A DNA stretch of 64,000 nucleotides, taken from a virus. A program made the translations under genes and the position numbers. The stretch is from the IMG/VR virus record IMGVR_UViG_3300050821_001198, positions 1 to 64,000 of that record, one strand, 5' to 3'. Position 1 is the stretch's first letter; each line of letters opens with the position of its first letter. Under the pieces are notes generated by a model. That model had not been told where the DNA came from. It saw nothing but the letters and a program-made list of their open reading frames with translations, and ran no database searches. This document shows, in pieces, positions 1-64,000 of the stretch.

Positions 1-131
1 GACGCACACGAGATAGCCTTCATCGTCCTCGTACGGGCCGTCCCATTCATGATCACAGTGCAGGGCCTTGTGACGCTGACCCTCCATGTCACAGACCGGA
101 CCACATCTCTCGCTATGGAACGGGAGAATGA

Positions 132-326
132 TCACCGTCTCCGCCTTACCGGGTCACGCCATACAGAACACGCACAGATGAGACATACTGTCTCGCGAGT
201 CCAGTCGTGATCGGGGTAGCCGCCCTTTAGGAAGTTCACGATGATCAGTGAACTCCGACCCTCACGGGTGACGGGTGGCACTGTCTGATTACAGCAGTCA
301 GTGCGGATAAGCACGGGATGATTCAC
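132..326 (-). CDS. hypothetical protein (Cys-containing)
   Basis: ORF in overlapping chain; CC and CxxC motifs. Confidence 0.55.
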   Translation of the reverse strand: MNHPVLIRTDCCNQTVPPVTREGRSSLIIVNFLKGGYPDHDWTRETVCLICACSVWRDPVRRRR

Positions 327-514
327 GGCTTGGAGTACGGTACAACAACGAAAGGTACGTCGGGAAAGTCAGCGGGGCTTAGTTCGTTGCCGTACACCGT
401 CGCGGCTTGTTGGCTGTTGAATGGTCCCCTGACATAGAATGGCCGACTTGGGCTACCTCCGACCACAACCACGGCCCACTGCTTACGCTTGAGAATGTTC
501 ATGAGCGAGATCAT
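323..514 (-). CDS. hypothetical protein
   Basis: 4-bp overlaps with both neighbours. Confidence 0.6.
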   Translation of the reverse strand: MISLMNILKRKQWAVVVVGGSPSRPFYVRGPFNSQQAATVYGNELSPADFPDVPFVVVPYSKP

Positions 515-1095
515 CTAAGTGCCTCATCGATCAGTGACCACAGCGTGCCGACATCGCCGGACCAGCGGTCATATGTGTTATCGGGTGGAGTACCAAGGGG
601 GCATAGCACACGCGGCTCGTGGTCGCGATAAATCGATACCTTCTCCATGAGCGTAGCGGTGAGCCCTCGCCAAGCAGTGTCGTGGAACGTGAGACCTGGC
701 TGAGTGTAGCTCTCGCCCTCCAAGACATACGTGATCTTCACTTCGTCGCCTCGATCTACACAGACACCCGTGGGCACGAGTTGATTGTCACGGTTGCGCC
801 CCGTGTCAGTCTTGGCCTGCCAGATTTCGTGCGTGGGTGGCCGGTCGATGCGCGGCTTGTACCGCTTCTGGATGAGCGTACCCTTGAGCACAGTGGATCG
901 CATGTCGAACTTGTGATCATGGATCGTGTTGACCGTGCTCTGACGCGGGAAGGTGTCACGATAGGCGGGCCAGACGTGCAGGCGCACACCGTCCGAGAGG
1001 TCAAGCTGTAGGAAGCCGTTAGGATGTACGCGAGGCTTCTCGTGGTCCGCGTCATAGAGACCGCGTACGGTGTCACGTACGAGATCAATAAGCAT
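511..1095 (-). CDS. cupin-fold protein
   Basis: HPNGF, RLHVWP, IHDHKFDMRSTVLKG and a downstream FH; His-rich cupin pattern. Confidence 0.65.
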   Translation of the reverse strand: MLIDLVRDTVRGLYDADHEKPRVHPNGFLQLDLSDGVRLHVWPAYRDTFPRQSTVNTIHDHKFDMRSTVLKGTLIQKRYKPRIDRPPTHEIWQAKTDTGRNRDNQLVPTGVCVDRGDEVKITYVLEGESYTQPGLTFHDTAWRGLTATLMEKVSIYRDHEPRVLCPLGTPPDNTYDRWSGDVGTLWSLIDEALR

Positions 1096-1226
1096 TGGTC
1101 ATCTCTTCGTCCTTGACGCGGATGAGATCAGGTCCCCACGAATTGTCATCGTGGGCACCGCAGGCATTGACGCCTCGGGCATCGCATCGCTGGCATCGCA
1201 CGATCGTATCACAGTCGCACTCGTGG

Positions 1227-1433
1227 TCAGTCGATTGGGGGATAGGCGGGTATATCCTCACCTGTCAGTTCTTTCCTCAGCGCCAGTAGGCGAATGTGCA
1301 TACGCCAGACGTCGCTCTCTAACTGATCAATGTGATCGACTACCTGACCTAGGTCGTCCTCAATGCCTAGAAGCTCCGCGAGTACAACTAGCTTGAGTGA
1401 CTCAAGCTCGGTTAGCAATTCATCAGGATCCAT
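1227..1433 (-). CDS. hypothetical coiled-coil protein
   Basis: GAGGG RBS upstream; heptad Leu pattern. Confidence 0.55.
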   Translation of the reverse strand: MDPDELLTELESLKLVVLAELLGIEDDLGQVVDHIDQLESDVWRMHIRLLALRKELTGEDIPAYPPID

Positions 1434-1663
1434 GTACCCTCCCTCTGATCATCATGCCACGAGACATTCCAGCCCGCTCGTCTCCAATCCTCTAGGACGC
1501 GGTTACGAATATCGTATGGGATGCCGTACGGTGGCGTGACACTGATCGGAAGACTGCGAGCCGACTCTGCGGCTGCCGTGAGCGCCTCATCGAGCAGTGC
1601 GTAGTGACGATTCTGGATCGTGTAGATTCGGTCCTTGACCGTCTGGGGCTCGACGGGCGGCAT
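1412..1663 (-). CDS. hypothetical protein
   Basis: Likely start MPPVEPQ (TAATG overlap with upstream stop). Confidence 0.6.
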   Translation of the reverse strand: MPPVEPQTVKDRIYTIQNRHYALLDEALTAAAESARSLPISVTPPYGIPYDIRNRVLEDWRRAGWNVSWHDDQREGTWILMNC

Positions 1664-1974
1664 TAGCGCGGTGGCCTCCCGCACCCGACACAGCGAAGCT
1701 CTTTGTCAGCGCTCATCTCATAGATGTGGCCACGGGGCGCTGTCCAGGCGCACAGGCGCTCTCGGGCCTTCCGGGCACGCTTCTCTGCCTTCGCCGTCTC
1801 TCGGGCCGCAGCTTGGCGCTGGAAGGCTGCTAGCTTGGCCTCGTGGATGCTCTGGGTCTCGGCCGCCTGCCTAGCGACCGCACGAGCCTGACCAGCTTGA
1901 TAGCCCTTGCAACGGTCGCACGAGCCGCAGCCACGAGCACTCGGCATCTGACAGCTACTAGCCAAAGGTATCAC
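1663..1974 (-). CDS. hypothetical Cys-rich (Zn-binding) protein
   Basis: CGSCDRC and CVGC motifs. Confidence 0.55.
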   Translation of the reverse strand: MIPLASSCQMPSARGCGSCDRCKGYQAGQARAVARQAAETQSIHEAKLAAFQRQAAARETAKAEKRARKARERLCAWTAPRGHIYEMSADKELRCVGCGRPPR

Positions 1975-2218
1975 CCGCTACCGCTAGCACATGGTTGACA
2001 TCAAAGTACCTGATCTCAACCTTATCGAGACAGACCTGTGAATGGACTACGACTTGGTACCGACCCGGCTTGTTGATGTAGCCCTGTGCGATCCCGAAAC
2101 GAAGTACATCGTCGGGCTCGGGATCTTGCTTATCGTGCCACTGTGTGTCGTAACGGAAAAGCCGCCGCAGCCAGAGACCGGATGTCTCGTAGGGAGCATC
2201 AAAGACCTCGAAGATCAT
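1958..2218 (-). CDS. hypothetical protein
   Basis: ORF in chain. Confidence 0.55.
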   Translation of the reverse strand: MIFEVFDAPYETSGLWLRRLFRYDTQWHDKQDPEPDDVLRFGIAQGYINKPGRYQVVVHSQVCLDKVEIRYFDVNHVLAVAGDTFG

Positions 2219-2460
2219 CGGGTGAGATCAATTCGGTCGAAGCCCAGCAGTAGGTCGTCGTCAATGTCAGGCGGTGCCTCGGTCTCCGCCAGCAGCGTCA
2301 TGTCGCCGGTCACGTATGCACGGACGATGATGTCGCGATTATGCTCGTACCACGCCTCCATCCACTCTTTCGGGACGGAGAAGCGAAGCTCGGGAAGCGG
2401 ATTGGACACAACACTGACATCGAACAGTTGAAGGTCGTGGATCTCACGATCAGTCTGCAT
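2215..2460 (-). CDS. hypothetical protein
   Basis: Likely start MQTDREIH, preceded by GGAG. Confidence 0.5.
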   Translation of the reverse strand: MQTDREIHDLQLFDVSVVSNPLPELRFSVPKEWMEAWYEHNRDIIVRAYVTGDMTLLAETEAPPDIDDDLLLGFDRIDLTR

Positions 2461-2692
2461 TGCACTCCGCGTGGTGACATTCCTCGTCACCCTTGTAGTC
2501 ACAGTCCTCGGCGGGGTGACGCTCGTGGCGCAGTGCATACTTGAGGTTGGTTGCCTGCATCTCGTTGACGATACCGATTACTTCGAGATACGTCAAGTCC
2601 TCGTGCTTGGCCCACCAATCCTCGAACGCGCATTGGAGATCAAGCTTGGCCTTCGTCACAATGTTGGTCCGCTCGTGCAGTCGTAGGCTCAT
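2450..2692 (-). CDS. hypothetical protein
   Basis: ORF in chain. Confidence 0.6.
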   Translation of the reverse strand: MSLRLHERTNIVTKAKLDLQCAFEDWWAKHEDLTYLEVIGIVNEMQATNLKYALRHERHPAEDCDYKGDEECHHAECNAD

Positions 2693-2919
2693 ATCCTCGA
2701 TCCGTCCGTCTCGCCTTTGTAGTAGACCGTGCCATCCCTCGTGACTAGGAAGTCTTCCATGACGGTCTGGAGGGCCTCAGCCAGCCGCTCGCGATGTGTC
2801 TTCACCGGCCGCAGGCAGTGAGCCTCGGCTTGCTCAAGAAAGCAAGCGCACTCCAGACACCGCACTTGGATCTCGCCCGATATATGACAGAGCTTGATCC
2901 AGACGTGATCAGAGTACAT
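2689..2919 (-). CDS. hypothetical protein
   Basis: Likely start MYSDHVW. Confidence 0.45.
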   Translation of the reverse strand: MYSDHVWIKLCHISGEIQVRCLECACFLEQAEAHCLRPVKTHRERLAEALQTVMEDFLVTRDGTVYYKGETDGSRI

Positions 2920-3313
2920 GCGCCAGCCCGTACGCCACCAGGAAGGCGACGATGACCAGCAGCAGCAGAAGCTCCCAACGACGGCGAGGCTGGCACGGGG
3001 GAGCCGGTGGACGCGGATACCAGTCGTCAACCGTGACGAAGTTGGCCGCTCCCCAGCGGTCGCAGACGGGGCACTTCAGGTTCTTGGGTGTCTCGGGGCA
3101 CAGTTCGTTCATGTGAGCCTTTAGTAGTAGTTCTCGTCGCCGGTACGTGCCCGTCGAGCGTCCGGGCGATGCGCTCGATGTCGCGTTGGGACACTTCACC
3201 CCGTGTTCGCGACAGATAACACCGTCGCACCAGTCGCTATCTCGGGCGCAGCGTGGCCTTTCGCTTTGCTCGGGGTGCGTCTGCTCGGGTTGCGCCTGAA
3301 TCTCGTCGCTCAT
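2909..3313 (-). CDS. hypothetical membrane protein with Cys clusters
   Basis: Start MSDEIQ after GGAGGA; C-terminal hydrophobic helix. Confidence 0.5.
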   Translation of the reverse strand: MSDEIQAQPEQTHPEQSERPRCARDSDWCDGVICREHGVKCPNATSSASPGRSTGTYRRRELLLKAHMNELCPETPKNLKCPVCDRWGAANFVTVDDWYPRPPAPPCQPRRRWELLLLLVIVAFLVAYGLAHVL

Positions 3314-3654
3314 CGGTCCTCCTCGGGAACGATCGTTCGGAGGCGTTCGATCACTCCCAGCGTTGTGCCCTTGTCGCCTGCTGCGAATGCGTTGACGAGT
3401 TCCTGCACGGTCGCCCGGAGAAGGTCGTCGCCGTCGTCGGGCTCGATTACGAACATAAACGAGTAGCCGGGGATGAACAGCTTTGTATCGACGGTCAGCC
3501 GGGCTAGCTCTTGCTCGGTCCACGGCGTGTCCTTCGCGACCGTGGCTCGCAGCGTCGCGCGGTATTTCAGGCTGTCGGGTCCGTGGCCCACCGGCTGCGT
3601 GACGCTCGGGTCCAGCAGCACCTCAGTGTGCTCGCGTGGTGTGCTGTCGCTCAT
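3310..3654 (-). CDS. hypothetical protein
   Basis: ORF in chain, coupled to a 16-aa uORF. Confidence 0.6.
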   Translation of the reverse strand: MSDSTPREHTEVLLDPSVTQPVGHGPDSLKYRATLRATVAKDTPWTEQELARLTVDTKLFIPGYSFMFVIEPDDGDDLLRATVQELVNAFAAGDKGTTLGVIERLRTIVPEEDR

Positions 3655-3708
3655 AGCTGATCCTCCAGATTGCCGGTGGCGTCGAAGATGCTGTAGTCCA
3701 TCGCCATG

Positions 3709-3737
3709 ATGCTAGCGCCTCCCTGAATGAGTGTCAA
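3709..3737 (-). promoter_or_regulatory. sigma70/SigA-type promoter TTGACA-N17-TAGCAT
   Basis: Read directly; ATG 7 nt downstream (leaderless). Confidence 0.7.
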
Positions 3738-3739
3738 GC

Positions 3740-4018
3740 TCACGAGTTACCGCACCGCGTGCAGTTGGGTCCGTAGCCGAACGTACAGAGCCCGTTGGCG
3801 CACTTTGGCTTGGCGATCACTCGAACGCTCTCGGTCTCGTCCACGGCGAATACGGTCGGCGTCGGCTGCACGGGCACCACCTTGAACTCGAAGATCGATC
3901 CATAGTGTTCCGTGCGGTCACGGGATGCTTCACTTACCACGCACTCGATTCCGGCGTAAGCGCCGCGATGCGGAATTACGACATCGCCCACCTTGATACT
4001 CGCAGGGGCGGCCATCAT
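3740..4018 (-). CDS. hypothetical protein (SH3/KOW-like N-terminus, C-terminal Cys cluster)
   Basis: IKVGDVVI...GAYAG and CANGLC...CTRC. Confidence 0.55.
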   Translation of the reverse strand: MMAAPASIKVGDVVIPHRGAYAGIECVVSEASRDRTEHYGSIFEFKVVPVQPTPTVFAVDETESVRVIAKPKCANGLCTFGYGPNCTRCGNS

Positions 4019-4209
4019 GGCTCCAATGTTGAATCGGCGCGGGTGAAGGCGTGAAGCGGGTAGATGATGCTGTTTCCAACCTCGTCGCCTTCCGGCGGGT
4101 CGCGCGAGATGAGCAGCACACCCTCTTGAACTCGAAGATCGGTACAGCGGTCGTAGGTGGCGAGCTTGAGGCTTCCGCTGAAGACTCGAACGGTGCTGTA
4201 CGTGGGCAT
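4015..4209 (-). CDS. hypothetical protein
   Basis: GGAGG RBS; in chain. Confidence 0.6.
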   Translation of the reverse strand: MPTYSTVRVFSGSLKLATYDRCTDLRVQEGVLLISRDPPEGDEVGNSIIYPLHAFTRADSTLEP

Positions 4210-4968
4210 TCAATCCTCCAGCTTGGGTAGGGACAGTAGACGGTCGATCCACCGATGAGCCTGGCTCTTCGAGAGACCGGCGTCGATCATGGCGGTGGCC
4301 TCTCGGCGCTCGTCAACGCTCAGGACGCGCTCGTCCATCAGGCGGTTGATGAAGGTGTGCTGGTCCTCGCTCATCGCGGGCGCTGCGGTGGCACGCAGGG
4401 CAGCGATACGGGCCTTGAGAGCGTTTATCTTGTCAGACGCCTCGCTGCGTGTAGAGACCACCGGAGGCATCTCGCCAAGCTCGGCAGCCAGCCTCCCGAT
4501 GAAGTCAACCTGCGGGCCAGTAGGACCGTCCTCGGTCCGCGTGACGTGGCCCTTGTGCCGGTCGGCGTCCGCGTCGGGATCGTAGTGCTCGGTGATGCGC
4601 GTGTCAGAAGCCCGCTTTGCCTCGGCCGTCATCTCAGGCCGGGGAACCTCGTGGACCGTGAGAATGTGGCCGCGTCCGTGATTGGCTCCGCCGCACGAGC
4701 AAGTACAATCGTGACCCTTGGCGTTGAGACAGCGAGCATCGCACTTGTGGTCCGGGGAGTAGGTCCCCTTGACCGCCCGGAGCATGAAGAACTTGTGGCC
4801 GTTCGTGCAGCGGGCGAAGACGCCGTTGTTGCCGACGCGCTTAGCGCCAGCACCGGCCGTGACAGCGCTGAAGTCCTCGACAAGCTCGATCTGCTCGTTC
4901 GTGGCGAACAGAGCGTAGTCGCAGGACTTGCAGCGTCCCAGGTAGGGCTTGTCACCGAGAGCGGTCAT
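4210..4968 (-). CDS. Cys-rich Zn-binding protein with two short C-terminal helical repeats
   Basis: CDARCLNAKGHDCTCSCGGANHG; repeats PTGPQVDFIGRLA and MSEDQHTFINRLM. Confidence 0.7.
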   Translation of the reverse strand: MTALGDKPYLGRCKSCDYALFATNEQIELVEDFSAVTAGAGAKRVGNNGVFARCTNGHKFFMLRAVKGTYSPDHKCDARCLNAKGHDCTCSCGGANHGRGHILTVHEVPRPEMTAEAKRASDTRITEHYDPDADADRHKGHVTRTEDGPTGPQVDFIGRLAAELGEMPPVVSTRSEASDKINALKARIAALRATAAPAMSEDQHTFINRLMDERVLSVDERREATAMIDAGLSKSQAHRWIDRLLSLPKLED

Positions 4969-5243
4969 TAGAGCGGCCTCACGATGGCGCGAAGCGCCGT
5001 GTCGATGTGGGTGTCGTTGTAGCCCTGATCGTAGAGATACTGGATCAGAGGTTGCGGGATGATGGGATCGTGCTCGGGACGATATGCGCCGTGGAGTAGA
5101 TCCCAGCGGTAGCGCTTGTCAAGGTTCTTGACGAGATCGGCTCGCGGGAAGTCGCCCGCCCGATACACACGACGTAGGGCGTCCGTCTCGATTCCCTCGA
5201 TGGCCGTCTTCACGATCTCGAAGTCTCTCGCTGACATCTTCAT
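4968..5243 (-). CDS. hypothetical phage protein
   Basis: RYRWDLL...LY..GYNDTHIDTALR pattern. Confidence 0.65.
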   Translation of the reverse strand: MKMSARDFEIVKTAIEGIETDALRRVYRAGDFPRADLVKNLDKRYRWDLLHGAYRPEHDPIIPQPLIQYLYDQGYNDTHIDTALRAIVRPL

Positions 5244-5245
5244 GA

Positions 5246-5614
5246 TCAGAAGCCCTCCGGGCCGTAGATGGCCTCGTCGAGAAGGGCCAGAGCCTCGGCG
5301 AGGCGCTCAGCGGCGATCATCGGGGCGATGACCTCGGCGTAGTGCTCAGCCTCGTAGTCGGCCCGATCCTCGTCAACCTCGTACTCGACCTCGGGGGTGG
5401 GCTCGGTGACCTGAGCCAGCACGTCGCGGCGAAGGCCCTCGACCGTATCGGCCATGTCAAGCAGTGAGAAAGCGAGCCCGTGATTCTGAACCTCGTCGGC
5501 CCGATCTCGAAGATGGGCAACGCGGGCCTCAAGCGAGGTCAGGAGAAGATCGATGCGGGACTCGGTAAGCGTGATGCTCGCCATGCTGGCCTCCGTGATT
5601 GTGTTCGCGTCCAT
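5246..5614 (-). CDS. hypothetical acidic protein
   Basis: Leaderless ATG 7 nt after TATAAT. Confidence 0.65.
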   Translation of the reverse strand: MDANTITEASMASITLTESRIDLLLTSLEARVAHLRDRADEVQNHGLAFSLLDMADTVEGLRRDVLAQVTEPTPEVEYEVDEDRADYEAEHYAEVIAPMIAAERLAEALALLDEAIYGPEGF

Positions 5615-5621
5615 GGCTCGT

Positions 5622-5650
5622 ATTATAGCGTAGTCGGGTCGGTCGGTCAA
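5622..5650 (-). promoter_or_regulatory. promoter TTGACC-N17-TATAAT
   Basis: -35 overlaps the TGA stop of the upstream sugar transferase. Confidence 0.8.
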
Positions 5651-6231
5651 CCGCGTAGCCGCAAGACCTCAGGAAGCGTCAGCAACAGGACGCGGAGGTC
5701 GAACCGCAGAGACCAGTTCTCGATGTAGTGATTGTCGAACTCGACGCGGGTAGCGATAGGCGTCTGGCCGCGCAACCCGTTCACTTGAGCCCAGCCGGTG
5801 AGCCCCGGCTTGACGCGATGTCGGTCGGTGTAGCGGTGGATCTCGCGAGCGAACAGCGCTACGAACTCGGGCCGCTCGGGGCGCGGACCGACCAGGCTCA
5901 TGTCGCCACGCAAGACGTTGATCAGTTGGGGTAGCTCGTCAAGCGACGTAGCTCGCAGGTAACGGCCGATAGCGGTCCGCCTGTCCGCTCCCTCGACGCC
6001 GCCCGGTGCCATGCCCGTGGCAGGGACGAACTCGGACGTGTCCGAGACGCGCATCGTCCGGAACTTGAGCACGTCGAACTCGTGCCCGCCGAGACCGACC
6101 CGGCGCTGACGGAAGAGGATCGGACCACTTGAGGTCAGCTTGACCAGCAACGCGATCACAAGCAGCAGGAGACCGACCGCCAGTAGCAGCAGCGCGGCCA
6201 CCACGCGGTCGGCTGTGTGCTTGAGCGTCAC
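5647..6231 (-). CDS. bacterial sugar transferase (priming polyprenyl-phosphate phosphoglycosyl transferase, WcaJ/WbaP C-terminal/PglC-like)
   Basis: GPILFRQRRVG, KFRTM, SLDELPQLINVLRGDMSLVGPRPE, KPGLTGWAQVNG motifs; N-terminal hydrophobic segment. Confidence 0.92.
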   Translation of the reverse strand: MTLKHTADRVVAALLLLAVGLLLLVIALLVKLTSSGPILFRQRRVGLGGHEFDVLKFRTMRVSDTSEFVPATGMAPGGVEGADRRTAIGRYLRATSLDELPQLINVLRGDMSLVGPRPERPEFVALFAREIHRYTDRHRVKPGLTGWAQVNGLRGQTPIATRVEFDNHYIENWSLRFDLRVLLLTLPEVLRLRG

Positions 6232-7178
6232 GCGGCCTCCAGTCCGACAACCTCGCTCGGCACCTTGTCGTAGCCCTCGACCCGGAGCGTGCCGGGGAGA
6301 AGGTCCAGGAACTTGTTGGCCGCTGAGGCGATGGCCGGACCGAACCGGAAGCTCTTGGTCAGCGGCAGGACGTGCTTGGCCTGGAAGCTGTCCAGCGCGT
6401 TGACCGCGCCCGTGAAGCCGTAGATTGCCTGGTTCTCGTCGCCCACCGCGATGACCTGTGCGTGCGTCTGGAGCTTGATGATGGCTGCGATCACGGGGTT
6501 GGCGTCCTGGGCCTCATCGAAGAGGATGACGCTCGCGTTGATCTTGGGGTTGCTCAAGTGGAAGAGCTTGAGGTAGATGTCGTGCGTCATGATCAGGCCC
6601 TTGTCCGTCATGCTGCTAGCCAGCGTCCAGTAGGTCTGGGCGAAGGGCAGGATGTCGGCCGCGAGCTTGGCGTGGCTGTTCTTGTCGAAGCCGTCCTGCT
6701 GCGGGACGTGGCGAGCGATGATCTCCTGGTCGGCGGAGCGGCAGAACTTGGCGACCGTGTTCTGAGCGATCCACGCGAGGGTGGAGGTCTTGAGAGTGCG
6801 CTGCGTCTGATTGCCCTCGTCATCGACTGTGATGTAGGTCTTGGTGGAGCGGATGCCCAACACCTTGGCGGCCTCCCAGGAGGGAGTCGGGTAGTTCTTG
6901 ACGCGGCCGAATGCGTTGTTGGGCTTGACGATGGCCTGATACGCGAAGCTGTGCGCCGTGCGGGCATCGGTGTTGTTGGGGAAGCGGCCCTTGGCCTCTT
7001 CCGCGATGTCCGTGTTGTAGGCGACGTAGGCCACGCTCGACTTCAGCATCGCCTCAGCGATCAGCGCCAGCGTGGAGGTCTTGCCGGTGCCCGCCAGAGC
7101 CTTGACCGTGACGTTCTCGCCCGTGAGGGCGGCGGCGATGATGTTCTCCTGCTCGGCGGTGGGTGCGAAGTTCGGCAA
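6228..7178 (-). CDS. UvrD/Rep-like SF1 helicase, N-terminal half (motifs Q, I-IV)
   Basis: PTAEQ, ALAGTGKT, FDEAQD, VGDENQAIYGF, LTKSFRFG; TTG start. Confidence 0.9.
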   Translation of the reverse strand: MPNFAPTAEQENIIAAALTGENVTVKALAGTGKTSTLALIAEAMLKSSVAYVAYNTDIAEEAKGRFPNNTDARTAHSFAYQAIVKPNNAFGRVKNYPTPSWEAAKVLGIRSTKTYITVDDEGNQTQRTLKTSTLAWIAQNTVAKFCRSADQEIIARHVPQQDGFDKNSHAKLAADILPFAQTYWTLASSMTDKGLIMTHDIYLKLFHLSNPKINASVILFDEAQDANPVIAAIIKLQTHAQVIAVGDENQAIYGFTGAVNALDSFQAKHVLPLTKSFRFGPAIASAANKFLDLLPGTLRVEGYDKVPSEVVGLEAA

Positions 7179-7210
7179 GGTGTCTCCGTTCTCAGTTGGT
7201 CGCTGCGCTT

Positions 7211-7240
7211 ATTATAGCGCAGTCTGACGGCGCTTGTCAA
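7211..7240 (-). promoter_or_regulatory. promoter TTGACA-N18-TATAAT
   Basis: Perfect consensus hexamers upstream of the helicase N-half. Confidence 0.85.
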
Positions 7241-7246
7241 GCACCG

Positions 7247-7480
7247 CTAGGACCCGAACTCACAGCTATGAGGGCCTTGATAAAGCTCTTTGAGCTTGTC
7301 GGCGGGGCAATGGAATTGCAGGCAGCCGTCGTATTCGCCGTGGTAGATCGTCTCGGTGTCGTCTGAGCCATGCTCTCCCAGCGCGATCCCGTTGGCCTTG
7401 GCGTACTCGATGAACTCGGCTTCTCGCTCACCCTCGTAGTACAGGTTGCGGCCGTCCGGGTAAAGAGCTTCGAGATCCAT
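7247..7480 (-). CDS. hypothetical acidic protein
   Basis: ORF between the helicase halves; start MDLEAL just after the upstream stop. Confidence 0.6.
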   Translation of the reverse strand: MDLEALYPDGRNLYYEGEREAEFIEYAKANGIALGEHGSDDTETIYHGEYDGCLQFHCPADKLKELYQGPHSCEFGS

Positions 7481-7481
7481 G

Positions 7482-8039
7482 TCAACCCTCACAGTCGAGA
7501 TTGAAGACCCAATCGAGGGCCGTGGCGTCCAGGAAGAGCTTGGCGCGGGTGACCGCCACGTACATGAGCCGGATATCCGTCTCGCTCGGGCCGGTCTCGC
7601 TCTTGGCGGGCTTGAAGTCGCCGTGGATGAGCACGCGGTTCCACTCCAGCCCCTTGGCCTTGTGCGCCGTGATGATCGTCACGTCCGCCTGCTTGTTCCG
7701 CTGCTTCTTGTCAGCCCCGTCGATGCAGTTGGCCATCATCTCCACGATGGCATCGACGCCGTAGTTGTCGGCCAGCCGGACCATGGAGCGAAGCTCTGCG
7801 CCCTCGTCTGTCTGCGAGTACGCCTGCACGTCGGGCCAGTTGTTGAACGCCTGGAGCGCCGGGAACTTCCACGGGGACTCGCCGTTCATCAACATCTCGG
7901 CGGCCTCGCAGAACTTGCGGAGCCCTCCGAATCCACCGGACATGGTGACCTTGACCGTCTTGCCCTGGGCATGCTGCTCGATGGCCTGGGCGATGACTCC
8001 TGCGTTGGTCCGGCAGAGAATGGCGTCGAAGTCGCTCAC
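7482..8039 (-). CDS. UvrD/Rep-like helicase, C-terminal half (motifs IVa, V, VI)
   Basis: DAILCRTNA, TAHKAKGLEW, RLMYVAVTRAK; GTG start after AACGGA. Confidence 0.88.
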   Translation of the reverse strand: MSDFDAILCRTNAGVIAQAIEQHAQGKTVKVTMSGGFGGLRKFCEAAEMLMNGESPWKFPALQAFNNWPDVQAYSQTDEGAELRSMVRLADNYGVDAIVEMMANCIDGADKKQRNKQADVTIITAHKAKGLEWNRVLIHGDFKPAKSETGPSETDIRLMYVAVTRAKLFLDATALDWVFNLDCEG

Positions 8040-8072
8040 TTGGATTCCGTTCGTTCGGGGCTTGCTTCGCAC

Positions 8073-8102
8073 ATTATACCACATGATGTGGCGGGAGCGC
8101 AA
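8073..8102 (-). promoter_or_regulatory. promoter TTGCGC-N18-TATAAT with extended TGn
   Basis: TGG-TATAAT upstream of the helicase C-half. Confidence 0.7.
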
Positions 8103-8188
8103 GGCCCACTGTCAAGGTTATGAAATGGGTCGGCTAGTGGTAGCCCCCGATCTCGACGCCGTGTTCCTTCTGGGCACCGCTGCGCTCC

Positions 8189-8217
8189 ATTATACAGGAT
8201 CGGACCTCGGCTGTCAA
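8189..8217 (-). promoter_or_regulatory. promoter TTGACA-N17-TATAAT
   Basis: Perfect consensus; followed by ~70 nt with no substantial ORF. Confidence 0.85.
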
Positions 8218-8220
8218 CAC

Positions 8221-8589
8221 TTAGTCGGTCGCATACTCCGCCTTGATCTTCGCCCAATCCTCGGGCACTCGGGTATCGATGGGGTCCGGATAGCCGGGTA
8301 GCTGCTCGTAGACGTGTGCCACGAACCATTGGCCAAGCTCTGCGCTCCCGATGTACTTCTTGCCCTCGGCGTGGAAGCGGTCGCCGGTCGTGACCACCAC
8401 GAACACACGGGGCGCAGACCGACACTCATAGTCACGGGGGACGGACCAATTCACCCCCGGGACCTCGGCCCACATGACTAGCATGTCGTTCTGCTTAGCC
8501 ACGGTGATAGGGTCCGCCTCGGCGGGCATCATGACTAGCTGCCGCCGGTCGGGCTCCAGCGTGTACTTGAGGATGCGCGTCTCGCTCAC
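8221..8589 (-). CDS. conserved phage hypothetical protein
   Basis: ILKYTL...MPAEA...MWAEV...VVTTG...YIG...HVYE pattern; GTG start. Confidence 0.7.
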   Translation of the reverse strand: MSETRILKYTLEPDRRQLVMMPAEADPITVAKQNDMLVMWAEVPGVNWSVPRDYECRSAPRVFVVVTTGDRFHAEGKKYIGSAELGQWFVAHVYEQLPGYPDPIDTRVPEDWAKIKAEYATD

Positions 8590-8891
8590 CGCCGAGAGAC
8601 CTCTCCGGTCCCGTGACAGCGCCAGCATCGCTCGGTGGCCTTGTTCGGGTGGTACCAGCCCGCCATCTCGAAGAGGGTGGCGAGCAAGATCCAGAGCCCG
8701 ATCAGCAGGGCGATACCAACCGCCATCCAGAGGATGATCTCGACCATACCTGGAAGCAGGCGAGCGCTCTTGGGGAACGGCCAGACAGTCTGGGAGCTTC
8801 CTCTGACTTCCCAGAGCCCAAACAGCGCTCCGAGAGCCATCGTCACCAGAATGGTGATTGCGGTGAACTTGGCGAAGACCTTGCGTGTCAT
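8586..8891 (-). CDS. membrane protein with C-terminal CxxCxGxG motif
   Basis: Two hydrophobic helices; CWRCHGTG. Confidence 0.65.
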   Translation of the reverse strand: MTRKVFAKFTAITILVTMALGALFGLWEVRGSSQTVWPFPKSARLLPGMVEIILWMAVGIALLIGLWILLATLFEMAGWYHPNKATERCWRCHGTGEVSRR

Positions 8892-8961
8892 TTCTTCGCG
8901 TCTCCCGTCTTGACCTTGTGGCCGCCCATGTTGAGGGACAGCCCGGTGACCTTGCTCACGC

Positions 8962-9147
8962 TCATGACTGAGCCTTGGCGAGACGGAGCGCCTCGCGGGT
9001 ACCGGCGTGGCCGCGCGTGAGAGCCCTCTGGAGCTTCTCCTGCGTGCTCAGGCGGTCGTAGGCTGCCTGGCGGGTGTCCGCGTCCTCCTGGCGCTGTGCG
9101 AGCCTGTCAGGACGTGTGTGATTGTGACTGCGAGCACGATGGCCCAT
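8962..9147 (-). CDS. small basic protein
   Basis: GAGAGG RBS before MGHRARS. Confidence 0.6.
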   Translation of the reverse strand: MGHRARSHNHTRPDRLAQRQEDADTRQAAYDRLSTQEKLQRALTRGHAGTREALRLAKAQS

Positions 9148-9309
9148 ATGGTGCCTCTCCCCGCTGGCGAGACCGTGGCCGCGTCCAGCTTGAGTAGTAG
9201 GTGATGCGTGCCGGTTGTTCGCAAACGAACCGATCTCCGCTAGTGTAGGGACTCTCGAAGTCATCCGCAAGGACGTATTCGAGGAACTGCATCAGTTGGA
9301 GTAGCCGGA

Positions 9310-9567
9310 TCACGACGCGGCAACCTCATCGAGAGAGGCGATCACTCGGTCAAGCTCACTGAAGGGCCGGACGGTGATGTAGTAGTTTGAGGTCTCATCG
9401 GCCGCAGCTTGCAGCCGGTCGATCTGATCCTGATTGTTGACCAGCACCCGAAAGAGGACCCGGCCGCCATAGCCGTCAGTGACCTCCGCGATCTTGGTCT
9501 TGAACTCCATGGCGGGCATCAGCGGTGGCTCCCCTGATCGTCTCCAACGTAGCCTCGTTGGCTCCAT
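9310..9567 (-). CDS. hypothetical protein
   Basis: ORF in chain. Confidence 0.55.
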   Translation of the reverse strand: MEPTRLRWRRSGEPPLMPAMEFKTKIAEVTDGYGGRVLFRVLVNNQDQIDRLQAAADETSNYYITVRPFSELDRVIASLDEVAAS

Positions 9568-9752
9568 GCAGCCCGCTCGTTCGCGGCGCGGATGATCGCG
9601 TCAAACGCTTCGGTCCACGCCTGAACATTCCCTAGGTAGCTGTCCTGCGACCGGACCCACGCTCGGGCCTCGTCGCTGACGTGGATGTAGGCGTATGGCT
9701 GGCGATCAACGAGAGCGGCAAGCTGCTCGTCGGTAAGTTCGAGTGTGACCAT
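9519..9752 (-). CDS. hypothetical protein
   Basis: TAATG overlap at 9752. Confidence 0.55.
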   Translation of the reverse strand: MVTLELTDEQLAALVDRQPYAYIHVSDEARAWVRSQDSYLGNVQAWTEAFDAIIRAANERAAWSQRGYVGDDQGSHR

Positions 9753-10180
9753 TACGAACCCCACTTCCCGGCCGTCAGGAGATCTTCGCGCGGCTCGTGA
9801 TCCGGAAAGAAGCTGCGGACGTGCATGACGGCTAGGCTCGTCTCGATAGGTAGCCGACTGTCTGAGTCAATGATCCGGGCGTTCGCCACGCTCCGGTCCT
9901 TACCGTCCGGCGAGTAGCAGTTCTTGAAGTAGCCGTAGACCTGGCTCAGCCATTCCTCGGTCGGCTCCATCTCAGCCGCTGCGTACAGCAGGGCGATCTC
10001 GGCCTTGATCTCGGCGGGCACGTAGTCCTGATCGATGGCATGCAAGAGGCTAAGGCTACTCGCCTCCTTGCCATTGGCATAGCGCTCGACCACATGGTAC
10101 TCACGCTGCGGTGAGCCCGGAGGGTCCAGGAAGCTACTCATGCTCCCGGCGACGATACGGAACTTGTTGGGGCGAGGCAT
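9752..10180 (-). CDS. hypothetical protein
   Basis: GGAGG RBS; TGATG overlap. Confidence 0.65.
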   Translation of the reverse strand: MPRPNKFRIVAGSMSSFLDPPGSPQREYHVVERYANGKEASSLSLLHAIDQDYVPAEIKAEIALLYAAAEMEPTEEWLSQVYGYFKNCYSPDGKDRSVANARIIDSDSRLPIETSLAVMHVRSFFPDHEPREDLLTAGKWGS

Positions 10181-10413
10181 CAGACCTCCCGGAAATCGTA
10201 TTGGAGAGCGTTCTTGAGGATCTCGCGGAAGCCATCCTGCGGCGTCCCATAGGTGCCTGGCGTGAAGCCGAGACCAAGCTCGACCTCGGTTGAGTAGCTC
10301 GGGTGCGGCTGTCGGCGGAGGCGCTCCTGCTCGTCCTCGTCGTAGACGCCGTAAAGCTCCCAGCGGATCGATTGGCCGTTACCGGCCTCGTGTCGTTCGA
10401 GCTTGAGGATCAT
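10180..10413 (-). CDS. hypothetical protein
   Basis: ATGA overlap at 10410-10413. Confidence 0.6.
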   Translation of the reverse strand: MILKLERHEAGNGQSIRWELYGVYDEDEQERLRRQPHPSYSTEVELGLGFTPGTYGTPQDGFREILKNALQYDFREV

Positions 10414-10715
10414 GACTCGTCCCGGTTGTAGTGAAGTTGGACGCACGGTGCGAAGTGAACATCGTGCAGATACGGCGAGTAGTCGGCGGGGTCGCTCGGG
10501 TCATACTGGAAGTTGCCCGGGTCGTAGATGTTCTGAACTACCTCATCGACGCTCGACGCCTCGATGGTCCAGCCGTTCTCAGCCTCTTCGCGAATGGCTC
10601 CGCGCTTGAGATCGGCGCAACCCTCGGCGTGGACGTGGAAGGTACCCTGGCGCTGAAGCGAGCCGGGAAGGTTGGGGCCGACGATTGTGACGCGCTGGCT
10701 CATGATTGTGGTCAT
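10410..10715 (-). CDS. hypothetical protein with His/Cys motifs
   Basis: FHVHAEGCAD...HFAPC; leaderless start. Confidence 0.7.
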   Translation of the reverse strand: MTTIMSQRVTIVGPNLPGSLQRQGTFHVHAEGCADLKRGAIREEAENGWTIEASSVDEVVQNIYDPGNFQYDPSDPADYSPYLHDVHFAPCVQLHYNRDES

Positions 10716-10721
10716 GGCTCT

Positions 10722-10751
10722 AGAATAGCACAAGTGCTAGTCCGTTGTCAA
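10722..10751 (-). promoter_or_regulatory. promoter TTGACA-N18-TATTCT
   Basis: ATG 6 nt downstream. Confidence 0.75.
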
Positions 10752-10934
10752 CCCGTCCCAGAGAACGGAGAAGTTCAGACCCGTCCTAACGACTCGACCG
10801 GCCTCATTGATGAAGTGCTCGACGCCGTTGGGCGTCGTAGCCCTCACCAGACCGTCTGTGTAGCCCTGTGAGACTGCCACGCGGCCGTGCTTGAGCGCGA
10901 GCCGCTCGATTGCGTTGTCGATCTCTCGGGCCAT
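10737..10934 (-). CDS. hypothetical protein
   Basis: GGAGG RBS. Confidence 0.6.
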   Translation of the reverse strand: MAREIDNAIERLALKHGRVAVSQGYTDGLVRATTPNGVEHFINEAGRVVRTGLNFSVLWDGLTTD

Positions 10935-11043
10935 CAGACGTTCCTCCGGATGTAGGCGGTCCCGTTGTCCTCGGCCATCTCACGGCGGAGATCGGCCACG
11001 CTCTCGCCGTATTCCTCGGCGTACTCGTAGATGTTGAGGCGGC

Positions 11044-11346
11044 TCATGACTCCACCCGGACTGCGAAGTCCATGCCGGTCGCCTTCGCGTTATTCGACCA
11101 ACGCTTGACGATGACGATGCGCTCACCGGTCCGGACGACGCGCCCCTCGACAACCTCACGCTGGCGCTCGCGGCCGACGGACGCGACGTGCACACAGGCG
11201 GTGTCCCACCGGCAAATCGCATAGGCGTAGTGGCCAGCGCTGCGACGGGTGTTGCGAACGACCCGACCGCCGTCACTGCGGACGACGGTGTGGACGACGT
11301 TGCGACCGGCCTGGCGGGCGGTGGCTGAGACAGTGATCTGGTTCAT
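11044..11346 (-). CDS. hypothetical basic protein
   Basis: Leaderless ATG 7 nt after TATAAT. Confidence 0.6.
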   Translation of the reverse strand: MNQITVSATARQAGRNVVHTVVRSDGGRVVRNTRRSAGHYAYAICRWDTACVHVASVGRERQREVVEGRVVRTGERIVIVKRWSNNAKATGMDFAVRVES

Positions 11347-11353
11347 GTCGATC

Positions 11354-11382
11354 ATTATAGCGGGTGCCATAGTCCCTGTCAA
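11354..11382 (-). promoter_or_regulatory. promoter TTGACA-N17-TATAAT
   Basis: Perfect consensus; -35 overlaps the ardC stop. Confidence 0.85.
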
Positions 11383-12242
11383 CCCTCGTCCGTCTTAGGG
11401 CCTTCCAGGATGTACTCGGCCGCGTGAGTCGCCCGGTTGGCAGCGGTGACGACAAGCTTCTTGTCGTTGCCCAGCGCCTTGAGCCAAGAGGCGATGTAGG
11501 CCGCACTGTTCTCGACATCGGGAGCGATGCCGACCTTGGCGCAGACCATGGCGGAGCCGATCTCTGCCACAAGCTCTTCGCGGCTGTAGGTCTGTGAGCC
11601 AAACCGTCCGGCGGCGAGATCCTCGCGTGCGAGGCGCTTGCTGTGGCCCGTGCTGTGGATCAGTTCGTGGAACTGAGCCCGGTAGTAGTCCTCCAAGGTG
11701 TTGAACCGCTCGGGCTCGGGCATCCGAACCTCGTCCAGTTGCGGGTTGTAGCTTGCGGCGATGCTGTCGATCTTGTAGGCCGGGGCATCGACATAGCCAT
11801 CCAGCACCGAATCGCCGCGCTCTTCGCACGAGCGGTCTTCAAGGTAGCCGAGACCCTCGGTCATCGGCTCAAGCTCAAGGCCCTCGGTCTGACGGACGTT
11901 GAACACGTAGAAGTAGCGGAGCATCGGGATCTTCTTGGGCTTGCCCTTCGCGTCCACTTCCTTCTTGCTCTCCAGCATCTTGAAGAAGACGACGAGCGAG
12001 CCCTTCTCGCCCTTCTTGACCTTGCCGCCCTTGTCGCTGATCGCCTTGAACGTGCCCCAGCGAGGATCATCGTAGCCCTCGCAGCCCAGCAGCAGAATGT
12101 TGATCCCGCGATAGGGCCGCCCATCGAGATTGCGGGGCATACCTACGGCCGCATCCCAAGGCTTGGTCCAGGGCACGACGCCCTTCTCAAGCTGCGCCAC
12201 GATCTTGTCGGTGACTACCTGGTATGCGTCAAGCTTGGGCAT
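11379..12242 (-). CDS. ardC: ArdC-like ssDNA-binding antirestriction protein with zincin-like C-terminal domain
   Basis: YQVVTDKIVAQLEKGVVPW.KPW, YRGIN, KGEKG, VFN..QTEG, HELIHSTGH, EELVAEIGS. Confidence 0.92.
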   Translation of the reverse strand: MPKLDAYQVVTDKIVAQLEKGVVPWTKPWDAAVGMPRNLDGRPYRGINILLLGCEGYDDPRWGTFKAISDKGGKVKKGEKGSLVVFFKMLESKKEVDAKGKPKKIPMLRYFYVFNVRQTEGLELEPMTEGLGYLEDRSCEERGDSVLDGYVDAPAYKIDSIAASYNPQLDEVRMPEPERFNTLEDYYRAQFHELIHSTGHSKRLAREDLAAGRFGSQTYSREELVAEIGSAMVCAKVGIAPDVENSAAYIASWLKALGNDKKLVVTAANRATHAAEYILEGPKTDEG

Positions 12243-12273
12243 TTCTAGGTCCGTTCTCTCGGTTACAGGACAT

Positions 12274-12302
12274 AGAATAGCGCGATTGGCGATCTATGTC
12301 AA
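12274..12302 (-). promoter_or_regulatory. promoter TTGACA-N17-TATTCT (ardC)
   Basis: Read directly. Confidence 0.78.
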
Positions 12303-12308
12303 GTAAAG

Positions 12309-12632
12309 TCAAGCGGTGAGCCCGGAGGGTCCAGTAAAGTCAAGCGGTCTGATCCGGTAATCCTCCGGGACCCGGACGTGGTAGTGCTCACAGTACATGA
12401 GAGCTAGGTCGGCCATGACCATCTTCCGCGTCTCGTCGTCGGGGACCAATCTCCGCACGATCCCACTAACCTCGGCGCGGCTAGCGTTCCGGGCCGTCTG
12501 ACACGTTGCCCGTAGGTAATCAAGGGCATAGGTGTACGGGAATCTGGTCGGGATGAATGCCTGCTCCAACGTAGGCTCGTTGTAGTTGAGCGTCGTCAGA
12601 ACATCGTTAGTTGCGGCGGAGCGCCAAATCAT
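12309..12632 (-). CDS. hypothetical protein
   Basis: TRFPYTYA.DYLR pattern. Confidence 0.6.
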   Translation of the reverse strand: MIWRSAATNDVLTTLNYNEPTLEQAFIPTRFPYTYALDYLRATCQTARNASRAEVSGIVRRLVPDDETRKMVMADLALMYCEHYHVRVPEDYRIRPLDFTGPSGLTA

Positions 12633-12862
12633 GTCTCGCCGCGCTTGCGAGCGTTGTCGATCACGTCCTGGACGTTGTAGCGGAACCCGCCCTTAGCACG
12701 CGGCTTCTCTTCGCCGCACCAGCAGCAGTAGTGAACCTGTTTCTTGACCGTAGCCATCGGATCGACGGCCACGGTCTTAGACCGGCAGAAGCAGTGCTTA
12801 CAGGGCTCGTTCAGACCGTACATTATCTCAGTCTCCAATCTCGACATCGACGCGGCCGACAA
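12629..12862 (-). CDS. small Zn-finger protein (start uncertain)
   Basis: CKHCFC...CCWCG. Confidence 0.5.
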   Translation of the reverse strand: MSAASMSRLETEIMYGLNEPCKHCFCRSKTVAVDPMATVKKQVHYCCWCGEEKPRAKGGFRYNVQDVIDNARKRGET

Positions 12863-13169
12863 CCTGGAAGGGAGACGGACCGGTGCGATTGTACTTGGGC
12901 CGCCGTGCCTCGCGTGCCTCAGCAGCGAGGTCGCGAACGGGCAGACGCTTGTTGCCCACCCTCACGAGCGACTGCTTCGAGACAAGCCCGATGAACTCAC
13001 CGCTCTCGGCGTGCTGGACGTAGACCATGCCGAACGTGCCATTGCGGGGTGTGTTCGGCGGCTGAACGATGTGGACCTCCTGGCCGGTGTGGCGCAGGAC
13101 TCGTGAGTCCGTGCGATCCATGAGACCGGCGGGGTCGATCCGGAAGACCTGTTGCTTGCGGACGCTCAT
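12828..13169 (-). CDS. hypothetical phage protein
   Basis: Start MSVRKQ (ATGA overlap). Confidence 0.65.
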   Translation of the reverse strand: MSVRKQQVFRIDPAGLMDRTDSRVLRHTGQEVHIVQPPNTPRNGTFGMVYVQHAESGEFIGLVSKQSLVRVGNKRLPVRDLAAEAREARRPKYNRTGPSPFQVVGRVDVEIGD

Positions 13170-13447
13170 GCCGACTCTCCGATCTGTGAAAGCTGTCCGA
13201 ACCACTTGGCGAAACGAGCCGAGACCTGGCAGTTCGCCCCAAAGCGAGCATTGCCGCCCCGGTCGTCCACCGTGTGGAAAATGGGCTCACCGCTTGTGTC
13301 CACCGTGCCATCCCAATCGGCCGTGATGATCTCATCCACGACCTGGAACTGGTAGGCAACGCGGCGCTCAAGCTCGACGCCCCGGTAGCGGCCGACAAGG
13401 CGCTTCTTGCGCGGATGCCAAGTGAGTGTGTTCTCGTGTGTGCTCAT
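13166..13447 (-). CDS. hypothetical protein
   Basis: Leaderless start. Confidence 0.65.
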   Translation of the reverse strand: MSTHENTLTWHPRKKRLVGRYRGVELERRVAYQFQVVDEIITADWDGTVDTSGEPIFHTVDDRGGNARFGANCQVSARFAKWFGQLSQIGESA

Positions 13448-13453
13448 GACTCT

Positions 13454-13482
13454 ATGATATCGTATCGCTGGCGGTTTGTCAA
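13454..13482 (-). promoter_or_regulatory. promoter TTGACA-N17-TATCAT
   Basis: ATG 6 nt downstream. Confidence 0.78.
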
Positions 13483-13598
13483 CTACGCCGGATCTACGAT
13501 CTCGAAGTCGCCGCCGTCAATGGGGAACTCGTCCTCGTCGTTGATGCTCTGGCAGTTCGGACAGGCTACAGCGGGCTTAGGTGGGCTCTGGGCGGCCA

Positions 13599-14042
13599 TC
13601 AGGCGGCCATCAGTTCGCGGTAGATGAACCCCTTGCCGAGACACTTGGTGATGAACACCTTGTCGCCTCCGAGCTTGACTACCTCGCCGTTGTAGACGTA
13701 AGCGTACTTCGGAATCGAGAGACACCCCTTGACGAACTTCTCGCCGTCCTCGGTGACCCTCCACCAGCCCGCACGACCGCCGTCCGTGCGGACCTCTTCA
13801 CTCTCTTCAAGCAGCCCCCAGTATGCGAGCTTACCTTCCTCGCGGGACGCTCTGTCGGTCGTAGTCGGGACATGCTGCCACTCGCGACCGGACGCCTTAT
13901 ACATCGTGATCAGCGAGCGGGCCATCCCGCTGTTGACCGTCCGCTTGTAGATCTTGGCGAACTGGCCACAGCAGGGGCATTCGATCCCCTCTTCGAGGCC
14001 TCCGAAGAGAATGTCGATGGCCTGATCTAGCGTGAGGGACAT
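13599..14042 (-). CDS. phage protein with CPCCG motif and probable winged helix
   Basis: CPCCGQFAKIYKR...LAYWGLL...GWWRVT..G. Confidence 0.7.
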   Translation of the reverse strand: MSLTLDQAIDILFGGLEEGIECPCCGQFAKIYKRTVNSGMARSLITMYKASGREWQHVPTTTDRASREEGKLAYWGLLEESEEVRTDGGRAGWWRVTEDGEKFVKGCLSIPKYAYVYNGEVVKLGGDKVFITKCLGKGFIYRELMAA

Positions 14043-14359
14043 GCGAGCCTTCCTGTCCAGTAGTTGATCTGTTCCGAGACCGGCCAGACTTCCTCGATCT
14101 CGCTCTCGCTCAGCGTCAGCGTCCGGCCGCTCGGGAGGGTGAGGATCAGGTCAGTGCCGCCGTGGCGGCCGTCCTCATCGGCGTCCTCCCAGCACTCGTA
14201 GCTGGTGACCTGGGCGAACTCATCCTCATCCTCGATCCAGACGCGACAGTCGGCGTAGTTCTCGAAGGTGGGCGGCACGTCGCCCTGGTTGCGCTGGTAG
14301 GGGGCCTCTAACCACTGATCGTAAGACATTGCGCCCTCACACGCTGGACACCACTTCAT
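14027..14359 (-). CDS. hypothetical acidic protein
   Basis: Likely start MKWCPACE. Confidence 0.55.
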   Translation of the reverse strand: MKWCPACEGAMSYDQWLEAPYQRNQGDVPPTFENYADCRVWIEDEDEFAQVTSYECWEDADEDGRHGGTDLILTLPSGRTLTLSESEIEEVWPVSEQINYWTGRLACPSR

Positions 14360-14361
14360 GG

Positions 14362-14724
14362 CTATGCCGCCACCGAGGCGCGGGGCAGGCGGGTGAGGAA
14401 GTCCGTGCTGGGGCCGTTGTACTGGGCCATCTGGCGGCACTGCGTCACGAAGTCCTCGACGCCCTTGTAGAAGCCGATGTGGGCCTCCGGGTCCTTGGCG
14501 AAGAGGTCTGCGATCAGCCAGCCCCATGCGGTCCAGGAGGCGGCGCGTCCCTCGCGACCGTTGCAGGCGCGGCGGCCCGTGTGACTGTTGCAGTAGAGGG
14601 TGATCGCGCCACGCTTGCCGACGAGAAGCTCGTCGATCCAGATATCGTGGCCCTGCTCGCGGGCGGCCTTGGCGGCCTGGACAACATCGCTGTGGGTGAG
14701 GGTGGTGCCGGTCTTGATGCGCAT
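14362..14724 (-). CDS. hypothetical phage protein
   Basis: AASW..WGW....LF..DP.A..G.Y pattern; own promoter. Confidence 0.7.
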   Translation of the reverse strand: MRIKTGTTLTHSDVVQAAKAAREQGHDIWIDELLVGKRGAITLYCNSHTGRRACNGREGRAASWTAWGWLIADLFAKDPEAHIGFYKGVEDFVTQCRQMAQYNGPSTDFLTRLPRASVAA

Positions 14725-14754
14725 TCTGTACTCCGTTTCGCTTGCTGTTCCTAC

Positions 14755-14783
14755 AGTTTACCAGGTCAAAGAGTGACTGTCAA
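14755..14783 (-). promoter_or_regulatory. promoter TTGACA-N17-TAAACT
   Basis: With extended TGG. Confidence 0.75.
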
Positions 14784-14875
14784 GGACCTAGAAGCCTCGG
14801 TCGGTCGAGAGTGTTTCGACTGCCCCGCCCTTGGCGCGACCCGACTTGAGCAATTGGTGCCTTGTTCATGGACAT

Positions 14876-14904
14876 AGAATACCATGTCCGTGCGTCAATG
14901 TCAA
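14876..14904 (-). promoter_or_regulatory. promoter TTGACA-N17-TATTCT; -10 flanked by inverted repeat GGACAT/ATGTCC
   Basis: Read directly; drives a 29-aa ORF at 14780..14869. Confidence 0.75.
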
Positions 14905-15107
14905 CCGGGTCCGCTGTAGGTGCTCTGCGGCAGGGCGGTCTCGAAGACATACTCGCCGTGCTCGAAACCCAGCGTGCCAACCGTATCGCCGTTGGCGTCA
15001 ACGAGAGTCCCGTTGCCGATGGTGATGGTCGGCAGGTTCTCCATGTTCTCGTTGAGCTTGTCCAGGAGACACTTGAGGTCCGCAAGCTCGTTGCTAGTCA
15101 GCGTCAT
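14901..15107 (-). CDS. hypothetical protein
   Basis: GAGG RBS. Confidence 0.6.
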   Translation of the reverse strand: MTLTSNELADLKCLLDKLNENMENLPTITIGNGTLVDANGDTVGTLGFEHGEYVFETALPQSTYSGPG

Positions 15108-15255
15108 GGTTCCTCAGTTCGATTCGGGCGGCCTTTCGAGCCGCCTTGTGGTTGATCCTCTGATCGGCGTGAATACCGCCCTTCCGGCGGTGTGCATCGA
15201 CGGCGACCTTGGACGGTCCTAGATCCAGCTTGGGCTTGCGCTTGTTCCTGGCCAT
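15094..15255 (-). CDS. small basic protein
   Basis: Start MARNKRK after TTGTAT-N18-TATAAT (15265-15294). Confidence 0.6.
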   Translation of the reverse strand: MARNKRKPKLDLGPSKVAVDAHRRKGGIHADQRINHKAARKAARIELRNHDAD

Positions 15256-15418
15256 ATGTCCGCCATTATAGCAGAGGACTCCATCCAGATACAAGCTAAC
15301 GGCTCCCCAGCGCTCCAGCGCCCGCTCAACCGCCCTCATCCGGTGCAGTTGCTCGTAGGGTTGCCCTGAAGCTCCCTGCGGCCTCTTACGGACCTCACAG
15401 ACCAATACAGAGGGTAGA

Positions 15419-15463
15419 TGTCGCCGTACGATGACATACTGCTCTTGACACCGTACGGCGACA
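15419..15463. terminator. long inverted repeat just downstream of rIIB
   Basis: TGTCGCCGTACG...CGTACGGCGACA, 12-bp perfect arms extendable with mismatches. Confidence 0.6.
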
Positions 15464-15468
15464 CCGTG

Positions 15469-16641
15469 CTACTCGTTGACCTTCCAGGACGAGCGCTTGC
15501 TCGGGTCCTCACTGATCAGGGTCCAGGGACCCATCTTGGTGGCGTACTTGACGAAGTTCTGACGCCTCGTCTTGGCCCGAACCTGCATCTTGGTGAATGC
15601 GCCCTTGGTCGGGTTCTTCACCGGCTCGTCTTCCTGCGGTGCCTCGGGCTCGGCAGCCGCGTCCTCGCCGCAGACACACCACTCGGGCGTGTTGCCGCAG
15701 ACGCACTCAACCTCGTCCTCGTCGTACTCGGGTTCCAGCCCGTCCTCATCGACAGGGATATCCTCGTCAATGGGGAACTCGTCCTCGTGCGTACGGACCG
15801 GCGGAGTCACGACGACATCCGGGTTCGTCAGCACCAGCGCGTCCTCGATCTTGCTCGTCACGCCGTCGCGGATGATCTCGTACGAGCACACCCGCATCTT
15901 CTGCGAGTCGCAATCGGTCGGGACCGAGACGACATCGCGGGGGTTGACATGGACTTCCAGCACCGTGCCAGAGCTATACATCCCCCTGGCGAAGCTGAAC
16001 GTGCCGACATGCAGCCCGGTTGAACACGGATTGCTCGGGTCGTGCTGGACGGCGCTACGAGCCATCTCCACGACGGAGCCGACGTTGTTGGGGACAGGAC
16101 CGCTCTCGTGCTCTTCGCCGTCCACGATGGCCGGACCGGAGAAGATGGACTCCCATGAAACGCCCTTCTTGGGAGACGCCTTGACACCCTTGTAGGCGAC
16201 GAACCGGCCGTCATCCGTGATCGCGAAGCTGTACCGGCCCAGCCAGTCGCAAAGCTGATCGCGGCTGTGGGGCTCGGGGTTGGCCAGCACGTTCTCGAAG
16301 AACCGCACGAGCGGACCGAACGGGAGATCGTCCGCCATGAAGCGGAGAATCTGACTGGTCAGCGCGTTGTCAACCTCATCGTGATCGACGTAGACGCGGC
16401 CGTCCTTGACAGAGATCCGGTCACTCAGCGGCTCGAACTTGCGAGCGGCGTCGGCAGCGAGATCAAGAAGCGTCTGGATCTCTTCCAGATCAGCGTTACC
16501 CTCAACCACGACGGCGTTGAAGATTTGCTGCCAGTTGGGATGGTCCTCGCGAATCGGCGGAAGAAACTCCCCACCCGCTACGAGCGTGAGGTTGAGATCG
16601 CCGTCTTCGTCACGGACCAGTGTGTACGTGTAACTGCTCAT
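15469..16641 (-). CDS. rIIB: rIIB-like protein
   Basis: ITDDGRFVAYKGV, VEMARSAV..DP..PCSTGLHVG, VNPRDVVSVP.D...KMRVC; follows rIIA. Confidence 0.88.
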   Translation of the reverse strand: MSSYTYTLVRDEDGDLNLTLVAGGEFLPPIREDHPNWQQIFNAVVVEGNADLEEIQTLLDLAADAARKFEPLSDRISVKDGRVYVDHDEVDNALTSQILRFMADDLPFGPLVRFFENVLANPEPHSRDQLCDWLGRYSFAITDDGRFVAYKGVKASPKKGVSWESIFSGPAIVDGEEHESGPVPNNVGSVVEMARSAVQHDPSNPCSTGLHVGTFSFARGMYSSGTVLEVHVNPRDVVSVPTDCDSQKMRVCSYEIIRDGVTSKIEDALVLTNPDVVVTPPVRTHEDEFPIDEDIPVDEDGLEPEYDEDEVECVCGNTPEWCVCGEDAAAEPEAPQEDEPVKNPTKGAFTKMQVRAKTRRQNFVKYATKMGPWTLISEDPSKRSSWKVNE

Positions 16642-16674
16642 CGTTGGATACCTCGGGTGGGATTCATGGTGGGT

Positions 16675-16704
16675 AGGTTAGCAGAGTGGTGGGCGGCTTG
16701 TCAA
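16675..16704 (-). promoter_or_regulatory. promoter TTGACA-N18-TAACCT overlapping the rIIA stop
   Basis: Read directly. Confidence 0.65.
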
Positions 16705-18758
16705 CAGCCCATGCCGTAGTCCGCGTCAGCGAATCGAGGCGAGGTTGCCTGGTCCGCAGCGTAGACCGCATTGATGTACATGTACTCGTGCTCTCGCGTC
16801 ACGTTGTCGGCGTAGTACCGGCCCGCCTGCACTAGCGGGTAACGATCAAGCGGGTTGACCCACTCGATGTCCCCGATCAGATTACGGCGTGCATAGTGGC
16901 CGAACCTGTCAGCCATCGCCTTCAGGCCCTTGATACTGTGGTTGGCGGCCCTGATCGCCGCGACAACGGCCGGATCATGGATCTTCTCGGGCTTGAGACT
17001 CTGAAGCACGCGCCTCGCGCCGTACTCGGAGTCAATGGCCAGCGCCAGCCGGTCCTCGTCCGTAATGCTCTCCTGCCACTCTGTGATGATCTCTCGGCAC
17101 TCGGGGGCGGCCTGCTGAGCATGAGGGAAGAGCCGCAGGAACTTGTCCCGCCGATTTGCCCACAACTCAATGAAGTAGAAACCGTCGTCGGCGTACCTGC
17201 GAGACAGGATGTCTCGCTCGGTCTTCGTGGAGCGATTCTTCTGGTACTCGACCCAGAAGATCGGTACCTCGGAATCGAAGTCCTCGGCAAGCATGAGGCT
17301 CGTATCGCTCTGGTCTCCAAGGATAGTCGTAACCTCGTACTCGCCAGCCGAGACGACGGTCTTACCGTCTGCGCCGACGCGAACGGGACGGCCAGCCACC
17401 GGGAGCTTGATCGCTTTGATGTCGGCCCACTCAAGAACGTGACTGTCATCGATCCACGTCTGATCGGGCATCTTGTCCACCAGCACGAAATGGTTGCACT
17501 CCGTCCGGTCTGTGAGCCCGGAAGCGATCTCTGCCTCGCGGCGATCCTCCAGCCACTTCATGAGCTTCTTCTTAGTGGTCGCGGTAAAGCGAGCCTGGTC
17601 CCAGCCCCGGACGAAGTATGTCTTAGGCAGGTAGGTGATATCAAGCGTGGTGATCAACTCGTGCGTGTTATAGTTCTGCCCGTAATCCTTCTCTGAGGAC
17701 GTGATCGCACCCTGTGCCGGGAGAGCCAGAGTAGCCGGGAAGTCCTTACCCCGATAGGTGTAGACAGCGCTCTGGTTACCCTTCATGCCGAACACCTTGC
17801 GGAGTCGGAGCAGGGTGGAAATGGCCTCGCGGGGAGTGCTCGCCTGCTGAATCTCGCGGTCGATGGCCTTGTCCCGCTCCGCCTTGTAGGCGTCTGCGAT
17901 GGCGGCTAGCGCGTCCTTTGTCTTGCGCGTGTAGCGCAGTCCCTCTCGGGCCGGTGTGAACTCCACAGTGCCGATGGGGACGAAGGCGAGAATGCCCTGC
18001 TCTTCACCGAGACCGTGATCGATGTACTGACGCTCAACGGGGTAGGCGACATTGCCCATGACCACGAGACTGTTCGTCTTCTCGCGGTAGCGGTCGGCTG
18101 CGATGACGTAGATCTCATCGGAGACCTTCATGCTGTAGGTAAATCGACGCGGCTCAGCACCGTTCAGCAGGACCGATCCCTCGGGCCAATACTGGAAGAG
18201 GTTGATCGCCTTGGCCTCCATCTGGTTGCTGCCACGGGCCGGGATGGTGACTTCCACGCCTGAAGGCTCGTCGGTCTCTTCGTTCGAGATGATGGTCATT
18301 GTTGCCGCGCCATCCTCGTCGCGAGAGACAGCCACCAAGATCTTGCGCCCGTCCTTGACAGACGAGAGCGTGAACTGATTGGTGTAGGCCAGTCCGGACT
18401 TGCAGCCCAGCCCCAACATGCCCTGAAAGTCATTCGAGCCGCGCTTGGTGGACGCTCCGTACTTGGAGTAGACATCCACAATGTCCTGCCGACTCAGACC
18501 GTTCCCGTAGTCCTTGACCCGCAGGTACGGGGACAGGAGAGACGGCGTGGTGACCTCAATGGGCCGCGACTCGCCCGCCTCGACATGGGCGTCCAGAGCG
18601 TTTGTGCTGTACTCGCGCACAGCGGCAAGCTCAGAGTCCGTGTACAAGTCGATGTACTGACTCATCAAGTGGATGAGCGAGTCTTCGTCCAGCGTCAGGC
18701 GAATATCGTCGCCGGTCATGGTGCTCTTGACGCTGATGTCGGGTGCGGTGGGAAGCAT
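16701..18758 (-). CDS. rIIA: rIIA-like protein (N-terminal GHKL ATPase)
   Basis: AVREYSTNALDAH, DYGNGLS, YGASTK, GMLGLGCKS; AGAGGA RBS before MLPTAP. Confidence 0.88.
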   Translation of the reverse strand: MLPTAPDISVKSTMTGDDIRLTLDEDSLIHLMSQYIDLYTDSELAAVREYSTNALDAHVEAGESRPIEVTTPSLLSPYLRVKDYGNGLSRQDIVDVYSKYGASTKRGSNDFQGMLGLGCKSGLAYTNQFTLSSVKDGRKILVAVSRDEDGAATMTIISNEETDEPSGVEVTIPARGSNQMEAKAINLFQYWPEGSVLLNGAEPRRFTYSMKVSDEIYVIAADRYREKTNSLVVMGNVAYPVERQYIDHGLGEEQGILAFVPIGTVEFTPAREGLRYTRKTKDALAAIADAYKAERDKAIDREIQQASTPREAISTLLRLRKVFGMKGNQSAVYTYRGKDFPATLALPAQGAITSSEKDYGQNYNTHELITTLDITYLPKTYFVRGWDQARFTATTKKKLMKWLEDRREAEIASGLTDRTECNHFVLVDKMPDQTWIDDSHVLEWADIKAIKLPVAGRPVRVGADGKTVVSAGEYEVTTILGDQSDTSLMLAEDFDSEVPIFWVEYQKNRSTKTERDILSRRYADDGFYFIELWANRRDKFLRLFPHAQQAAPECREIITEWQESITDEDRLALAIDSEYGARRVLQSLKPEKIHDPAVVAAIRAANHSIKGLKAMADRFGHYARRNLIGDIEWVNPLDRYPLVQAGRYYADNVTREHEYMYINAVYAADQATSPRFADADYGMGC

Positions 18759-18800
18759 TAGTTCCTCTCTGTAAGGACGACTTCGAGAACAGTGGTTCAA

Positions 18801-18829
18801 AGGATACTACATCGTGAGAGCGTTGTCAA
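18801..18829 (-). promoter_or_regulatory. promoter TTGACA-N17-TATCCT (rIIA)
   Basis: Read directly. Confidence 0.75.
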
Positions 18830-19049
18830 GGGAGCGCAGAAGCTCCTTCACGTCACGCTCGTCGGCTACGTACTCCGCAGCTTGGGAGGCAGGGAGCCCT
18901 TCTCTTGCCGTAAGCGCGTTGATCCGCTTGCGCTCTTCATTTAGAACTTCATGCACCGTCATGTGCGCCCTCTCTGTTGGTCTCTTGTGCCCTGCGCCGT
19001 TGATCATTATACCAGATCCGAGACAAACGTTGCAAACCAACATCGACAA
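18807..19049 (-). CDS. hypothetical protein with CxxCxGxG
   Basis: CNVCLGSG. Confidence 0.5.
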   Translation of the reverse strand: MSMLVCNVCLGSGIMINGAGHKRPTERAHMTVHEVLNEERKRINALTAREGLPASQAAEYVADERDVKELLRSLDNALTM

Positions 19050-19057
19050 TTTGCCAC

Positions 19058-19087
19058 TTGACTGGCAACCCCGGTCTGTGGTAGTCT
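19058..19087 (+). promoter_or_regulatory. promoter TTGACT-N18-TAGTCT at the strand switch
   Basis: GTG 7 nt downstream. Confidence 0.7.
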
Positions 19088-19094
19088 ACGCCGC

Positions 19095-19268
19095 GTGAAC
19101 CCATATCGAGACCCGCATCTTGCGGCTACACTGAACTCGCTCGTGAACCTCGACTCCCTGTACTTCATGTACTGCGAGGATAGCGGCATCATCAGTCTGC
19201 TCGGCTACAAGAACGGTCGCCCGCGCTACACGAGTAGCTTCTCCACCACGACAAGGACTGTGACATGA
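19095..19268 (+). CDS. 57-aa hypothetical protein (not in ORF track)
   Basis: MNPYRDPHLAATLNSL...; leaderless GTG; ATGA overlap with next gene. Confidence 0.6.
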   Translation: MNPYRDPHLAATLNSLVNLDSLYFMYCEDSGIISLLGYKNGRPRYTSSFSTTTRTVT

Positions 19269-19552
19269 GACTGCAAATCAACTGCGGTGGTCTACTCATC
19301 GCCTTTGTCATCGGGTGCCTCGTATCGGCGCTGTTTGGCCTGTCCTTCGCCTGGTGCGTTGTCATCGGGGTGGGTGCGGTGCCCGCGCTGGACGTGACGC
19401 TCCGAATCTTGATCTGGATTCTCGACCGACCCATCTTCTACCGCATCGAGCGCTACTTCACTCGCCGCAAGCGAGCAAAGAACCAGAGGCGCATCGAAGC
19501 GGCCAAGGCAAAGCGTATCGAGACACGGAACCAGAAGAGGCTCAATGGCTAG
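19265..19552 (+). CDS. membrane protein with basic C-tail
   Basis: Two hydrophobic helices. Confidence 0.65.
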   Translation: MRLQINCGGLLIAFVIGCLVSALFGLSFAWCVVIGVGAVPALDVTLRILIWILDRPIFYRIERYFTRRKRAKNQRRIEAAKAKRIETRNQKRLNG

Positions 19553-19597
19553 GCCAGCCCACGAACCATTCGTATACGCTCCCGAAAGGCTGGCGGC

Positions 19598-20419
19598 ATG
19601 AGCGGATCAAGACAGGAACGCCTCATCGAACTAGGGGCGATGATCGAGATGTACGAGGCGGGCTCTTCGCTGACCGAAGTCGGCCAGCACTTTGGGGTTA
19701 CCCGTCAGGCCGTCTACGCTCGTCTCAAGAAGGCCGGTGTCGTACGCAACAAGAAGGAAGCCAAGGCTGTAATACGCGAGCGTGAGACCGCTCGTGCTAT
19801 GGGGATGCAGGAGGTCATCCGGTCCGCTCTGCGCGGCGGCGATACACCTACAGCCGTTGCAGCAAAGCTCGAAGTGCTGCCTTCTGCGGTACGAGACATC
19901 TACAACACCTTCACGCCGCTCGACAAGAAAGAGATCCGCTACAAGGGCAGTGAGACCGCCTACAGCGATGAGGAACTTCTCGAATCTCTCCGTCTTGTCG
20001 CTGAGGTCTTTGGGGGCACGCCGGGGGTTACCGCGTACAGCAAGTATCGAGCCGCCTGGCCTGAACTTGCACTACCACATGCGATGACGATTGTCAAGCG
20101 CTTCGATGACTCATCCTCTGACCGTGGAGGATGGTCACTCGCCTGTGAGGCCGCCGGTCTGACACCGAATTCCAGACCGGCCGAGGGCACTGGAGAAGCC
20201 ACCTACGACCGTGAGGACATGGACGACGCTCTCAAACTCGTTCATCAGTGTGTCGGCTTCCCGCCTTCGATTGGTGACTACCGAGACTTCATGCTCGCAA
20301 ACTCCTGGAAAGACCCCCACACCAATCGTCCGCTACCCTCTCCTGGCACCATCATGAGAGAGTACGATGGCTGGATCAACGCACTAAGGGCGAACTTTGG
20401 TGACGATCCCGCCTTGTAA
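19598..20419 (+). CDS. HTH DNA-binding protein with two homing-endonuclease-associated-type repeats
   Basis: SLTEVGQHFGVTRQAVY HTH; YSDEELLESL...TP...Y...P...TIVKRF...W..ACEAAGL and a second copy. Confidence 0.72.
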   Translation: MSGSRQERLIELGAMIEMYEAGSSLTEVGQHFGVTRQAVYARLKKAGVVRNKKEAKAVIRERETARAMGMQEVIRSALRGGDTPTAVAAKLEVLPSAVRDIYNTFTPLDKKEIRYKGSETAYSDEELLESLRLVAEVFGGTPGVTAYSKYRAAWPELALPHAMTIVKRFDDSSSDRGGWSLACEAAGLTPNSRPAEGTGEATYDREDMDDALKLVHQCVGFPPSIGDYRDFMLANSWKDPHTNRPLPSPGTIMREYDGWINALRANFGDDPAL

Positions 20420-20443
20420 GAATAGACCCTACCGAGGAACCTA

Positions 20444-21481
20444 ATGAAGAAACCTGCCGCACTCCTAGCTCTCCTGGCTGTCATTCTGGGCATCGCCTAC
20501 GGCACGAGCACATCGTCCCACAAGGTGACACCCAACGTCGCAGCCGCTCCGACACACCTAGTGACGCCCGGTGGTGTGGCTTCACGCTCGCCGTCTTTCG
20601 GTAAGCCCCCGACTGCCGCCGCTAGAGTGACAGTCGCGCTCCCCGGTAGTTCGGTGCTCGTGTATGACGCGGTGACTCCGCGCAACATCCCTTCGACGGC
20701 GAAGTATGCAGCCTGCTACGCATCAGGTCCGTACGCCAACTGTGGGGAGATGCACCTTCTCCTACCGCACGCGACCCTGGTAACTATCGCCACTACCGCG
20801 AGCGTCGAGGCACGCTGTCTCGACACAGAGCCTCAGGACGCGGTACCCTCGCAGGACGCCAGTTGGCTCCGGTGGGAGATCTATACCCTGCACGTCTATC
20901 ACCCCTGCATCTACTCGTCACTGAGTGAGATGAGCACTGTCGAGGACTACCTGCGTGTAAGCAGAATCCCGTCCTCGCTGTACTACCTCTGGGACGCGGA
21001 CTGGACCTACACCTACCACATCGATGCGGGCTTCGCGGCCACACAGTGGTTCAGCAACAACTTCATCGATCAGAGTGCATTCTCCACCTACTTCTTCGCG
21101 CCGCCTCCGCCGGTCGGCCCGTCTACAGCTACGATCCAGCACTGGATCAACGCTAAGGCAGCATCGGAGAAGGTGTTTCTTGAGCGTCCTTCGTGCGGTC
21201 ACGATCCGGCTACCTCCGGGTGTCACTTCTTCCTCCAGCGCACTCTCTACTTCCAGACCAAGCTTGTACACGCCAAGGTCTCGACACAGATCGTCCCGTG
21301 CTGGGGCAAGCATGCCACTCTGGGTAATCGCTTCTGTGAGGTAGTGCGCCCCACAGTGTCATACTGGTCGCACGCTCGTGACTCAAGCCAGCGAGCTTAT
21401 GAGCGCACTGGCTACGAGCTATTCCGCTCCCGTGTTGGGTACTTCCAGAACCGAATCAACGCCGCGTTCCGGCTTCAGTAA
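20444..21481 (+). CDS. secreted glycoside hydrolase (GH25/DUF1906-like), probable endolysin
   Basis: N-terminal signal peptide; YDAV..., CLDTEPQDA (DxE), PCIYSS, LWDADWT, ATQW. Confidence 0.6.
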   Translation: MKKPAALLALLAVILGIAYGTSTSSHKVTPNVAAAPTHLVTPGGVASRSPSFGKPPTAAARVTVALPGSSVLVYDAVTPRNIPSTAKYAACYASGPYANCGEMHLLLPHATLVTIATTASVEARCLDTEPQDAVPSQDASWLRWEIYTLHVYHPCIYSSLSEMSTVEDYLRVSRIPSSLYYLWDADWTYTYHIDAGFAATQWFSNNFIDQSAFSTYFFAPPPPVGPSTATIQHWINAKAASEKVFLERPSCGHDPATSGCHFFLQRTLYFQTKLVHAKVSTQIVPCWGKHATLGNRFCEVVRPTVSYWSHARDSSQRAYERTGYELFRSRVGYFQNRINAAFRLQ

Positions 21482-21490
21482 GGAGACTCC

Positions 21491-21697
21491 ATGTCCGGTC
21501 GTACTTCAGTACGCATGGCTCGTATTCACGACCCGTCAAGGGGTCCGTTCGAGCCGCGCAGCCTAGAGCCGATCCAAGAGCGTGAGACGAACCCTCAGGG
21601 CGTCCGTCACCCGTTCAAGACAGAACAGGACAGCTTGCCCGTCGCCAAGCGGGATCGCGTCCTGGCCGCTCAGGCGCGGCGGGAGGCGATGCGCTGA
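21491..21697 (+). CDS. hypothetical protein
   Basis: AAGGAG RBS. Confidence 0.65.
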   Translation: MSGRTSVRMARIHDPSRGPFEPRSLEPIQERETNPQGVRHPFKTEQDSLPVAKRDRVLAAQARREAMR

Positions 21698-22188
21698 TGT
21701 GTGTCATGTCAGTAGTGATGGACAAGTTCAATCCGCAGTTCCCTTCGCCCAACCAATGGCCCGCATTCCCGCAGCAGCCGATCCAACCGCAGCCGTGGCC
21801 GGGTACCGCCCCCGATGCTCCGCAAATCATCCCTACCGTGGACCCGGTGGAAATCAAGCGGATGGATGACCTGATCAGGACCTTCCGAGAGGCTGTTGAG
21901 GCCGCCGAGATCATCGACCGGGTGACAGAGCAGCCGGACTGTGTAGACCCGGAGAAGGAGAAGCTCCTTGAGCGCGTAGACGCCCTGGAAGCTCGTATCC
22001 GGGAACTCCAAGGGACCGTCCGTGTTCGTTCCACGCTAGTAGTCGCGCTCGATTACACGCTTGAGGACTTCGATCTAGAGAGCGGGGACGCCGTTGTCAC
22101 CTTCCTTCAGGATGGTGGACCTAACGAGCTTTGGGAAGCCATCGAGCACGGTGCTTCGTTCACGTATACAGTCGAACTTATCGACTGA
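21697..22188 (+). CDS. hypothetical phage protein
   Basis: MCVMSVVMD..., Pro-rich, D..T.QPDC.DP.K motif. Confidence 0.7.
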   Translation: MCVMSVVMDKFNPQFPSPNQWPAFPQQPIQPQPWPGTAPDAPQIIPTVDPVEIKRMDDLIRTFREAVEAAEIIDRVTEQPDCVDPEKEKLLERVDALEARIRELQGTVRVRSTLVVALDYTLEDFDLESGDAVVTFLQDGGPNELWEAIEHGASFTYTVELID

Positions 22189-22231
22189 CGCAATCCTTCA
22201 AGATCAAGTCCCGCTCGTAGTAAAGGACGGG

Positions 22232-22444
22232 ATGTCAGTCGCGCATTTCGACCGTCGCAGTAATCGGGTCTACGTAGTTGGAACCCAGATTCATCATGGC
22301 GCTGTCGGTGTGTCGCTTGTGCTCATGGGACTCCTAGGGAGAGTCGTCCATCCGCCGGTCACGCGCCTGCTCCTGGTGTCCACGGGCGTCATGCTGATGA
22401 TAGATGATTGGCACGACTTTCCTTGGACGGGCAACTCCCCCTAG
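22232..22444 (+). CDS. membrane protein
   Basis: IHHGAVG...DDWHDFPW; two TM helices; AAGGA RBS. Confidence 0.65.
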   Translation: MSVAHFDRRSNRVYVVGTQIHHGAVGVSLVLMGLLGRVVHPPVTRLLLVSTGVMLMIDDWHDFPWTGNSP

Positions 22445-22475
22445 GGAAACCCTCTTGCGCTACGCCTAAAGTAAG

Positions 22476-22829
22476 ATGGCGGACACACCTTTCACCAACG
22501 GCCACGGGCAGGCTTATGAGATGTCAAGACGCATTGATGACCTAGGCGTCCAGATGCGCTCATTCGATAGCAAGCTTGACCAAACGCGAATGCACCTGGA
22601 CAATAAGCTCGATGACCACAAGATCCACGTCGATACCAAATTGGACGAGATTATCACTACACTCGCTGAGGTCAAAGAGGCCAAGGCGGTCGATGAGGCG
22701 GCTATAAAAGTGGACAAGGAAGATCGGGAACGCGCCCTCAAGGCACGTACATTTGTTCTAGAGATGGTCTCGGCGTTCGCGCTTATCGCCTCTGTGTTCG
22801 CGAGCGCGGTTGCCGCGCATGTCATCTAG
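22476..22829 (+). CDS. coiled-coil protein with C-terminal TM (holin/lysis-like)
   Basis: Heptads plus terminal hydrophobic helix. Confidence 0.6.
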   Translation: MADTPFTNGHGQAYEMSRRIDDLGVQMRSFDSKLDQTRMHLDNKLDDHKIHVDTKLDEIITTLAEVKEAKAVDEAAIKVDKEDRERALKARTFVLEMVSAFALIASVFASAVAAHVI

Positions 22830-22846
22830 AGATCACGCGAGCGCGT

Positions 22847-23233
22847 ATGACCGACGACAATTGGTTCCGTAACTCGATAGCCGCCTTGATCCTGATCGTC
22901 ATGACGGCGGCGCTTGTTGTTGGCATTCTCGGCCTCTCTAAAAGCGCCAGCCAAGAGGGTCAGCTAAAGACTCAACAGGGTCAGCTTGTAGCCCAGCAGG
23001 GCCAGTTGAAACAGCAGGAGCAAGCCCTAAAGGCCAACGTACTCGATCAGGTTACAAACCGTGCCCGAAACGTCTACACTTGGTGCGGGGCTATCGATGC
23101 AGAGCGCACGATCCTAGTGACGTATATTGCCCATGTCAGCGGCCAGTACAAGAACGTTCCAGTGCTAGACCTCCCCCAACTTGACTGCAAGGCTATTGCC
23201 GACCGAACCCTGGCATCAGCGAGGCATAAGTAA
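22847..23233 (+). CDS. membrane-anchored coiled-coil protein
   Basis: N-terminal TM; QQGQL heptad repeats. Confidence 0.6.
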   Translation: MTDDNWFRNSIAALILIVMTAALVVGILGLSKSASQEGQLKTQQGQLVAQQGQLKQQEQALKANVLDQVTNRARNVYTWCGAIDAERTILVTYIAHVSGQYKNVPVLDLPQLDCKAIADRTLASARHK

Positions 23234-23472
23234 TGCGTCTCCGTAGGCGAGCCAGTGAGATTGACCCTCTGTGGCAAGAGCTTCATGACGTGGAGTACCG
23301 CGTCCGCCGCATCGAGGATGAAGAGCTAGCTGAAGAGGCCGAGGCCCGGGGCGCTGTCAAAGAGACACAGCGGCGGCTCTCCAGACGACATAAGCTTCTC
23401 GTAACTGTCAGCGGCGGTGTCGCCTTCATCTCGACCGTCATTACCATCCTTACCAAGCTCCACGTTCTCTAG
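23233..23472 (+). CDS. small coiled-coil protein with C-terminal TM
   Basis: TAATG overlap. Confidence 0.6.
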   Translation: MRLRRRASEIDPLWQELHDVEYRVRRIEDEELAEEAEARGAVKETQRRLSRRHKLLVTVSGGVAFISTVITILTKLHVL

Positions 23473-25091
23473 TGGAGGACTGGACCCCGACATCCCTAGG
23501 CGTACCTCACGCTGACGATTTGCGGTCACCGATCTTCGACCTACGCGAGTGGCTAGATCAGTTCCCGTCTGAGCCTCTTCCTCTAACGCCGCATTTACGA
23601 GGCGTTACGGCCGATTCCGGGGATAACGCATCAAAAGAGCAGCTTTGTAAAGAGTGTGGTCGTGAGCACGAGCCCGGTGTTCCGTGTCCGGAGATGAGCG
23701 GTGGACCCACCGTCATGCCCGCGCCACCCAAGACGGCACGTCGTAAGACGGCTCGCCCCGGTGAAGACATGGATACGCCCGTCATTGAGTGCCCACATTG
23801 CTGGGAGCTAGTTGACGACCCCGGTAGCCTCCCCTATAACCAGATTACCTGTCCTGAGTGTGGCGAGAACGTCGAGGGCGGAATTCACTACAAGAGCCGC
23901 AAAGAGGCGTACGGAACAGACGAGGAAGAGGACAAGAGCAAGTTCACCGACCCCCGGTCACCATCATGGGGCGACGACGAGCACCACAACGAACTGAACC
24001 GTCAGAAGGCATGGGGCGGAGTACCTCCGGAGATGCTCGCTGAGAACCCGATCAACAACTTCAATGTTCTGGGCGGCGGCATCAACGACACTTACACGGG
24101 GGACCTGGAGGGTGACGGCCGTGTCATCCTCAAGTCAAAGGCCCAAGAGCGTTCCCCTGAGCGCGAAGATGACGATGACCTAGATGACAATGGGAACTTC
24201 CACCCGACACGTTGGTCAATCAGCCCCGGCTACGACGCTGAGCGCGAGAAGGCGGCTCACATCATCAGTAAGCATCTCGATCTCCCCGGTGCCCGTGTGC
24301 CCACCACAGACATTCGCCACGTTGAGTACCCGGAGTCGGTGTTCAATGAGGATGCGGACTACGACGTACCCACTAGCTGGCAGAGCGGCCCTACGTCCGT
24401 TCAGCACATGATCCCGAACGCCGAGGCGTACGATGAAGGTTACAGGCTCGACCCTGACGAGCTTCGTAATGCCGCACTCTTCGACAGCATCATCGGTAAC
24501 CATGACCGCCACGGTGCCAACGGCCTGATCACCGATGCAGGATTCGTACCCATCGATCATGGCCTTAGCTTCCCTGACAACTCGATCCACGAGCCTTCTG
24601 GGAACTACGACCTCCATGAGTACAACCGCGACTTCTTGGATGGCGCTGAGCTTCAGAGGCACGAGAGGGATCACCTTCAGCGGCTCCTAAACCACCCTAC
24701 CATGTGGAACGAACTGAACGACCTGGATCTGCCTCCTAACACGATTCCCTTTACCCGCAACCGTATACAGGCGATGATCGGCAACAACAAGATGCTCGAC
24801 AACGCCGACATGACAGTGGCGCACGGCGGCGACCCCAATGAGCAGCCGGAATGCGTGCACTGCGGTACTTGGAGGGTCCCCATGGGAGGGAAGCTCGAAT
24901 GCGCCAATGGCTGTGACGAGTGGGAGGACGACCCGGACGCCGACACATGGTCTGGCAACGGCGCAGAACAGCGTGAGCAGGCTCAGCAGGCCCTTAGGCA
25001 GCAGTACCCGCAGCAGCCACTCGATTCAAACATGTTCGCTCCCGGCCAGCCCGAGTGGCCCGAACACCCTCAGTGGCAGACGGTGGGTTGA
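23472..25091 (+). CDS. multidomain protein with Zn-ribbons and PI3/4-kinase/HipA-like kinase domain
   Basis: GGGIN, ILK, EREKAA, VPTT, FDSIIGNHDRHGAN, IDHGLSFP. Confidence 0.82.
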   Translation: MEDWTPTSLGVPHADDLRSPIFDLREWLDQFPSEPLPLTPHLRGVTADSGDNASKEQLCKECGREHEPGVPCPEMSGGPTVMPAPPKTARRKTARPGEDMDTPVIECPHCWELVDDPGSLPYNQITCPECGENVEGGIHYKSRKEAYGTDEEEDKSKFTDPRSPSWGDDEHHNELNRQKAWGGVPPEMLAENPINNFNVLGGGINDTYTGDLEGDGRVILKSKAQERSPEREDDDDLDDNGNFHPTRWSISPGYDAEREKAAHIISKHLDLPGARVPTTDIRHVEYPESVFNEDADYDVPTSWQSGPTSVQHMIPNAEAYDEGYRLDPDELRNAALFDSIIGNHDRHGANGLITDAGFVPIDHGLSFPDNSIHEPSGNYDLHEYNRDFLDGAELQRHERDHLQRLLNHPTMWNELNDLDLPPNTIPFTRNRIQAMIGNNKMLDNADMTVAHGGDPNEQPECVHCGTWRVPMGGKLECANGCDEWEDDPDADTWSGNGAEQREQAQQALRQQYPQQPLDSNMFAPGQPEWPEHPQWQTVG

Positions 25092-25116
25092 CTCATGCAC
25101 TCTGATCTGCTAGAAT
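25088..25116 (+). promoter_or_regulatory. promoter TTGACT-N17-TAGAAT overlapping the kinase stop
   Basis: ATG 8 nt downstream. Confidence 0.75.
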
Positions 25117-25124
25117 AGCCTCCT

Positions 25125-25376
25125 ATGAACCGTTTGTCATTCCATGATCGAGAGGACGGCCATGAACTTGGTGCCGTCGAAGTCCGTGACGGCATCGCTA
25201 TCCCGACGAACGACTACGCTGCTCGCCGTATGAAGATCACCCTCGGCCATCAGCATCACGACGCTCGGCCCGAACAGGGCTCCAACTTCCTGGCGGCCCT
25301 GTTCGAGCACTACCGGCGAAGCTCAGGCGTAGCCGTGAAGTCCGACGCCGGTCATTCTCAGGGCCTTCACTCGTAG
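25125..25376 (+). CDS. small hypothetical protein downstream of kinase
   Basis: Own promoter. Confidence 0.65.
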   Translation: MNRLSFHDREDGHELGAVEVRDGIAIPTNDYAARRMKITLGHQHHDARPEQGSNFLAALFEHYRRSSGVAVKSDAGHSQGLHS

Positions 25377-26446
25377 AAGCCGTCGCCCCAGAGGCCCATC
25401 AGCCGCTTGAAGTACACGTCGTACTTAGCGCCGACGACCTCCGTGCTGAATCTGGCTTGTGCGTGATTCCGGATCTCCGCGTTGTTGAGATACTGAAGCT
25501 GGCCGGTAGCCGCCTCAAACTCCTTCAGCGTCCGACAGCGGAACCCGTCTACACCGTCCCTCACGGTCTCTGTGAAGGCTCCCCAATCCGTAGTGAGAAC
25601 GGGGGTGCCGCAGAGCATGGCTTCCGCCACGACGCCGCCAAACGGCTCTAGGTAGAGCGTGGGGCACAATAGGGCCTTGCAGGACGAGAGTAGTTGCCCG
25701 CGAGTCTCTGTGTCGGCATACCCGACGTACTCAACATGATCGTGCTGAGGTCTATCTCCGCCGGTCCCCGCCACGATAAGCTTTGCTCCGAGACGCCTGG
25801 TCAACTCGATGGCGATGTCGTAACCCTTGCGAGGGGTCATTCGAGACATGAAGAGGTACGATTCTGAATCGCCGTTGAGGCGGCGCTCAGGAAACTCGTC
25901 TGCGTCGTAGTAGTTCGGGATGACTGCATCATAGAACCGACCATCCGCCGACGACGGTCCCATCTTCCCGTACACAGTGTGCATCCATGCGTAGCTCTCG
26001 AACACGCGATAGGGCGCGTACACACCCTCATAGCCAATCCCGTACTCCACCGACATGTTCGACGGGAAACTCTCGATGATGCTAGCCTGGGGACTCCCGG
26101 TGATGAAGCAGATGAAGTCCTGAGGTTCGATGCGCTCGCTGATCTCTGCAATGACCCGATGGTTGAAGCTCCGCCAATAGGGAAGCTCACTATTCCAATC
26201 GAGCCCGAACCACTCCTTATTGACCCACCACGGATACTTCCGAAATTGTCGCTGCTGTGCGTCTAGTGAGAGCACGGGAATGTGCTCCGTGCATTCCGCC
26301 TCGTTTCGCCCCGATGAGTACAGGAAGACCTCGTAGCCGCGACGAGTCATCATCGTGGCGAACTTGCGGACCTTAGCCGTATAGGCGCACTGGTTGTAGT
26401 CGGAGGTCGTCTCGGTGTGAGGGAGTCCGATTACGTGGAGGCGCAC
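25367..26446 (-). CDS. glycosyltransferase family 4 (GT-B)
   Basis: SRMTPRKG, YLEPFGGVVAEAMLCGTPVLTTDWGAFTE. Confidence 0.92.
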   Translation of the reverse strand: MRLHVIGLPHTETTSDYNQCAYTAKVRKFATMMTRRGYEVFLYSSGRNEAECTEHIPVLSLDAQQRQFRKYPWWVNKEWFGLDWNSELPYWRSFNHRVIAEISERIEPQDFICFITGSPQASIIESFPSNMSVEYGIGYEGVYAPYRVFESYAWMHTVYGKMGPSSADGRFYDAVIPNYYDADEFPERRLNGDSESYLFMSRMTPRKGYDIAIELTRRLGAKLIVAGTGGDRPQHDHVEYVGYADTETRGQLLSSCKALLCPTLYLEPFGGVVAEAMLCGTPVLTTDWGAFTETVRDGVDGFRCRTLKEFEAATGQLQYLNNAEIRNHAQARFSTEVVGAKYDVYFKRLMGLWGDGFYE

Positions 26447-26452
26447 AAGGAA

Positions 26453-26481
26453 ATCGTAACAGGCGGGTCGCGCCGTGTCAA
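26453..26481 (-). promoter_or_regulatory. promoter TTGACA-N17-TACGAT
   Basis: GTG 6 nt downstream. Confidence 0.72.
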
Positions 26482-26482
26482 G

Positions 26483-28186
26483 TTACGCCACGCGGACAAC
26501 GCTGAGATAGTTATTGGTGCTGTCGTTACCGTCAGGGTATCCAGATGTCGTTACATTGGTCTGGAACCAAAGCTCAAGGTAGTCACCGGCATTACACAAG
26601 AGGATATCTGAGATTGCGAGAGCCGTTAGAGACCCGGCGGCCCCCGCTGCCGTTGCCATGCACACTCCATGTGTGACGACGGTACCATTCTGGTAAATCG
26701 CAAGGTAGTTCTGAGCGCCGCCCGCTACCGCTGTATTCAAGAGAATCTGTCCACTGACCTGGTAATAGCCCGCAACACGACAACTGTACCGATGATTCGT
26801 GAGACTCCAGTTGCCGCCCGGGTCATAATCAACCGTATCAAACGCGATCTTCTGCCATCCACTACCGTAAGCCGAGGGAGTTGAAGCTACATGTGCTCGC
26901 CCAATAGTGTTCGACCCTATTAGGGGTCCTTGGTTCTGCTGGGTCTTCAGCGCCTCTGTAGGGTTAGAGGCGTAGTAGTTGGCGATTCCAGCAAAATCGT
27001 AGGCCGCTACGATCCCTGTACCCGCCGAGTTAGGATGAATCTGATCGGTCTCCGTGAAGTAGTACACATTCTTGGCGATAGCTGTGTCCGCTCCTGTCGG
27101 CACAATGACGCGACCATCGGAATAAAGAGCGGCAACCGCCTGTAGCGCACTAAGCACAGATGCGACCCCCGCGTCATTCAGCGCGTATGGACGGGTCAAC
27201 CCCTCTACTGAATATCCGGTGCTTGTCAATCGTAGCGGTGGCTCCAGAATCACAAGCGGTGGCACATCCGCCTCAATACCCCACCAGTCGAAGAAGACAC
27301 CCTTGGTCTGAGCGTTGGTGAATGTAAGTGTGACATTCTGAGCCCCCGCAGCTAGAGTCCCGGCCGGTACGCGAATAGTCGCAGTTCCGTAATGAGCATT
27401 GGTGGTGGTATTGTTGAAGGCTGCCCAGATAGTACCCAAGTTGATCGTATTGCCGATGGGGTTACCTAGGTGATCCGTGGCCGCAATGGTACCCGCAAAC
27501 CCCGTAGGCCACGGTGTCGCGTCATTGATGATAGTGCCAAAGCACACGCCTTCACCGTTGTAGTCCGAGGGCAACGCGATAGTAATTGTGGCGGAGGCGG
27601 AGGCTGTTCGGTGAGCCGTTGTCCCAGAACTCTGAGTATTGGCGGTGAACGTGCTGGTTGTCCATGTTCCGGTCGAATAGGTAACCGTGGCATCGCCATC
27701 CTCGAAGACCTCTGCACAGCGAATCCGATCCACCGCCGCCTGCATGGCCGCCTCGAAAACTGTCGTGAACCCGGACCCAAACATGCCGTAGTCGTTGATG
27801 CCGTAGATAAAGAGAACAGCCCCCAAGTTGGTGACATACGGTGCTCCCGAAAGGGTGGGCGAGAAGGTAGAGTAGATTGTCGGCCAGCCGCCTGTGGCTG
27901 CTGCTCCTGATAGGCCGGACCCGTTCTCAAGGCAGATGCACGAGCCGCCTATCCCGTAGTTAGACTCAGTGGCACCCATCGCTTGAGCGATACGTGTCGA
28001 TTGCCTGTCGTTGACCGAGTAGGCGGGAGTAGCGTTCGTGAGGCCATTACCCTGAGCGTATGAGTGTCCAAACACCATCAGGTTCTTGGGAAGCGCGGGA
28101 ATTGTTCCCGTAGGCCCGGTCGGCCCGGTTGGGCCGGTAGGTCCAGTTGGACCGCCTGTGCCTGTTACTAGAGTGGAAGTTGCCAT
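26483..28186 (-). CDS. tail fibre/spike with SGNH hydrolase and C-terminal C1q-like domain
   Basis: FGHSYA, GIGG, GIND, DQIHPN; FDTVDYD...Y.C..AGYYQV...GDYLEL; short GPT repeat. Confidence 0.8.
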   Translation of the reverse strand: MATSTLVTGTGGPTGPTGPTGPTGPTGTIPALPKNLMVFGHSYAQGNGLTNATPAYSVNDRQSTRIAQAMGATESNYGIGGSCICLENGSGLSGAAATGGWPTIYSTFSPTLSGAPYVTNLGAVLFIYGINDYGMFGSGFTTVFEAAMQAAVDRIRCAEVFEDGDATVTYSTGTWTTSTFTANTQSSGTTAHRTASASATITIALPSDYNGEGVCFGTIINDATPWPTGFAGTIAATDHLGNPIGNTINLGTIWAAFNNTTTNAHYGTATIRVPAGTLAAGAQNVTLTFTNAQTKGVFFDWWGIEADVPPLVILEPPLRLTSTGYSVEGLTRPYALNDAGVASVLSALQAVAALYSDGRVIVPTGADTAIAKNVYYFTETDQIHPNSAGTGIVAAYDFAGIANYYASNPTEALKTQQNQGPLIGSNTIGRAHVASTPSAYGSGWQKIAFDTVDYDPGGNWSLTNHRYSCRVAGYYQVSGQILLNTAVAGGAQNYLAIYQNGTVVTHGVCMATAAGAAGSLTALAISDILLCNAGDYLELWFQTNVTTSGYPDGNDSTNNYLSVVRVA

Positions 28187-28195
28187 GACCGGAAC

Positions 28196-28857
28196 CTAGG
28201 AATACGTCGCAATTGCGCCTACGAGACTTAGGCCAGAGGTATGCGGGGTAAACGTGCAGGTTGGGGTCACCGTTGTATTGACGATTTGATACCCCATACC
28301 GAAAAAGTCGTTGTTCGTATCTCCCGTTGCGATGTCAACCCATCCGCTCGACGGGGTGATGGTTGTACCGGCTACTGCGTTCCCAGCAAGGCTCGCTACA
28401 GCGACGAGAAGTTCCGGCGAATGCGCCGTTGTAGCACAGTTTACCGTGACACTAGCCGTTCCTGTGCCGGTCGCTGTTTTATCAAGCGTTGGTCCGGTTC
28501 CAAGCACCAACAGGAGGGTGAACCCCCAATTGCCGCTAGATGAAGCGGGCGTGATTGTCCAAGTGCTGCCTTTGGCAAGCGCAGTTGTAATTGTCGCGCG
28601 AAAGATGTGAGCAACAGGGCCGCCCGCATTCTCAACTACATCTAGGTGATATGTATTGCCCCCGGCATCAGCTATCTCAGACGTTGTAAGACTGACGCCG
28701 CCGCCTGACTTAGCGCCTGCGATCAATGTGGCACCTACCGGAACAGGAGATGTCAATGTGCAACTGAGGGAGGTAACGTTTGTTTCCGTGTAAGCGTTGC
28801 CAGGGGTTGAAACGAAGCGCGGGCGATGAGGTTGAAAGGGCGCTCTGCGACGAGTCA

Positions 28858-28885
<28 letters not shown>
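28196..28885 (-). CDS. Thr/Ser/Gly-rich minor tail or virion protein
   Basis: Beta-rich composition, between fibre genes; start uncertain. Confidence 0.65.
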
Positions 28886-31163
<2,278 letters not shown>

Positions 31164-31167
<4 letters not shown>

Positions 31168-31652
31168 GGGGTTGGACTGATAAGAGCGATTGTCCCGATA
31201 ACGGGGAAGTAGTTGTTGGTGTCAGTATCAATGACTTCGATGTTGAAGTCGTACGAGCCCACAGCGAAAACGGACATCTGAGTGCCGGTAAACTTGACGG
31301 CCACGGTACCCTCCGTGCCTCCCATGGTGGCGGCGACGGTCACGCTCGGACCGGACGGGTTACCCGTTGTGGCTATAGTGGCAGAACCCGTCCACCCCGT
31401 AAGGTTGAGCTTATCAAGCGGAGCCCAATTAGTACCTCCGTCCGTGACGGGGTTGTCATTCTCTGCGATCTCATTGAGCGAGGCGTAGACATTCGCATCG
31501 GCACCCGCTACCATAGCGTTGACGGGGTAGGTGCGAAATGGCTGCCAGATTCCGTACCAGACGTACTCAAGATTCCCGTCGAAAAGAGTGATCTGCGTAT
31601 CGAAGGTCCCGCCTACGACACCCTGGAACGCGATATTGGCAGGCTGAATCAT
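31164..31652 (-). CDS. virion adaptor/baseplate-like protein with short carbohydrate-binding-type insert
   Basis: GGTFD...LNLTGWTG...G.V.V...T......G.Y.F.IEV pattern; W....TY..N..V insert. Confidence 0.6.
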
Positions 31653-31693
31653 ACGTAGATTACTCAGCCGCGAGGGCGAGTTTCTACGCGACC

Positions 31694-34600
31694 CTACTTA
31701 TATACCCGTCTCGGCCCGGTCTGTCCGGGTGGTAGTTGCTGCGAGGGCCGAACCTGGCCCGGATCAAGGTAGCCAATGGCGAATCGTGCCTCGCCCGGAC
31801 CGTTGTCGTCCATGGAGAACATGACTTCGGTCCACCCTGTCATCTCGTCCTGCGCCTGTACCTCGCCCGTGCGTGGGGAGCCGTCAGGACGCCTAGCCGT
31901 GACGAGAACATACTGCCCTGCGCCACCCTGCTCCTGCATGTACTCGTCTTCCATCAACTGGACGATCTGTCCATTCTGGTACTGTGCCGCCCACACGAAC
32001 TTAGAGTATGTGCCGGGACTCTGCACGGGGTTGAACGGGCTCGTGGGCTTGGCGCCCGGTACCGAGACCGCCCACGGAGGGGATGGCTGACCGCCATCTG
32101 TGGTGCCCGGTCCCTGCCACTGCTCCCATAGCTGCATCTGCTGGCCGGGGAACGGCGGGATGACGCCCTGGGGCTGTGCTCGCTGCTGCGGCTGAGCCTG
32201 CTGTGCCGGTGGCATCCCCGGAAGCGGCTGCTGACCCTGATCGGCCGGGAACATGTCCCCGTTAGGCATGAACGTACGTGGGCCGCTGGGAGCCTCTCTG
32301 ACGCCAATCGGCGCTGGGGCGGGTGCTGGGCCGCCTTTCGGCGCTCCTGGCCCCGGAGGGCCTCCTGGCTGCCCTGGGAGCCCGGGTGGACCGCCTGGGG
32401 CTGGAGCCGGTTGCCCAGAGGGTCCCTGTTGCTCGTCATCGTCGTCTACAGGGGCTGAGAGGCTCTTCCAGTATAGCGCGAGAACGTGAGAGCACGGACG
32501 CTGCTCGTACTTCTTCCACTTGCGAGTGCGATCAAATGAGAACTGAGCCCATGGGCACTGGCAGTTGTGAACATTCACCCCATAGACACGGAATGAGTGA
32601 TCCTCTTCGACCTCCATGTCAAACACGGGGCCGTCGTAATCCTCGAAGGTAACGCTCTCGATCTTATACCAAGACTTGCCATCGCGGACGAACCGAGGAT
32701 TGCAGCGAGCGCCGGTCGCCCACCGCACTCGGTAAATCCGTCGCCAGTTCTTGACGAATCCATTACCACTGTTCTCGTCATTCCATGTAAGCGAGGTAGC
32801 ATGACCGAGACGATCAAGAATAAGGCGAAGCTGATGTGCCATCGACCCACTTGTTGTGATGATAGAGGTTCGATTGCCGTCTACATGGCCGTCGCCCGCG
32901 ACATAGGCATCGATAAAAGCCCTCTGGACGGCCAACGGGGCTCGAAGTAGGGAAGGATGAAGTTGCTTCAAATGAGACCCGGTTCCTACCGCCTCTGTCA
33001 CAAGGGCTCGTAGACCCCCGTCCGATACTCGGAAGTCTGTCGTGTCCATACGATCCGTTCCGGGCCATGTATTCATGCGAATGGTCCCCGGCGTCCCGAA
33101 CTTACGTTCGATGATCTCAGATAGCTTCTTGGCGATGGGTCGCTCGTCCCGATGCATACTAAAACCGATCCGATTCTTTGTTGCCTTGATCACGAACCCT
33201 TCAGCCGCATACCATCCCAAGACGGTCCCCATATCCTCATCGATAGTGACGCCAGCAATCACGCAAGTCTCTTCCTCCTGAATCGGAGTGGATGACAGAT
33301 AGCCACCCGCTTGAAGCTTGTTTGCCTGCTCCCACCCGAACCTCGGGTTTAGCGGCCCCTCCCCAAGCTTGATCTTGCCGCGCCAACCAACACAGTCTTG
33401 CAGGTAGTAATCGTCGTTGGCCGACCAGAACTGGTGGTCCTCGGTGCAGACAATAGGCTCATCCACCCCCTGAAGCTTGATTGTCGCCAGCCGCCCTCGG
33501 TAGGGCTTTGACCAATGAGTAAGAACAGCCCGCGAGTTACCCTCATGAGTGAGAACGTGGTCGCCAACACCGATATCCTTGATTGCACGTCGAGTCCCGT
33601 CTGCCATTGTGACAGGGGCATCGGGGAGGAAACAATGCCAGTTGGTGATCACCCGTGACTCCGGGTCCTGGCGGCCGATCTCTACCTCGTACTGACCGTG
33701 GTCGCCCTGCACGGTGCCAACGATGTTCGTGGTGCCGTTGCGGAGTAGGATGACCTGATTACCCTGGATGAGCCGCTTGGCCTTCTCCATGATGTCGTTC
33801 CAGTCTGCCGTCTTGATAGCGCTCTCCCGCCGTTGAACGGCTATGCGCCTAATCCGTTCTGGTGGGATTGGCTCAACTACCCGCCATCCTGAACTCATCA
33901 GCGAAGTGCCAGCCTTACCTCCCGGTAAGAAGTTTTCAGGATCTTCGTATATCGGTCCAGTTGGTTCAACTCGGTAGACATTTGCTTGATCGCCCCCGTA
34001 TAAGCCAGCCTGATCAGGATCAACATGAGCATATGCCATCGTAGGGTGATAGGATTGATTGCGTACCCCTTCGACTTCGCTGAAGTTACCAGGATGTCCT
34101 ATCTCAGAAGCCGGTTGTACGACGTCACCAGGATTGAGTAGAGCATTGGTGCCATGGTAAAAAGGTCCTTCACCCTCATAGGGATAGAAAGGTGATTCAT
34201 CGGTTGGTGGCGGTGTAATACGTCGCATTCCTATCGTTCTGCGACGGGTATTCGGAACGTTTGCGCCAGGGGCATAGTAACTCTCATATGCCCATTGGGA
34301 TGGGTCCATCAACTCTAGGCGATCAGGGGATATCGGCTGAGTCGTCATAGCGGCATCTTCAGGAGGGGATCCCAAGTATGGGTCACCTACAAGAGGTAAA
34401 CCCTCATGACGAACGCGCCACACATCATAGGGGACATGGAAATCAAAGTACTTCATCGCAGCATAATCGTGAGCACTATGTTCATCGCCCCAAAGATAAT
34501 TGCCCTCTGGTGCCTCGATACTCGCATCGGCACCCCGAGCGTGGTCCAAACCATACTGGAGGATGCTATCACGGGAATCAGAGGGCGCAACGTGGTACAT

Positions 34601-35191
34601 CACCTGTGGTGTGCTTGATATTCGGCTCGGATTACATTCTGGGCAACTAGGATTTACCTCAGATGATTCACCTTCATGATATCCCAATTGGTGTGCCAAG
34701 GTTTGCGCTGGTCCTCCGCTAGCCCACGATACATACCGTTGATAATGAGGATGGTCAGGTGGGACTATTTCGGGGCCTGGATGCTGTCCACTTGTCGTGT
34801 CTACGATAGTTCCATCTGGCGCTACATTCCAAGAATGATCGCCGGGGCCAAGTCTTGGACGTACATAGAAACCCGCATCTTGTCTCAGATGCGGCCATTG
34901 ACGTGCTACGGCACTGGCTAGTTCGTAGCACTCTTCCTTGGCTCGATATTTGGCTAATTCATCGCGTGACGGGATCACCTGTGGTGTGCCCGGGTCATAC
35001 TCGCTATCCTCCGTTGGCTCATCCGGCATCTCGGTCTCGGCCAGCTTATACCCATGGTACGCTAGCTCGATCTCCGCGACCTCTCGAAGCGGTCCTCGCG
35101 AGAACACGATCACGCCCTGATCCGTCTTGAGACAGGAAGCGTGCTGAGTGAACCCGATGCAAGGGCGATCTAGGATCTCTTGAAGTTCCAC
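31694..35191 (-). CDS. modular polyprotein: papain-like domain, ART domain, Arr-like ART domain, intein-containing SWIM domain, Pro/Gln linker, C-terminal domain
   Basis: CYELA..GDHSW..IVDTT; MYHVA..SILQYGL..YLW..VWRV..ISPDRL; GPFYHGT..AYA..VYRVEPTG..EDP; WH|CQCP..PCSH. Confidence 0.8.
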   Translation of the reverse strand: MELQEILDRPCIGFTQHASCLKTDQGVIVFSRGPLREVAEIELAYHGYKLAETEMPDEPTEDSEYDPGTPQVIPSRDELAKYRAKEECYELASAVARQWPHLRQDAGFYVRPRLGPGDHSWNVAPDGTIVDTTSGQHPGPEIVPPDHPHYQRYVSWASGGPAQTLAHQLGYHEGESSEVNPSCPECNPSRISSTPQVMYHVAPSDSRDSILQYGLDHARGADASIEAPEGNYLWGDEHSAHDYAAMKYFDFHVPYDVWRVRHEGLPLVGDPYLGSPPEDAAMTTQPISPDRLELMDPSQWAYESYYAPGANVPNTRRRTIGMRRITPPPTDESPFYPYEGEGPFYHGTNALLNPGDVVQPASEIGHPGNFSEVEGVRNQSYHPTMAYAHVDPDQAGLYGGDQANVYRVEPTGPIYEDPENFLPGGKAGTSLMSSGWRVVEPIPPERIRRIAVQRRESAIKTADWNDIMEKAKRLIQGNQVILLRNGTTNIVGTVQGDHGQYEVEIGRQDPESRVITNWHCFLPDAPVTMADGTRRAIKDIGVGDHVLTHEGNSRAVLTHWSKPYRGRLATIKLQGVDEPIVCTEDHQFWSANDDYYLQDCVGWRGKIKLGEGPLNPRFGWEQANKLQAGGYLSSTPIQEEETCVIAGVTIDEDMGTVLGWYAAEGFVIKATKNRIGFSMHRDERPIAKKLSEIIERKFGTPGTIRMNTWPGTDRMDTTDFRVSDGGLRALVTEAVGTGSHLKQLHPSLLRAPLAVQRAFIDAYVAGDGHVDGNRTSIITTSGSMAHQLRLILDRLGHATSLTWNDENSGNGFVKNWRRIYRVRWATGARCNPRFVRDGKSWYKIESVTFEDYDGPVFDMEVEEDHSFRVYGVNVHNCQCPWAQFSFDRTRKWKKYEQRPCSHVLALYWKSLSAPVDDDDEQQGPSGQPAPAPGGPPGLPGQPGGPPGPGAPKGGPAPAPAPIGVREAPSGPRTFMPNGDMFPADQGQQPLPGMPPAQQAQPQQRAQPQGVIPPFPGQQMQLWEQWQGPGTTDGGQPSPPWAVSVPGAKPTSPFNPVQSPGTYSKFVWAAQYQNGQIVQLMEDEYMQEQGGAGQYVLVTARRPDGSPRTGEVQAQDEMTGWTEVMFSMDDNGPGEARFAIGYLDPGQVRPSQQLPPGQTGPRRVYK
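32564..33634 (-). mobile_element. intein (357 aa) with LAGLIDADG homing endonuclease
   Basis: Starts CFLPDAPVTMADG; CTEDHQF block B; LGWYAAEG and FIDAYVAGDG; ends VHN followed by Cys+1. Confidence 0.93.
34599..34989. repeat. perfect 16-bp direct repeat ATCACCTGTGGTGTGC at 34599-34614 and 34974-34989
   Basis: Read directly; spacing 375 bp (in frame), both copies encode TPQV. Confidence 0.9.
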
Positions 35192-35209
35192 GTCTATTAC
35201 CAGGCCGTT

Positions 35210-36346
35210 CTAGTAGATCCGAACGCCCAACTGCTTGAGCTTCTCGCCATACCCACGATTCATGATCATCTTGTACGCCAGGTTGCTCGCAGAGAAGTCA
35301 CCCTTACCGGAGGTTTGATCTCTCTGCCGCCGCCGATGGATGACCCCGTAATACTGAACAGCCTTCTCGGGCTCGAACTTGAGTAGGGTGTTCATCTTGT
35401 CGCAGACCTCAAGCGCGTACGTGTAGTCGGCGTGACGCTCTCGTTCAACATCGTGGCTCATACTGTGATCGGGCGGGACGATCCACTTACGGGTCTCAAG
35501 GTCGTACGCGGAACGCAGCCCCGGCTTGTACAGGTCGTGGACCGTCAGCGTCTTCGAGACCACGAACGCCTGGATGTCGTGAGCAGTGCCCGGTAGGAGG
35601 ATACCGTCGAACTCCTTGACCATGACACCGATCATCTCGCCACGGGACCACTCGGGGAGCCCTGAGACGAAAAGGCTGATGTCGCAGTCTGAGTGTGCGC
35701 TGTACTGGTACGTAGTAAGAGAGCCTGTGAGGACGAGCTTGAGCCACCTATTCGGACCCTCGTAGCCGTGCCGCTCCAGCGCTCCGTAGATCGTCTTGTG
35801 AATCCAGTCGTTGAGCTTGGGCTTCAACTGTGGGGTGGCGGTATTCGGGGCGATCCATACGGCCGGATCGAGATAGGGCTGGATTGGATCGAGGATATTG
35901 GCGTCCTTGAAGTGCGGTGCCAACACTAACTCCACCACGTTGTGAAGGTTCTTCTCTAGCAATTCGGCCTGACCTTCGTCTAGATCAAGCTCGTGCGGGA
36001 GCTTGACATCTACCTTCACGTCCTTGGGAGTGATCTCCGTGTCGTACACAGCGTCGGGTGTTTGACACTCAGTCTCAAGGGCGGAAACCTTGACCTTATG
36101 CCAACCCGGTGCCTTCACGTCCCACTCATAGTCCTCGCTGCCCACGTCGATCTTGTAGTTCGGGTACTCCTTCTCGGCCGCCTTCTGGACCTTGCTGAAC
36201 AGTTCGGTCGGATCAGCGTCACCTAGGACGATCTGGACCTTCTTCTCGGCATCATTGACGTAGATCTCTCCGTAGTCAATCGACTCGCCCACCTGATGCT
36301 TGAGGCTATCCATGCCAGTCCGCCAATCTCGTATCTCCGCCGCCAT
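35210..36346 (-). CDS. protein with C-terminal Pol-beta-type nucleotidyltransferase domain
   Basis: LVLTGSLTTYQYSAHSDCDISL (GS...DxD), YDL....W. Confidence 0.75.
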   Translation of the reverse strand: MAAEIRDWRTGMDSLKHQVGESIDYGEIYVNDAEKKVQIVLGDADPTELFSKVQKAAEKEYPNYKIDVGSEDYEWDVKAPGWHKVKVSALETECQTPDAVYDTEITPKDVKVDVKLPHELDLDEGQAELLEKNLHNVVELVLAPHFKDANILDPIQPYLDPAVWIAPNTATPQLKPKLNDWIHKTIYGALERHGYEGPNRWLKLVLTGSLTTYQYSAHSDCDISLFVSGLPEWSRGEMIGVMVKEFDGILLPGTAHDIQAFVVSKTLTVHDLYKPGLRSAYDLETRKWIVPPDHSMSHDVERERHADYTYALEVCDKMNTLLKFEPEKAVQYYGVIHRRRQRDQTSGKGDFSASNLAYKMIMNRGYGEKLKQLGVRIY

Positions 36347-38270
36347 CGTCTCGAAGATGCAAGCTCTTGACCTCTAGGGTCGGGAACTTGGCGTACCAGA
36401 GCTTGAGGAAGTAGTTGGCCGTCCACGGCATGTTGGTGAAGGTGTGGATTATGACCTTGCCGCTCGGGTCATAGACACCATCCACGATCCCTCCGGGGGT
36501 GAACTGCCCAGGGATGTCGGAGACGGTGGTACCCGGCTGACCCGTTGTGATCGTATCATCCTTGATGTCGTAGATGAACGGAAGCGGTCCTGCAAGGCTC
36601 TCGCCCGGAGTCGTCCTGTTGGTAAGCGCTACCTTGACCAGAAGAGCGTTTATATCTTCAGGTCGTCCGGCGACTCCGGACACCCGGTCATCCCCCGTGA
36701 GCCGTGCAATAGCCGATATACCAGCATGTCGCCAAGCCACGAGGTAATGATCCGATTCTGCGCTACTGGTCCTTTCCGAAATTCCTCGTAGGTGCGAGCC
36801 GAGGTTTCCGGCTTGAGCAGCCGTGACGTGGGCAACGTAAGGAAACTGATCCTCGAAGCGGTTAGACGGTGAAGGGTTGTCGGGGTCCCGTAGCTCGGGC
36901 ATGTGGGAGTCGTCCGGAAGAGGCGCTCCGTCCACGGCGGGATTGAGACTTTCTTCACGGTGTTGATGTTCGAGGTATTCGCTATAGGTCGGGTATACTG
37001 CGCCGCAGTGTTCACACTTGAATGCTCCACCATTGGTGGAACCAGATTCATTCTCGTAACGCGCCGGATACTGGATGTCATCTGGCTGCGTAGGATTCGG
37101 GTCGGCGTTGTTGTGAAGGTCAAGATGCTCAAGGGGTTTCACCACGTTATCGTTGTAGGCTAGTAGAGTGTGTCCCTGATCCTCGCACCACTCGCTGAGA
37201 CAGGCGAACACGCGCTTGTCATCCTCGAATGCGACGTGACGCATGGACAAAGGGTAATCGGGCTGAGTCAAAACTTGTACACGGGTATAACCGCTCGTGG
37301 TTGTCAGCGCCCCGGTAATGCGGGAATCTTCAACCAGCGAAAGAGCACCATACCGATGGACAATCACCAACTCGCCCGCATTCGTATACGCAAAGTAGGT
37401 CCGACTGCTGGACTTGCCGAGGAACGCTTCATCGTCTATAGGCGTCCCGTCAGCCTGGGCAAGCCCTCCCCAACTCCAGCCAGCGTGCTTCCCGTAGTCC
37501 TTGAGGACTCGCATGAGAGCGTTGGGGCTAATGTTCCCGGTTGCATGCCAGAATGCTACCCCATCTGACACATCTACTGTCCCTGCTGACATTGGTCCCA
37601 TGTGATTGGGCTCCGCTCCCGTGTGGCCTAGGAGGTCTTCGTGGCTGTGGAACGGTGACACTTCGAGGGACCCGTTAGCGTAGACGTACTTGTACTCGCC
37701 ATTGGCTGTGTCGGTGAGATCGTCGTGCATATAACGCTGGTCCATGTCGTCAATATTCTGTGGCGTCTCGCCCGGATAGGCGTCCCCAATCATGTCGGCA
37801 AACTTATGGAGCGCATCAGGGTTGTCGAAGAGCCGGTTAGCACGCTGAGCAAATCGCGCGGCCCGTTCATTGTTGAGCGCGGGCACAATCTCAATGCCAG
37901 CGTAGAACGGGTGAGAAGACTTCTTGAAGACGACAGGACCCGGCCGGTGGCTACGGTGTCGAGGCTGTAGCTCCAGTCCGGTGTCGTCGGGGTGAATCTT
38001 CATCCCGTTGAGAGATGGGTGTGCGGGCTTCTGAGCGAAGAGATCGCCGGTCAGGTCTAGGACGTACTTCCCGTCCTTACTGAGCCACACGTAGTGGCCG
38101 TCCTTGCGTGCGACGTGTCCACCGAGGCGATTGGCCAGCCAAGAAGCTGTGACGTAGCATTGCCCCGCCGACCGCTGCGGGTGACCCTTGAACGCCGGGT
38201 GACGTGTGTCATCGTCCCATGCACGCTCTGCGGCCTCTCGTAGAAGGTGAAGCTCGCCCTGGCTGAGCAT
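36306..38270 (-). CDS. modular protein with N-terminal papain-like (YunG-like) Cys-His-Asp domain and internal Zn finger
   Basis: SAGQCYVTA...GHYVW...VLDLTGD; CEHC...H. Confidence 0.7.
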   Translation of the reverse strand: MLSQGELHLLREAAERAWDDDTRHPAFKGHPQRSAGQCYVTASWLANRLGGHVARKDGHYVWLSKDGKYVLDLTGDLFAQKPAHPSLNGMKIHPDDTGLELQPRHRSHRPGPVVFKKSSHPFYAGIEIVPALNNERAARFAQRANRLFDNPDALHKFADMIGDAYPGETPQNIDDMDQRYMHDDLTDTANGEYKYVYANGSLEVSPFHSHEDLLGHTGAEPNHMGPMSAGTVDVSDGVAFWHATGNISPNALMRVLKDYGKHAGWSWGGLAQADGTPIDDEAFLGKSSSRTYFAYTNAGELVIVHRYGALSLVEDSRITGALTTTSGYTRVQVLTQPDYPLSMRHVAFEDDKRVFACLSEWCEDQGHTLLAYNDNVVKPLEHLDLHNNADPNPTQPDDIQYPARYENESGSTNGGAFKCEHCGAVYPTYSEYLEHQHREESLNPAVDGAPLPDDSHMPELRDPDNPSPSNRFEDQFPYVAHVTAAQAGNLGSHLRGISERTSSAESDHYLVAWRHAGISAIARLTGDDRVSGVAGRPEDINALLVKVALTNRTTPGESLAGPLPFIYDIKDDTITTGQPGTTVSDIPGQFTPGGIVDGVYDPSGKVIIHTFTNMPWTANYFLKLWYAKFPTLEVKSLHLRDDGGGDTRLADWHG

Positions 38271-39037
38271 TAGAACGGCATCTCCGAATGTGGCTCGGTG
38301 GTCTCGGGCATAGCGTCGTTGTTCGGAAGCATGTAAGGGTTACGGAACGGAACTTCCTCTAGAAGTCGGTAAGTGCCATTTGGCCGGTAGAAGCCGATGC
38401 CTGTTCGGGGCTGTCCGCGATAGCTCCCCCAGGGCTCATTGAGGGTGAACGGCTTGACGTAAATGTCGGCCAGTGAACGTCGGAAATCCAGCGCCACGAG
38501 CACGCCCAGAATCCCCTTGTAGCCCGCCTCTGCTGCGGCTGCGTTCTTGGTGATCTTCTCATCTGGCCCCACATTGAACTGAAGGGCGGCGTTGTCAACG
38601 TTGTACGACCGGACTTCGATACCCCATTCCTCGGTAGCCATGTCAAGGGGCGACGTGTAAGTGGGAGAGGTCCACACGATCTTCCCGTACCCGGGCAAGT
38701 ACCCGATCTCTTTGAGCAGGTTCTCCCCGATGTCTCCCTGCTCCTTGAGTGACAACCCGGAGCGAGTGGCACCGCCGGGGCCAACCGCCAATTGCATCTG
38801 GGCGTTGCCCATCTGGTCGGCCATCTCAGGCGTTGTGCCGCAGTTCGGACAGGTCTGTGTAAGGCTGAGTCCAGGGGCGTGCATGAAACCGCACCCATTG
38901 TGGGCGCAGGGAGAAAACCCCGCGTCCATGAGGTTAGTGCGCTCATTCTGGTCATAGGCAAGCTGTCCTGTTCCCTGTCCCGGGACTTGGGACTCTGGTT
39001 CCTGTGTCGGATCGGCTAGCGGGTCCTCGGGGTTCAT
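38270..39037 (-). CDS. Zn-ribbon plus PD-(D/E)xK-like nuclease domain protein
   Basis: C..NGC..CPNC; GDIGE...PLD......IEVR. Confidence 0.6.
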   Translation of the reverse strand: MNPEDPLADPTQEPESQVPGQGTGQLAYDQNERTNLMDAGFSPCAHNGCGFMHAPGLSLTQTCPNCGTTPEMADQMGNAQMQLAVGPGGATRSGLSLKEQGDIGENLLKEIGYLPGYGKIVWTSPTYTSPLDMATEEWGIEVRSYNVDNAALQFNVGPDEKITKNAAAAEAGYKGILGVLVALDFRRSLADIYVKPFTLNEPWGSYRGQPRTGIGFYRPNGTYRLLEEVPFRNPYMLPNNDAMPETTEPHSEMPF

Positions 39038-39055
39038 ACAACCCTTATCGGGTCG

Positions 39056-39265
39056 CTAGACCGGCTTACGCTTGTCGTGCTCGCGGATCGCCGCTAGGTG
39101 AGCGCCGCCGTCACAGTGGGCACACAGCACAACAGGAAGAGTAGGACGGAAGAAGCCGCTGGCCGTTACCTCGTCCGGCAATACGATGATGCGATGCTCG
39201 GGCACGTCTCCGTGCTTTGCCCGCCTGCATACTGTTGGGATCTCAGGTGGCTCTACGGTCGCCAT
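39056..39265 (-). CDS. small hypothetical protein
   Basis: CAHCD motif; AAGG RBS. Confidence 0.6.
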   Translation of the reverse strand: MATVEPPEIPTVCRRAKHGDVPEHRIIVLPDEVTASGFFRPTLPVVLCAHCDGGAHLAAIREHDKRKPV

Positions 39266-39268
39266 TGC

Positions 39269-39490
39269 TTACCTTGGAATCTCGATACAGCCAAACCCGC
39301 AAGTAAACGCTCGACCGCGCCTGCGACAAGTGCGAGTGCATCGGTTGCAGTGAACGAGCCCCTTGGAACAAGTGGAGTATCTCGCGGACGGCACCGCGTA
39401 TACAGTGCCCCCGTGCTCGCACTCGTACTCATGCTTGATCGGTCGGTCGTTGATGACCTCTCGCGGGATAACCTGTGGCTGTCCATCCAT
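39269..39490 (-). CDS. small Cys-rich protein
   Basis: Multiple Cys motifs; AAGGA RBS. Confidence 0.6.
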   Translation of the reverse strand: MDGQPQVIPREVINDRPIKHEYECEHGGTVYAVPSARYSTCSKGLVHCNRCTRTCRRRGRAFTCGFGCIEIPR

Positions 39491-39495
39491 GATCC

Positions 39496-40098
39496 TTAGT
39501 CCTTGCGGTTGACGATCTGCTTCATCACGTCACCAGCGATAGTGACGAATGCCGTCTGAGCGGCCTGACCGGCGGTCTCATCAATCTGAGCGCCAAAGAA
39601 GTAGGGAGCAAGTCTGCCACTGTCATCCGGAGCCGGTGCGACTGTGACCACCATGAAGGCCGCTCCTGAGGTCATTACCTCGATGGCCTTGCGAAGCATC
39701 CCGGCGTAGTTGTCGATCTCTTCCTCATCGGTAGGCGGTGCTGCTCCTGCTGTTGCTAGAAGGCGTCGTAGGATCTCCGACTCGACCCCTTCCTGACCGC
39801 CTAGCACGGGCGTCGGTTCCTCGATGTCCTCGGGGATCTCTTCCTCGGTGATCTCCGGGGGAGCGATTACCTCAAAGTGGGCGGCGTAGGTCCACATGTT
39901 CCGCTCGTTGTTGTAACGCATGTGCTTCTTATCCCAGATTACAAGGATACGCTCGAACTTCTCGGGATCGATTGTGTACTCCCCGATGGTTGCCTCGGCA
40001 CCAGCAAAGGACAATGGGTACACCTTGTCGTACCCCGGACGTAGGCGGACTCGGGACCCCTTGGTGTATGGAAGTGGCTCGTTACTAGTCTCTGACAC
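39496..40098 (-). CDS. hypothetical protein (SH3-like N-terminus)
   Basis: KGSRVRL...G...I.......V.WD. Confidence 0.7.
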   Translation of the reverse strand: MSETSNEPLPYTKGSRVRLRPGYDKVYPLSFAGAEATIGEYTIDPEKFERILVIWDKKHMRYNNERNMWTYAAHFEVIAPPEITEEEIPEDIEEPTPVLGGQEGVESEILRRLLATAGAAPPTDEEEIDNYAGMLRKAIEVMTSGAAFMVVTVAPAPDDSGRLAPYFFGAQIDETAGQAAQTAFVTIAGDVMKQIVNRKD

Positions 40099-40327
40099 TT
40101 GTCCGCGCTATCAAGGAGATGAGTCGGTCGGCTGTTCTGAGGCCGACATACACCATGACCACCTTCGACAGACGGTTTAGTGCCTTGACAGGGAGGGTGG
40201 CCGTCAGCGCCGCTGTGGCCATCACAAGCATGTCCGGATCAGTAAGTGCAGATTCATAGATGCCCCTGCCAACGGCCGTGGCAAACTCAGGAAACTGCCG
40301 TTCTTTGTCTGTGAGAATCGTCGTCAT
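40085..40327 (-). CDS. hypothetical hydrophobic protein
   Basis: ATGA overlap. Confidence 0.55.
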   Translation of the reverse strand: MTTILTDKERQFPEFATAVGRGIYESALTDPDMLVMATAALTATLPVKALNRLSKVVMVYVGLRTADRLISLIARTSVRD

Positions 40328-40788
40328 CGGTAACTTCCAACTGAAGTGACTGAACTGTAGCACTCTTGAGGGAGTCGTACAAGTGTGTCACTATAGAGGT
40401 CAACAAACCCCTCCATTACCTCAGGGGGAACCCGCGTTTCGTCGGGTCGGGCAGCATTACGAGCCCGTGCCTCATCGAGATTCTTGAACAGGATGAAGTG
40501 GGTATCGGCGTGACAATCGCTAGCCACGTCCCGGATTCGCTGACGATGCTCCACGGTCAGAAAGGTTGCGTCGGCAACCACATCAACGTCGTGCTGAAGG
40601 GCCGTAGCAATCTCCCCGTAGAACACATCCCAAGGCTTGATGTCCTCCCGATGCGCCTCTTTGAGCGATCCGGCTAGGCGCTTGCGAATCACATCGGACG
40701 AGACGATCTTGTAGTGGTATCGGAATAGCTCTGCCAGTGTGCTCTTCCCGCAACCCGGGACTCCAGCGAGGATGATTAGGTTACTCAT
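40324..40788 (-). CDS. P-loop kinase (polynucleotide kinase/AAA_33-like)
   Basis: LIILAGVPGCGKST, SSDVIR, VVADAT, RNAAR...VP. Confidence 0.85.
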   Translation of the reverse strand: MSNLIILAGVPGCGKSTLAELFRYHYKIVSSDVIRKRLAGSLKEAHREDIKPWDVFYGEIATALQHDVDVVADATFLTVEHRQRIRDVASDCHADTHFILFKNLDEARARNAARPDETRVPPEVMEGFVDLYSDTLVRLPQECYSSVTSVGSYR

Positions 40789-40975
40789 CGACGCCCACCG
40801 CGTCATACCCGAACTCTGACAGGACGGACAACACAGCCACCTTGACCTCTTCAACCGGCATCTCCATATCGGGGCTCTTAGCCATGAAGACGGCCGTCGT
40901 CGCCCCCGCAATCAGATAGGCAAGCTCCTTGAGCTTGGTGGCGCTAAGCGTGTATTGGGTCTCGGTGGCTGTCAT
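40781..40975 (-). CDS. hypothetical protein
   Basis: ORF in chain. Confidence 0.6.
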   Translation of the reverse strand: MTATETQYTLSATKLKELAYLIAGATTAVFMAKSPDMEMPVEEVKVAVLSVLSEFGYDAVGVDE

Positions 40976-41244
40976 TTCCCTGCCGCCTCTAGTGCGTTGT
41001 GGAGAGTGAAGAAGTCCTCATCGGATAGATGAGACGCACCATGATTGAGCCAGTCCCGGATCTCATCCAGGGCAGCCCCATAACGCGCCGTCTGAGCCGC
41101 CGTCTTCTGGACGCCCACCGCGTTCTCGATAGCAGCCTCATAGAGAGTCTTGTACTTGACGGCATCTTGCTCAGCGGGAGTAGCGGGCCGGTCAAGGCGC
41201 TCTTGTTCCTGGGCAAATGCACTCTTATCACTGAACAGGCTCAT
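40972..41244 (-). CDS. hypothetical protein
   Basis: ORF in chain. Confidence 0.6.
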   Translation of the reverse strand: MSLFSDKSAFAQEQERLDRPATPAEQDAVKYKTLYEAAIENAVGVQKTAAQTARYGAALDEIRDWLNHGASHLSDEDFFTLHNALEAAGK

Positions 41245-41434
41245 CGTCTATCTTCTCCGCAAGAAGCGCCAGTGTCGCCTCTAGATCTAGGGTGATTGGT
41301 GAGGAACGGTTCTGCCGATTTAGCTTGAGATAGCTGTCGGACAGATCCCGGACGTAGAAGAAGTTGTAGGCCGCAGTGAGGCTCTCGATGACACGATTTG
41401 CCTCTACCTCGGTGAGAGTGATCGCTTTAGGCAT
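41228..41434 (-). CDS. hypothetical protein
   Basis: ORF in chain. Confidence 0.6.
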   Translation of the reverse strand: MPKAITLTEVEANRVIESLTAAYNFFYVRDLSDSYLKLNRQNRSSPITLDLEATLALLAEKIDDEPVQ

Positions 41435-42053
41435 TGAGCAGTTGTCCCTTCTCGACTAGGTAGGTTCGCAGGAGAGCCCAGGACGGTGCCAGGTACACAC
41501 CGGGGACATCCGTGAGTGAGAGGTTCTGAGTGACATGAAGTCCGAATCCCAGACGACGCATGTCATCGTTCTGCGAACCGTGCTTGTACTTCCAGTCGAA
41601 GTCATACACGAACTCTACCAGAGTCTTAGCCCGGTCGTCAATGATGTACTGACAGTGACGAACGCGCGGGATCTTGCTCTCGAAGGTGCAAATGAGATTC
41701 CCGGCGGGGAAACCACAATTGTCAAGCCACTGTGCGGTTGCATCGTAGGTCTTTGGAGCGCGGGTCGAGATGTAGGTGATCTCATTGCCCGCCTCACAAA
41801 TCTCGTTGAGGACATCGACGGCATCCTTGAACGGCTCTTGAGACAAAATGCAGTCATCCTCGTGAACCTTGGCGATCACGTCATCGAAGAACCCGTTACA
41901 TAGCTCCCCGGCCGAACGCCAGTCCGACCAGATGGAGTAGGCAGCCTGCTTGGCTCGCTGGGCATCTTCACCCGGCCAGTCAATCAGTTCTTGCCGTGCG
42001 GCCTGGCAGAACGAGTAGAGAGTGTCATCGATGTCGATTGCGACGTGGGTCAC
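41427..42053 (-). CDS. HAD-family 5'(3')-deoxyribonucleotidase-like protein
   Basis: AIDIDDTL, ISTR, K, IIDDR. Confidence 0.82.
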   Translation of the reverse strand: MTHVAIDIDDTLYSFCQAARQELIDWPGEDAQRAKQAAYSIWSDWRSAGELCNGFFDDVIAKVHEDDCILSQEPFKDAVDVLNEICEAGNEITYISTRAPKTYDATAQWLDNCGFPAGNLICTFESKIPRVRHCQYIIDDRAKTLVEFVYDFDWKYKHGSQNDDMRRLGFGLHVTQNLSLTDVPGVYLAPSWALLRTYLVEKGQLLNA

Positions 42054-42695
42054 TCAGACGCACCCACAGGGGACTTCAAGCGCCGCATCGTGGTCATAGT
42101 GGCTGATTGCCTCCACGATCTTGTCGCGTAGCTCATCGACGGTTCCACCATTGATGATGCAGCGGTGGATCAGGGTGGGGTCAAGACCCGACTCAGAAGC
42201 GTGTGCGCTCTCGATTATCTCGTCTCCGGTCGGCCGAATGATGTTCCAGATCACCCCGCCATTCTCGATGACTCGCGCCGCCTCGTTGGGAAAACGAACA
42301 TCGGTGACCACCACCATCTCCTTCTTGGGATTCCACAGAGGCGGGAGTGTCTGATCGACCCAGAAGCTATCCGAGAAGACCTCTCTGTGAGCTTCCGTGC
42401 CATACCATTGCAAATACTCTCGACCGCTCAGGACGGCGTAATACGGCTTCCCCGACATGGACTCCACCTTGATGATGGCGTCACCCTTGAGAGCGTTGCA
42501 GAAGTCGATACAGGCAGCCGCGTTACCCTTGAACCCCAGGGCACGGGCCGCCGACACCTTGAGCGGATCAGCGAACGCTCGCCGTACAACCCCAAAGCCC
42601 TTCAGGGCCGCTCCTGATAGCTCACCGATCTCGGTGAGCAGTTGGTAGGTGAGATCTTTGCCTGCCCCGGCACGCCCCGTCAGTCCGAGGATCAC
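42054..42695 (-). CDS. deoxynucleoside monophosphate kinase
   Basis: GLTGRAGAGKD, FADPLK, REYLQWYGTE, DVRFPNEA, HASE. Confidence 0.9.
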   Translation of the reverse strand: MILGLTGRAGAGKDLTYQLLTEIGELSGAALKGFGVVRRAFADPLKVSAARALGFKGNAAACIDFCNALKGDAIIKVESMSGKPYYAVLSGREYLQWYGTEAHREVFSDSFWVDQTLPPLWNPKKEMVVVTDVRFPNEAARVIENGGVIWNIIRPTGDEIIESAHASESGLDPTLIHRCIINGGTVDELRDKIVEAISHYDHDAALEVPCGCV

Positions 42696-43294
42696 AGTTC
42701 ACCAATCGCATGGAGAAGCTCTGCCGCGTCGAGGACTTCCGGGGTCTCGCTATAGTCGTCGCCCGCAATCGCGAACAGACGCGCGATCACCCTGCCCCGT
42801 AGATCGGGGTACACAGCCGTCACCTTATACTCGTACGTGGTGTCCGCTCCGAACGGATGCGGCCCGACCTCTGAGTAGGAGACGCCCGGAGGGTCATACT
42901 GGTCCCGTGGATCGCAGTCACTCGTACATACCTCGCCGGGTCCACATGTGCATGGACCGTAGCTGATCTCCGTTTTCGGCGGCGGACAGTCAGAACACGC
43001 ATCGCCATCAACACAGGGGCAGGAGCCCCCTGGTGGACACGTACCGCCGCAGGCGCAGTCTGCGCTCTCGTAAGAGACATCATCCTCGTATTCCTGGCGT
43101 TCGGCAATGCAGTGAAGGCAATCACAGAAACCGTCGTCACTCGCCCCCTCATCGACGTTACCGGCACCGAACACTCCGACGAGGAAGTCCGAGAACCCTG
43201 TTACCACCTGTTTGGTGGGTTGATCGTCTACTGCTAGTGCAACTTCGTCGTGACAGGCGCAGTTGGCGTCTTCACATTCAGCGGTGAAAGGCAT
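42692..43294 (-). CDS. acidic Cys-rich (metallothionein-like segments) protein
   Basis: CACGGTCPPGGSCPC...C..C, CTCG...C...C. Confidence 0.6.
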   Translation of the reverse strand: MPFTAECEDANCACHDEVALAVDDQPTKQVVTGFSDFLVGVFGAGNVDEGASDDGFCDCLHCIAERQEYEDDVSYESADCACGGTCPPGGSCPCVDGDACSDCPPPKTEISYGPCTCGPGEVCTSDCDPRDQYDPPGVSYSEVGPHPFGADTTYEYKVTAVYPDLRGRVIARLFAIAGDDYSETPEVLDAAELLHAIGEL

Positions 43295-43378
43295 ACTGTT
43301 CTCCGTAGGGATACGATCAGCCTGAGCATGCGCCCAAGCCGGTCCAGGGCTTTATCTAGTCGATGTGCAGGTTCCGGC

Positions 43379-43585
43379 TTACGTCTGTGTAAATGAGAGT
43401 AGGAACCCATGTCTCCCAGAAACCTCGTTGACTGTGTTGACGATCTCCGTAACAACGTCATCGGGAAGGACGTTACCATATCCGTCCCACACAGTCAAGT
43501 GAACCGCATTCGAGCGTTCGACGTACCCCTCTTTGCGCCGCTTCGAGGGCTTGCGGGGCGGCTTACGGGCTTTCTTCTCTGCCAT
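43379..43585 (-). CDS. small protein with basic N-terminus
   Basis: MAEKKARKPPRKPSKRRK; TAATG overlap with a 40-aa ORF at 43585..43707. Confidence 0.6.
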   Translation of the reverse strand: MAEKKARKPPRKPSKRRKEGYVERSNAVHLTVWDGYGNVLPDDVVTEIVNTVNEVSGRHGFLLSFTQT

Positions 43586-43706
43586 TAGATTCCCTGTACC
43601 CGATCCCAGATGCGATTCAGCATCCGTGTTGTGTGGAAGCGAAGCATGGCATACTTCAGAAGCCCCTTGTCGTAGCGGTAATACGGTGTCGTTGTGGGAG
43701 TGGCCA

Positions 43707-44198
43707 TTAGACGATCCTGTCACCCTTCGTGCGATTACATGGAATGTGAGATGGCTGCACGTTGATGTAACCGTGCCGCCCTCCCCTGGCTAGCGGGATC
43801 ACATGGTCTACTTCAAACTCACCATTGATGAATTCCTTGCAGATTCCACACATCCCTCCGTGCATACGGAAGACCACATTGCGGTCTATGTCTTCGATAA
43901 ACGCTCCGAGAATCCTTGCCCTACGTCGGTGTACACCAAGCATCGCATTAGCTTTCCGCTTCTCCGTATGCTTGGCATAATCTCGTTGAGCCATCTCATA
44001 GAGCTTATCTGGGTTCTTCGCTCTCCAATCGGCTCGTGCCTCATTCTGACACGAGCGGCACTTCCCCACACGACCATCTCGGCCTGCCGTACCATTACGT
44101 ACGAAGTCCTCGTGCGGTTTTACAAGTCCACACGGTCCGTTACATCGCTTTAGTCCTAGCAGACGCAATCGTTCAAACTCGGGTTGTATGCCCTTCAT
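43707..44198 (-). CDS. HNH endonuclease
   Basis: CGICK...EVDHVIPLARGG.H...NVQ..H..CN..KG; N-terminal Zn finger. Confidence 0.9.
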   Translation of the reverse strand: MKGIQPEFERLRLLGLKRCNGPCGLVKPHEDFVRNGTAGRDGRVGKCRSCQNEARADWRAKNPDKLYEMAQRDYAKHTEKRKANAMLGVHRRRARILGAFIEDIDRNVVFRMHGGMCGICKEFINGEFEVDHVIPLARGGRHGYINVQPSHIPCNRTKGDRIV

Positions 44199-45493
44199 TA
44201 GGAGTAACGCTGATCCCGAAAGTACAGGACATCGTTGACGTACGTTGCAAGCTCTAGCTTGAACTTGCCATCGGGCCACACGGTAGCCGTGCCAAAGCCC
44301 TGCTGCCAGTCGGGGTTGACTGTGTAGCCTAGCCCATCAGACGTACACATACAGCCAGTCTCCATCGCCGCGATCACGCCGGGGTTACCGTCGATGTCAT
44401 GGATCGTCTTGTGAACGATTGACTGGCGGTGAACATGGCCGATCACGATTGAGTGACCTAGCGTCTCAAGAGTGGCTAGTGCTGACGCACCGGCACCCTT
44501 GCGAACAAGCCAACCGTGGCGAGCGGCGAGATTCTGACACACCTTGTGCGCCGCCTGCTCGTATTCGCCATCCGGCGTGATGTACTTGATCCCTAGTTCG
44601 TCCAGACGGAGTAGGTAAGGAATCGACATGACTGGTAGCTCTTCCTTCTGACCGGGCACTAGGGCTCGGCGGACACCGTAGATCCGTGGCATCTTGGCGA
44701 GGATGGCATCACGCATTCGTGCATCATGGTTACCTTCAAGCATGACCCACTCGGTGGACTCACTGGCTTGCACATACTCGCGCTTGACCATGTAGGTCTC
44801 ATCGAGACAGACCTGAACGGCCTCGTCCCACTCGGGGTTGTCGGGATACTTCGACAACTGCGAGAAGTCACCAGAGTCACCCATCATGACACCCTCGTCG
44901 GGCTTGTTGTACTCAAGCCACTCGCAGAAGAGTCCGTGGAGTCTCCGGTCGTGCTTGGGGGCCTGCTGGTCACCGACGAACACGATCCTGCGGATGTTGT
45001 TGTCGCCGTCGTATCTGACTGCTAGCGGCCGTCTCCGGATGTAGTCACCGGGGACGCGGGCCGGGATGATGAGTGTCAACGGAGCCTTCCGCTTGTAGTT
45101 CACCGTCAACTGCTTCATCAGCACGATGCGGTTGTCACCACTGGCCTTGTCTGAGGTCATGGCGTTCCACTCATTGACCTTGAGATTCACTACCTCCCAA
45201 TCGTCGGGCTCTAGGCCGCGCTCACGGAGAAGATCGTCGGGAGTGTTGACGGTTGTACCGGGCTGGGTGATGATCTCCGCGTCATCGCCCTCTAGCTTGA
45301 AACTTGCCTTGACGGCTGGACTCTTCCGAATCCCCCACCTACGCACTGCGCGGCGAACTGAATGGCGGGTAGTTTGCAGATCGTGACAATCTTCTAGGAT
45401 GTCTGCAATCTGCTGGTATGAGCGCCCTTCGTTCACGCAGTTCGTGATCAGATCACGGTACGCTTCGATGGGGCTCGGATTATTTAGGCTCAA
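44198..45493 (-). CDS. calcineurin-like metallophosphoesterase with N-terminal HTH
   Basis: GDQQ, GDSGD, GNHD, HG, GHVHR. Confidence 0.85.
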   Translation of the reverse strand: MSLNNPSPIEAYRDLITNCVNEGRSYQQIADILEDCHDLQTTRHSVRRAVRRWGIRKSPAVKASFKLEGDDAEIITQPGTTVNTPDDLLRERGLEPDDWEVVNLKVNEWNAMTSDKASGDNRIVLMKQLTVNYKRKAPLTLIIPARVPGDYIRRRPLAVRYDGDNNIRRIVFVGDQQAPKHDRRLHGLFCEWLEYNKPDEGVMMGDSGDFSQLSKYPDNPEWDEAVQVCLDETYMVKREYVQASESTEWVMLEGNHDARMRDAILAKMPRIYGVRRALVPGQKEELPVMSIPYLLRLDELGIKYITPDGEYEQAAHKVCQNLAARHGWLVRKGAGASALATLETLGHSIVIGHVHRQSIVHKTIHDIDGNPGVIAAMETGCMCTSDGLGYTVNPDWQQGFGTATVWPDGKFKLELATYVNDVLYFRDQRYS

Positions 45494-48060
45494 TCCTCAT
45501 CCAGTAGTCGATATCTTCGTTTCTTACTAGCCTGCGGAAGCCGGATAACTGTGTCATCCACTCTTGCTTCTTTTGTCCGCACACCTTCAGATTCGCTTTC
45601 ATCGTCGTGGACAGTATCAGTTTTACCCTGGTGTTTCAAGTCTTCTGGGTTCTCGTCTGGCGGGTGACCGTAAGTGAACCATGCCGAGTCACTCGGGTCT
45701 GTGGTTTCATACGAACCGGAGGCAAGCTCATAGGGACTGAAATTCTGACTCCAAGCGTTACTGCAATCGGTCTTATACTGGCGGTGACCCTTATTACCGT
45801 CTAGATGAAGTGTCAAAGGGTGATTCTCGCCGCGATAGTGGTCGGGCTCGGGAATGCCAGCCACTTGATCAATGGGCGGGAAGTTGACAATCTTGCCGTA
45901 CTGCCCGGGATCAATGTTGTACGGGTAGCGAGGGCCACTGTCCTCTAGCTCGAAGTCACCATCGGGGCCATCCTCGACTGAGCCTCCGTAGAAGAGTCCC
46001 GGCCGCCGCTCGTTACTGATGTCGGGTACGGTCCCTGCTGGACCCGGCTGCATCCCTCCACGGGGCGGCGCTCCGCCTCCGGGGGTTGCTCCACCGATGC
46101 CGCCCGGACCAAGCTGTCCTGGGCCACCCGGGGCTCCCATAGCGCCACCGATCCCGCCGGGAGGTCCGGGCATCACGATTGGGCTTCCAGGGCCGCCGTG
46201 GGGTCCCTGACCGCCTCCTGGGGGCATGGGCGGCTGTGTCGGTCCGCCGCCACCCGTTGGCGGGGGCGGAGTGCCACCGTTGCGGCTCGCCTCGACCTCT
46301 GCCTTGAGATCCGGTGGGATCGGGTACCCTGCCGCAGCGAGAGCGTTGTAGGTCTTGACCTTTGCGGCCTGCTGGGCGATGGTCTTCTTCTCCAGGTCTT
46401 CGTTGTACTTGATGACCATTTCGTCAAAATCGATGTTCACACCGATCATCAGATTCTCGTCCGGGATCGGGACGCCCTGCTGACGTAGGGCCTGGAAGAA
46501 CTGACGCTCGGTGGCCTCATCACGGAGGTCCAGCACAGAGAAGTCCAATTCAACGTCAATGAGCTTGTGTCGCTCTTCGACATGCTTGTTACCATCTTCA
46601 TCCTCAACCACAACCTCTTCCATGATCGGCACACGAGTCTCGCCGCGTGTCTCGTAGTCATAGTGACCTTGAGCCTCAGCGACAACCATCGCCCGCTCCT
46701 GGAAGTGCCGCTTCAAGTGGCCTTGGTAGGTGCGAAGAACCTGGTTCATGAACTCAGCTTGCAGTGCGCTCGATGCGTACGGCTGCGAGTTGGCACCGGC
46801 CGAGAGCAGTGACGGGTTGATCCCGAAAATCTGCATCAGTCGCCGCTCGATGCGGTCGAAGTCGTCACCGAGACGTGGCATCTGCTCGCGGCCAAAGACG
46901 TTCGTGATGTCGAGACCCATGTGGTGAACTAAGAGCCGGAAATCGGACGAGAGCGCCACATCCATATCGTCACGGAGAGCGTCAAGCTCGTCGGGAGACG
47001 GGAACCACGGACCCTGACCATCGCCCAGATCGGTAATCCCCATCTTGGCTAGGATCAGGGGAGAGTACAGGCGCTCTGCGATAGCGTCCTGTGAAGCCAG
47101 TAGCTTCTCTTCGTGGATGAGCGTGCGTAGTCCGCGCAGCAACATCGGAGTGCCATGGTCGTCCCACGACGTAAACTTGTTAGCTACCTGCTTGAGCAAC
47201 ACGTCGCTGATCGGGATGTGTTCGTTCTTGCGTAGGTACGGGATCAACTCTGGGAAGTTCATCTCCAGCATCCGGTACTCGCGAGCAGGCTGCTTTGTCT
47301 GTGCTAGCTTCTTGAGGTAATCCGGCGGAACGATCTTCAGCGCACGAGAGCCCAAGAGCGGGAAGTTCTCGATGATGATGTCCTCTGGGTTCAATAGCTC
47401 TTCGCGCTCCCAGATACCTAGTGTGTCATCAAACGACGCGAGCGGGAATGCCTCACCGACTAGGAAGTGCTCGCGACCGAGGCCGACGAAGAACTCCGGG
47501 TAGTTGAGGTCATTGAGGAACAGTTCCTCGTAGAACTTGGTGGCCCGCTTGTCCTTGCACCGGATCTCCATGCCCGACAGAGGGAAGCGGGTGAAGATGT
47601 CGATGAGAATGGGAACTAGGTAGTGAGTCGCGTAGTAGAGCCGCAGCCACTTGTGGAGCTTGTGCCGGTGGCCTTCGTCTGCCATGTTCCAGGGAAGTCC
47701 GGTGATGTCCCAATACTCCAGGGGGTCGTAGAACCGAGGCATAGCCGCGAAGACATCTCCGCCGCCTCCCGTGCCGATGTTGGCGTTCTTCCGCATGCTC
47801 GACGCGGTACGCTGGCGCTTCATCTCTCGGATGATGCGGGTGTTCTGCTGGATGTCGTCGGCCGCACTCTCTGAGTTAGCGGACGTGTCAAGGAATCCGT
47901 AGCGCCTAGACGATCCGGGCTGAGCACCCGCCATCTTGTGGATTGACAGAGCCTCTACCTGGGCTCTAGCGGCGTTGCGAGGTAGTGACACGCCACGAGC
48001 ACGGAGGTTGTCTACCATCGCGTTCAGTTGCTTCGTGTTACGTGCGCTCTGACCTGACAT
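45490..48060 (-). CDS. portal protein with long Gly/Pro-rich linker and C-terminal extension
   Basis: Near terminase; RLYY..H.LV...ID....FP, GEAF, LNP, GTP.L.R, AIAERL..PL; large-myovirus portal pattern. Confidence 0.78.
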   Translation of the reverse strand: MSGQSARNTKQLNAMVDNLRARGVSLPRNAARAQVEALSIHKMAGAQPGSSRRYGFLDTSANSESAADDIQQNTRIIREMKRQRTASSMRKNANIGTGGGGDVFAAMPRFYDPLEYWDITGLPWNMADEGHRHKLHKWLRLYYATHYLVPILIDIFTRFPLSGMEIRCKDKRATKFYEELFLNDLNYPEFFVGLGREHFLVGEAFPLASFDDTLGIWEREELLNPEDIIIENFPLLGSRALKIVPPDYLKKLAQTKQPAREYRMLEMNFPELIPYLRKNEHIPISDVLLKQVANKFTSWDDHGTPMLLRGLRTLIHEEKLLASQDAIAERLYSPLILAKMGITDLGDGQGPWFPSPDELDALRDDMDVALSSDFRLLVHHMGLDITNVFGREQMPRLGDDFDRIERRLMQIFGINPSLLSAGANSQPYASSALQAEFMNQVLRTYQGHLKRHFQERAMVVAEAQGHYDYETRGETRVPIMEEVVVEDEDGNKHVEERHKLIDVELDFSVLDLRDEATERQFFQALRQQGVPIPDENLMIGVNIDFDEMVIKYNEDLEKKTIAQQAAKVKTYNALAAAGYPIPPDLKAEVEASRNGGTPPPPTGGGGPTQPPMPPGGGQGPHGGPGSPIVMPGPPGGIGGAMGAPGGPGQLGPGGIGGATPGGGAPPRGGMQPGPAGTVPDISNERRPGLFYGGSVEDGPDGDFELEDSGPRYPYNIDPGQYGKIVNFPPIDQVAGIPEPDHYRGENHPLTLHLDGNKGHRQYKTDCSNAWSQNFSPYELASGSYETTDPSDSAWFTYGHPPDENPEDLKHQGKTDTVHDDESESEGVRTKEARVDDTVIRLPQASKKRRYRLLDED

Positions 48061-48146
48061 CAGAACTTACTACGGCGTTTGAGCCCGAAAGAGGGTAAGT
48101 TTGTCGCGAGTTTCTCCAAGAAAACCGGGACGGTCAAGAAAAGTCG

Positions 48147-48335
48147 TTACGAGTTTTCGTCCGGGTCGTATCCGTCCTCGGGCTTCCAGGTGTTACAGAC
48201 CAGATCGCCCTCGACGGGGTAATCGCTGTAACCCTTGCAGACGAGAGACTTCTTGTCGAACATTTCACAATTACTGCATGAGTGCTTGCCGTGCGACAAG
48301 CGGAGGTTAGGTGGCGTCTTAGGACTTGAAGGCAC
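48147..48335 (-). CDS. 62-aa HiPIP-like Cys4 protein
   Basis: GTG start; PPNLR...CSNCEMF......C.......EG..VCNTW. Confidence 0.55.
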   Translation of the reverse strand: MPSSPKTPPNLRLSHGKHSCSNCEMFDKKSLVCKGYSDYPVEGDLVCNTWKPEDGYDPDENS

Positions 48336-49590
48336 TGATGGCCGCCTGGAGATCGCTCTCAGGTAGGACACCGTGCTCGGCCCGCAGAGACTCGCGGATT
48401 GGGTTCTTGTCCGGGTCGCCAGACGCGGTATGCTGACCCTCTTCGCACTTGCAGTGCTCGACGTTATACCCACAGTCGGGACACTCATTGCGCTGAAGCT
48501 TCTTCTGACGTGTGAGAATCTCACTCTCGTCATCCGGAGTGGCGTCGTCCTCATACATATCGCCAGAGAAGTTACCGTGCCCGTTGGACTTCTTGGGGAA
48601 TGCCTCGTCCCCCACACCGGACGGCTGCTGACCCTTGTCACCGAACGTGCGTGTCGGATACTGAGTCTGGTTCTTGTCACCGTTGAAACCAGCACCATCA
48701 ACCGAGTCAGTGCCCTTGAGGGTCTCCTGCTCGGTCACGGCGTTTGTCTGCTCCTTGAAGTCTCGTGTGTGGTCCGTAGACCGGCTGATGTCGTGATGCT
48801 CGGTCGGGTGGGGTGAGCCCGCGCCCTCCGTATCAATCGGCTTCAGGTTACCCTCATCATTGAGGGCGTTCGGCTTCCAGTCCTTCTTGTCGATCTTGGG
48901 AGACGGTCCGTGACTCCAAGGGTCACTACCGAACGAGTTGTCGGGTAGCTTCTCGGTCTCTAGGGCCTCCCCTACGACGTTCCACCGTGCCATGACAGGC
49001 GACGGGGGTCCTACAGACTGCGGGGCGGCAGCGGGAGCCTGAGTGACTCCAGGGTGCGTATCGAACTCTGAGAAGTCAGAGCCGCAGTTCGAGCACTGAT
49101 AGTGGTCGCGGTTGCCTAGCTTACCGACAAGCTGGCCAGGAGACTCGCAGGCGGGGCAGTACCCGTACCGTGCCACCTTGTCGCGAAAGGTGCCTCCGGA
49201 AGCGGCTTCCTTATCGATGTCGCCTTCGGAGTCATCATCGTCTGACGACCCTCCGTCTGAAGTACCGCATGTGCAGCCAGCCTTAGGACCGCTCTTCCAC
49301 TTACGACAGTCATCGCAGAATCCACCGGCCGCTAGGACTGAGGTAACTGATGCCTCGACGTTATCAACGTCTCCGCCATACTCAGACACCACGTCAGCGA
49401 CAACCTGCTTGAGATCCATCTCGATGAGATCGAACCGTGCGGCGATCTCGTGCCCGTCACTTCCTTGGAGGAAGCTCCCGAAACGCTGTCGGCAACGTGC
49501 AAGAGCAGCGGCAGTAGCACGCTTGCCCTGATTGGCGGCGTCCGTGTCGTTGGCGAGATCAATGTCGAAGATCGATGCGATGTAGTCCAT
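48319..49590 (-). CDS. acidic head-associated protein with several Zn-ribbon modules
   Basis: CDDC..CTC, CPAC..CSNC, CPDC..CKC; located between portal and terminase. Confidence 0.7.
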   Translation of the reverse strand: MDYIASIFDIDLANDTDAANQGKRATAAALARCRQRFGSFLQGSDGHEIAARFDLIEMDLKQVVADVVSEYGGDVDNVEASVTSVLAAGGFCDDCRKWKSGPKAGCTCGTSDGGSSDDDDSEGDIDKEAASGGTFRDKVARYGYCPACESPGQLVGKLGNRDHYQCSNCGSDFSEFDTHPGVTQAPAAAPQSVGPPSPVMARWNVVGEALETEKLPDNSFGSDPWSHGPSPKIDKKDWKPNALNDEGNLKPIDTEGAGSPHPTEHHDISRSTDHTRDFKEQTNAVTEQETLKGTDSVDGAGFNGDKNQTQYPTRTFGDKGQQPSGVGDEAFPKKSNGHGNFSGDMYEDDATPDDESEILTRQKKLQRNECPDCGYNVEHCKCEEGQHTASGDPDKNPIRESLRAEHGVLPESDLQAAISAFKS

Positions 49591-49763
49591 TAGGGTCTGC
49601 GGAGCGTGGCGACGTACTTGTAGTACGGAGCTAGTTCCGGGTGATACGCCTCAAGCTGATGAACGTGGCCCTGCTGGCACACTACCATAGCTGGAGGATA
49701 CTCGACGCAATGAAAGGGAAAATGTGTCCTGCACTGGCGGCAGTAGACAGTCGTTTGCTCCAT
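49590..49763 (-). CDS. 57-aa Zn-binding protein (not in ORF track)
   Basis: MEQTTVYCRQCRTHF...CQQGH...; TAATG overlaps on both sides. Confidence 0.7.
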   Translation of the reverse strand: MEQTTVYCRQCRTHFPFHCVEYPPAMVVCQQGHVHQLEAYHPELAPYYKYVATLRRP

Positions 49764-50842
49764 TACGAGAAGAGGATATCATCCGGCATTGACTCGTACA
49801 AGTCTGCCTCGGCTGCCGCCTCCTTTGCGATGGTCTGCTTACGGTTAGCATATGCCTCCCGACGAGCACTCTCGACGCGCTCGACCCAAAGCTCTGTGAT
49901 CTTCTCACGGATCTCCGGGCGCGCTGCGGCGACCTTGCTCTCAATGAAACTGGTAGCTAGGCTAGCGGTAAGGCCCTGGTCGGCTAGCGGGCCGCTCTCA
50001 AGCTCAGCGACGAACACAGCGGGTCCCTCGTTGAGCATCTTGTCGAAGTCTGTAGCGTCGGCCTCTTCGATCATGTCCTGGGCAACCTTGTCGAGCCAGC
50101 CCGCGTCTCCCCGCCCAACGTGCTCCTGCTCAACGACCCGCGAGAGGATCGGAGTCGGCGGTGCCATAGGCTCGGCGTCCTCTAGGTAAGCTAGAGCATC
50201 CCTGACCTCTGAAGCCTCATAGGCCGCCTCGGCGCGAATAGTGTCAAGCTCAGTGACCTCTTCAGTGCTGGCGGACCGACGCGAGCCAAGCTCGGTGGCG
50301 ATCTCCTGAATCTCCTGAAGATCCGCGAGGCGAGTCTTGAGTGAAAGACCGTCGCCATCAGCAACTTCAGCTAGCTTCTCACGAAGGAACTCGATCCGGT
50401 CCTCGCTCGACGCCTGCGCCTTGGCGGATGCGACGGCACGAAGCGGCTTCGCGTCAGAAGTAAAGGTGAAATCGTCGGTGACCTCTAGGCGAGCGATGTG
50501 TCCGTTCTCGAAGCGGACAGTAACCTCGTCACTCCAGAGACCCGGCACAACCTGACCCATGATCTTGCCCTTGAGGCCGTTCGGGGTGACAATGTGTGTG
50601 GCAACCTTGGCACTGGAGCCGTGACCGAAGCCACCTAGGCCCTCGGTGTCGCCGTCGTAAGAGGTCTCCTGAGAGCGAATACCAAGTTCTGCCTTGGCGT
50701 GCTCAGTGACTGTCTCTAGGGCCTGTACATCCTGCCCGTTTAGAGCGATCTTGTCGAGGGTCTCGGCAAAGGCGATGACTTGCCCGTTCTCGATGGCGTA
50801 TACTCCGTCATCTCGGAAGGCGTAAGAGATCTTGCGGCTCAT
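49763..50842 (-). CDS. acidic helical head-associated protein (scaffold/internal protein-like)
   Basis: Ala/Glu-rich; position in head module. Confidence 0.65.
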   Translation of the reverse strand: MSRKISYAFRDDGVYAIENGQVIAFAETLDKIALNGQDVQALETVTEHAKAELGIRSQETSYDGDTEGLGGFGHGSSAKVATHIVTPNGLKGKIMGQVVPGLWSDEVTVRFENGHIARLEVTDDFTFTSDAKPLRAVASAKAQASSEDRIEFLREKLAEVADGDGLSLKTRLADLQEIQEIATELGSRRSASTEEVTELDTIRAEAAYEASEVRDALAYLEDAEPMAPPTPILSRVVEQEHVGRGDAGWLDKVAQDMIEEADATDFDKMLNEGPAVFVAELESGPLADQGLTASLATSFIESKVAAARPEIREKITELWVERVESARREAYANRKQTIAKEAAAEADLYESMPDDILFS

Positions 50843-50872
50843 CGTATCTTACTTGTTGCTGGCTCTTAGAAC

Positions 50873-52921
50873 CTAGTACCGATTCCGACGTGTGTATCCC
50901 GGCTTTGCCCCGTAGCTCCGATTGGGAGTCGCCCTGCGGCTGCCCTTACTCTGACCTTCGCGCCCACCAGCCCGCCTGAGGATCTCATTGTGCGCCATGT
51001 TGAGGGTCATCTTCCCTAACGGGTGCCGGTCCTCTCCCAACAGCATGGGGTAGCCCCCGGCAGCCCCGGATCGGAGACCTTCGTCAAGGATGGCGCGAGT
51101 GTCATTCGCTAGCAAGTCGCCAATCAGAGACTCGGTGACCGTCATGATGCAGTCCGCGATATCCTTCGTCTGGCAGTCACCAGTAGTCTGATGCTCAACC
51201 CTCGGGATCTGTCCGGTGGCGATCTTCTGAAGGCGCTTCAACTCTAGAGCCGAATACTGAGCCTCCTTGATATCGAAGGGAGCGTGTACGAGCCCACGGT
51301 AGAGTGCTGTCTTGAAGACCTCGGCGCGATTCCAGTTGACGGACGCCGTTGCCACCTTCTCGTAAATTCGGACCTCTCCGTAGTTCGCCTTCTGACACCG
51401 CTTACGCAGTCCTCCGACGATGGCCGGTGACTGGAACTGGTCGGTCGTGATCTCCTTGGGCCGGAAGATCCCGATGTACTGCATCAATTCCTCCATGACC
51501 TCATCAGGGTCAATGACACCACCGAACTGCTCGGCGGTCCATCGCTTTACTATGTCGAAACAGACGTGTGGCACGCCAGCGTAGTAGTCTATGTGACCAA
51601 GAGCAAATCCAAAACCGGCAGTGGTGGATGACGGGTCAAGGTGGCCGACGTACTGGTACATATAGGACGACTCTCGGAAGTTGGTCTTCATTGGCGTGTA
51701 GCCGGTGACCTTGCCTTCCTCGCTCAAGACCGGCGTGCCCGCATACATAGCGTCAACCTTCTCAGGCATGAGGTAAGCGTCGATAGTCTCAGCCCATTGG
51801 CCTCGGCGCTCGACCTTGAACTTCTCGGGGTTCTCCTGTTCCTCCTGCCGTGCCTGCTCGATAAGCTCGCGATCCTTGCGAGTGTAGAAGTAGGTGCTGT
51901 CCCCCTTACGCCGCTCGGGGTCCCAATCGGGGCTCGCCTGCTGACACTGCTGCGGACCATCGTATTCGGCTTCCTCGTCCCACCAACCCTCATAGAGAGC
52001 CCAGGAAGGGATCTGGATGACAAAGATGTTGTCGTAGAGAGGTACGCCGTCATCGTCCACCGCCATACCGGCCTGGAAGCGCTCGTAGAACTTTCCGACC
52101 TTCGACGCCGGGGACGACTTGATGAACAGCATGGCCTCCTTTCCGAACTGGTCAAGAGATGGCTTCAGGGCCTCATAGCACTCACTGTCAGACTGTGCGG
52201 AGTCACCCTGCATGAAGAACGCGAACTCGTCAAAGTCGGCTACGAGTGTCGCCTGGCCACGGATGGATGCCTGGTTAGCCGGGAGGGCGTTGGCCCGGAG
52301 CATAGCCGTGTCTCGAACCACCTTGCGGCCCTGACGCTTCTCTAGATCGGCACGGCGTAGGTCAGACTGTGTGTTGACGCTGCACTCAAGCTCCTGCGTC
52401 TTCTGGATGTACTTCTGCATCGCCTTACAGGCGTTGATCGTAGACGCAAGGTCTGCGTACTGGAGCTTCTTGGCCTGATCCTGAGCCGTGGCGATGCAAG
52501 ACCAATAGATCTCCTTGGTGCCCTCTTCCGGTAGAGAGAAGTGCTTGCGGGGGTCATCGATCCGCAACACGTCGTACATCGTCTTTGCCATGGCGAGCCC
52601 GGCGAGGTGGCCCTTGGAGGCGCGGCGACCAGCAACCACCACTACCTCTCGGAAGTGACTGTTACCCTTCTCTCGAAGCCGCTTGATCCGCTCCCGGATG
52701 TCAGGCGAGATAACGATTTCGTCACCGCCTCGACCACCAGCAATCCAGTAGTCGAGAACCTTCTCTTCGTACTCGTTCAGTTCCTCTAGGAAAATCAGTT
52801 TGAGTAGGAGCCGCTGCCTCGGATACAGCGGCTTCCCACAGAACTTCTTGCTCTCCGAGAACTCAGCAATCCCGACAGGCTTTGTGTCGAAGTTGGATTG
52901 TAGCTGAGATAGGAAGTCCAC
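50873..52921 (-). CDS. terL: terminase large subunit
   Basis: LYPRQ, GRRASKG Walker A-like, DFDEFAF Walker B, SSP, HLDPS and KDIADC RNase H-like motifs. Confidence 0.88.
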   Translation of the reverse strand: MDFLSQLQSNFDTKPVGIAEFSESKKFCGKPLYPRQRLLLKLIFLEELNEYEEKVLDYWIAGGRGGDEIVISPDIRERIKRLREKGNSHFREVVVVAGRRASKGHLAGLAMAKTMYDVLRIDDPRKHFSLPEEGTKEIYWSCIATAQDQAKKLQYADLASTINACKAMQKYIQKTQELECSVNTQSDLRRADLEKRQGRKVVRDTAMLRANALPANQASIRGQATLVADFDEFAFFMQGDSAQSDSECYEALKPSLDQFGKEAMLFIKSSPASKVGKFYERFQAGMAVDDDGVPLYDNIFVIQIPSWALYEGWWDEEAEYDGPQQCQQASPDWDPERRKGDSTYFYTRKDRELIEQARQEEQENPEKFKVERRGQWAETIDAYLMPEKVDAMYAGTPVLSEEGKVTGYTPMKTNFRESSYMYQYVGHLDPSSTTAGFGFALGHIDYYAGVPHVCFDIVKRWTAEQFGGVIDPDEVMEELMQYIGIFRPKEITTDQFQSPAIVGGLRKRCQKANYGEVRIYEKVATASVNWNRAEVFKTALYRGLVHAPFDIKEAQYSALELKRLQKIATGQIPRVEHQTTGDCQTKDIADCIMTVTESLIGDLLANDTRAILDEGLRSGAAGGYPMLLGEDRHPLGKMTLNMAHNEILRRAGGREGQSKGSRRATPNRSYGAKPGYTRRNRY

Positions 52922-53398
52922 TTAGGACCCCTTGCGCTTCTCTCGTTCGGCCGCGTCACGCTTCTTAGCTGGCGTCGAATCGGCATGTTCCTTCTCGCCC
53001 AGGAAGAACTCACCGCGTGCATGTGCCTTCTGGACCTCCCACTGCTTGCGCTCGTGATCCATGCCGTACTCGGCTCGCTCCGTGCCGCTCATGTGACCAA
53101 CGATCTCGACCACCGGGGGCTCCCCGTTGAGCACGGGTGCCACATCGACCGTCGCCAGGATGCCGCCCTTCGCTAGCAATTCGAGAATCTCGTCACGCAT
53201 CTGCTCCAGGTTCTTGACCGTGCATGCGCGACTCGACCACTTCTGGCTCATCTTGACCATGACGTTGGCCACGAACTTGGCCTCGGTGTCCTGAAGCTCA
53301 GAAGCAAACTCCACAAGCTGTTTGCGGTTCTGAATCTTGTCGTCAGCCACCGGCATCTGATGCACGGGCGGCGGGAGGGTGAAATCTGATGCGCTCAT
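52922..53398 (-). CDS. hypothetical protein upstream of terL
   Basis: Adjacent and co-oriented. Confidence 0.7.
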   Translation of the reverse strand: MSASDFTLPPPVHQMPVADDKIQNRKQLVEFASELQDTEAKFVANVMVKMSQKWSSRACTVKNLEQMRDEILELLAKGGILATVDVAPVLNGEPPVVEIVGHMSGTERAEYGMDHERKQWEVQKAHARGEFFLGEKEHADSTPAKKRDAAEREKRKGS

Positions 53399-53429
53399 CT
53401 TTTCCTTACTTGTCTATACAGATTTACAT

Positions 53430-53463
53430 TCGGAGGGCTCCCGTTTATAGTGGGAGCCCTCCG
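53430..53463. terminator. hairpin CGGAGGGCTCCC...GGGAGCCCTCCG
   Basis: 12-bp perfect inverted repeat downstream of 53479..54069. Confidence 0.75.
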
Positions 53464-53478
53464 TAACGGGGGTTGCGA

Positions 53479-54069
53479 TTAGCCGCGAGGGGCTACGTCG
53501 GTCACGTTGGCCTGAGTGACATCAGTCACGCTCGTACCGACCAGAACATGATCGATGGCAAGCGTGCCGGTGAGCGCCGCAGGAGCGACCGGCGAGACTG
53601 CCGGGGTTCCTTCAACGTTCGTGATGGCACCCGTGGTCTCGTTGACCGCAATGGTGTCGATACGAGGATGCGAACTGGAGGCCGCAGCCAAGGTGGTCGA
53701 TCCACCGACAGACACCGTGGTCACGCCGGTCGAACGGGTCTTGAGGACACCGGACGAGACAGTGATCACGAGATCAGAGCCATCGGCGGTGGCGACGAGG
53801 CCGCTTGACACAACGACGGGAGCGTTCGTAGACGTGAGCGGACCCACAACTAGAAGCTGACCGATTGACGAGTGGTAGGCGACTTCCTTCCACACCGGAT
53901 CTCCACCCTCGACCTCTGCACCGAGATCGACATACGTCGGTCCGGTCTGGTCGTTCGGTGGGTATTGCGTGATGCTGCTGTAGATCTGCGCGAAGGACGC
54001 GACTAGCTGGTTGTCAATCCGGATCTTACTAGATCGGTTGAGGGCAACCACTGGTAGGTATGGGGGCAT
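53479..54069 (-). CDS. probable virion structural protein
   Basis: AA....PRID.I.......GTPA..P.AP pattern; AGGAG RBS; own terminator. Confidence 0.65.
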   Translation of the reverse strand: MPPYLPVVALNRSSKIRIDNQLVASFAQIYSSITQYPPNDQTGPTYVDLGAEVEGGDPVWKEVAYHSSIGQLLVVGPLTSTNAPVVVSSGLVATADGSDLVITVSSGVLKTRSTGVTTVSVGGSTTLAAASSSHPRIDTIAVNETTGAITNVEGTPAVSPVAPAALTGTLAIDHVLVGTSVTDVTQANVTDVAPRG

Positions 54070-54157
54070 GAGTCTCCTGGATTCGTAGGGTAAGGTTCAA
54101 GCCTTATTAGAGAGTCTCGCCTTGAAAGTAGGGTCAATCTCCCCTATAGTGAGGGAG

Positions 54158-54565
54158 ATGGACGAATCGCTTGGTTACTGGCTCTCTGGAATGATTGACA
54201 GTGGTGCCAACTTCATCATTCGACCAAAGGCCGGATGTCGATTCCGATTGCCCTTCCTGATTGAAGATTGGGAGTGCCTCCAGGAAGTCCAAATGCAAAC
54301 CTCGATTGGGAGTTTGTACCCACAGAAGGTTTACGGGGCTACTAGGCCACGCGGCCATTGGGAGATCCAATCGAAGCCAGACTGTGTTGCCCTGACACGG
54401 GTCCTCGACCTCTATCCGTTACGTACACGTAAACAGGATGCCTACATGGTGTGGAAACGGGCGGTGTTCTACTGGACGAGAGATGAGGACTCGGGAGAAC
54501 GGCATGAAGCCCTCTCCTACCTACGCACCCGTCTCCTAGAGGTAACGGCGGGCGATAGGAATTAG
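54158..54565 (+). CDS. single-motif LAGLIDADG homing endonuclease-like protein
   Basis: WLSGMIDSGANF...IGSLY...W.I......L....D.YPLRTRK; promoter TTGAAA-N17-TATAGT at 54122-54150. Confidence 0.75.
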   Translation: MDESLGYWLSGMIDSGANFIIRPKAGCRFRLPFLIEDWECLQEVQMQTSIGSLYPQKVYGATRPRGHWEIQSKPDCVALTRVLDLYPLRTRKQDAYMVWKRAVFYWTRDEDSGERHEALSYLRTRLLEVTAGDRN

Positions 54566-55479
54566 GTCAGGCTGAAGCTGACCCCGTCAAAGGTGATCTG
54601 GACATCCGTCTCTTCATTGGATACCTGACCATTCGTTGCAACGGCATACTGGCCAGCGTCGAGAATGACGGGGGACGCCGGACGGGCACCAACAGGGAGG
54701 GTAAACCCAACCACATCAGACGACGGTACGTTTGGACTCCCGCGAAGCCAGACACGATCCTCGATAACTCGATACGAGGCGGGATAGTAACCTACAGAAT
54801 TAGTCCAACCGTTGGCGAGCGTTACAGAAACCCAACCAGTATCCAATCCCCCTCCAACAATGAACCAGTCGGTTCCGTTAGCGTAGAGCGTGACATATGC
54901 GCCACCGGCACCCAAATCCATACTCGTGCTCAACACCCCATTACCCAAGATCACCCCGCTCGAAGCGGTGATAGCCGTGGGAGAGGTCGCGAAGTCTCCG
55001 CCGTTCCAAATGGAGATAAGCGATCCGGACGTAGGCGTCGGAAGTGTAACGGCGACACCGGCGGTTGAGACCTCGTAGAGGTTACCGTCTGCCGCAGTGA
55101 AGGCAGAAGTCTTGGTAGACACAGTGAGACGCGCAACACCGGCCGCCAACTGTTCAAGGGTAATTCCTGCGCTGTTACTGATCTGCGAGGACGTGATAGT
55201 GTTGTTCGCGATCTGCGCGGCGGTAATCGTGTTGTTCGCGATCAGGGCGGCCGTAATCGTCTCGTCCGCGATCTTGTCGCCCGTAATGGTTGCGGCGGCG
55301 ATCAGCGCGTCAGTGATCGTCTCGTTGACAATCGCCTCGGCGGCGTTTAGCTGTGTTCCCTTACCCGGAGAGTGGTCGTGACCATCCACAAGTGCGAAGT
55401 TGGTGGCTAGCTGGGTGTGGTCGAAATCGTCATCCGAACTAGTCCACGCGGTAAGGCTCATGTTTGGGGTGATGACCAT
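54562..55479 (-). CDS. virion fibre protein with IT..xIA..T repeats
   Basis: HDHSPGKG; 10-aa repeats; C-terminal DTGW..L.NGW...YR...V.LRG...FTLP.G.RP domain. Confidence 0.75.
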   Translation of the reverse strand: MVITPNMSLTAWTSSDDDFDHTQLATNFALVDGHDHSPGKGTQLNAAEAIVNETITDALIAAATITGDKIADETITAALIANNTITAAQIANNTITSSQISNSAGITLEQLAAGVARLTVSTKTSAFTAADGNLYEVSTAGVAVTLPTPTSGSLISIWNGGDFATSPTAITASSGVILGNGVLSTSMDLGAGGAYVTLYANGTDWFIVGGGLDTGWVSVTLANGWTNSVGYYPASYRVIEDRVWLRGSPNVPSSDVVGFTLPVGARPASPVILDAGQYAVATNGQVSNEETDVQITFDGVSFSLT

Positions 55480-55490
55480 GCGCTAATTAC

Positions 55491-55841
55491 CTATGAGTTG
55501 TCGCGAGTTTTCATGTCTTCTAGATGTCGCACAATTTCTAGAATGCTGATCTCTAGGCCCTCGATCCGCTTCAAGACCTCTTCAGAGTGGTCGGAGGACT
55601 TCCCTCCAACATAGGCTAGCGCGGGCTGCGTGATAGCGCTGTAGACCGTCAGCCAGTAGAGCAGCCAGAACCCGTGCGGGTCAGCGTGCGGGAAGAGCAA
55701 CTCGAAGATGACAATGAGTGCCGTGATCAGGAAGGTTTGCCACACTCCCCTGGGCGACATGAACCATTCACTGAAGATGACCAGCGCTCGGTTCGGAAGG
55801 TCCGTGAATAGGAAGTTCTGGATACGCCTGACAGTCTTCAC
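55491..55841 (-). CDS. DUF1003-like membrane protein
   Basis: Two TM helices with DPHGFWLL. Confidence 0.6.
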   Translation of the reverse strand: MKTVRRIQNFLFTDLPNRALVIFSEWFMSPRGVWQTFLITALIVIFELLFPHADPHGFWLLYWLTVYSAITQPALAYVGGKSSDHSEEVLKRIEGLEISILEIVRHLEDMKTRDNS

Positions 55842-55863
55842 GCCCCTTATCGGGGCGGTGACC

Positions 55864-56265
55864 CTATGAACTCAGGCGAGGGCTCTTGCAGTTGTTCAGG
55901 AACTCCACCGGGAGGTTCCTAACAGTCCACGATCCATCGTTCGTACGTTCGGCGTAGATCACGTTCCGAATGTCCGACGCGAGCAAAAGCTGAGCACACG
56001 ACGCACAAGGCTTAGAGACCTGAGCAAAGTTGTCACTCCGGGTCAACGTCACTACGAGACAGTCGATATCTCTCGTGCCCCTCCAGATGTTCCAGAGCCC
56101 TTGCAGGGCATGCCGCTCGGCATGAACCGACCGTAGCTCGCCTGCAAGGTCGGAATCGTGAGAGCACCCGTTTGACAAGATGGTGTTGCCCCTAAAGAGG
56201 ACTGCGCCGACCCGGTGCCTACGGAAGACTGAACGCTGAGCCTGCTTAGTCGCACGCCGCCACAT
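55864..56265 (-). CDS. cytidine/dCMP deaminase family protein
   Basis: HRVGAVL, HAE, KPCASC; start uncertain. Confidence 0.85.
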   Translation of the reverse strand: MWRRATKQAQRSVFRRHRVGAVLFRGNTILSNGCSHDSDLAGELRSVHAERHALQGLWNIWRGTRDIDCLVVTLTRSDNFAQVSKPCASCAQLLLASDIRNVIYAERTNDGSWTVRNLPVEFLNNCKSPRLSS

Positions 56266-56314
56266 CTCTAGAGGCGCGGCCGTCTCCAAGAGACTATCAG
56301 GCGGGACGCTCCCC

Positions 56315-57013
56315 TTAGGCTCCCTTTGGGGTCTCATCGTTCTCGCACATGACCTTGTACAGATCATTTGTGGCCGTGTGGAAGACAACGACACCCTCGG
56401 GCGGGAAGAACCCCGGTGACGCCTTCGAGCCGGACGCACGAAGCATCCCTACCACCGAATTGATGCGCTCGGTGGAGAAGGTATGGATGTCGAGGACCGG
56501 GACGGTGTGCAGGTTCTCGGTGAAGAAATCGGGAGCATCCGGATTCATGACAGACGACCACTTCTTGACGTTGAAGAGCGAGAACTTCTTGACACCCTTC
56601 TCTAGTCCGTAGCCCCGCTGGATGCCGGAACCCCACCACTCGCCAAAGTGATATCCGTCGCCCAGGTCCATCGCCAGGCTCACTGCGTTGTCGAATACCC
56701 ACTGAGCGAAGTTGAAGTTGTCCTGCTCTGGAGTGATGAGACGCTTCCGACTCTGGCACCCGACCCAGACAAGCTGTCCGTCAGCCGGATTGATGACGAT
56801 GGTGCCACCCTCGTACCGAATGTGGTCGAACACGCCCTCGTGGGCCACCCGTTCCTTGATGTACTCGGGAACAAGATCGTAGCTGATTATCACCGCTGCA
56901 TTCGTGCCGTCAATCTTCTCGGTGACGACCACGTTGCGATTCAAGCGGCCAATCTTAGGCCACGCCCGAAACTCGGGCTTGATCTCAGTGGCCTCGATTG
57001 TTGCTGAAGACAT
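56315..57013 (-). CDS. RNA ligase (Rnl2-like nucleotidyltransferase domain)
   Basis: WPKI.RL, TEKIDGTN, QSR, FGEWWG.GIQ, EGVVV, YK. Confidence 0.85.
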   Translation of the reverse strand: MSSATIEATEIKPEFRAWPKIGRLNRNVVVTEKIDGTNAAVIISYDLVPEYIKERVAHEGVFDHIRYEGGTIVINPADGQLVWVGCQSRKRLITPEQDNFNFAQWVFDNAVSLAMDLGDGYHFGEWWGSGIQRGYGLEKGVKKFSLFNVKKWSSVMNPDAPDFFTENLHTVPVLDIHTFSTERINSVVGMLRASGSKASPGFFPPEGVVVFHTATNDLYKVMCENDETPKGA

Positions 57014-57203
57014 CTCGCTCACCTTCTGCTCGCATTTCGATCTCGTGGGCAATCGTGGAGTCGATCCTGTAGACCTGATCTCCGTCCTCGTCTCGGCCCT
57101 GGTAGGCCGGTCCTAGACACTCTCGCCAACGGGCATCCGTCGCCGCGCCAGCACGGACCCGATCTAGTCGGATCTCTCTATTCGGCTTGAGGACAAACCT
57201 CAT
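56985..57203 (-). CDS. hypothetical protein
   Basis: ATGA overlap. Confidence 0.5.
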   Translation of the reverse strand: MRFVLKPNREIRLDRVRAGAATDARWRECLGPAYQGRDEDGDQVYRIDSTIAHEIEMRAEGERDVFSNNRGH

Positions 57204-57382
57204 GAGCTTGTCGCATTCCGGGAATCCGCCTGGATTCTCGACGTAGGCCGACGACCGTTACCGTTGGGTGACGACTTGTGCCGGTTCATCGAACCCGGCT
57301 TGTGAGTGCTGGGGTTGATCTTGCCCGCGCCAGCGATACGACGTTCTAGGCGTGCGGTCTGCCTATCAAGTGGTTTAGCCAT
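57200..57382 (-). CDS. small basic protein
   Basis: Leaderless after TTGACC-N17-TACTGT (57389-57417). Confidence 0.6.
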   Translation of the reverse strand: MAKPLDRQTARLERRIAGAGKINPSTHKPGSMNRHKSSPNGNGRRPTSRIQADSRNATSS

Positions 57383-57406
57383 AAACGGACAGTAGCAAAC
57401 AACAAA

Positions 57407-57436
57407 GCCCCGGTCAAGCTTCTGGCTTGCCGGGGC
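57407..57436 (-). terminator. intrinsic terminator after tRNA
   Basis: GCCCCGG(T)CAAGC/GCTTGCCGGGGC hairpin followed by TTTGTTGTTT on the minus strand. Confidence 0.7.
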
Positions 57437-57446
57437 GATGTTCAGG

Positions 57447-57526
57447 ATGCGGAGGTAGGAATCGAACCGTTTATGACGACCTTCTGGTTATGAGCCAGAC
57501 GAGCTACCTAGCTGCTCTACTCCACG
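57447..57526 (-). tRNA. initiator-type tRNA-Met(CAT), aberrant (insertion in T stem; possible pseudo-tRNA)
   Basis: C1-A72 mismatch, GAGCAG..GGTAGCTC D arm, CTCATAA loop, GGTTCGATTCC. Confidence 0.75.
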
Positions 57527-57533
57527 GTACTTA

Positions 57534-58946
57534 CTACAACGCTAGGGCCGCATTGTTACGTACCTGATCGAATGTCTGGTACCTGGAGAGCGATCCGTTC
57601 TCGAAGACCTGTTCGAGCAGATTGTGCCCTCCAACCTCGGCCTCCCGCACGGTTCGGACTTCCCCGTTGTTGCTATAAAGAGCCAGCCTGCCTCGCTTGC
57701 TCTTCTTGGTCGAATCCACCGGGTCCTTCCAGACATCGTGCCACTCCCCGTTTCGTCTCTGCGACGATGACTTGAAAGCGTTTCGTTGTGTGTCTCGGTC
57801 GTGCTTCTGGTGCAGCCCTCCGCCCATTCCGAGAGCAGCTATGTTCTCGGGTGCCCACCCGGCATCCACCACCGCCTGCATGATCTCGAAGACAGCCTCA
57901 GGAGTCGGGATACCGTCTCCCCAGAGAGTCCGGATCTGACTCGGGAGCAACTTGAGCCCCTTAGAGTTGTGCTGGATGTAGCCGGTCAGGTTGGCTCCCA
58001 TGCGGTTCAGGAGCGCCACCATCAGTGCGGGCGGCGTCGGATGCTGCTTGGTTGTCGAATCCGGCCGCACCACGAACGGCATGGTGCGGTTCATGATCGT
58101 CGGGAGCCATGGTCCGGTGACCTGATCCACGAAGTCGTAGATGTTGTAAGAGTCGCCCACTTCCGAGAGAATTGAGTCCGGATTGTCCTTCATGATCCTA
58201 AGGGCTTGTTCGTACTCGCCATCTCGACCCAGGGCCGTCATCGTGCTGTGCTCGGTGGCCGCCACAGAGTACGCCAGAGTGTCGAGGTTAGCGTTGTAGT
58301 AGTCCAGAGCCAACTCCATGGCGACAGGAGTATCACTGCCCGCGAAGTTGATTAGGTGACCGGCACCGCCGACTGCGGCCGATTCGTCAGAGGACGCGCC
58401 TCTGTAACCAAAGTCGTGAAGCATGTACGGGAGCCCATCCAGACCGTCTCCGTAGGTCTTCAAGAAACCTGCTAGGCCCTCCTTGATTGTCCGACTGATC
58501 GTCGCAACGTTGGACGAAGACCAGACGTGTGTCAGAAGCGACTCAAGAGCGTTGGTGAGCCAAAAGCAGTCGGGGTCCGTGTTCTCCACGGTCATCATGA
58601 CGTTGGAGATCGGCACAGGAGTCCCCTCGGGGACGGCACTGATACGTAGCGGAAGTCTGCCTCCGTGCTTGTCGATGATGTGCTGCCACCCTTCCTCATG
58701 GAAGAGGGGACGGCCAAAGTGCGCCAGCGCTAGCTTCTTGGCGTGTGCCAACTTCTCCGGTGTCACAACCTGACCCTCTAGGTATTCCTGAAGGAGATAC
58801 TGGAGTCCAAAGAAGACCGTGTATGGGTACTTGGCTCCGTCACGGCTCTCGAAGTAACTGTAGACGCCGGTCGTGTTCGTCGGGTACTGCTTCCAGTGTG
58901 TCAGCTTGTAGCTGTCAGTCTTGGTGATGATGTTCTTGGTTCTCAT
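57534..58946 (-). CDS. nadV: nicotinamide phosphoribosyltransferase (NAMPT)
   Basis: TDSYKLTH, LHDFGYRG, HLINF.GSD, A.EHS, DSY, VVRPDS, WGDG, GMGGGL. Confidence 0.93.
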   Translation of the reverse strand: MRTKNIITKTDSYKLTHWKQYPTNTTGVYSYFESRDGAKYPYTVFFGLQYLLQEYLEGQVVTPEKLAHAKKLALAHFGRPLFHEEGWQHIIDKHGGRLPLRISAVPEGTPVPISNVMMTVENTDPDCFWLTNALESLLTHVWSSSNVATISRTIKEGLAGFLKTYGDGLDGLPYMLHDFGYRGASSDESAAVGGAGHLINFAGSDTPVAMELALDYYNANLDTLAYSVAATEHSTMTALGRDGEYEQALRIMKDNPDSILSEVGDSYNIYDFVDQVTGPWLPTIMNRTMPFVVRPDSTTKQHPTPPALMVALLNRMGANLTGYIQHNSKGLKLLPSQIRTLWGDGIPTPEAVFEIMQAVVDAGWAPENIAALGMGGGLHQKHDRDTQRNAFKSSSQRRNGEWHDVWKDPVDSTKKSKRGRLALYSNNGEVRTVREAEVGGHNLLEQVFENGSLSRYQTFDQVRNNAALAL

Positions 58947-58967
58947 GGTATCTGTAATCCTTGAGCG

Positions 58968-59870
58968 TTAGGCCCACGCAAGGCCAAGAGCCTCGATGAG
59001 CGGGTGGTGTGTGGGAACGATGTCCCGTTTGTACAAGCCGTCCGCAGGGAACCAACGGATCTCCGCCAGATCATCTCCCGCTTCAAGCGGTCCGTGCAGG
59101 AGCTTCGCACGGAAGAGGAATGTCATGATGCCGTCTGGCTCGCCCTTATACCGCCAGTCATCAACGACAAGAGAGGCGACGTACTCGGGATCAGTGATTG
59201 AAGCGCTTGTCTCTTCGCCCATCTCGCGGCGGGCCGCCGCCTCGGCACTACTGTCAGAGGGGTCGATGAATCCTCCGGGGAAGCGGAACTCAGTCTCTTC
59301 GGGTTTACGCCCCAGCAAGACCTTCGACCCATCCTCGTTGAAGCATGCGATGTCCACGGTGGGGTAAGTCGTATCCCAGCGATTGAAGGTCGCCCAGATG
59401 ACACCCTCTCTGAATTCCGGTGTGGCCTTGGTGCTCCGGGATGCGATCTCCTTCCGCATCTCCGTGCCGCTGACGTAGGATTCCTGCTCGAACTCCCGCG
59501 TTGGGAGCGTTCCGTGGTAGCGAGAGATGAATCCGTCACGTCCTCCATAGACGCACACCGACTGCGAGGGGGTCAAGTTCTTACGGACCTCCCGGTCGAA
59601 GTTGCGGGACCAGAGACGGTCCGACCACGAGTCATCGATGTACCCGACCGTGACGTTCGGGAACTCAGCAAGGACCATCTGCTTCCTCGCCTCGTAGTCG
59701 AGCGGGTTGCCCTGAGAGTTGCGAATCGGGGCGAGCCCGATAAAGACCAGCACTTTGTCGTGCCGATCACAGACCTGTTGGATCAGGTCTCGGTGCGCCC
59801 AATGCAGGGACGCTACCTGGAATCGTCCGACGACGACTCCAACGTCGTATGGCTCTTCTTTGAGCTTCAT
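58968..59870 (-). CDS. nadM: bifunctional NMN adenylyltransferase / Nudix (ADP-ribose) hydrolase
   Basis: VGRFQ..LHWAH, NPL, SGT..R; Nudix PGGF......AARREMGEET, GDD. Confidence 0.9.
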   Translation of the reverse strand: MKLKEEPYDVGVVVGRFQVASLHWAHRDLIQQVCDRHDKVLVFIGLAPIRNSQGNPLDYEARKQMVLAEFPNVTVGYIDDSWSDRLWSRNFDREVRKNLTPSQSVCVYGGRDGFISRYHGTLPTREFEQESYVSGTEMRKEIASRSTKATPEFREGVIWATFNRWDTTYPTVDIACFNEDGSKVLLGRKPEETEFRFPGGFIDPSDSSAEAAARREMGEETSASITDPEYVASLVVDDWRYKGEPDGIMTFLFRAKLLHGPLEAGDDLAEIRWFPADGLYKRDIVPTHHPLIEALGLAWA

Positions 59871-59937
59871 GTGTTCCTCACGGTTGTATCTGTAAACCCT
59901 CGTAGGGGAACTGCTATTCAGTTGGTACTTACGTGAG

Positions 59938-59966
59938 AGGGTATCAGCCGTATCTAGGTCCGTCAA
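59938..59966 (-). promoter_or_regulatory. promoter TTGACG-N17-TACCCT of the NAD operon
   Basis: Followed by a ~60-nt structured leader. Confidence 0.6.
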
Positions 59967-60168
59967 GCGGATCTAGGTCGTTCATCTTCCGGAGGAAGTC
60001 CTTATCCCAATCGTCTGTGATCTGAGATTGGACTCGGATGCAAAGCGCACAGAGGTAGCGCCCGTTAGCGACCATGATGTTCGGAATGAACTCCGCTCCG
60101 CACTCAGAGCACTTAGGTTTATTGAGATTTGCAGGCATTTTGCTATCGGGCTCGTCTTTGAATCTCAT
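59944..60168 (-). CDS. small Zn-finger protein
   Basis: CSECG...CALC. Confidence 0.5.
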   Translation of the reverse strand: MRFKDEPDSKMPANLNKPKCSECGAEFIPNIMVANGRYLCALCIRVQSQITDDWDKDFLRKMNDLDPLDGPRYG

Positions 60169-60400
60169 CCCACCACTCGTTGAGATCTGCAAGGAAAGCG
60201 TCGTCCCAATCATCCCCGTGGGCTTCAAGGATGCGGCCCACCTGTTCATCTGGACTACCCTTGACCTTGGCGAGCACTGGCGCTTCACAATCCGGGCAGA
60301 GGGCAAGTCTACGGTACGCCACGATATCGATTGGCTCATCGCAGACCTTGCAGTAGAAGTGGTCTCCGTCGCCAGACGAGAAGTTGAATGCACCGGGCAT
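60143..60400 (-). CDS. small Zn-ribbon protein
   Basis: CKVCD...CPDC. Confidence 0.6.
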   Translation of the reverse strand: MPGAFNFSSGDGDHFYCKVCDEPIDIVAYRRLALCPDCEAPVLAKVKGSPDEQVGRILEAHGDDWDDAFLADLNEWWDEIQRRAR

Positions 60401-60407
60401 GACTAAG

Positions 60408-60481
60408 CTGGGGAGGCAGGGCTCGAACCTGCGACATGCGGACTAACCACCACGCCGCTCTACCAACTGAGCTACTCCCCA
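60408..60481 (-). tRNA. tRNA-Asn(GTT)-like with aberrant anticodon arm
   Basis: TGGGGAG/CTCCCCA acceptor, TAGCTCAGTTGGTAGAGC, GCAGGTTCGAGCCCTGC; anticodon arm GCGTGG-TGGTTAG-TCCGC. Confidence 0.75.
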
Positions 60482-60488
60482 AGGAGCC

Positions 60489-61211
60489 CTACCGAACCTC
60501 ATCTACAAACCCTAGCTTGAGAGCATCGTCGGCCGTCATCCACCAGTCCTTACGATCCCAATTGCGCTTGATGAACGCCTTGGTGGTCTTGGGATTGATG
60601 GGCTTCGACCGTTCCTCGAAGATATCAAGGATACGCTCGTGAAACAAGCTCATGAGACGAACCCGATCCTCGACCTGGGCAAAATCACCGATTGCGCCCA
60701 ACGATCCCTGATGGAGTAGGAGGATGCAGTTCTTGCCCATGATCCGCGTCGTGCCAACCTGGAGGATGACGCCGCCCATCGACGCTGCCACCCCAAGAGC
60801 CACCGTGTTGACAGTGTGACCCTTGTCTTGGAGAGACCTGATGAAGTCCACAAGCGCAAGGCCCGCGAAGATCGATCCACCGGGCGAGTTGATCTGAACC
60901 TCAATCTCGCACTCGGGGTTGAGACGTGACCACTCGGTCAGTTTGGTAATGCACGACTTCACCGTATTGTCATCGACTTGTTTGTCGAAGACGTAGACGA
61001 AGTTGTTGGAGTTGTTGGCTTGCTCGGCCGCTTCCTCGCGCTGCTTCGTGCGTAGATTGATGGCACTGATCATGGCATCGTTGCCCGCCTTCTGGGCCTG
61101 TGCCGAGAAGAGGTCGCGTTCGGCCAAGCGAACCTCGGCCAACGCCTCGAATGCGGCGATCTCCGCCTTATGAAGCGGTCGGGTAGTGTCTGCCTTGTCT
61201 GGGGCTGGCAT
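60489..61211 (-). CDS. clpP: ClpP-like serine protease
   Basis: INSPGGS, GVAASMG, LLHQ, RKDWWMTA.DALKLGFVD. Confidence 0.85.
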   Translation of the reverse strand: MPAPDKADTTRPLHKAEIAAFEALAEVRLAERDLFSAQAQKAGNDAMISAINLRTKQREEAAEQANNSNNFVYVFDKQVDDNTVKSCITKLTEWSRLNPECEIEVQINSPGGSIFAGLALVDFIRSLQDKGHTVNTVALGVAASMGGVILQVGTTRIMGKNCILLLHQGSLGAIGDFAQVEDRVRLMSLFHERILDIFEERSKPINPKTTKAFIKRNWDRKDWWMTADDALKLGFVDEVR

Positions 61212-61223
61212 AAATGCTCCTGG

Positions 61224-61916
61224 TTATGGTGCCACGCGGCCCGCAGCCACGAAAGCTCGATGGGTTGTCGGCAAATGCCTAGCGAAGATTCCCTCTATCG
61301 CCTCTGCATACCGTCTGATCTCGTACATTGCTCCGGGTGAGTTTCGGAGGGCGAGGAAGTTCATCAGAGAGCGACTATTGGCCGTCCAGCGAATCTCCGT
61401 ATACAAGTTGAGAGGAAGAGAGATACGGGCCTGCTCCTTAGCCACACCGCGCCTAAGCCACTTCTTGTAGAAGTTCCAGGCAGCTTGGTTGGCCTCGGCT
61501 AGATCGTCTAGGTACTCCGCGTACATCTCCGGATCTTCTATGGTCTCGAAGGTGTAGGCTCCGGGCCGCCCCTTCTGGACTCGAAGGTGATCGGGCTCAA
61601 AGAAGTCGCCCCGCATCTCCACGTACCGTCCGCTCTCTTCGTTGACCGAGAATCCGATCCGATGCCGAATCCACTCACGCATCACGAATACCGGGAGACG
61701 GATGTGCCACATCGAATAGAACCCCTGCTCAAATGGTGATCCATGCTTGTTCTTGAGCAAGTAGTTGATCAACCTAGCGTCATCGTTGCTGAATTCCAGG
61801 CTTTCCTTGGCGAAAGAGACGCGAGCCGCGTTCACGATGTCCAACTCGCTCCCGATCCATTTGGTTAGTTCGACAAATCCATGGGGCTCGAAGATGACTT
61901 GCGCGTCCTCCGTCAT
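61224..61916 (-). CDS. thyX: FAD-dependent thymidylate synthase
   Basis: AARVS, H.SPFE, WIRHR..SVNEESGRY, KEQAR..LP, NFLALR. Confidence 0.95.
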   Translation of the reverse strand: MTEDAQVIFEPHGFVELTKWIGSELDIVNAARVSFAKESLEFSNDDARLINYLLKNKHGSPFEQGFYSMWHIRLPVFVMREWIRHRIGFSVNEESGRYVEMRGDFFEPDHLRVQKGRPGAYTFETIEDPEMYAEYLDDLAEANQAAWNFYKKWLRRGVAKEQARISLPLNLYTEIRWTANSRSLMNFLALRNSPGAMYEIRRYAEAIEGIFARHLPTTHRAFVAAGRVAP

Positions 61917-61965
61917 TCAGTCGCCCCAGCCAGGGTCTCGGTTTCGGGCGGATCTCATGCGGAGG

Positions 61966-61994
61966 ACCGTATCAGGCCCTCCGCCTTCTGTCAA
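61966..61994 (-). promoter_or_regulatory. promoter TTGACA-N17-TACGGT overlapping a GCGGAGG/CCTCCGC hairpin
   Basis: Drives a 13-aa uORF abutting thyX. Confidence 0.6.
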
Positions 61995-63908
61995 CTAGTA
62001 AGTAACCTCGCAGGCACCACCGACGCACGCAAGCTCCTGGGTGGCCTCTGTGTGGTCCTCAAGCTCGATTGCGGTAAGAAGCGACCAGTCGATATCTGTC
62101 GGCATAGTCTGAACAAATTGTTCATACTCGTCCTCGGTGATCTCCTGATAGGGTGCCTGCTGGTAGATGTGATCGGAGTGTGGCAGAAAGGATACCCCGC
62201 TCATCTGATCCCAATGTCGGTACACGAAGTCACCCACAGCAAGCCACTCGCTCTCGCGAACAGTGATCGTCACGGACGGCTTGTGCTCGCACCAGTGCTC
62301 GGCGTACATCAACCAGATCTCTAGCTGATCAATGGCCGACATCTGGCCACGGGTGATGAGCCCAGGCGGAGCCTTCATAGGCCACGAAAAGACCCACATG
62401 GTATCCGGATGGTGGATCTCGTCCTCATAGGGCACTCCCTGCATCATTAGCAACTGACCTACAGGATCAGTCTTGTTGAGCCGGTTGGTGCGGATGTACC
62501 AGTGACCGTGACCCGCGTGGATGCCCGAAGCGTAGGTCTGACATAGCTCTGACGTGTTTCCGCTTGGCTTGTTACAGGTGATCGCCGTGGCAGGGTTGAT
62601 CCCTAGCTTAGCGGCCCATACGGCATTGGTCTCCACCGAGTGCTCCCGCAAGCGTCCGAGAAGACCCTTACATTCATCGGTCACTTGTGAAAGGATCGAG
62701 TGTGCCATAACACCTGTCAGTGACACCCCTAGGAGACGCTCTTCCTCGCAGTTCTTCTTCCACTGAGCAGACAGGTAACGGAAGTCGGTGTACGTACTCT
62801 GGATCGTACCCAGAATCGTCGCCAGTTCGACCTTACGCATCAGTTCGGCCTCGGTGTCACCCGGGCGAACGATTACCTCGGTGAGATTGCAGGTCTGACG
62901 ATCCCGAAGAATGATCTCTGAACAGGGGTTGACTCCGAACTCATGATCGGGGTCACGACGACCGTACTTGGCCGCTTGCTTCTTGGCCGCTTCACGAGAG
63001 AAGATACCTCGCTCTCCGGACTTGGACTTGATGAGCGAGATCCACTCGTCTAGGAACCGTTCCATGGAAGGTTTCTCGGTCCATGCCGCCGAGTTATTGG
63101 CTAGCGCGTAGTGAGGATTCTCGATATCCCACCGACCACTCTTGGCCTCTCGCATGCGGTCATCGGAGGGATTCGACAGTGACAAAAGAGCGCTGCGACG
63201 GACGCCTCCGACAACTACGATATCACCGATCTTGCACATGATCCCGTGACACTCCAGAGACGTGAGCTTACGCCCCTGAGCCTCCTTGAAGATGGCCACG
63301 GTGTACCGAAACAACTCGTCAAGGGGAACGGGTCCAGAGGACCGCCCTCCCATGGTCTTGAGCCGCGCTCCAGCGGGACGTAGCTTGCTGAGATCCCATG
63401 AAGGGGTCCCGCCAGCGTACAGGGCTGCTAGGAGCCTACGAAACGCAGAAGCCCAGCCCTGCTTGGAATCCGCGACGACGATTACGTCATCGACGGGATA
63501 GAGAGTTGGTACTTCAGGAAGCTGGTTGACATACTGGCGTTCGACCGAGAAGCCAACACCTGTTCCGCACATGAGGACATACATGGCTTCGTCAAAGGCG
63601 TGGACCCGATTGATCGCCAGATAGGCGCAGTTGTAGCCAGCGATGTTGTCGCGGTCGAGAGCCGGACCCGCTGTCATGAGTGCTCGCATTGACGGCACTA
63701 GCTCCAGATTCAAGATGGCATTTCTGATCTGGTCGTACTCACCGTTGAGAGTGAATTCGTGTTTCTCGGACTGCCGCTGAATAGCTGACATGTAACGGTC
63801 AACGGTTTCCGTCCAGGTCTCGCGGCGCTTGAGGTCTTCGTTCCATCGCGCGTACTTCGTCTGATGGATTTGTTCTTGGTATGGCGTGGGGAGGCCGACT
63901 TGTGTCAC
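61995..63908 (-). CDS. nrdJ: class II (adenosylcobalamin-dependent) ribonucleotide reductase
   Basis: PSMRALM, YNC, GTGVGFSV, GGVRRSA, NPCSEI, TCNL, KPSG, C-terminal CVGGAC. Confidence 0.92.
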   Translation of the reverse strand: MTQVGLPTPYQEQIHQTKYARWNEDLKRRETWTETVDRYMSAIQRQSEKHEFTLNGEYDQIRNAILNLELVPSMRALMTAGPALDRDNIAGYNCAYLAINRVHAFDEAMYVLMCGTGVGFSVERQYVNQLPEVPTLYPVDDVIVVADSKQGWASAFRRLLAALYAGGTPSWDLSKLRPAGARLKTMGGRSSGPVPLDELFRYTVAIFKEAQGRKLTSLECHGIMCKIGDIVVVGGVRRSALLSLSNPSDDRMREAKSGRWDIENPHYALANNSAAWTEKPSMERFLDEWISLIKSKSGERGIFSREAAKKQAAKYGRRDPDHEFGVNPCSEIILRDRQTCNLTEVIVRPGDTEAELMRKVELATILGTIQSTYTDFRYLSAQWKKNCEEERLLGVSLTGVMAHSILSQVTDECKGLLGRLREHSVETNAVWAAKLGINPATAITCNKPSGNTSELCQTYASGIHAGHGHWYIRTNRLNKTDPVGQLLMMQGVPYEDEIHHPDTMWVFSWPMKAPPGLITRGQMSAIDQLEIWLMYAEHWCEHKPSVTITVRESEWLAVGDFVYRHWDQMSGVSFLPHSDHIYQQAPYQEITEDEYEQFVQTMPTDIDWSLLTAIELEDHTEATQELACVGGACEVTY

Positions 63909-64000
63909 TTGGCCCTTTCTATTCGGTTCAAAGCGTAACCGTTACCGGATAGCTAGACAGTACCAGAAAGGGGGAAGAACTGTGGCGTTCTAACACACAT

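Follow-up and report, generated by a model that had tools for sequence, protein, structure and literature searches.

Proteins in which several unrelated enzyme domains share one polypeptide and are shuffled among relatives are known from phages and conjugative elements as polyvalent proteins (Iyer, Burroughs, Anand, de Souza, Aravind 2017, PMC5512222). As described in the main text of that study, their repertoire includes 2H phosphoesterase and NTase modules along with H-Y-D ADP-ribosyltransferases (ARTs), present in one to twelve copies in the phage proteins, and the carriers of these modules are MuF, portal, N4-type RNA polymerase and ArdC-N/metallopeptidase domains; for the phages, which use portal-terminase packaging, packaging of the protein, its injection and action at invasion are predicted. 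In word searches of the main text, which leaves the full architecture list to online or supplementary material, no thiol or cysteine peptidase and no intein came up, and SWIM domains only alongside SNF2 ATPases. T4 Alt, a head-packaged and injected ART, serves there as the working model for ART delivery accompanying the DNA (PMC5512222).

The protein considered here, P0001, is encoded in a window of 64,000 nucleotides of a virus (IMG/VR record IMGVR_UViG_3300050821_001198, positions 1 to 64,000), and it represents a variant of the polyvalent proteins described by Iyer and Aravind, with a SWIM zinc-finger scaffold, completed by a Pro/Gln linker and a C-terminal domain, as the carrier. P0001 differs from T4 Alt, a member of the R-S-E clade that is no multi-enzyme fusion and has been experimentally proven to be packaged, whereas packaging of P0001 is a proposal. 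A preliminary description of the DNA had read the gene as a single ORF with serial modules, three of them enzyme-like, and this organization was borne out: three separate enzyme-like modules are supported, the SWIM motif, intein, Pro/Gln linker and C-terminal domain were each verified in the ORF (table 1), and all the quoted motifs lie where they had been noted, namely CYELA (Cys88, window position approx. 34930), GDHSW (His119) and IVDTT (Asp131) in module 1, MYHVAP (His200, approx. 34594), NYLW (Tyr232) and GDP (Asp270) in module 2, and FYHGT (His346, approx. 34156), VYRVEPTG and YEDP (Asp417) in module 3.

Table 1. Features of P0001 and of neighbouring genes, in window coordinates.
Feature	Residues	Positions	Strand	Remarks
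Whole ORF, P0001	1-1165	31694..35191	minus	1165 aa; GTG start; stop 31694-31696
N-terminal scaffold segment	1-65	34997..35191	minus	normal GC3 (0.68)
Module 1	66-196	34604..34996	minus	putative Cys-His-Asp thiol-hydrolase-like domain; C-x-x-C at its end
Module 2	197-310	34262..34603	minus	predicted H-Y-D ART fold; triad H200-Y232-D270
Linker, modules 2-3	311-334	34190..34261	minus	low GC (0.507); covered by no profile
Module 3	335-450	33842..34189	minus	predicted Arr-related H-Y-D ART domain
N-extein, SWIM-core N-terminal part	451-519	33635..33841	minus	GC3 0.83
Intein, 357 aa	520-876	32564..33634	minus	LAGLIDADG homing-endonuclease domain
C-extein	877-915	32447..32563	minus	SWIM zinc knuckle C877-x-C879 ... 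C900-x-H902
Pro/Gln/Gly-rich low-complexity linker	916-1045	32057..32446	minus	71% GC
VSVPGAK..PFNP.Q.PGTYS motif and C-terminal domain	1046-1165	31697..32056	minus	motif conserved
Neighbour, 378 aa (g378)		35210..36346	minus	upstream; C-terminal 230 aa form a module fused elsewhere to SWIM cores or to modules 1 and 2
Neighbour, 654 aa (g654)		36306..38270	minus	upstream; YunG-like N-terminus (weak); C-terminal 'PFIYDI' module
Neighbour, 255 aa (g255)		38270..39037	minus	first gene of conserved four-gene block g255-g654-g378-SWIM protein
Portal protein, 856 aa		45490..48060	minus	phrog_2833, E 1.9e-156

The SWIM core is interrupted by the intein. The N-extein matches phrog_30974 (E 1.8e-8) and phrog_2940 (E 2.2e-6) and is 34% identical to residues 373-439 of Bixzunavirus gp95; the Pfam SWIM model at residues 871-908 scores 16.9 bits, under the 19.6 cut-off, in the protein as encoded, and six relatives exceed that cut-off. 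The intein is matched by LAGLIDADG_3 (39.3 bits versus a cut-off of 22.5) and by Hint and intein models, carries Cys520, TEDH at 583-586 and a terminal VHN followed by Cys877, and, once its 357 residues are removed, the alignment to intein-less homologues is gap-free. Its insertion point is directly ahead of the first zinc-binding Cys, and inteins of relatives lie ahead of the second or third. To judge from these marks, the intein is well formed, and the SWIM zinc site can arise only after it has been spliced out. The Pro/Gln/Gly-rich linker keeps its position across the family. At the other end of the scaffold, comparison of the N-terminal segment with the 'pre-SWIM' domain that other members of the family have (hhalign probability 4.8%, E 0.008) weakly suggests a link between the two.

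Module 1 has no sequence-level match to any solved structure; P0001's own module 1 has no Pfam match, and that of one relative weakly matches YunG (E 0.0026). Among 29 sequences Cys88, Gly107, His119, Trp121, Asp131 and Gln136 are invariant. In the AF2 model (mean pLDDT 84.2) the Cys starts a helix (23-33) and the His lies in a strand (50-58). A Foldseek search gave no match at E <= 0.001, and the list of the VIA structure search (best Z, 6.6) is filled by papain/transglutaminase/NAT/NlpC-type chains. LapG, PeiW, arylamine N-acetyltransferases, SpvD and transglutaminases share with module 1 the overall core and a Cys at a helix start that is followed by a His in a strand and then by an Asp. 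The papain-like domain of the preliminary description stands as far as the conserved Cys-His-Asp set and the papain/transglutaminase-like model are concerned, but the structural Z values (6.6 or less) are modest, and a peptidase, a deamidase and an acyl transferase are indistinguishable.

For module 2 the ART fold that had been recognized from its motifs was confirmed by model and structure searches. The AF2 model has a mean pLDDT of 89.0; the top Foldseek matches are all KptA/Tpt1 (E 2.7e-4, probability 1.00), the VIA search gave Z values of 9.6 for KptA, 7.9 for DarT1 and 7.0 for Arr, with named ARTs in at least 39 of its 50 rows, and a PDB profile search returned ARTs as 46 of 47 matches (E 0.03-1.1). 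Across 29 sequences His200 and Asp270 are invariant, with Arg207, Ser209 and Tyr232 kept in at least 90%; the Asp occupies the position that varies in the wider H-Y-[E/D/Q] group. The predicted structure can be assigned with confidence to the ART fold, with the RNA 2'-phosphotransferase KptA/Tpt1 as best structural match (rmsd 2.8 over 85 residues). However, the match is confined to the ART half of KptA (chain residues approx. 91-180) at a sequence identity of 14-18%, and module 2 is devoid of KptA's N-terminal RNA-binding lobe.

Module 3 resembles Arr (Arr-ms, 2HW2/9IAF; ARR-2, 9IBA; Pfam PF12120) in being a small H-Y-D ART domain. Its sequence alone matches ARR-2 (9iba, E 4.4e-5), and a profile built from 15 sequences of module 3 and its relatives matches the Arr structures 2hw2/9iaf at E 3.5e-17, with His346, Tyr381 and Asp417 aligned with the Arr His, Tyr and Asp. 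These matches indicate that module 3 is related to Arr, and the Arr pattern initially seen in it holds in this sense; the curated cut-offs for Arr itself were failed, both with Pfam Arr-ms (E 1.6e-4, 22.2 bits versus 25) and, by far, with the NCBIfam Arr equivalog (24.4 versus 130 bits). Module 3 also differs from Arr, an enzyme of approximately 140 residues, in being a domain within a 1165-residue protein and in having a longer His-to-Tyr insert. Modules 2 and 3 align with each other over 96 columns (hhalign probability 95.7%, E 1e-8), and by this profile comparison they are homologous.

The cargo on the conserved SWIM scaffold is clearly exchangeable. In the close orthologue P0007 the scaffold is approximately 80% identical over the last approximately 265 residues (a search with region 878-1165, 80% identical over 92% of its length, also finds 11 other proteins), and the N-terminus is 51% identical over the first 74 residues (residues 1-76 of P0007), both proteins starting VEL.EIL.RP, but different cargo is found at the same position, with no similarity between P0001 residues 75-445 and P0007. 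The variable cargo expected on a conserved carrier was thus found by comparing orthologues: 18 SWIM-core proteins display at least 14 architectures rather than a fixed one, with cargo at three positions that includes Acb1-like 2H, cREC_REC (E 1.3e-19), extra ART modules and modules of the neighbouring genes, and two forms (413 and 483 residues) are cargo-free. A pool of 149 proteins contains, P0001 being left out, 62 that have module 1, 82 that have module 2 and 27 that have module 3; stand-alone proteins of 170 residues or less account for 30, 35 and 14 of these, respectively, and proteins of at least 500 residues for 22, 31 and 7.

The three-module cassette also has a foreign base composition. 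The GC content of residues 66-450 is 51.8% as compared with 58.4% genome-wide, a drop far beyond chance with just 0.3% of equally long stretches of the genome as low, and hand counts that had first pointed to it (27/60 and 26/60 versus 41/60) proved exact. The low-GC3 island coincides with modules 1-3 (0.37-0.49, versus 0.68-0.83 in the flanks): along P0001, GC3 goes from approximately 0.70 in codons 1-60 to 0.23-0.53 in codons 76-435 or so, and to 0.80-0.87 from codon 451, values for ten other genes of the genome being 0.58-0.78.

The preliminary description had placed the gene in a virion gene region, which applies to the cultured relatives but not to this genome, where the head module does not include the gene. 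Between it and the portal gene are approximately 10 kb with genes for nucleotide metabolism and others (phosphoesterase, HNH, kinase), and the genes for prohead protease, cement protein and capsid are found at 119.7-124.6 kb; a small ORF 41 bp downstream on the same strand is followed by a collagen-like fibre-type gene. The portal, 39.6% identical to that of Bixzunavirus, places P0001 in the same lineage as the 'LysM-like proteins' Bixzunavirus gp95, Myrna gp96 and E3 gp76 (phrog_2940, phrog_30974), whose SWIM core is homologous to that of P0001 (for gp95, 34% over 67 residues, then the C-x-C...C-x-H part). Among cultured actinobacterial myophages, 223 have the SWIM core and 227 the related portal, and the two counts agree for phages of Mycobacterium, Gordonia, Rhodococcus and Mycolicibacterium; in Bixzunavirus and Rhodococcus phage E3 the SWIM-core gene lies between portal and prohead protease/capsid genes. 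The Bixzunavirus protein contains a LysM domain (E 7.7e-10), absent from P0001, and matches transglycosylase and endolysin PHROGs; a Pfam scan of gp95, gp96 and gp76 gave no ART, thiol-hydrolase or intein matches. P0001, in contrast, is located elsewhere and is without their conserved C-terminal tail of approximately 40 residues, which in the same genome is encoded by a separate ORF (127407-128156) beside the head genes.

In the explanation that we favour, and to which we would give an even chance, P0001 is a polyvalent protein carried by the virion and delivered to the host. A lineage-specific scaffold, common to a group of actinobacterial myophages and made of the N-terminal segment, SWIM core, Pro/Gln spacer, VSVPGAK...PGTYS motif and C-terminal domain, would have gained through recombination a cassette, placed after the N-terminal segment and ahead of the SWIM core and formed by a thiol hydrolase-like domain, an H-Y-D ART with a KptA-like fold and an Arr-related H-Y-D ART. 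The protein would be made late, together with neighbouring structural-type genes, and enter the host with the DNA; there both ARTs may draw on NAD+ of the host or made by the phage and modify macromolecules of the host or small molecules, the thiol hydrolase may free the modules or serve as a further effector, and the SWIM core and C-terminal domain may act as anchor or adaptor. The virion link is proposed because of the co-distribution of SWIM core and portal, the head-block location in relatives, the LysM form and the nearby fibre-type gene. Counting against packaging, some types of the relatives' cargo, such as Acb1-like domains, act in the cytoplasm of cells infected by other phages without being packaged. 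The same fusion could be made in the infected cell and serve in its cytoplasm for counter-defence or host takeover, the SWIM core and C-terminal domain directing the enzymes to DNA or to a protein of host or phage with no anchoring in the capsid. The position among non-structural genes, the missing tail, the kinds of cargo that relatives carry and that work in the cytoplasm (Acb1-like 2H, cREC, CCA-adding enzyme, Fic), the record of E3, where gp70 and gp78 but not the SWIM protein gp76 are labelled structural, and the association of SWIM domains otherwise with DNA-acting SNF2 helicases (PMC5512222, main text, and weak atlas leads) are all in line with such a role. It is nevertheless considered rather doubtful, since the gene lies within the head-gene block of 223 cultured phages and is co-distributed with one portal type, fibre-like genes follow on the same strand, and in its modular arrangement and long disordered linker the protein matches the packaged polyvalent proteins described in PMC5512222.

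A mainly structural role, with P0001 as a virion component meeting the cell wall, module 1 as an endopeptidase aiding DNA entry and the ARTs as secondary passengers, is suggested by the LysM domain and PHROG matches of the Bixzunavirus homologue and by the presence of the pseudomurein endoisopeptidases PeiW and PeiP and of NlpC/P60 endopeptidases among the structural neighbours of module 1. It appears very improbable, as neither LysM nor another wall-binding domain was found in P0001, the closest structural matches of module 1 are not specifically wall enzymes, and module 1 often stands alone, as counted above, or lies beside ART modules in large proteins lacking wall-binding domains. Whether the protein is packaged or not, its Arr-related module might ADP-ribosylate a small molecule, for example an antibiotic of the rifamycin type or some other diffusible compound, thereby keeping host transcription running for the phage or disarming a chemical anti-phage defence. 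The rifampin ADP-ribosyltransferase profile match spans nearly the whole of module 3 with the His, Tyr and Asp aligned, the hosts of the phage lineage are actinobacteria, and the same interpretation has been given to solo Arr-family ARTs of Microbacterium and Gordonia phages (PMC9503650). Such a substrate is, however, unlikely by taking into account the failed Arr cut-offs, the longer insert, the adjoining paralogous ART (module 2) and the prediction that ARTs of this type in polyvalent proteins modify proteins (PMC5512222, main text).

Two of the genes upstream of P0001, g378 and g654, take part in the same exchange of modules. The g255 homologue is found in the same gene order in L004, the 'PFIYDI' module of g654 is joined to SWIM cores in P0019-21, and g378, syntenic in L004 and L005, has no Pfam or PDB match, its C-terminal module being present in P0008, P0011, P0019-21, P0029 and others. 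A G-S...D-x-D nucleotidyltransferase-like motif was recognized in g378 by eye alone.

The 1165-residue protein considered here (P0001, whose residue numbers are used throughout) is the product of a single unbroken ORF with a GTG start, in a genome recovered as one contig of 128,248 bp of which the window is the first half. All the sequence motifs quoted in the preliminary description were found at the positions it gave, and its three GC counts made by hand were exact on recount. The low GC content it ascribed to the three N-terminal modules was also borne out, with 51.8% GC for residues 66-450 versus 58.4% genome-wide, a value as low being found in only 0.3% of the genome windows of equal length. 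Along the ORF, GC3 is approximately 0.70 in codons 1-60, 0.23-0.53 in codons ~76-435, and 0.80-0.87 from codon 451, where the border is sharp (0.58-0.78 in ten other genes of the genome). A scan of positions 25000-44500 revealed no excess of promoters (10 versus 8.0 +/- 2.4 in shuffles) or of terminators (11 versus 11.9 +/- 4.2).

Positions of the genes and elements discussed in the text (window coordinates unless otherwise stated)
Feature	Position	Strand	Remarks
rIIA-like and rIIB-like genes	15469-18800	-	E 1.9e-85 and E 2e-54, respectively
769-aa protein, probably a fibre	28858-31167	-	mostly G-x-x collagen-like repeats
P0001	31694-35191	-	1165 aa
Intein of P0001	32564-33634		residues 520-876, 357 aa
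654-aa neighbour	36306-38270	-	weak YunG-like N-terminus (E 0.001); C2H2-like zinc-finger segment by eye
Metallophosphoesterase	44198-45493	-	N-terminal Clr5 domain (E 2.2e-7); directly after portal
Portal	45490-48060	-	856 aa; phrog_2833, E 1.9e-156
tRNA-Met	57445-57526
Nicotinamide phosphoribosyltransferase	57534-58946	-	NAD+ salvage; phrog_448, E 5.4e-131
Cytidylyltransferase-plus-Nudix protein	58968-59966	-	NAD+ salvage; NMN adenylyltransferase type
tRNA-like gene (ARAGORN)	60407-60481	-	four-base anticodon (ggtt), no amino acid assigned
Prohead protease, cement and capsid genes	genome 119.7-124.6 kb
Homing-endonuclease-like ORF	genome 126862-127413 (L006, beyond the window, 10863-11414)	-	GIY-YIG + HTH; between tail ORF and head genes
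249-aa ORF with tail	genome 127407-128156 (L006 11408-12157)	-	last ~40 residues match gp95/gp76 C-terminal tail
2157-aa ORF of an uncultured relative	L004 11975-18448	+	after SWIM gene; 'PFIYDI'-type module repeats

The low-GC region comprises a Cys-His-Asp domain (module 1, residues 66-196), a predicted ADP-ribosyltransferase (ART; module 2, residues 197-310) and a second ART related to Arr (module 3, residues 335-450), collectively termed the cargo. The SWIM core follows directly, with an N-part (residues 451-519) separated by an intein from the zinc knuckle (C877-Q-C879...C900-S-H902), and leads on its C-terminal side to a Pro/Gln/Gly-rich linker (71% GC), a VSVPGAK..PFNP.Q.PGTYS motif and the C-terminal domain. 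P0001 as encoded, with the intein interrupting the core, scores 16.9 against the Pfam SWIM profile (PF04434, cut-off 19.6), and six relatives exceed the cut-off (20.2-23.0). The ESM Atlas returned no usable match to the C-terminal domain, and a minimal 413-aa member of the family gave weak SWIM and SNF2-associated leads (scores <=0.78, TM <=0.29 by query).

The preliminary description had proposed that a conserved protein carries exchangeable cargo, and this is well supported by the 18 SWIM-core proteins collected (P0001, 14 found with residues 878-1165 or 1-520 as queries, and three from a scan of IMG/VR), which display at least 14 architectures and include two forms without cargo (413 and 483 aa). 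Cargo occupies three sites, namely N-terminal to a 'pre-SWIM' domain, between the pre-SWIM region and the SWIM core as in P0001, and between the PGTYS motif and the C-terminal domain. Its types are module 1, module 2, an Acb1-like 2H phosphoesterase (26.9 bits, cut-off 27), cREC_REC (E 1.3e-19), and modules of the window's two upstream genes; an Arr-like module was found in none of the 14 other SWIM-core proteins of the pool. The closest orthologue, P0007, has the same scaffold (80% identity in the last ~265 residues, 51% in the first 74) and unrelated cargo, there being no similarity to residues 75-445 of P0001. The borders of the replaced stretch are those of the GC3 steps, and a direct cargo swap is therefore indicated. 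The N-terminal segment of P0001 was also compared with the pre-SWIM domain, but the hhalign match was weak (probability 4.8%) and no link is claimed.

The modules are found in many other settings. An exhaustive HMMER search with residues 1-450 yielded 133 proteins, the query included. Among the 149 fetched proteins, P0001 itself not being counted, modules 1, 2 and 3 occur in 62, 82 and 27, respectively, both in stand-alone form (<=170 aa; 30, 35 and 14 of the carriers) and within large proteins (>=500 aa; 22, 31 and 7), the longest reaching 3335 aa. Up to five copies of module 2 occur in one protein, and in another, P0003, a close relative of module 2 (roughly four-fifths identical by eye; 55% by BLASTP across 30% of the query) is joined to a CCA-adding enzyme. 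No second copy of any of the three modules was found elsewhere in the genome.

The exchange appears to extend to the adjoining genes. The three upstream genes (255, 654 and 378 aa) stand in the same order beside the SWIM gene in two uncultured relatives (L004 and L005). The 654-aa and 378-aa products each have a C-terminal module, and these modules recur in fusions, with the SWIM core in P0019-P0021 and with modules 1 and 2 in P0008 and P0011. From the conserved order and these fusions, the block 31694-39037 behaves as one pool of interchangeable parts. PDB searches with the 654-aa and 378-aa proteins gave nothing below E 0.19. The N-terminus of the 654-aa protein is possibly a second Cys-His-type module, as judged from its sequence (hhalign probability with module 1, 50%). 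Beyond the collagen-like gene lie a 229-aa ORF and genes for a GDSL/SGNH-like 567-aa protein and a group-1 glycosyltransferase. The 2157-aa ORF of L004 is a candidate for another giant polyvalent protein, and in L004 and L005 the metallophosphoesterase gene likewise comes after the portal region.

The insertion in the SWIM core is a predicted class 1 intein with a LAGLIDADG endonuclease, as indicated by Cys520 (Cys1), TEDH at 583-586 (block B), two LAGLIDADG-type segments, VHN at 874-876 and Cys877 at the +1 position. The profile scores exceed the cut-offs for LAGLIDADG_3 (39.3 versus 22.5) and intein_Cterm (17.7 versus 15.6) and fall under it for Pfam Intein_splicing (31.4 versus 35.8). Once residues 520-876 are excised, the flanks align with the intein-less P0002, P0014 and P0004 at 61-67% identity and 0 gaps are needed at the junction, as expected for a precise insertion at a conserved site of the host protein. 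The SWIM segment is interrupted in six of the 16 proteins (out of 18) that could be parsed, before the first Cys in P0001, P0013 and P0015, the second in P0016 and P0018, and the third in P0007, so that all three sites directly precede a zinc-ligand cysteine. Since inteins are commonly lodged in essential sites, the SWIM site is likely to be the essential feature of the scaffold. Neither an intein combined with SWIM nor three intein sites at SWIM cysteines were found in the literature searched.

The assignment of module 2 to the ART fold, made initially from the sequence alone, holds: a confident model was obtained with AlphaFold2 (mean pLDDT 89.0), the best Foldseek matches are all KptA/Tpt1 (E 2.7e-4, prob 1.00, TM 0.56 by query), with pertussis S1, PARPs and DarT ranking next, and an exhaustive VIA search retrieved KptA (Z 9.6, rmsd 2.8, 85 aligned), PltA (8.3), DarT1 (7.9) and Arr (7.0), with named ARTs in at least 39 of 50 rows. 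A profile search of the PDB (E <=10) returned ARTs for 46 of 47 sequences (PARP1/2/16, KptA, DarT), at E 0.03-1.1 only. In an alignment of 29 sequences, 28 of them stand-alone relatives, His200 and Asp270 are invariant and Arg207, Ser209 and Tyr232 nearly so (Tyr232 being kept in >=90%). On the basis of the model, module 2 is a predicted enzyme of the H-Y-D type within the H-Y-[E/D/Q] group of the ART superfamily. Its His, Tyr and Asp align with the corresponding segments of module 3. Profile-profile comparison of the two modules gave a probability of 59% with small alignments and of 95.7% (E 1e-8, 96 columns) with deeper ones, and from the latter match they are taken as paralogous H-Y-D ARTs.

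The resemblance of module 3 to the rifampin ADP-ribosyltransferase Arr was retained as homology across the domain, not as membership of the Arr family. The sequence alone matches ARR-2 (9iba) at E 4.4e-5, and a profile built with 14 stand-alone relatives matches Arr-ms and ARR-2 structures at E 3.5e-17 to 5.1e-17 over profile positions 11-107, which is nearly the entire domain. The catalytic residues of Arr, which we take to be H19, Y49 and D84 in agreement with the chain numbering in the ARR-2 alignment, are aligned with His346 (FYHGT), Tyr381 (NQSYHPT) and Asp417 (YEDP). However, module 3 remains below the cut-offs of Pfam Arr-ms (PF12120; E 1.6e-4, 22.2 bits versus 25), NCBIfam rifampin_ARR (NF033144; E 2.1e-5, 24.4 bits versus 130) and a second NCBIfam Arr model (24.2 versus 250). 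Because it does not reach these curated cut-offs, it is regarded as an Arr-related H-Y-D ART and not as an Arr equivalog. In the portion of PMC5512222 available, the ARTs of polyvalent proteins are described as having His on strand 1, Tyr on strand 2 and Asp on strand 5, with 1-12 copies per protein, a description that modules 2 and 3 match; the H-Y-D pattern and multi-copy habit of module 2 also fit that of the Tox-ART-HYD2 clade, the comparison being by description only.

For module 1, proposed at the outset to be papain-like, the order of conserved residues stands and the structural matches are modest. Cys88, Gly107, His119, Trp121, Asp131 and Gln136 are invariant across 29 sequences, and in the model (mean pLDDT 84.2) helix 23-33 begins with the Cys, and the His lies within strand 50-58, in the next hairpin. 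The best VIA match is TglA (Z 6.6, rmsd 3.9, 89 aligned; Z <8 often arises by chance), followed by LapG (6.1), PeiW (5.7), arylamine N-acyltransferase (5.6) and SpvD (5.4), with at least 25 of 50 rows titled cysteine peptidase, transglutaminase/glutaminase, NlpC/P60 endopeptidase or N-acyltransferase. Foldseek found no match in the PDB at E <=0.001 and only unnamed phage proteins in BFVD (best E 1.2e-3), and a sequence-profile search of the PDB gave only chance-level matches, e.g. alphavirus E2 (E 0.019). As no single match is strong, the fold call rests on the consistency of the match list together with the conserved triad in the right order. With modest confidence, the model points to a papain/transglutaminase-like thiol-hydrolase candidate, for which peptidase, deamidase or acyl-transfer activity may be considered. 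A joint alignment of modules 1 and 2 was dropped, MAFFT having placed module 2 sequences over module 1 with identities down to 12-23%.

By its portal, the genome belongs with the large myophages of actinobacteria. The portal is 39.6% identical to those of Mycobacterium cluster C myophages (Bixzunavirus), and it has matches in 227 cultured phages, whose hosts are almost exclusively Mycobacterium, Gordonia and Rhodococcus. The SWIM core is detectable in 223 cultured phages, with counts identical to those of the portal for Mycobacterium, Gordonia, Rhodococcus and Mycolicibacterium phages. A full-length relative of P0001 was not found in cultured phages (tblastn, E <=1e-5), the 31 records retrieved all matching only the intein part (residues 511-878), and megablast of positions 31000-37000 gave no match. 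The portal PHROG covers residues 5-591 of the portal, leaving a C-terminal extension of ~260 aa without explanation.

P0001 is best read as a polyvalent protein in the sense of Iyer et al. (2017), with a new SWIM-based carrier and a recently acquired three-enzyme cassette. As in the proteins they described, unrelated domains (thiol-hydrolase-like, two ARTs, SWIM core) are joined in one ORF and recombine into many architectures, and a multi-effector fusion of this kind with exchangeable cargo is considered highly probable. For the full model, in which the fusion is also packaged and injected, the chances appear evenly balanced. In cultured relatives, the SWIM-core gene (gp95 of BananaFence, gp76 of Rhodococcus phage E3) has the portal gene on one side and those for the prohead protease, minor capsid and major capsid proteins on the other. 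By this position it is a member of the head-gene block there, and P0001 may be a virion component. In this genome, the P0001 gene is ~10 kb from the portal, adjoins fibre-like genes and is away from the protease and capsid genes. Furthermore, whereas in Bixzunavirus gp95 and E3 gp76 a C-terminal tail is fused to the SWIM core, here the tail (54-57% identity to both) is found not on P0001 but on a separate ORF upstream of the prohead protease, cement and capsid genes. The E3 record carries no structural label for gp76, no usable proteomic data on virions of cluster C or E3-type phages were found in the literature searched, and a paper on the Myrna capsid makes no mention of its homologue, gp96. 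The main rival, in which this fusion is not packaged and acts in the cytoplasm, is possible though not favoured. A role mainly in wall penetration, to be set beside the LysM match (E 7.7e-10) in the 1277-aa BananaFence gp95, is less likely and indeed improbable.

As to the substrate of the Arr-related domain, solo phage Arr homologues have been proposed, in the part of PMC9503650 available, to act on a rifamycin-like small molecule; for module 3 such a substrate is judged unlikely, a macromolecule being the alternative. Were rifamycin-type compounds the substrate of the domain, the phage would be carrying a resistance-type activity among its cargo. In the boldest extension of the polyvalent reading, which is unlikely, the SWIM-core protein would be a delivery chassis specific to actinobacterial myophages, derived from a head-module gene and provided with three hot-spots for swapping counter-defence enzymes. 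In this phage, the enzyme that it brings into the cell would be of the Arr type and would ADP-ribosylate a small molecule, either an anti-phage metabolite resembling rifamycin or a nucleotide serving as an immune signal, and three independent intein invasions at zinc-ligand cysteines would mark the SWIM site as indispensable. If true, it would be the first case of an ART delivered in virions to inactivate a small molecule.

Polyvalent proteins, their H-Y-D ARTs and 2H domains (PMC5512222) and solo Arr-family ARTs of actinophages (PMC9503650) have already been published, as far as the available parts of these papers go. The SWIM scaffold as a carrier, the Cys-His-Asp family as cargo and an Arr-like domain within a polyvalent-type fusion are absent from the literature searched, although such proteins may be listed in the online catalogue and supplements of PMC5512222, which did not belong to it; only PMC5512222, in its available part, and a CRISPR paper were found to join 'polyvalent protein', phage and SWIM. 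The polyvalent-protein idea is thereby extended to an undescribed carrier common to the large myophages of actinobacteria, among them the much-studied cluster C phages of Mycobacterium. A clean case of cargo exchange is also provided, with near-identical scaffolds bearing unrelated cargo in close orthologues and, in P0001, borders that are sharp GC3 steps, along with a catalogue of testable candidate counter-defence enzymes (H-Y-D ARTs, Arr-like ARTs, Acb1-like 2H, cREC and the small Cys-His-Asp family).

The window also holds a large terminase gene, genes of nucleotide metabolism and NAD-salvage genes, the salvage pair sharing the genome with two predicted NAD-using ART modules. The rIIA-like and rIIB-like genes stand in a genome of actinophage type, and the tRNA-like gene with the four-base anticodon lies near that for tRNA-Met.

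Follow-up and report, generated by a model that had tools for sequence, protein, structure and literature searches.

An exact in-frame 16-nt repeat at the edges of a Cys-His-Asp module in a polyvalent phage protein gene: a candidate scar of cargo-module insertion

How does a complete protein module come to lie, in frame and between two identical 16-nt words, inside a much longer phage gene? The question is raised by P0001, a gene in the 64,000-nt stretch of soil-phage DNA analysed here (the window), which belongs to a virus record of 128,248 nt estimated to be 80% complete. P0001 occupies positions 31694..35191 on the minus strand, with a portal gene (45490-48060) on one side and a collagen-like tail fibre gene (28858-31167) on the other. 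The ORF list and its translation give a multi-domain protein of 1165 aa with a GTG start, and the ortholog P0007 has the same start. At least two unrelated effector or enzymatic domains are carried in this one phage ORF, which makes P0001 a polyvalent protein; the searched text of Iyer et al. (2017; PMC5512222) likewise describes polypeptides of phages and conjugative elements that combine many unrelated domains of these kinds. Polyvalent proteins as a class are associated with virion packaging and with delivery into the host together with the DNA, a trait on which, for P0001, the position of its gene between the portal and tail fibre genes bears as context. Cargo domains of its relatives include a CCA-adding enzyme, an Acb1-like phosphoesterase, Fic, NUDIX, GNAT, ParB_N and glutaredoxin.

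The protein opens with an N-terminal leader (aa 1-68; 34988..35191, on the minus strand as are all features of the gene below) of native composition, which is 51% identical to residues 1-76 of P0007. Three cargo modules follow. The one bracketed by the repeat is a YunG-like Cys-His-Asp module with a predicted transglutaminase/papain-like fold (aa 73-193; 34613..34975). It is succeeded by a predicted KptA/Tpt1-like domain of the ADP-ribosyltransferase (ART) fold, the 'MYHVAP' domain (aa 198-310; 34262..34600), and by a second, Arr-like ART-type domain (aa 344-440; 33872..34162), whose match to Pfam Arr-ms (E 1.6e-4) reaches 22.2 bits against a cut-off of 25; the profile built on the first ART-like domain matches this second domain as well (positions 26-106). 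A LAGLIDADG intein (aa 520-877; 32561..33634) lies before the first Cys of a SWIM zinc finger; it matches Pfam LAGLIDADG_3 with 39.3 bits (cut-off 22.5) and Intein_splicing and Hint below cut-off, and its terminal residues are those of an intein (Cys520 to His-Asn877, then Cys878). The orthologs P0002 and P0004 are without this insert. The intein splits the conserved body of the protein, whose C-terminal part (31694..32560) contains what remains of the SWIM finger, then a stretch rich in Pro, Gly and Gln, and finally a C-terminal domain. This part is shared with relatives, among them P0002, P0004 and many body-only proteins of ~430 aa; the body as a whole (aa 446-1165) is 45% identical to that of P0007.

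Invariant residues, structural models and structure searches bear on the nature of the first two cargo modules, and the labels 'papain-like' and 'ART' given to them by the first-pass annotation hold at the level of the fold. C88, H119, D131 and Q136 are invariant in 32 aligned sequences of the Cys-His-Asp module. A wide VIA-align search with its model (pLDDT 86.4) returned TglA (Z 7.0), LapG (Z 6.2), arylamine N-acetyltransferases, SpvD and PeiW; the top matches belong nearly all to the papain/transglutaminase-like superfamily, at moderate Z scores of 7.0 to 5.0 over 74-90 aligned residues. Foldseek gave no match for the model at E <= 0.001. The Pfam family YunG (PF24585) was matched by 12 of the 32 aligned relatives (best E 5.2e-5) and the segment in the window matched no family at E <= 0.1; a literature search for YunG returned personal names only. 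The model is that of a Cys-His-Asp triad on a papain-like fold, for which peptidase, transglutaminase, deamidase or acyltransferase activity is conceivable. For the MYHVAP domain (model pLDDT 84.2), the leading Foldseek match was TkoKptA 9ldi (E 3.5e-4, probability 1.00), followed by Tpt1 entries and, lower, by PARPs and toxin ARTs. Its His200 is invariant, Arg207 and Ser209 are nearly so, and a KptA/Tpt1-like ART fold is predicted for it.

The edges of both modules can be defined independently of the repeat. Six of the eight first-round homologs that hold the Cys-His-Asp module begin their match at aa 73. Where this module stands alone, it begins at a residue equivalent to aa 72-73, and where the ART-like domain stands alone, its first residue is the Met that corresponds to aa 198 of P0001. 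Free-standing proteins of this kind, 99-145 aa long, are found for each of the two, and a pool of cassettes therefore exists. Together with the body-only proteins they display the polyvalent-protein trait of domains that also occur alone; from stand-alone modules PMC5512222, in the text searched, infers repeated 'domain accretion'. Sixteen other proteins contain the module and the ART-like domain, and 7 of them have this same domain immediately after the module; the pair may therefore move as a unit. Within the 128-kb record, tblastn found no paralog of any module.

The repeat, ATCACCTGTGGTGTGC on the plus strand, stands at 34599-34614 and 34974-34989 with no mismatch between the copies, which are spaced 375 nt (125 codons) apart, in frame, and both encode TPQV. 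The gene-upstream copy (copy 1; 34974..34989, aa 68-73) reads (G)TPQV(I) and lies at the end of the native leader and linker, as placed by the exact match, by homology to the ortholog locus L008 and by a GC3 change point. The gene-downstream copy (copy 2; 34599..34614, aa 193-198) reads (S)TPQV(M) and directly precedes the ART-like domain, the assignment resting on the exact match and on native-type codons. Both lie at most one residue from the edges set by homolog and stand-alone starts. The first-pass description of an exact, in-frame repeat that brackets the papain-like module is therefore confirmed, and since 375 is 3 x 125, recombination between the copies would keep the frame, as had also been said.

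No third copy was found in the window with up to two mismatches, and 100 shuffles of the window gave a mean of 0.02 matches to the 16-mer, with none holding two. Nor was a third copy found in the full record with up to one mismatch; the 16-mer was thus met nowhere away from the module edges. The record holds 19 exact direct pairs of at least 16 nt, of which eight are more than 1 kb apart and seven lie inside the collagen-repeat gene, so that only four, the TPQV pair included, are closer than 1 kb. Among 1897 pairs of random 72-nt windows within the gene, none shared more than 11 nt, and the other 14 pairs of junction windows of the gene have 5-7 nt in common. Analogous repeats at other module junctions, which the first-pass annotation had thought worth seeking, were found nowhere in the window. 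An imperfect repeat beside the copies (13 of 15 positions; 34613-34627 / 34941-34955) was taken as chance because it is out of frame and in reverse order. Given both peptides and independent codon choice, the probability of identity at 16 of 16 nt is 2.9e-4 to 6.6e-4, and the identity extends into codons of unlike residues, GGC/AGC (Gly/Ser) and ATC/ATG (Ile/Met). Thus, the match arose at the DNA level.

The cargo block is foreign in composition. GC3 is 0.69 in the leader, 0.355, 0.474 and 0.365 in the three cargo modules in order, and rises to 0.81 where the body begins. Maximum-likelihood change points fall at codon 74 (61-94) and codon 453 (447-458), which delimit a low-GC3 block of three modules (aa 73-453; 33833..34975). 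The upstream copy does sit where this block begins, as had been claimed, but the block does not end at the second copy and runs on to about codon 453. Since it spans all three modules, the bracketed module is not distinguishable as the latest arrival, and its GC3 equals that of the Arr-like domain. The codons CAG and GTG used in the repeat have frequencies of 0.86 and 0.31 in native genes and of 0.33 and 0.08 in the cargo block; a hand calculation from these codon frequencies gives a likelihood ratio of ~6 for native-type codons. Nucleotide homology to L008 reaches the 'CACAGGT' of copy 1 and ends there. On this evidence copy 1 looks native. The module tail of one relative reads KISSAAPQ against RISSTPQ here, so copy 2 could in part be the module's own sequence.

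A module-free allele of the gene with a single TPQV was found neither among the contigs nor in the related genomes searched, all of which are distant, no close relative being available. In the Logan contigs of two soil runs no deletion joint was seen, a contig-level result that is uninformative on deletion variants; the first run (X1) is probably that from which the sequence came, and the second (X2) consists of low-depth fragments that leave 34417-35019 uncovered. Megablast of the gene against GenBank phages gave no match, and tblastn of aa 1-520 matched only aa 440-520, in three Mycobacterium phage records. The whole protein as query against IMG/VR gave intein-like matches only, the ART-like domain and the module alignment gave one weak locus each, and a back-translated PQVMYHVAP pattern gave no match there. 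A word-based search with the leader recovered the query alone. The nearest ortholog, P0007 at locus L008, is only 45-51% identical and holds another cargo domain. An ancestral 'leader-ART' architecture, inferred from that domain, was dropped, as its comparison with the ART-like profile gave an hhalign probability of 0.2.

Similar marks are present in relatives. P0135 (214 aa) is without the 110-aa KptA-like module of P0080 (338 aa), and its residues 74-88 align both to residues 74-88 and to residues 199-213 of P0080; the two look like an empty and a filled site with a target duplication of ~15 aa. In another viral contig, L022, RLAMP stands at five module junctions of one polyvalent gene of 1055 aa, each with an identical 14-nt core that has only these five copies in the record of 53,058 nt. 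The junction repeats are identical pairwise over 16-21 nt, and the probability of the same codons given the peptide is 1.5e-4. A 17-mer of L022 was considered as a shared phage site and rejected, as it occurs in five other contigs with one copy each in unrelated contexts. When the 20 aa before a module were compared with the 60 aa after it, 7 of 80 modules had a word of at least 4 aa in common; among the cross-protein controls this was so for 116 of 6200 (1.9%; p 7.7e-4). With the P0001 gene and tandem same-family neighbours left out, the count is 6 of 65 (p 1.4e-3), and for heterologous module pairs only, again leaving out the P0001 gene, it is 1 of 20 (p 0.098). Examples are APTRVMA, twice in P0076, and NASV, twice in P0006, around the same module type as in P0001. 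The analog cases other than L022 are known at the peptide level only. The search for P0006 DNA in the genome collection gave only one weak unrelated match, and P0023 is absent from IMG/VR. No empty-site homolog of P0076 was found among the stored proteins.

On balance, we consider it probable that a cargo module was inserted in frame by illegitimate or short-homology recombination rather than by transposition, and that the repeat is the target duplication which this insertion left behind. Sixteen nucleotides of the gene's own linker (...GTPQV) would have been duplicated beyond a 359-nt insert that amounts to one complete Cys-His-Asp module, and the module would have entered a cargo slot that has the N-terminal leader on one side and the KptA-like ART domain on the other. 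If two joints, illegitimate or of short homology, fell at target positions overlapping by 16 nt, the overlap would be left duplicated; selection would let only the in-frame product survive, with no involvement of a transposase, and the present copies would be a substrate for in-frame loss of the module. We infer a gain as the direction of the event, and its mechanism, timing and lineage likewise. The first-pass suggestion of an acquisition footprint is made plausible by the filled/empty pair, the L022 junction repeats and the enrichment of flank words, but its form as a transposon-type duplication finds neither inverted repeats nor a transposase. Import of the module and the ART-like domain as one unit, which their adjacency elsewhere brings up, is not predicted by a simple insertion model.

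Another possible, though clearly less probable, explanation is that the junction words are functional linkers, for example protease sites (possibly for the Cys-His-Asp module), homogenised by intragenic recombination or gene conversion; no insertion would be implied. In its favour, the linker pattern [KR]x[AS][AS] stands within the 12 aa that precede a module start in 37 of 126 cases, compared with 2.3% of windows drawn at random from the same proteins, R[TL]AMP linkers are kept across proteins whose modules are only 35-68% identical, and some proteins hold three to six copies of one word (TPPA three times in P0011, RTAMP three times in P0096 and RLAMP five times in L022). Three further body proteins with cargo (P0002, P0004 and P0018) likewise have the module in first position, and PMC5512222 proposes, in the text searched, that peptidase domains free other polyvalent domains by autoproteolysis. 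However, the words (TPQV, NASV, ATRE, APTRVMA and KSHGRR) have no consensus between proteins and are therefore not the site of one protease, selection on the peptide only does not yield 16 of 16 identical nucleotides, P0080 and P0135 appear to be a real case of a module that one protein has and the other lacks, with duplication of the target, and the word stands at only two of the four cargo junctions in the P0001 gene. Chance, by which a tetrapeptide repeated in similar linkers would have received the same codons by accident, is improbable. Eight of the exact pairs of at least 16 nt in the record are indeed widely spaced, and five of these, more than 18 kb apart, are most likely chance themselves; linkers that precede modules are alike, with 'PQV' before an ART-like domain also in P0009 (twice), P0130 and P0035; and the repeat was picked post hoc out of a very large scan. 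Yet by estimate only ~0.03-0.08 exact 16-nt pairs closer than 1 kb are expected in the record (its length x 1000 / 4^16, adjusted for composition), and the codon agreement (3-7e-4), the random-window comparison and the position of both copies at module edges likewise speak against accident.

Target-site duplication by a transposase or another dedicated mobile-element enzyme would suit an insert of defined size bounded by direct repeats, but is very unlikely. The ends of the insert have no terminal inverted repeats, the best inverted pairs being internal and 72-75% complementary, its 359 nt are wholly occupied by the reading frame of the module, and a Pfam and PHROGs scan of 28 neighbouring ORFs (15.5-63.9 kb) found no match to a family of transposases or integrases. 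Moreover, the length of the duplication varies among the analogs (12, 16, 21 and ~45 nt, those other than 16 nt deduced from peptides). Erroneous joining of two strains at the repeat during assembly, a concern raised by the first-pass annotation and natural for a metagenome assembly with a depth of ~8, is the least probable explanation and can be given hardly any weight. The protein from a second assembly (P0012) is the same, differing only in how the start residue is written, and a single 21,197-nt contig of the probable source run crosses this region without a difference; an artefact is therefore unlikely. The repeat, at 16 nt, is also shorter than the usual word lengths of assemblers.

A wider but only tentative proposal may be considered, in which polyvalent proteins of this family would be in-frame cassette arrays. 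Gene-specific exact junction words would flank single modules, modules would be gained with a duplicated target and lost by recombination between words, and the words may also serve the Cys-His-Asp module as processing sites. Phage mosaicism is likewise built on random or microhomology joints followed by selection, which leaves breakpoints at gene or domain borders; in contrast, the joint described here is intragenic and in frame, with a duplicated target on both sides of one domain. In CdiA cassettes, according to the searched text of PMC7662968, variable modules are swapped in frame at a short conserved VENN junction, recombination at the junction has been proposed, the motif is shared by the main gene and an orphan cdiA-CT of the same genome, and it is the C-terminal module that is replaced. 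Unlike in CdiA/Rhs systems, the word here is gene-specific, the module would be an internal addition with duplication of its target, and neither the modules nor the 16-mer were found as orphan copies elsewhere in the 128-kb record. A further point of comparison is T4 Alt, an ADP-ribosyltransferase that is packaged in the head, injected and thought to act at the start of infection (PMC5512222, in the text searched). P0001 resembles it in carrying a phage enzyme of the ART type, but T4 Alt has a single function and no stack of modules.

Polyvalent proteins are thought to grow by domain accretion, and no molecular trace of in-frame addition was found in the literature as represented by the searched text of PMC5512222, which contains no description of exact junction repeats or of target duplications and in which 'linker' and 'direct repeat' have 0 occurrences each. 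An exact repeat on module edges, a relative with five repeats and an apparent filled/empty pair together make a mechanism testable. A practical outcome would be a rule for locating module borders in very large, poorly annotated phage proteins. If the reading of these proteins as cassette arrays is true, the phage population would carry a shifting payload of counter-defence enzymes.

The minus-strand gene at 31694..35191 (GTG start) encodes a phage polyvalent protein of 1165 aa, in which the 16-mer ATCACCTGTGGTGTGC occurs at 34599-34614 and 34974-34989 (plus-strand coordinates) with 0 mismatches. Read in gene orientation as GC ACA CCA CAG GTG AT, the gene-upstream copy (copy 1, 34974-34989) encodes (G)TPQV(I) at aa 68-73 and the gene-downstream copy (copy 2, 34599-34614) encodes (S)TPQV(M) at aa 193-198. 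The copies are spaced by 375 nt, that is 125 codons, so loss between them would keep the frame. Coordinates and translation agree with the first-pass annotation, which had described an exact, in-frame 16-bp direct repeat, TPQV in both copies and 375 bp apart, around a papain-like module. No third copy was found in the window at <=2 mismatches (shuffle mean 0.02), and a scan of the virus record over its full 128,248 nt at <=1 mismatch returned only the two module-edge copies.

That the repeat is an assembly artefact can practically be dismissed: a second assembly gave an identical protein and one source-run contig covers the repeat region with 0 differences, leaving no ground for suspicion. Chance, by which the two copies would be alike through coincidence, is improbable. 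A tetrapeptide recurring in 1165 residues is by itself unremarkable, and the record contains 19 exact direct pairs of at least 16 nt, of which 8 are separated by over 1 kb, 7 belong to the collagen-like tail-fibre gene and 4 others, including the TPQV pair, are less than 1 kb apart. Within the gene, 0/1897 random pairs of 72-nt windows share more than 11 nt, and the other pairs of junction windows (n = 14) have 5-7 nt in common. Further, nucleotide identity of the copies extends into the codons of differing residues (GGC/AGC and ATC/ATG), and the probability of 16/16 matching nt under independent codon choice with regional codon usage is 2.9e-4 to 6.6e-4. This indicates that the copies are matched at the DNA level. 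An imperfect 13/15 repeat beside both 16-mers (34613-34627 and 34941-34955) is out of frame and in reversed order relative to them, and is thus probably due to chance. The window also contains two longer exact direct repeats of 24 nt (13515-13538 / 15765-15788) and 22 nt (10108-10129 / 12313-12334), each pair ~2.2 kb apart, and the other half of the record carries an exact 20-nt direct repeat (116080-116099 / 116269-116288) at a distance of 189 nt.

The protein begins with a leader (aa 1-68) common only to P0007, its nearest ortholog, at 51% identity. This is followed by a Cys-His-Asp module (aa 73-193), in which C88, H119, D131 and Q136 are invariant among 32 sequences. Its model (pLDDT 86.4) gave no significant match with Foldseek alone; its structural neighbours are nearly all transglutaminase/papain-like (TglA, Z 7.0; LapG, Z 6.2; arylamine N-acetyltransferases, SpvD and PeiW). 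Pfam YunG matches 12/32 relatives of the module, the window's own segment being unmatched. The next, ADP-ribosyltransferase (ART)-like 'MYHVAP' domain (aa 198-310; pLDDT 84.2) resembles KptA/Tpt1 RNA 2'-phosphotransferases in Foldseek (probability 1.00, E 3.5e-4), with other ART-fold proteins lower down. An Arr-like domain (aa 344-440) matches Pfam Arr-ms below the cut-off (E 1.6e-4) and is also caught by the MYHVAP profile. From about aa 446 a conserved body follows, with a SWIM zinc finger, a Pro/Gly/Gln-rich stretch and a C-terminal domain, split by a LAGLIDADG intein (aa 520-877; 32561-33634, minus strand) before the first Cys of a CxC pair in the zinc finger. In P0007 (ortholog locus, L008:5134-8154) the intein lies in the same zinc finger at another site, before the Cys of CxH; the relatives P0002 and P0004 have no intein.

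The body also occurs as stand-alone proteins of ~430 aa, and with different N-terminal cargo in P0002, P0004, P0007 and P0018. Relatives carry, among other cargo, a CCA-adding enzyme, an Acb1-like phosphoesterase, Fic, NUDIX and an Arr-like domain. Such a make-up is that of the polyvalent proteins reported by Iyer et al. (PMC5512222). The gene has a portal gene on one side and a collagen-like tail fibre gene on the other, and the protein may be packaged in the virion. Two minus-strand genes lie upstream, one of 378 aa (35210-36346) with no family match and one of 654 aa (36306-38270) whose N-terminus is weakly YunG-like (E 0.001); at the equivalent position, L008 has instead a single 1365-aa polyvalent gene that combines a CCA-adding enzyme with an ART-like domain and is internally duplicated at 1902-nt spacing. 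Elsewhere in the window, a nicotinamide phosphoribosyltransferase and a cytidyltransferase-NUDIX protein (57534-59966, minus strand) look like a NAD salvage pair in a phage whose ART-type cargo uses NAD, and rIIA-like and rIIB-like genes are found at 15469-18800 (minus strand; PHROG E 1.9e-85 and 2e-54).

The repeat copies lie at the module edges. Among eight homologs from a first round of searching, alignments to the Cys-His-Asp module start at aa 73 in six, and at 71 and 69 in the others; an exhaustive search for relatives gave 122 hits. Stand-alone Cys-His-Asp modules start at the equivalent of aa 72-73 (e.g. P0022, residues 2-117), so the end of copy 1 coincides exactly with the module start. 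Similarly, stand-alone ART-like domains (P0067, P0081, P0089 and P0098) start with a Met equivalent to aa 198 here, which places the end of copy 2 one residue ahead of the original start codon of the next domain.

GC3 falls from 0.69 in the leader to 0.355 in the Cys-His-Asp module, 0.474 in the ART-like domain and 0.365 in the Arr-like domain, and rises to 0.81 at the body start, with maximum-likelihood change points at codons 74 (range 61-94) and 453 (447-458). The gene-upstream copy therefore does sit where the low-GC block begins, as first annotated, but the block is not confined to the bracketed module: it covers all three cargo modules, from which the bracketed one is not distinguishable by composition, and ends at the body start. 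The cargo domain at L008 has a GC3 equal to its surroundings, and in comparison the cargo of the window's gene looks recently imported. In nucleotide alignment with L008, the leader is recognisable up to 'CACAGGT' within copy 1 and then collapses. CAG and GTG have frequencies of 0.86 and 0.31 in native genes and 0.33 and 0.08 in the cargo block; CCA shows the opposite trend. A hand calculation from codon frequencies gave a likelihood ratio of ~6 favouring native-type codons in the repeat. This weakly suggests a word native to the recipient gene and copied to the module's far side, a topology that would be that of a target duplication.

Analogous cases were found among relatives. Profiles of both modules, built from the hits, detected 70 and 119 domains in 128 proteins. 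Words of at least 4 aa present both in the 20 aa preceding a module and in the 60 aa that follow flank 7/80 modules, compared with 116/6200 cross-protein controls (1.87%; p 7.7e-4), and 6/65 when the gene under study and tandem same-family neighbours are left out (p 1.4e-3); a weaker restricted test on heterologous pairs only, again leaving out this gene, gave 1/20 (p 0.098). ART-like modules are flanked by APTRVMA twice in P0076 and KSHGRR twice in P0080, and Cys-His-Asp modules by NASV twice in P0006 and ATRE/REEPE in P0023. In particular, P0135 (214 aa) matches P0080 (338 aa) over residues 1-88 (53% identity) and 199-337 (73% identity) of the latter and lacks its in-frame, 110-aa ART-like (KptA-like) module, while P0135 residues 74-88 align with both flanks of that module. 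At the peptide level, this pair, from a different host protein, appears to show one filled and one empty site, with ~15 aa of the target duplicated.

A 1055-aa polyvalent protein on another viral contig (L022:4539-7703, plus strand), with GNAT, ParB_N, an ART-like domain, glutaredoxin and further modules, carries RLAMP at five junctions (aa 274, 405, 531, 686 and 827). Each has an identical 14-nt core, present in these five copies only in the 53,058-nt record; junctions are pairwise identical over 16-21 nt and their flanks diverge at once (P 1.5e-4 for codon identity given the peptide). The word is gene-specific rather than a site common to phages. Stretches of 13 nt from these linker words also turn up in neighbouring L022 genes. 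A very long ORF adjoining a body homolog (L007:7699-12372, plus strand) repeats the motif LDEF(L/F)GT...FKFG at least five times, with only partial nucleotide identity, unlike L022. In the collections searched, the nearest relatives reach no more than 45-60% identity. Scanning of the other junctions in the window found no analogous repeat.

Duplication by a transposon is very improbable, as the insert lacks terminal inverted repeats and 0/28 neighbouring ORFs scanned match transposase or integrase families; the record contains no paralogs of any module. Of the target-site duplication first proposed, the topology is weakly suggested, but not the transposon type. The main rival, although unlikely, is that junction words have a function as linkers, perhaps as processing sites, and that intragenic recombination keeps their copies alike. 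Among relatives P0002-P0131, [KR]x[AS][AS] occurs within 12 aa before the start of 37/126 modules, compared with 2.3% of random windows, frequently preceded by a Trp at a distance of a few residues, and may serve in processing or simply as a generic linker; R[TL]AMP is kept across proteins with diverged modules. However, junction words vary from protein to protein, and P0080 and P0135 represent a genuine module gain or loss. The linker and insertion readings are compatible, since a linker conserved for its function would favour recombination too.

Overall, the window's repeat is rather probably a target duplicated by in-frame entry of a module, its copies left as a substrate for in-frame loss. 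The footprint of cassette acquisition read by the first-pass annotation is made plausible by the module edges, the DNA-level match and the cases in relatives; as to what was acquired, the same ART-like domain comes immediately after the Cys-His-Asp module in 7/16 other proteins with both, and foreign composition is common to all three cargo modules, so the pair or the entire block may have arrived together. The duplication could also have arisen in a donor lineage.

Domain accretion is already known in polyvalent proteins (Iyer et al., PMC5512222), as is cassette exchange guided by junctions in polymorphic toxins (PMC7662968). The searched text of PMC5512222 contains 'linker' and 'direct repeat' 0 times each, a negative confined to that paper, and exact gene-specific junction repeats with target duplications around single modules go unmentioned in it. 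Duplication lengths across cases are 12, 16, 21 and ~45 nt, all but the 16 inferred from peptides, and this variation is in keeping with repair or recombination more than with a dedicated enzyme. On the most parsimonious reading, single modules would enter polyvalent genes in frame through two illegitimate or short-homology joints; where the joint positions overlap in the target, the overlap would be duplicated, and the two persisting copies would provide a substrate for in-frame module loss.
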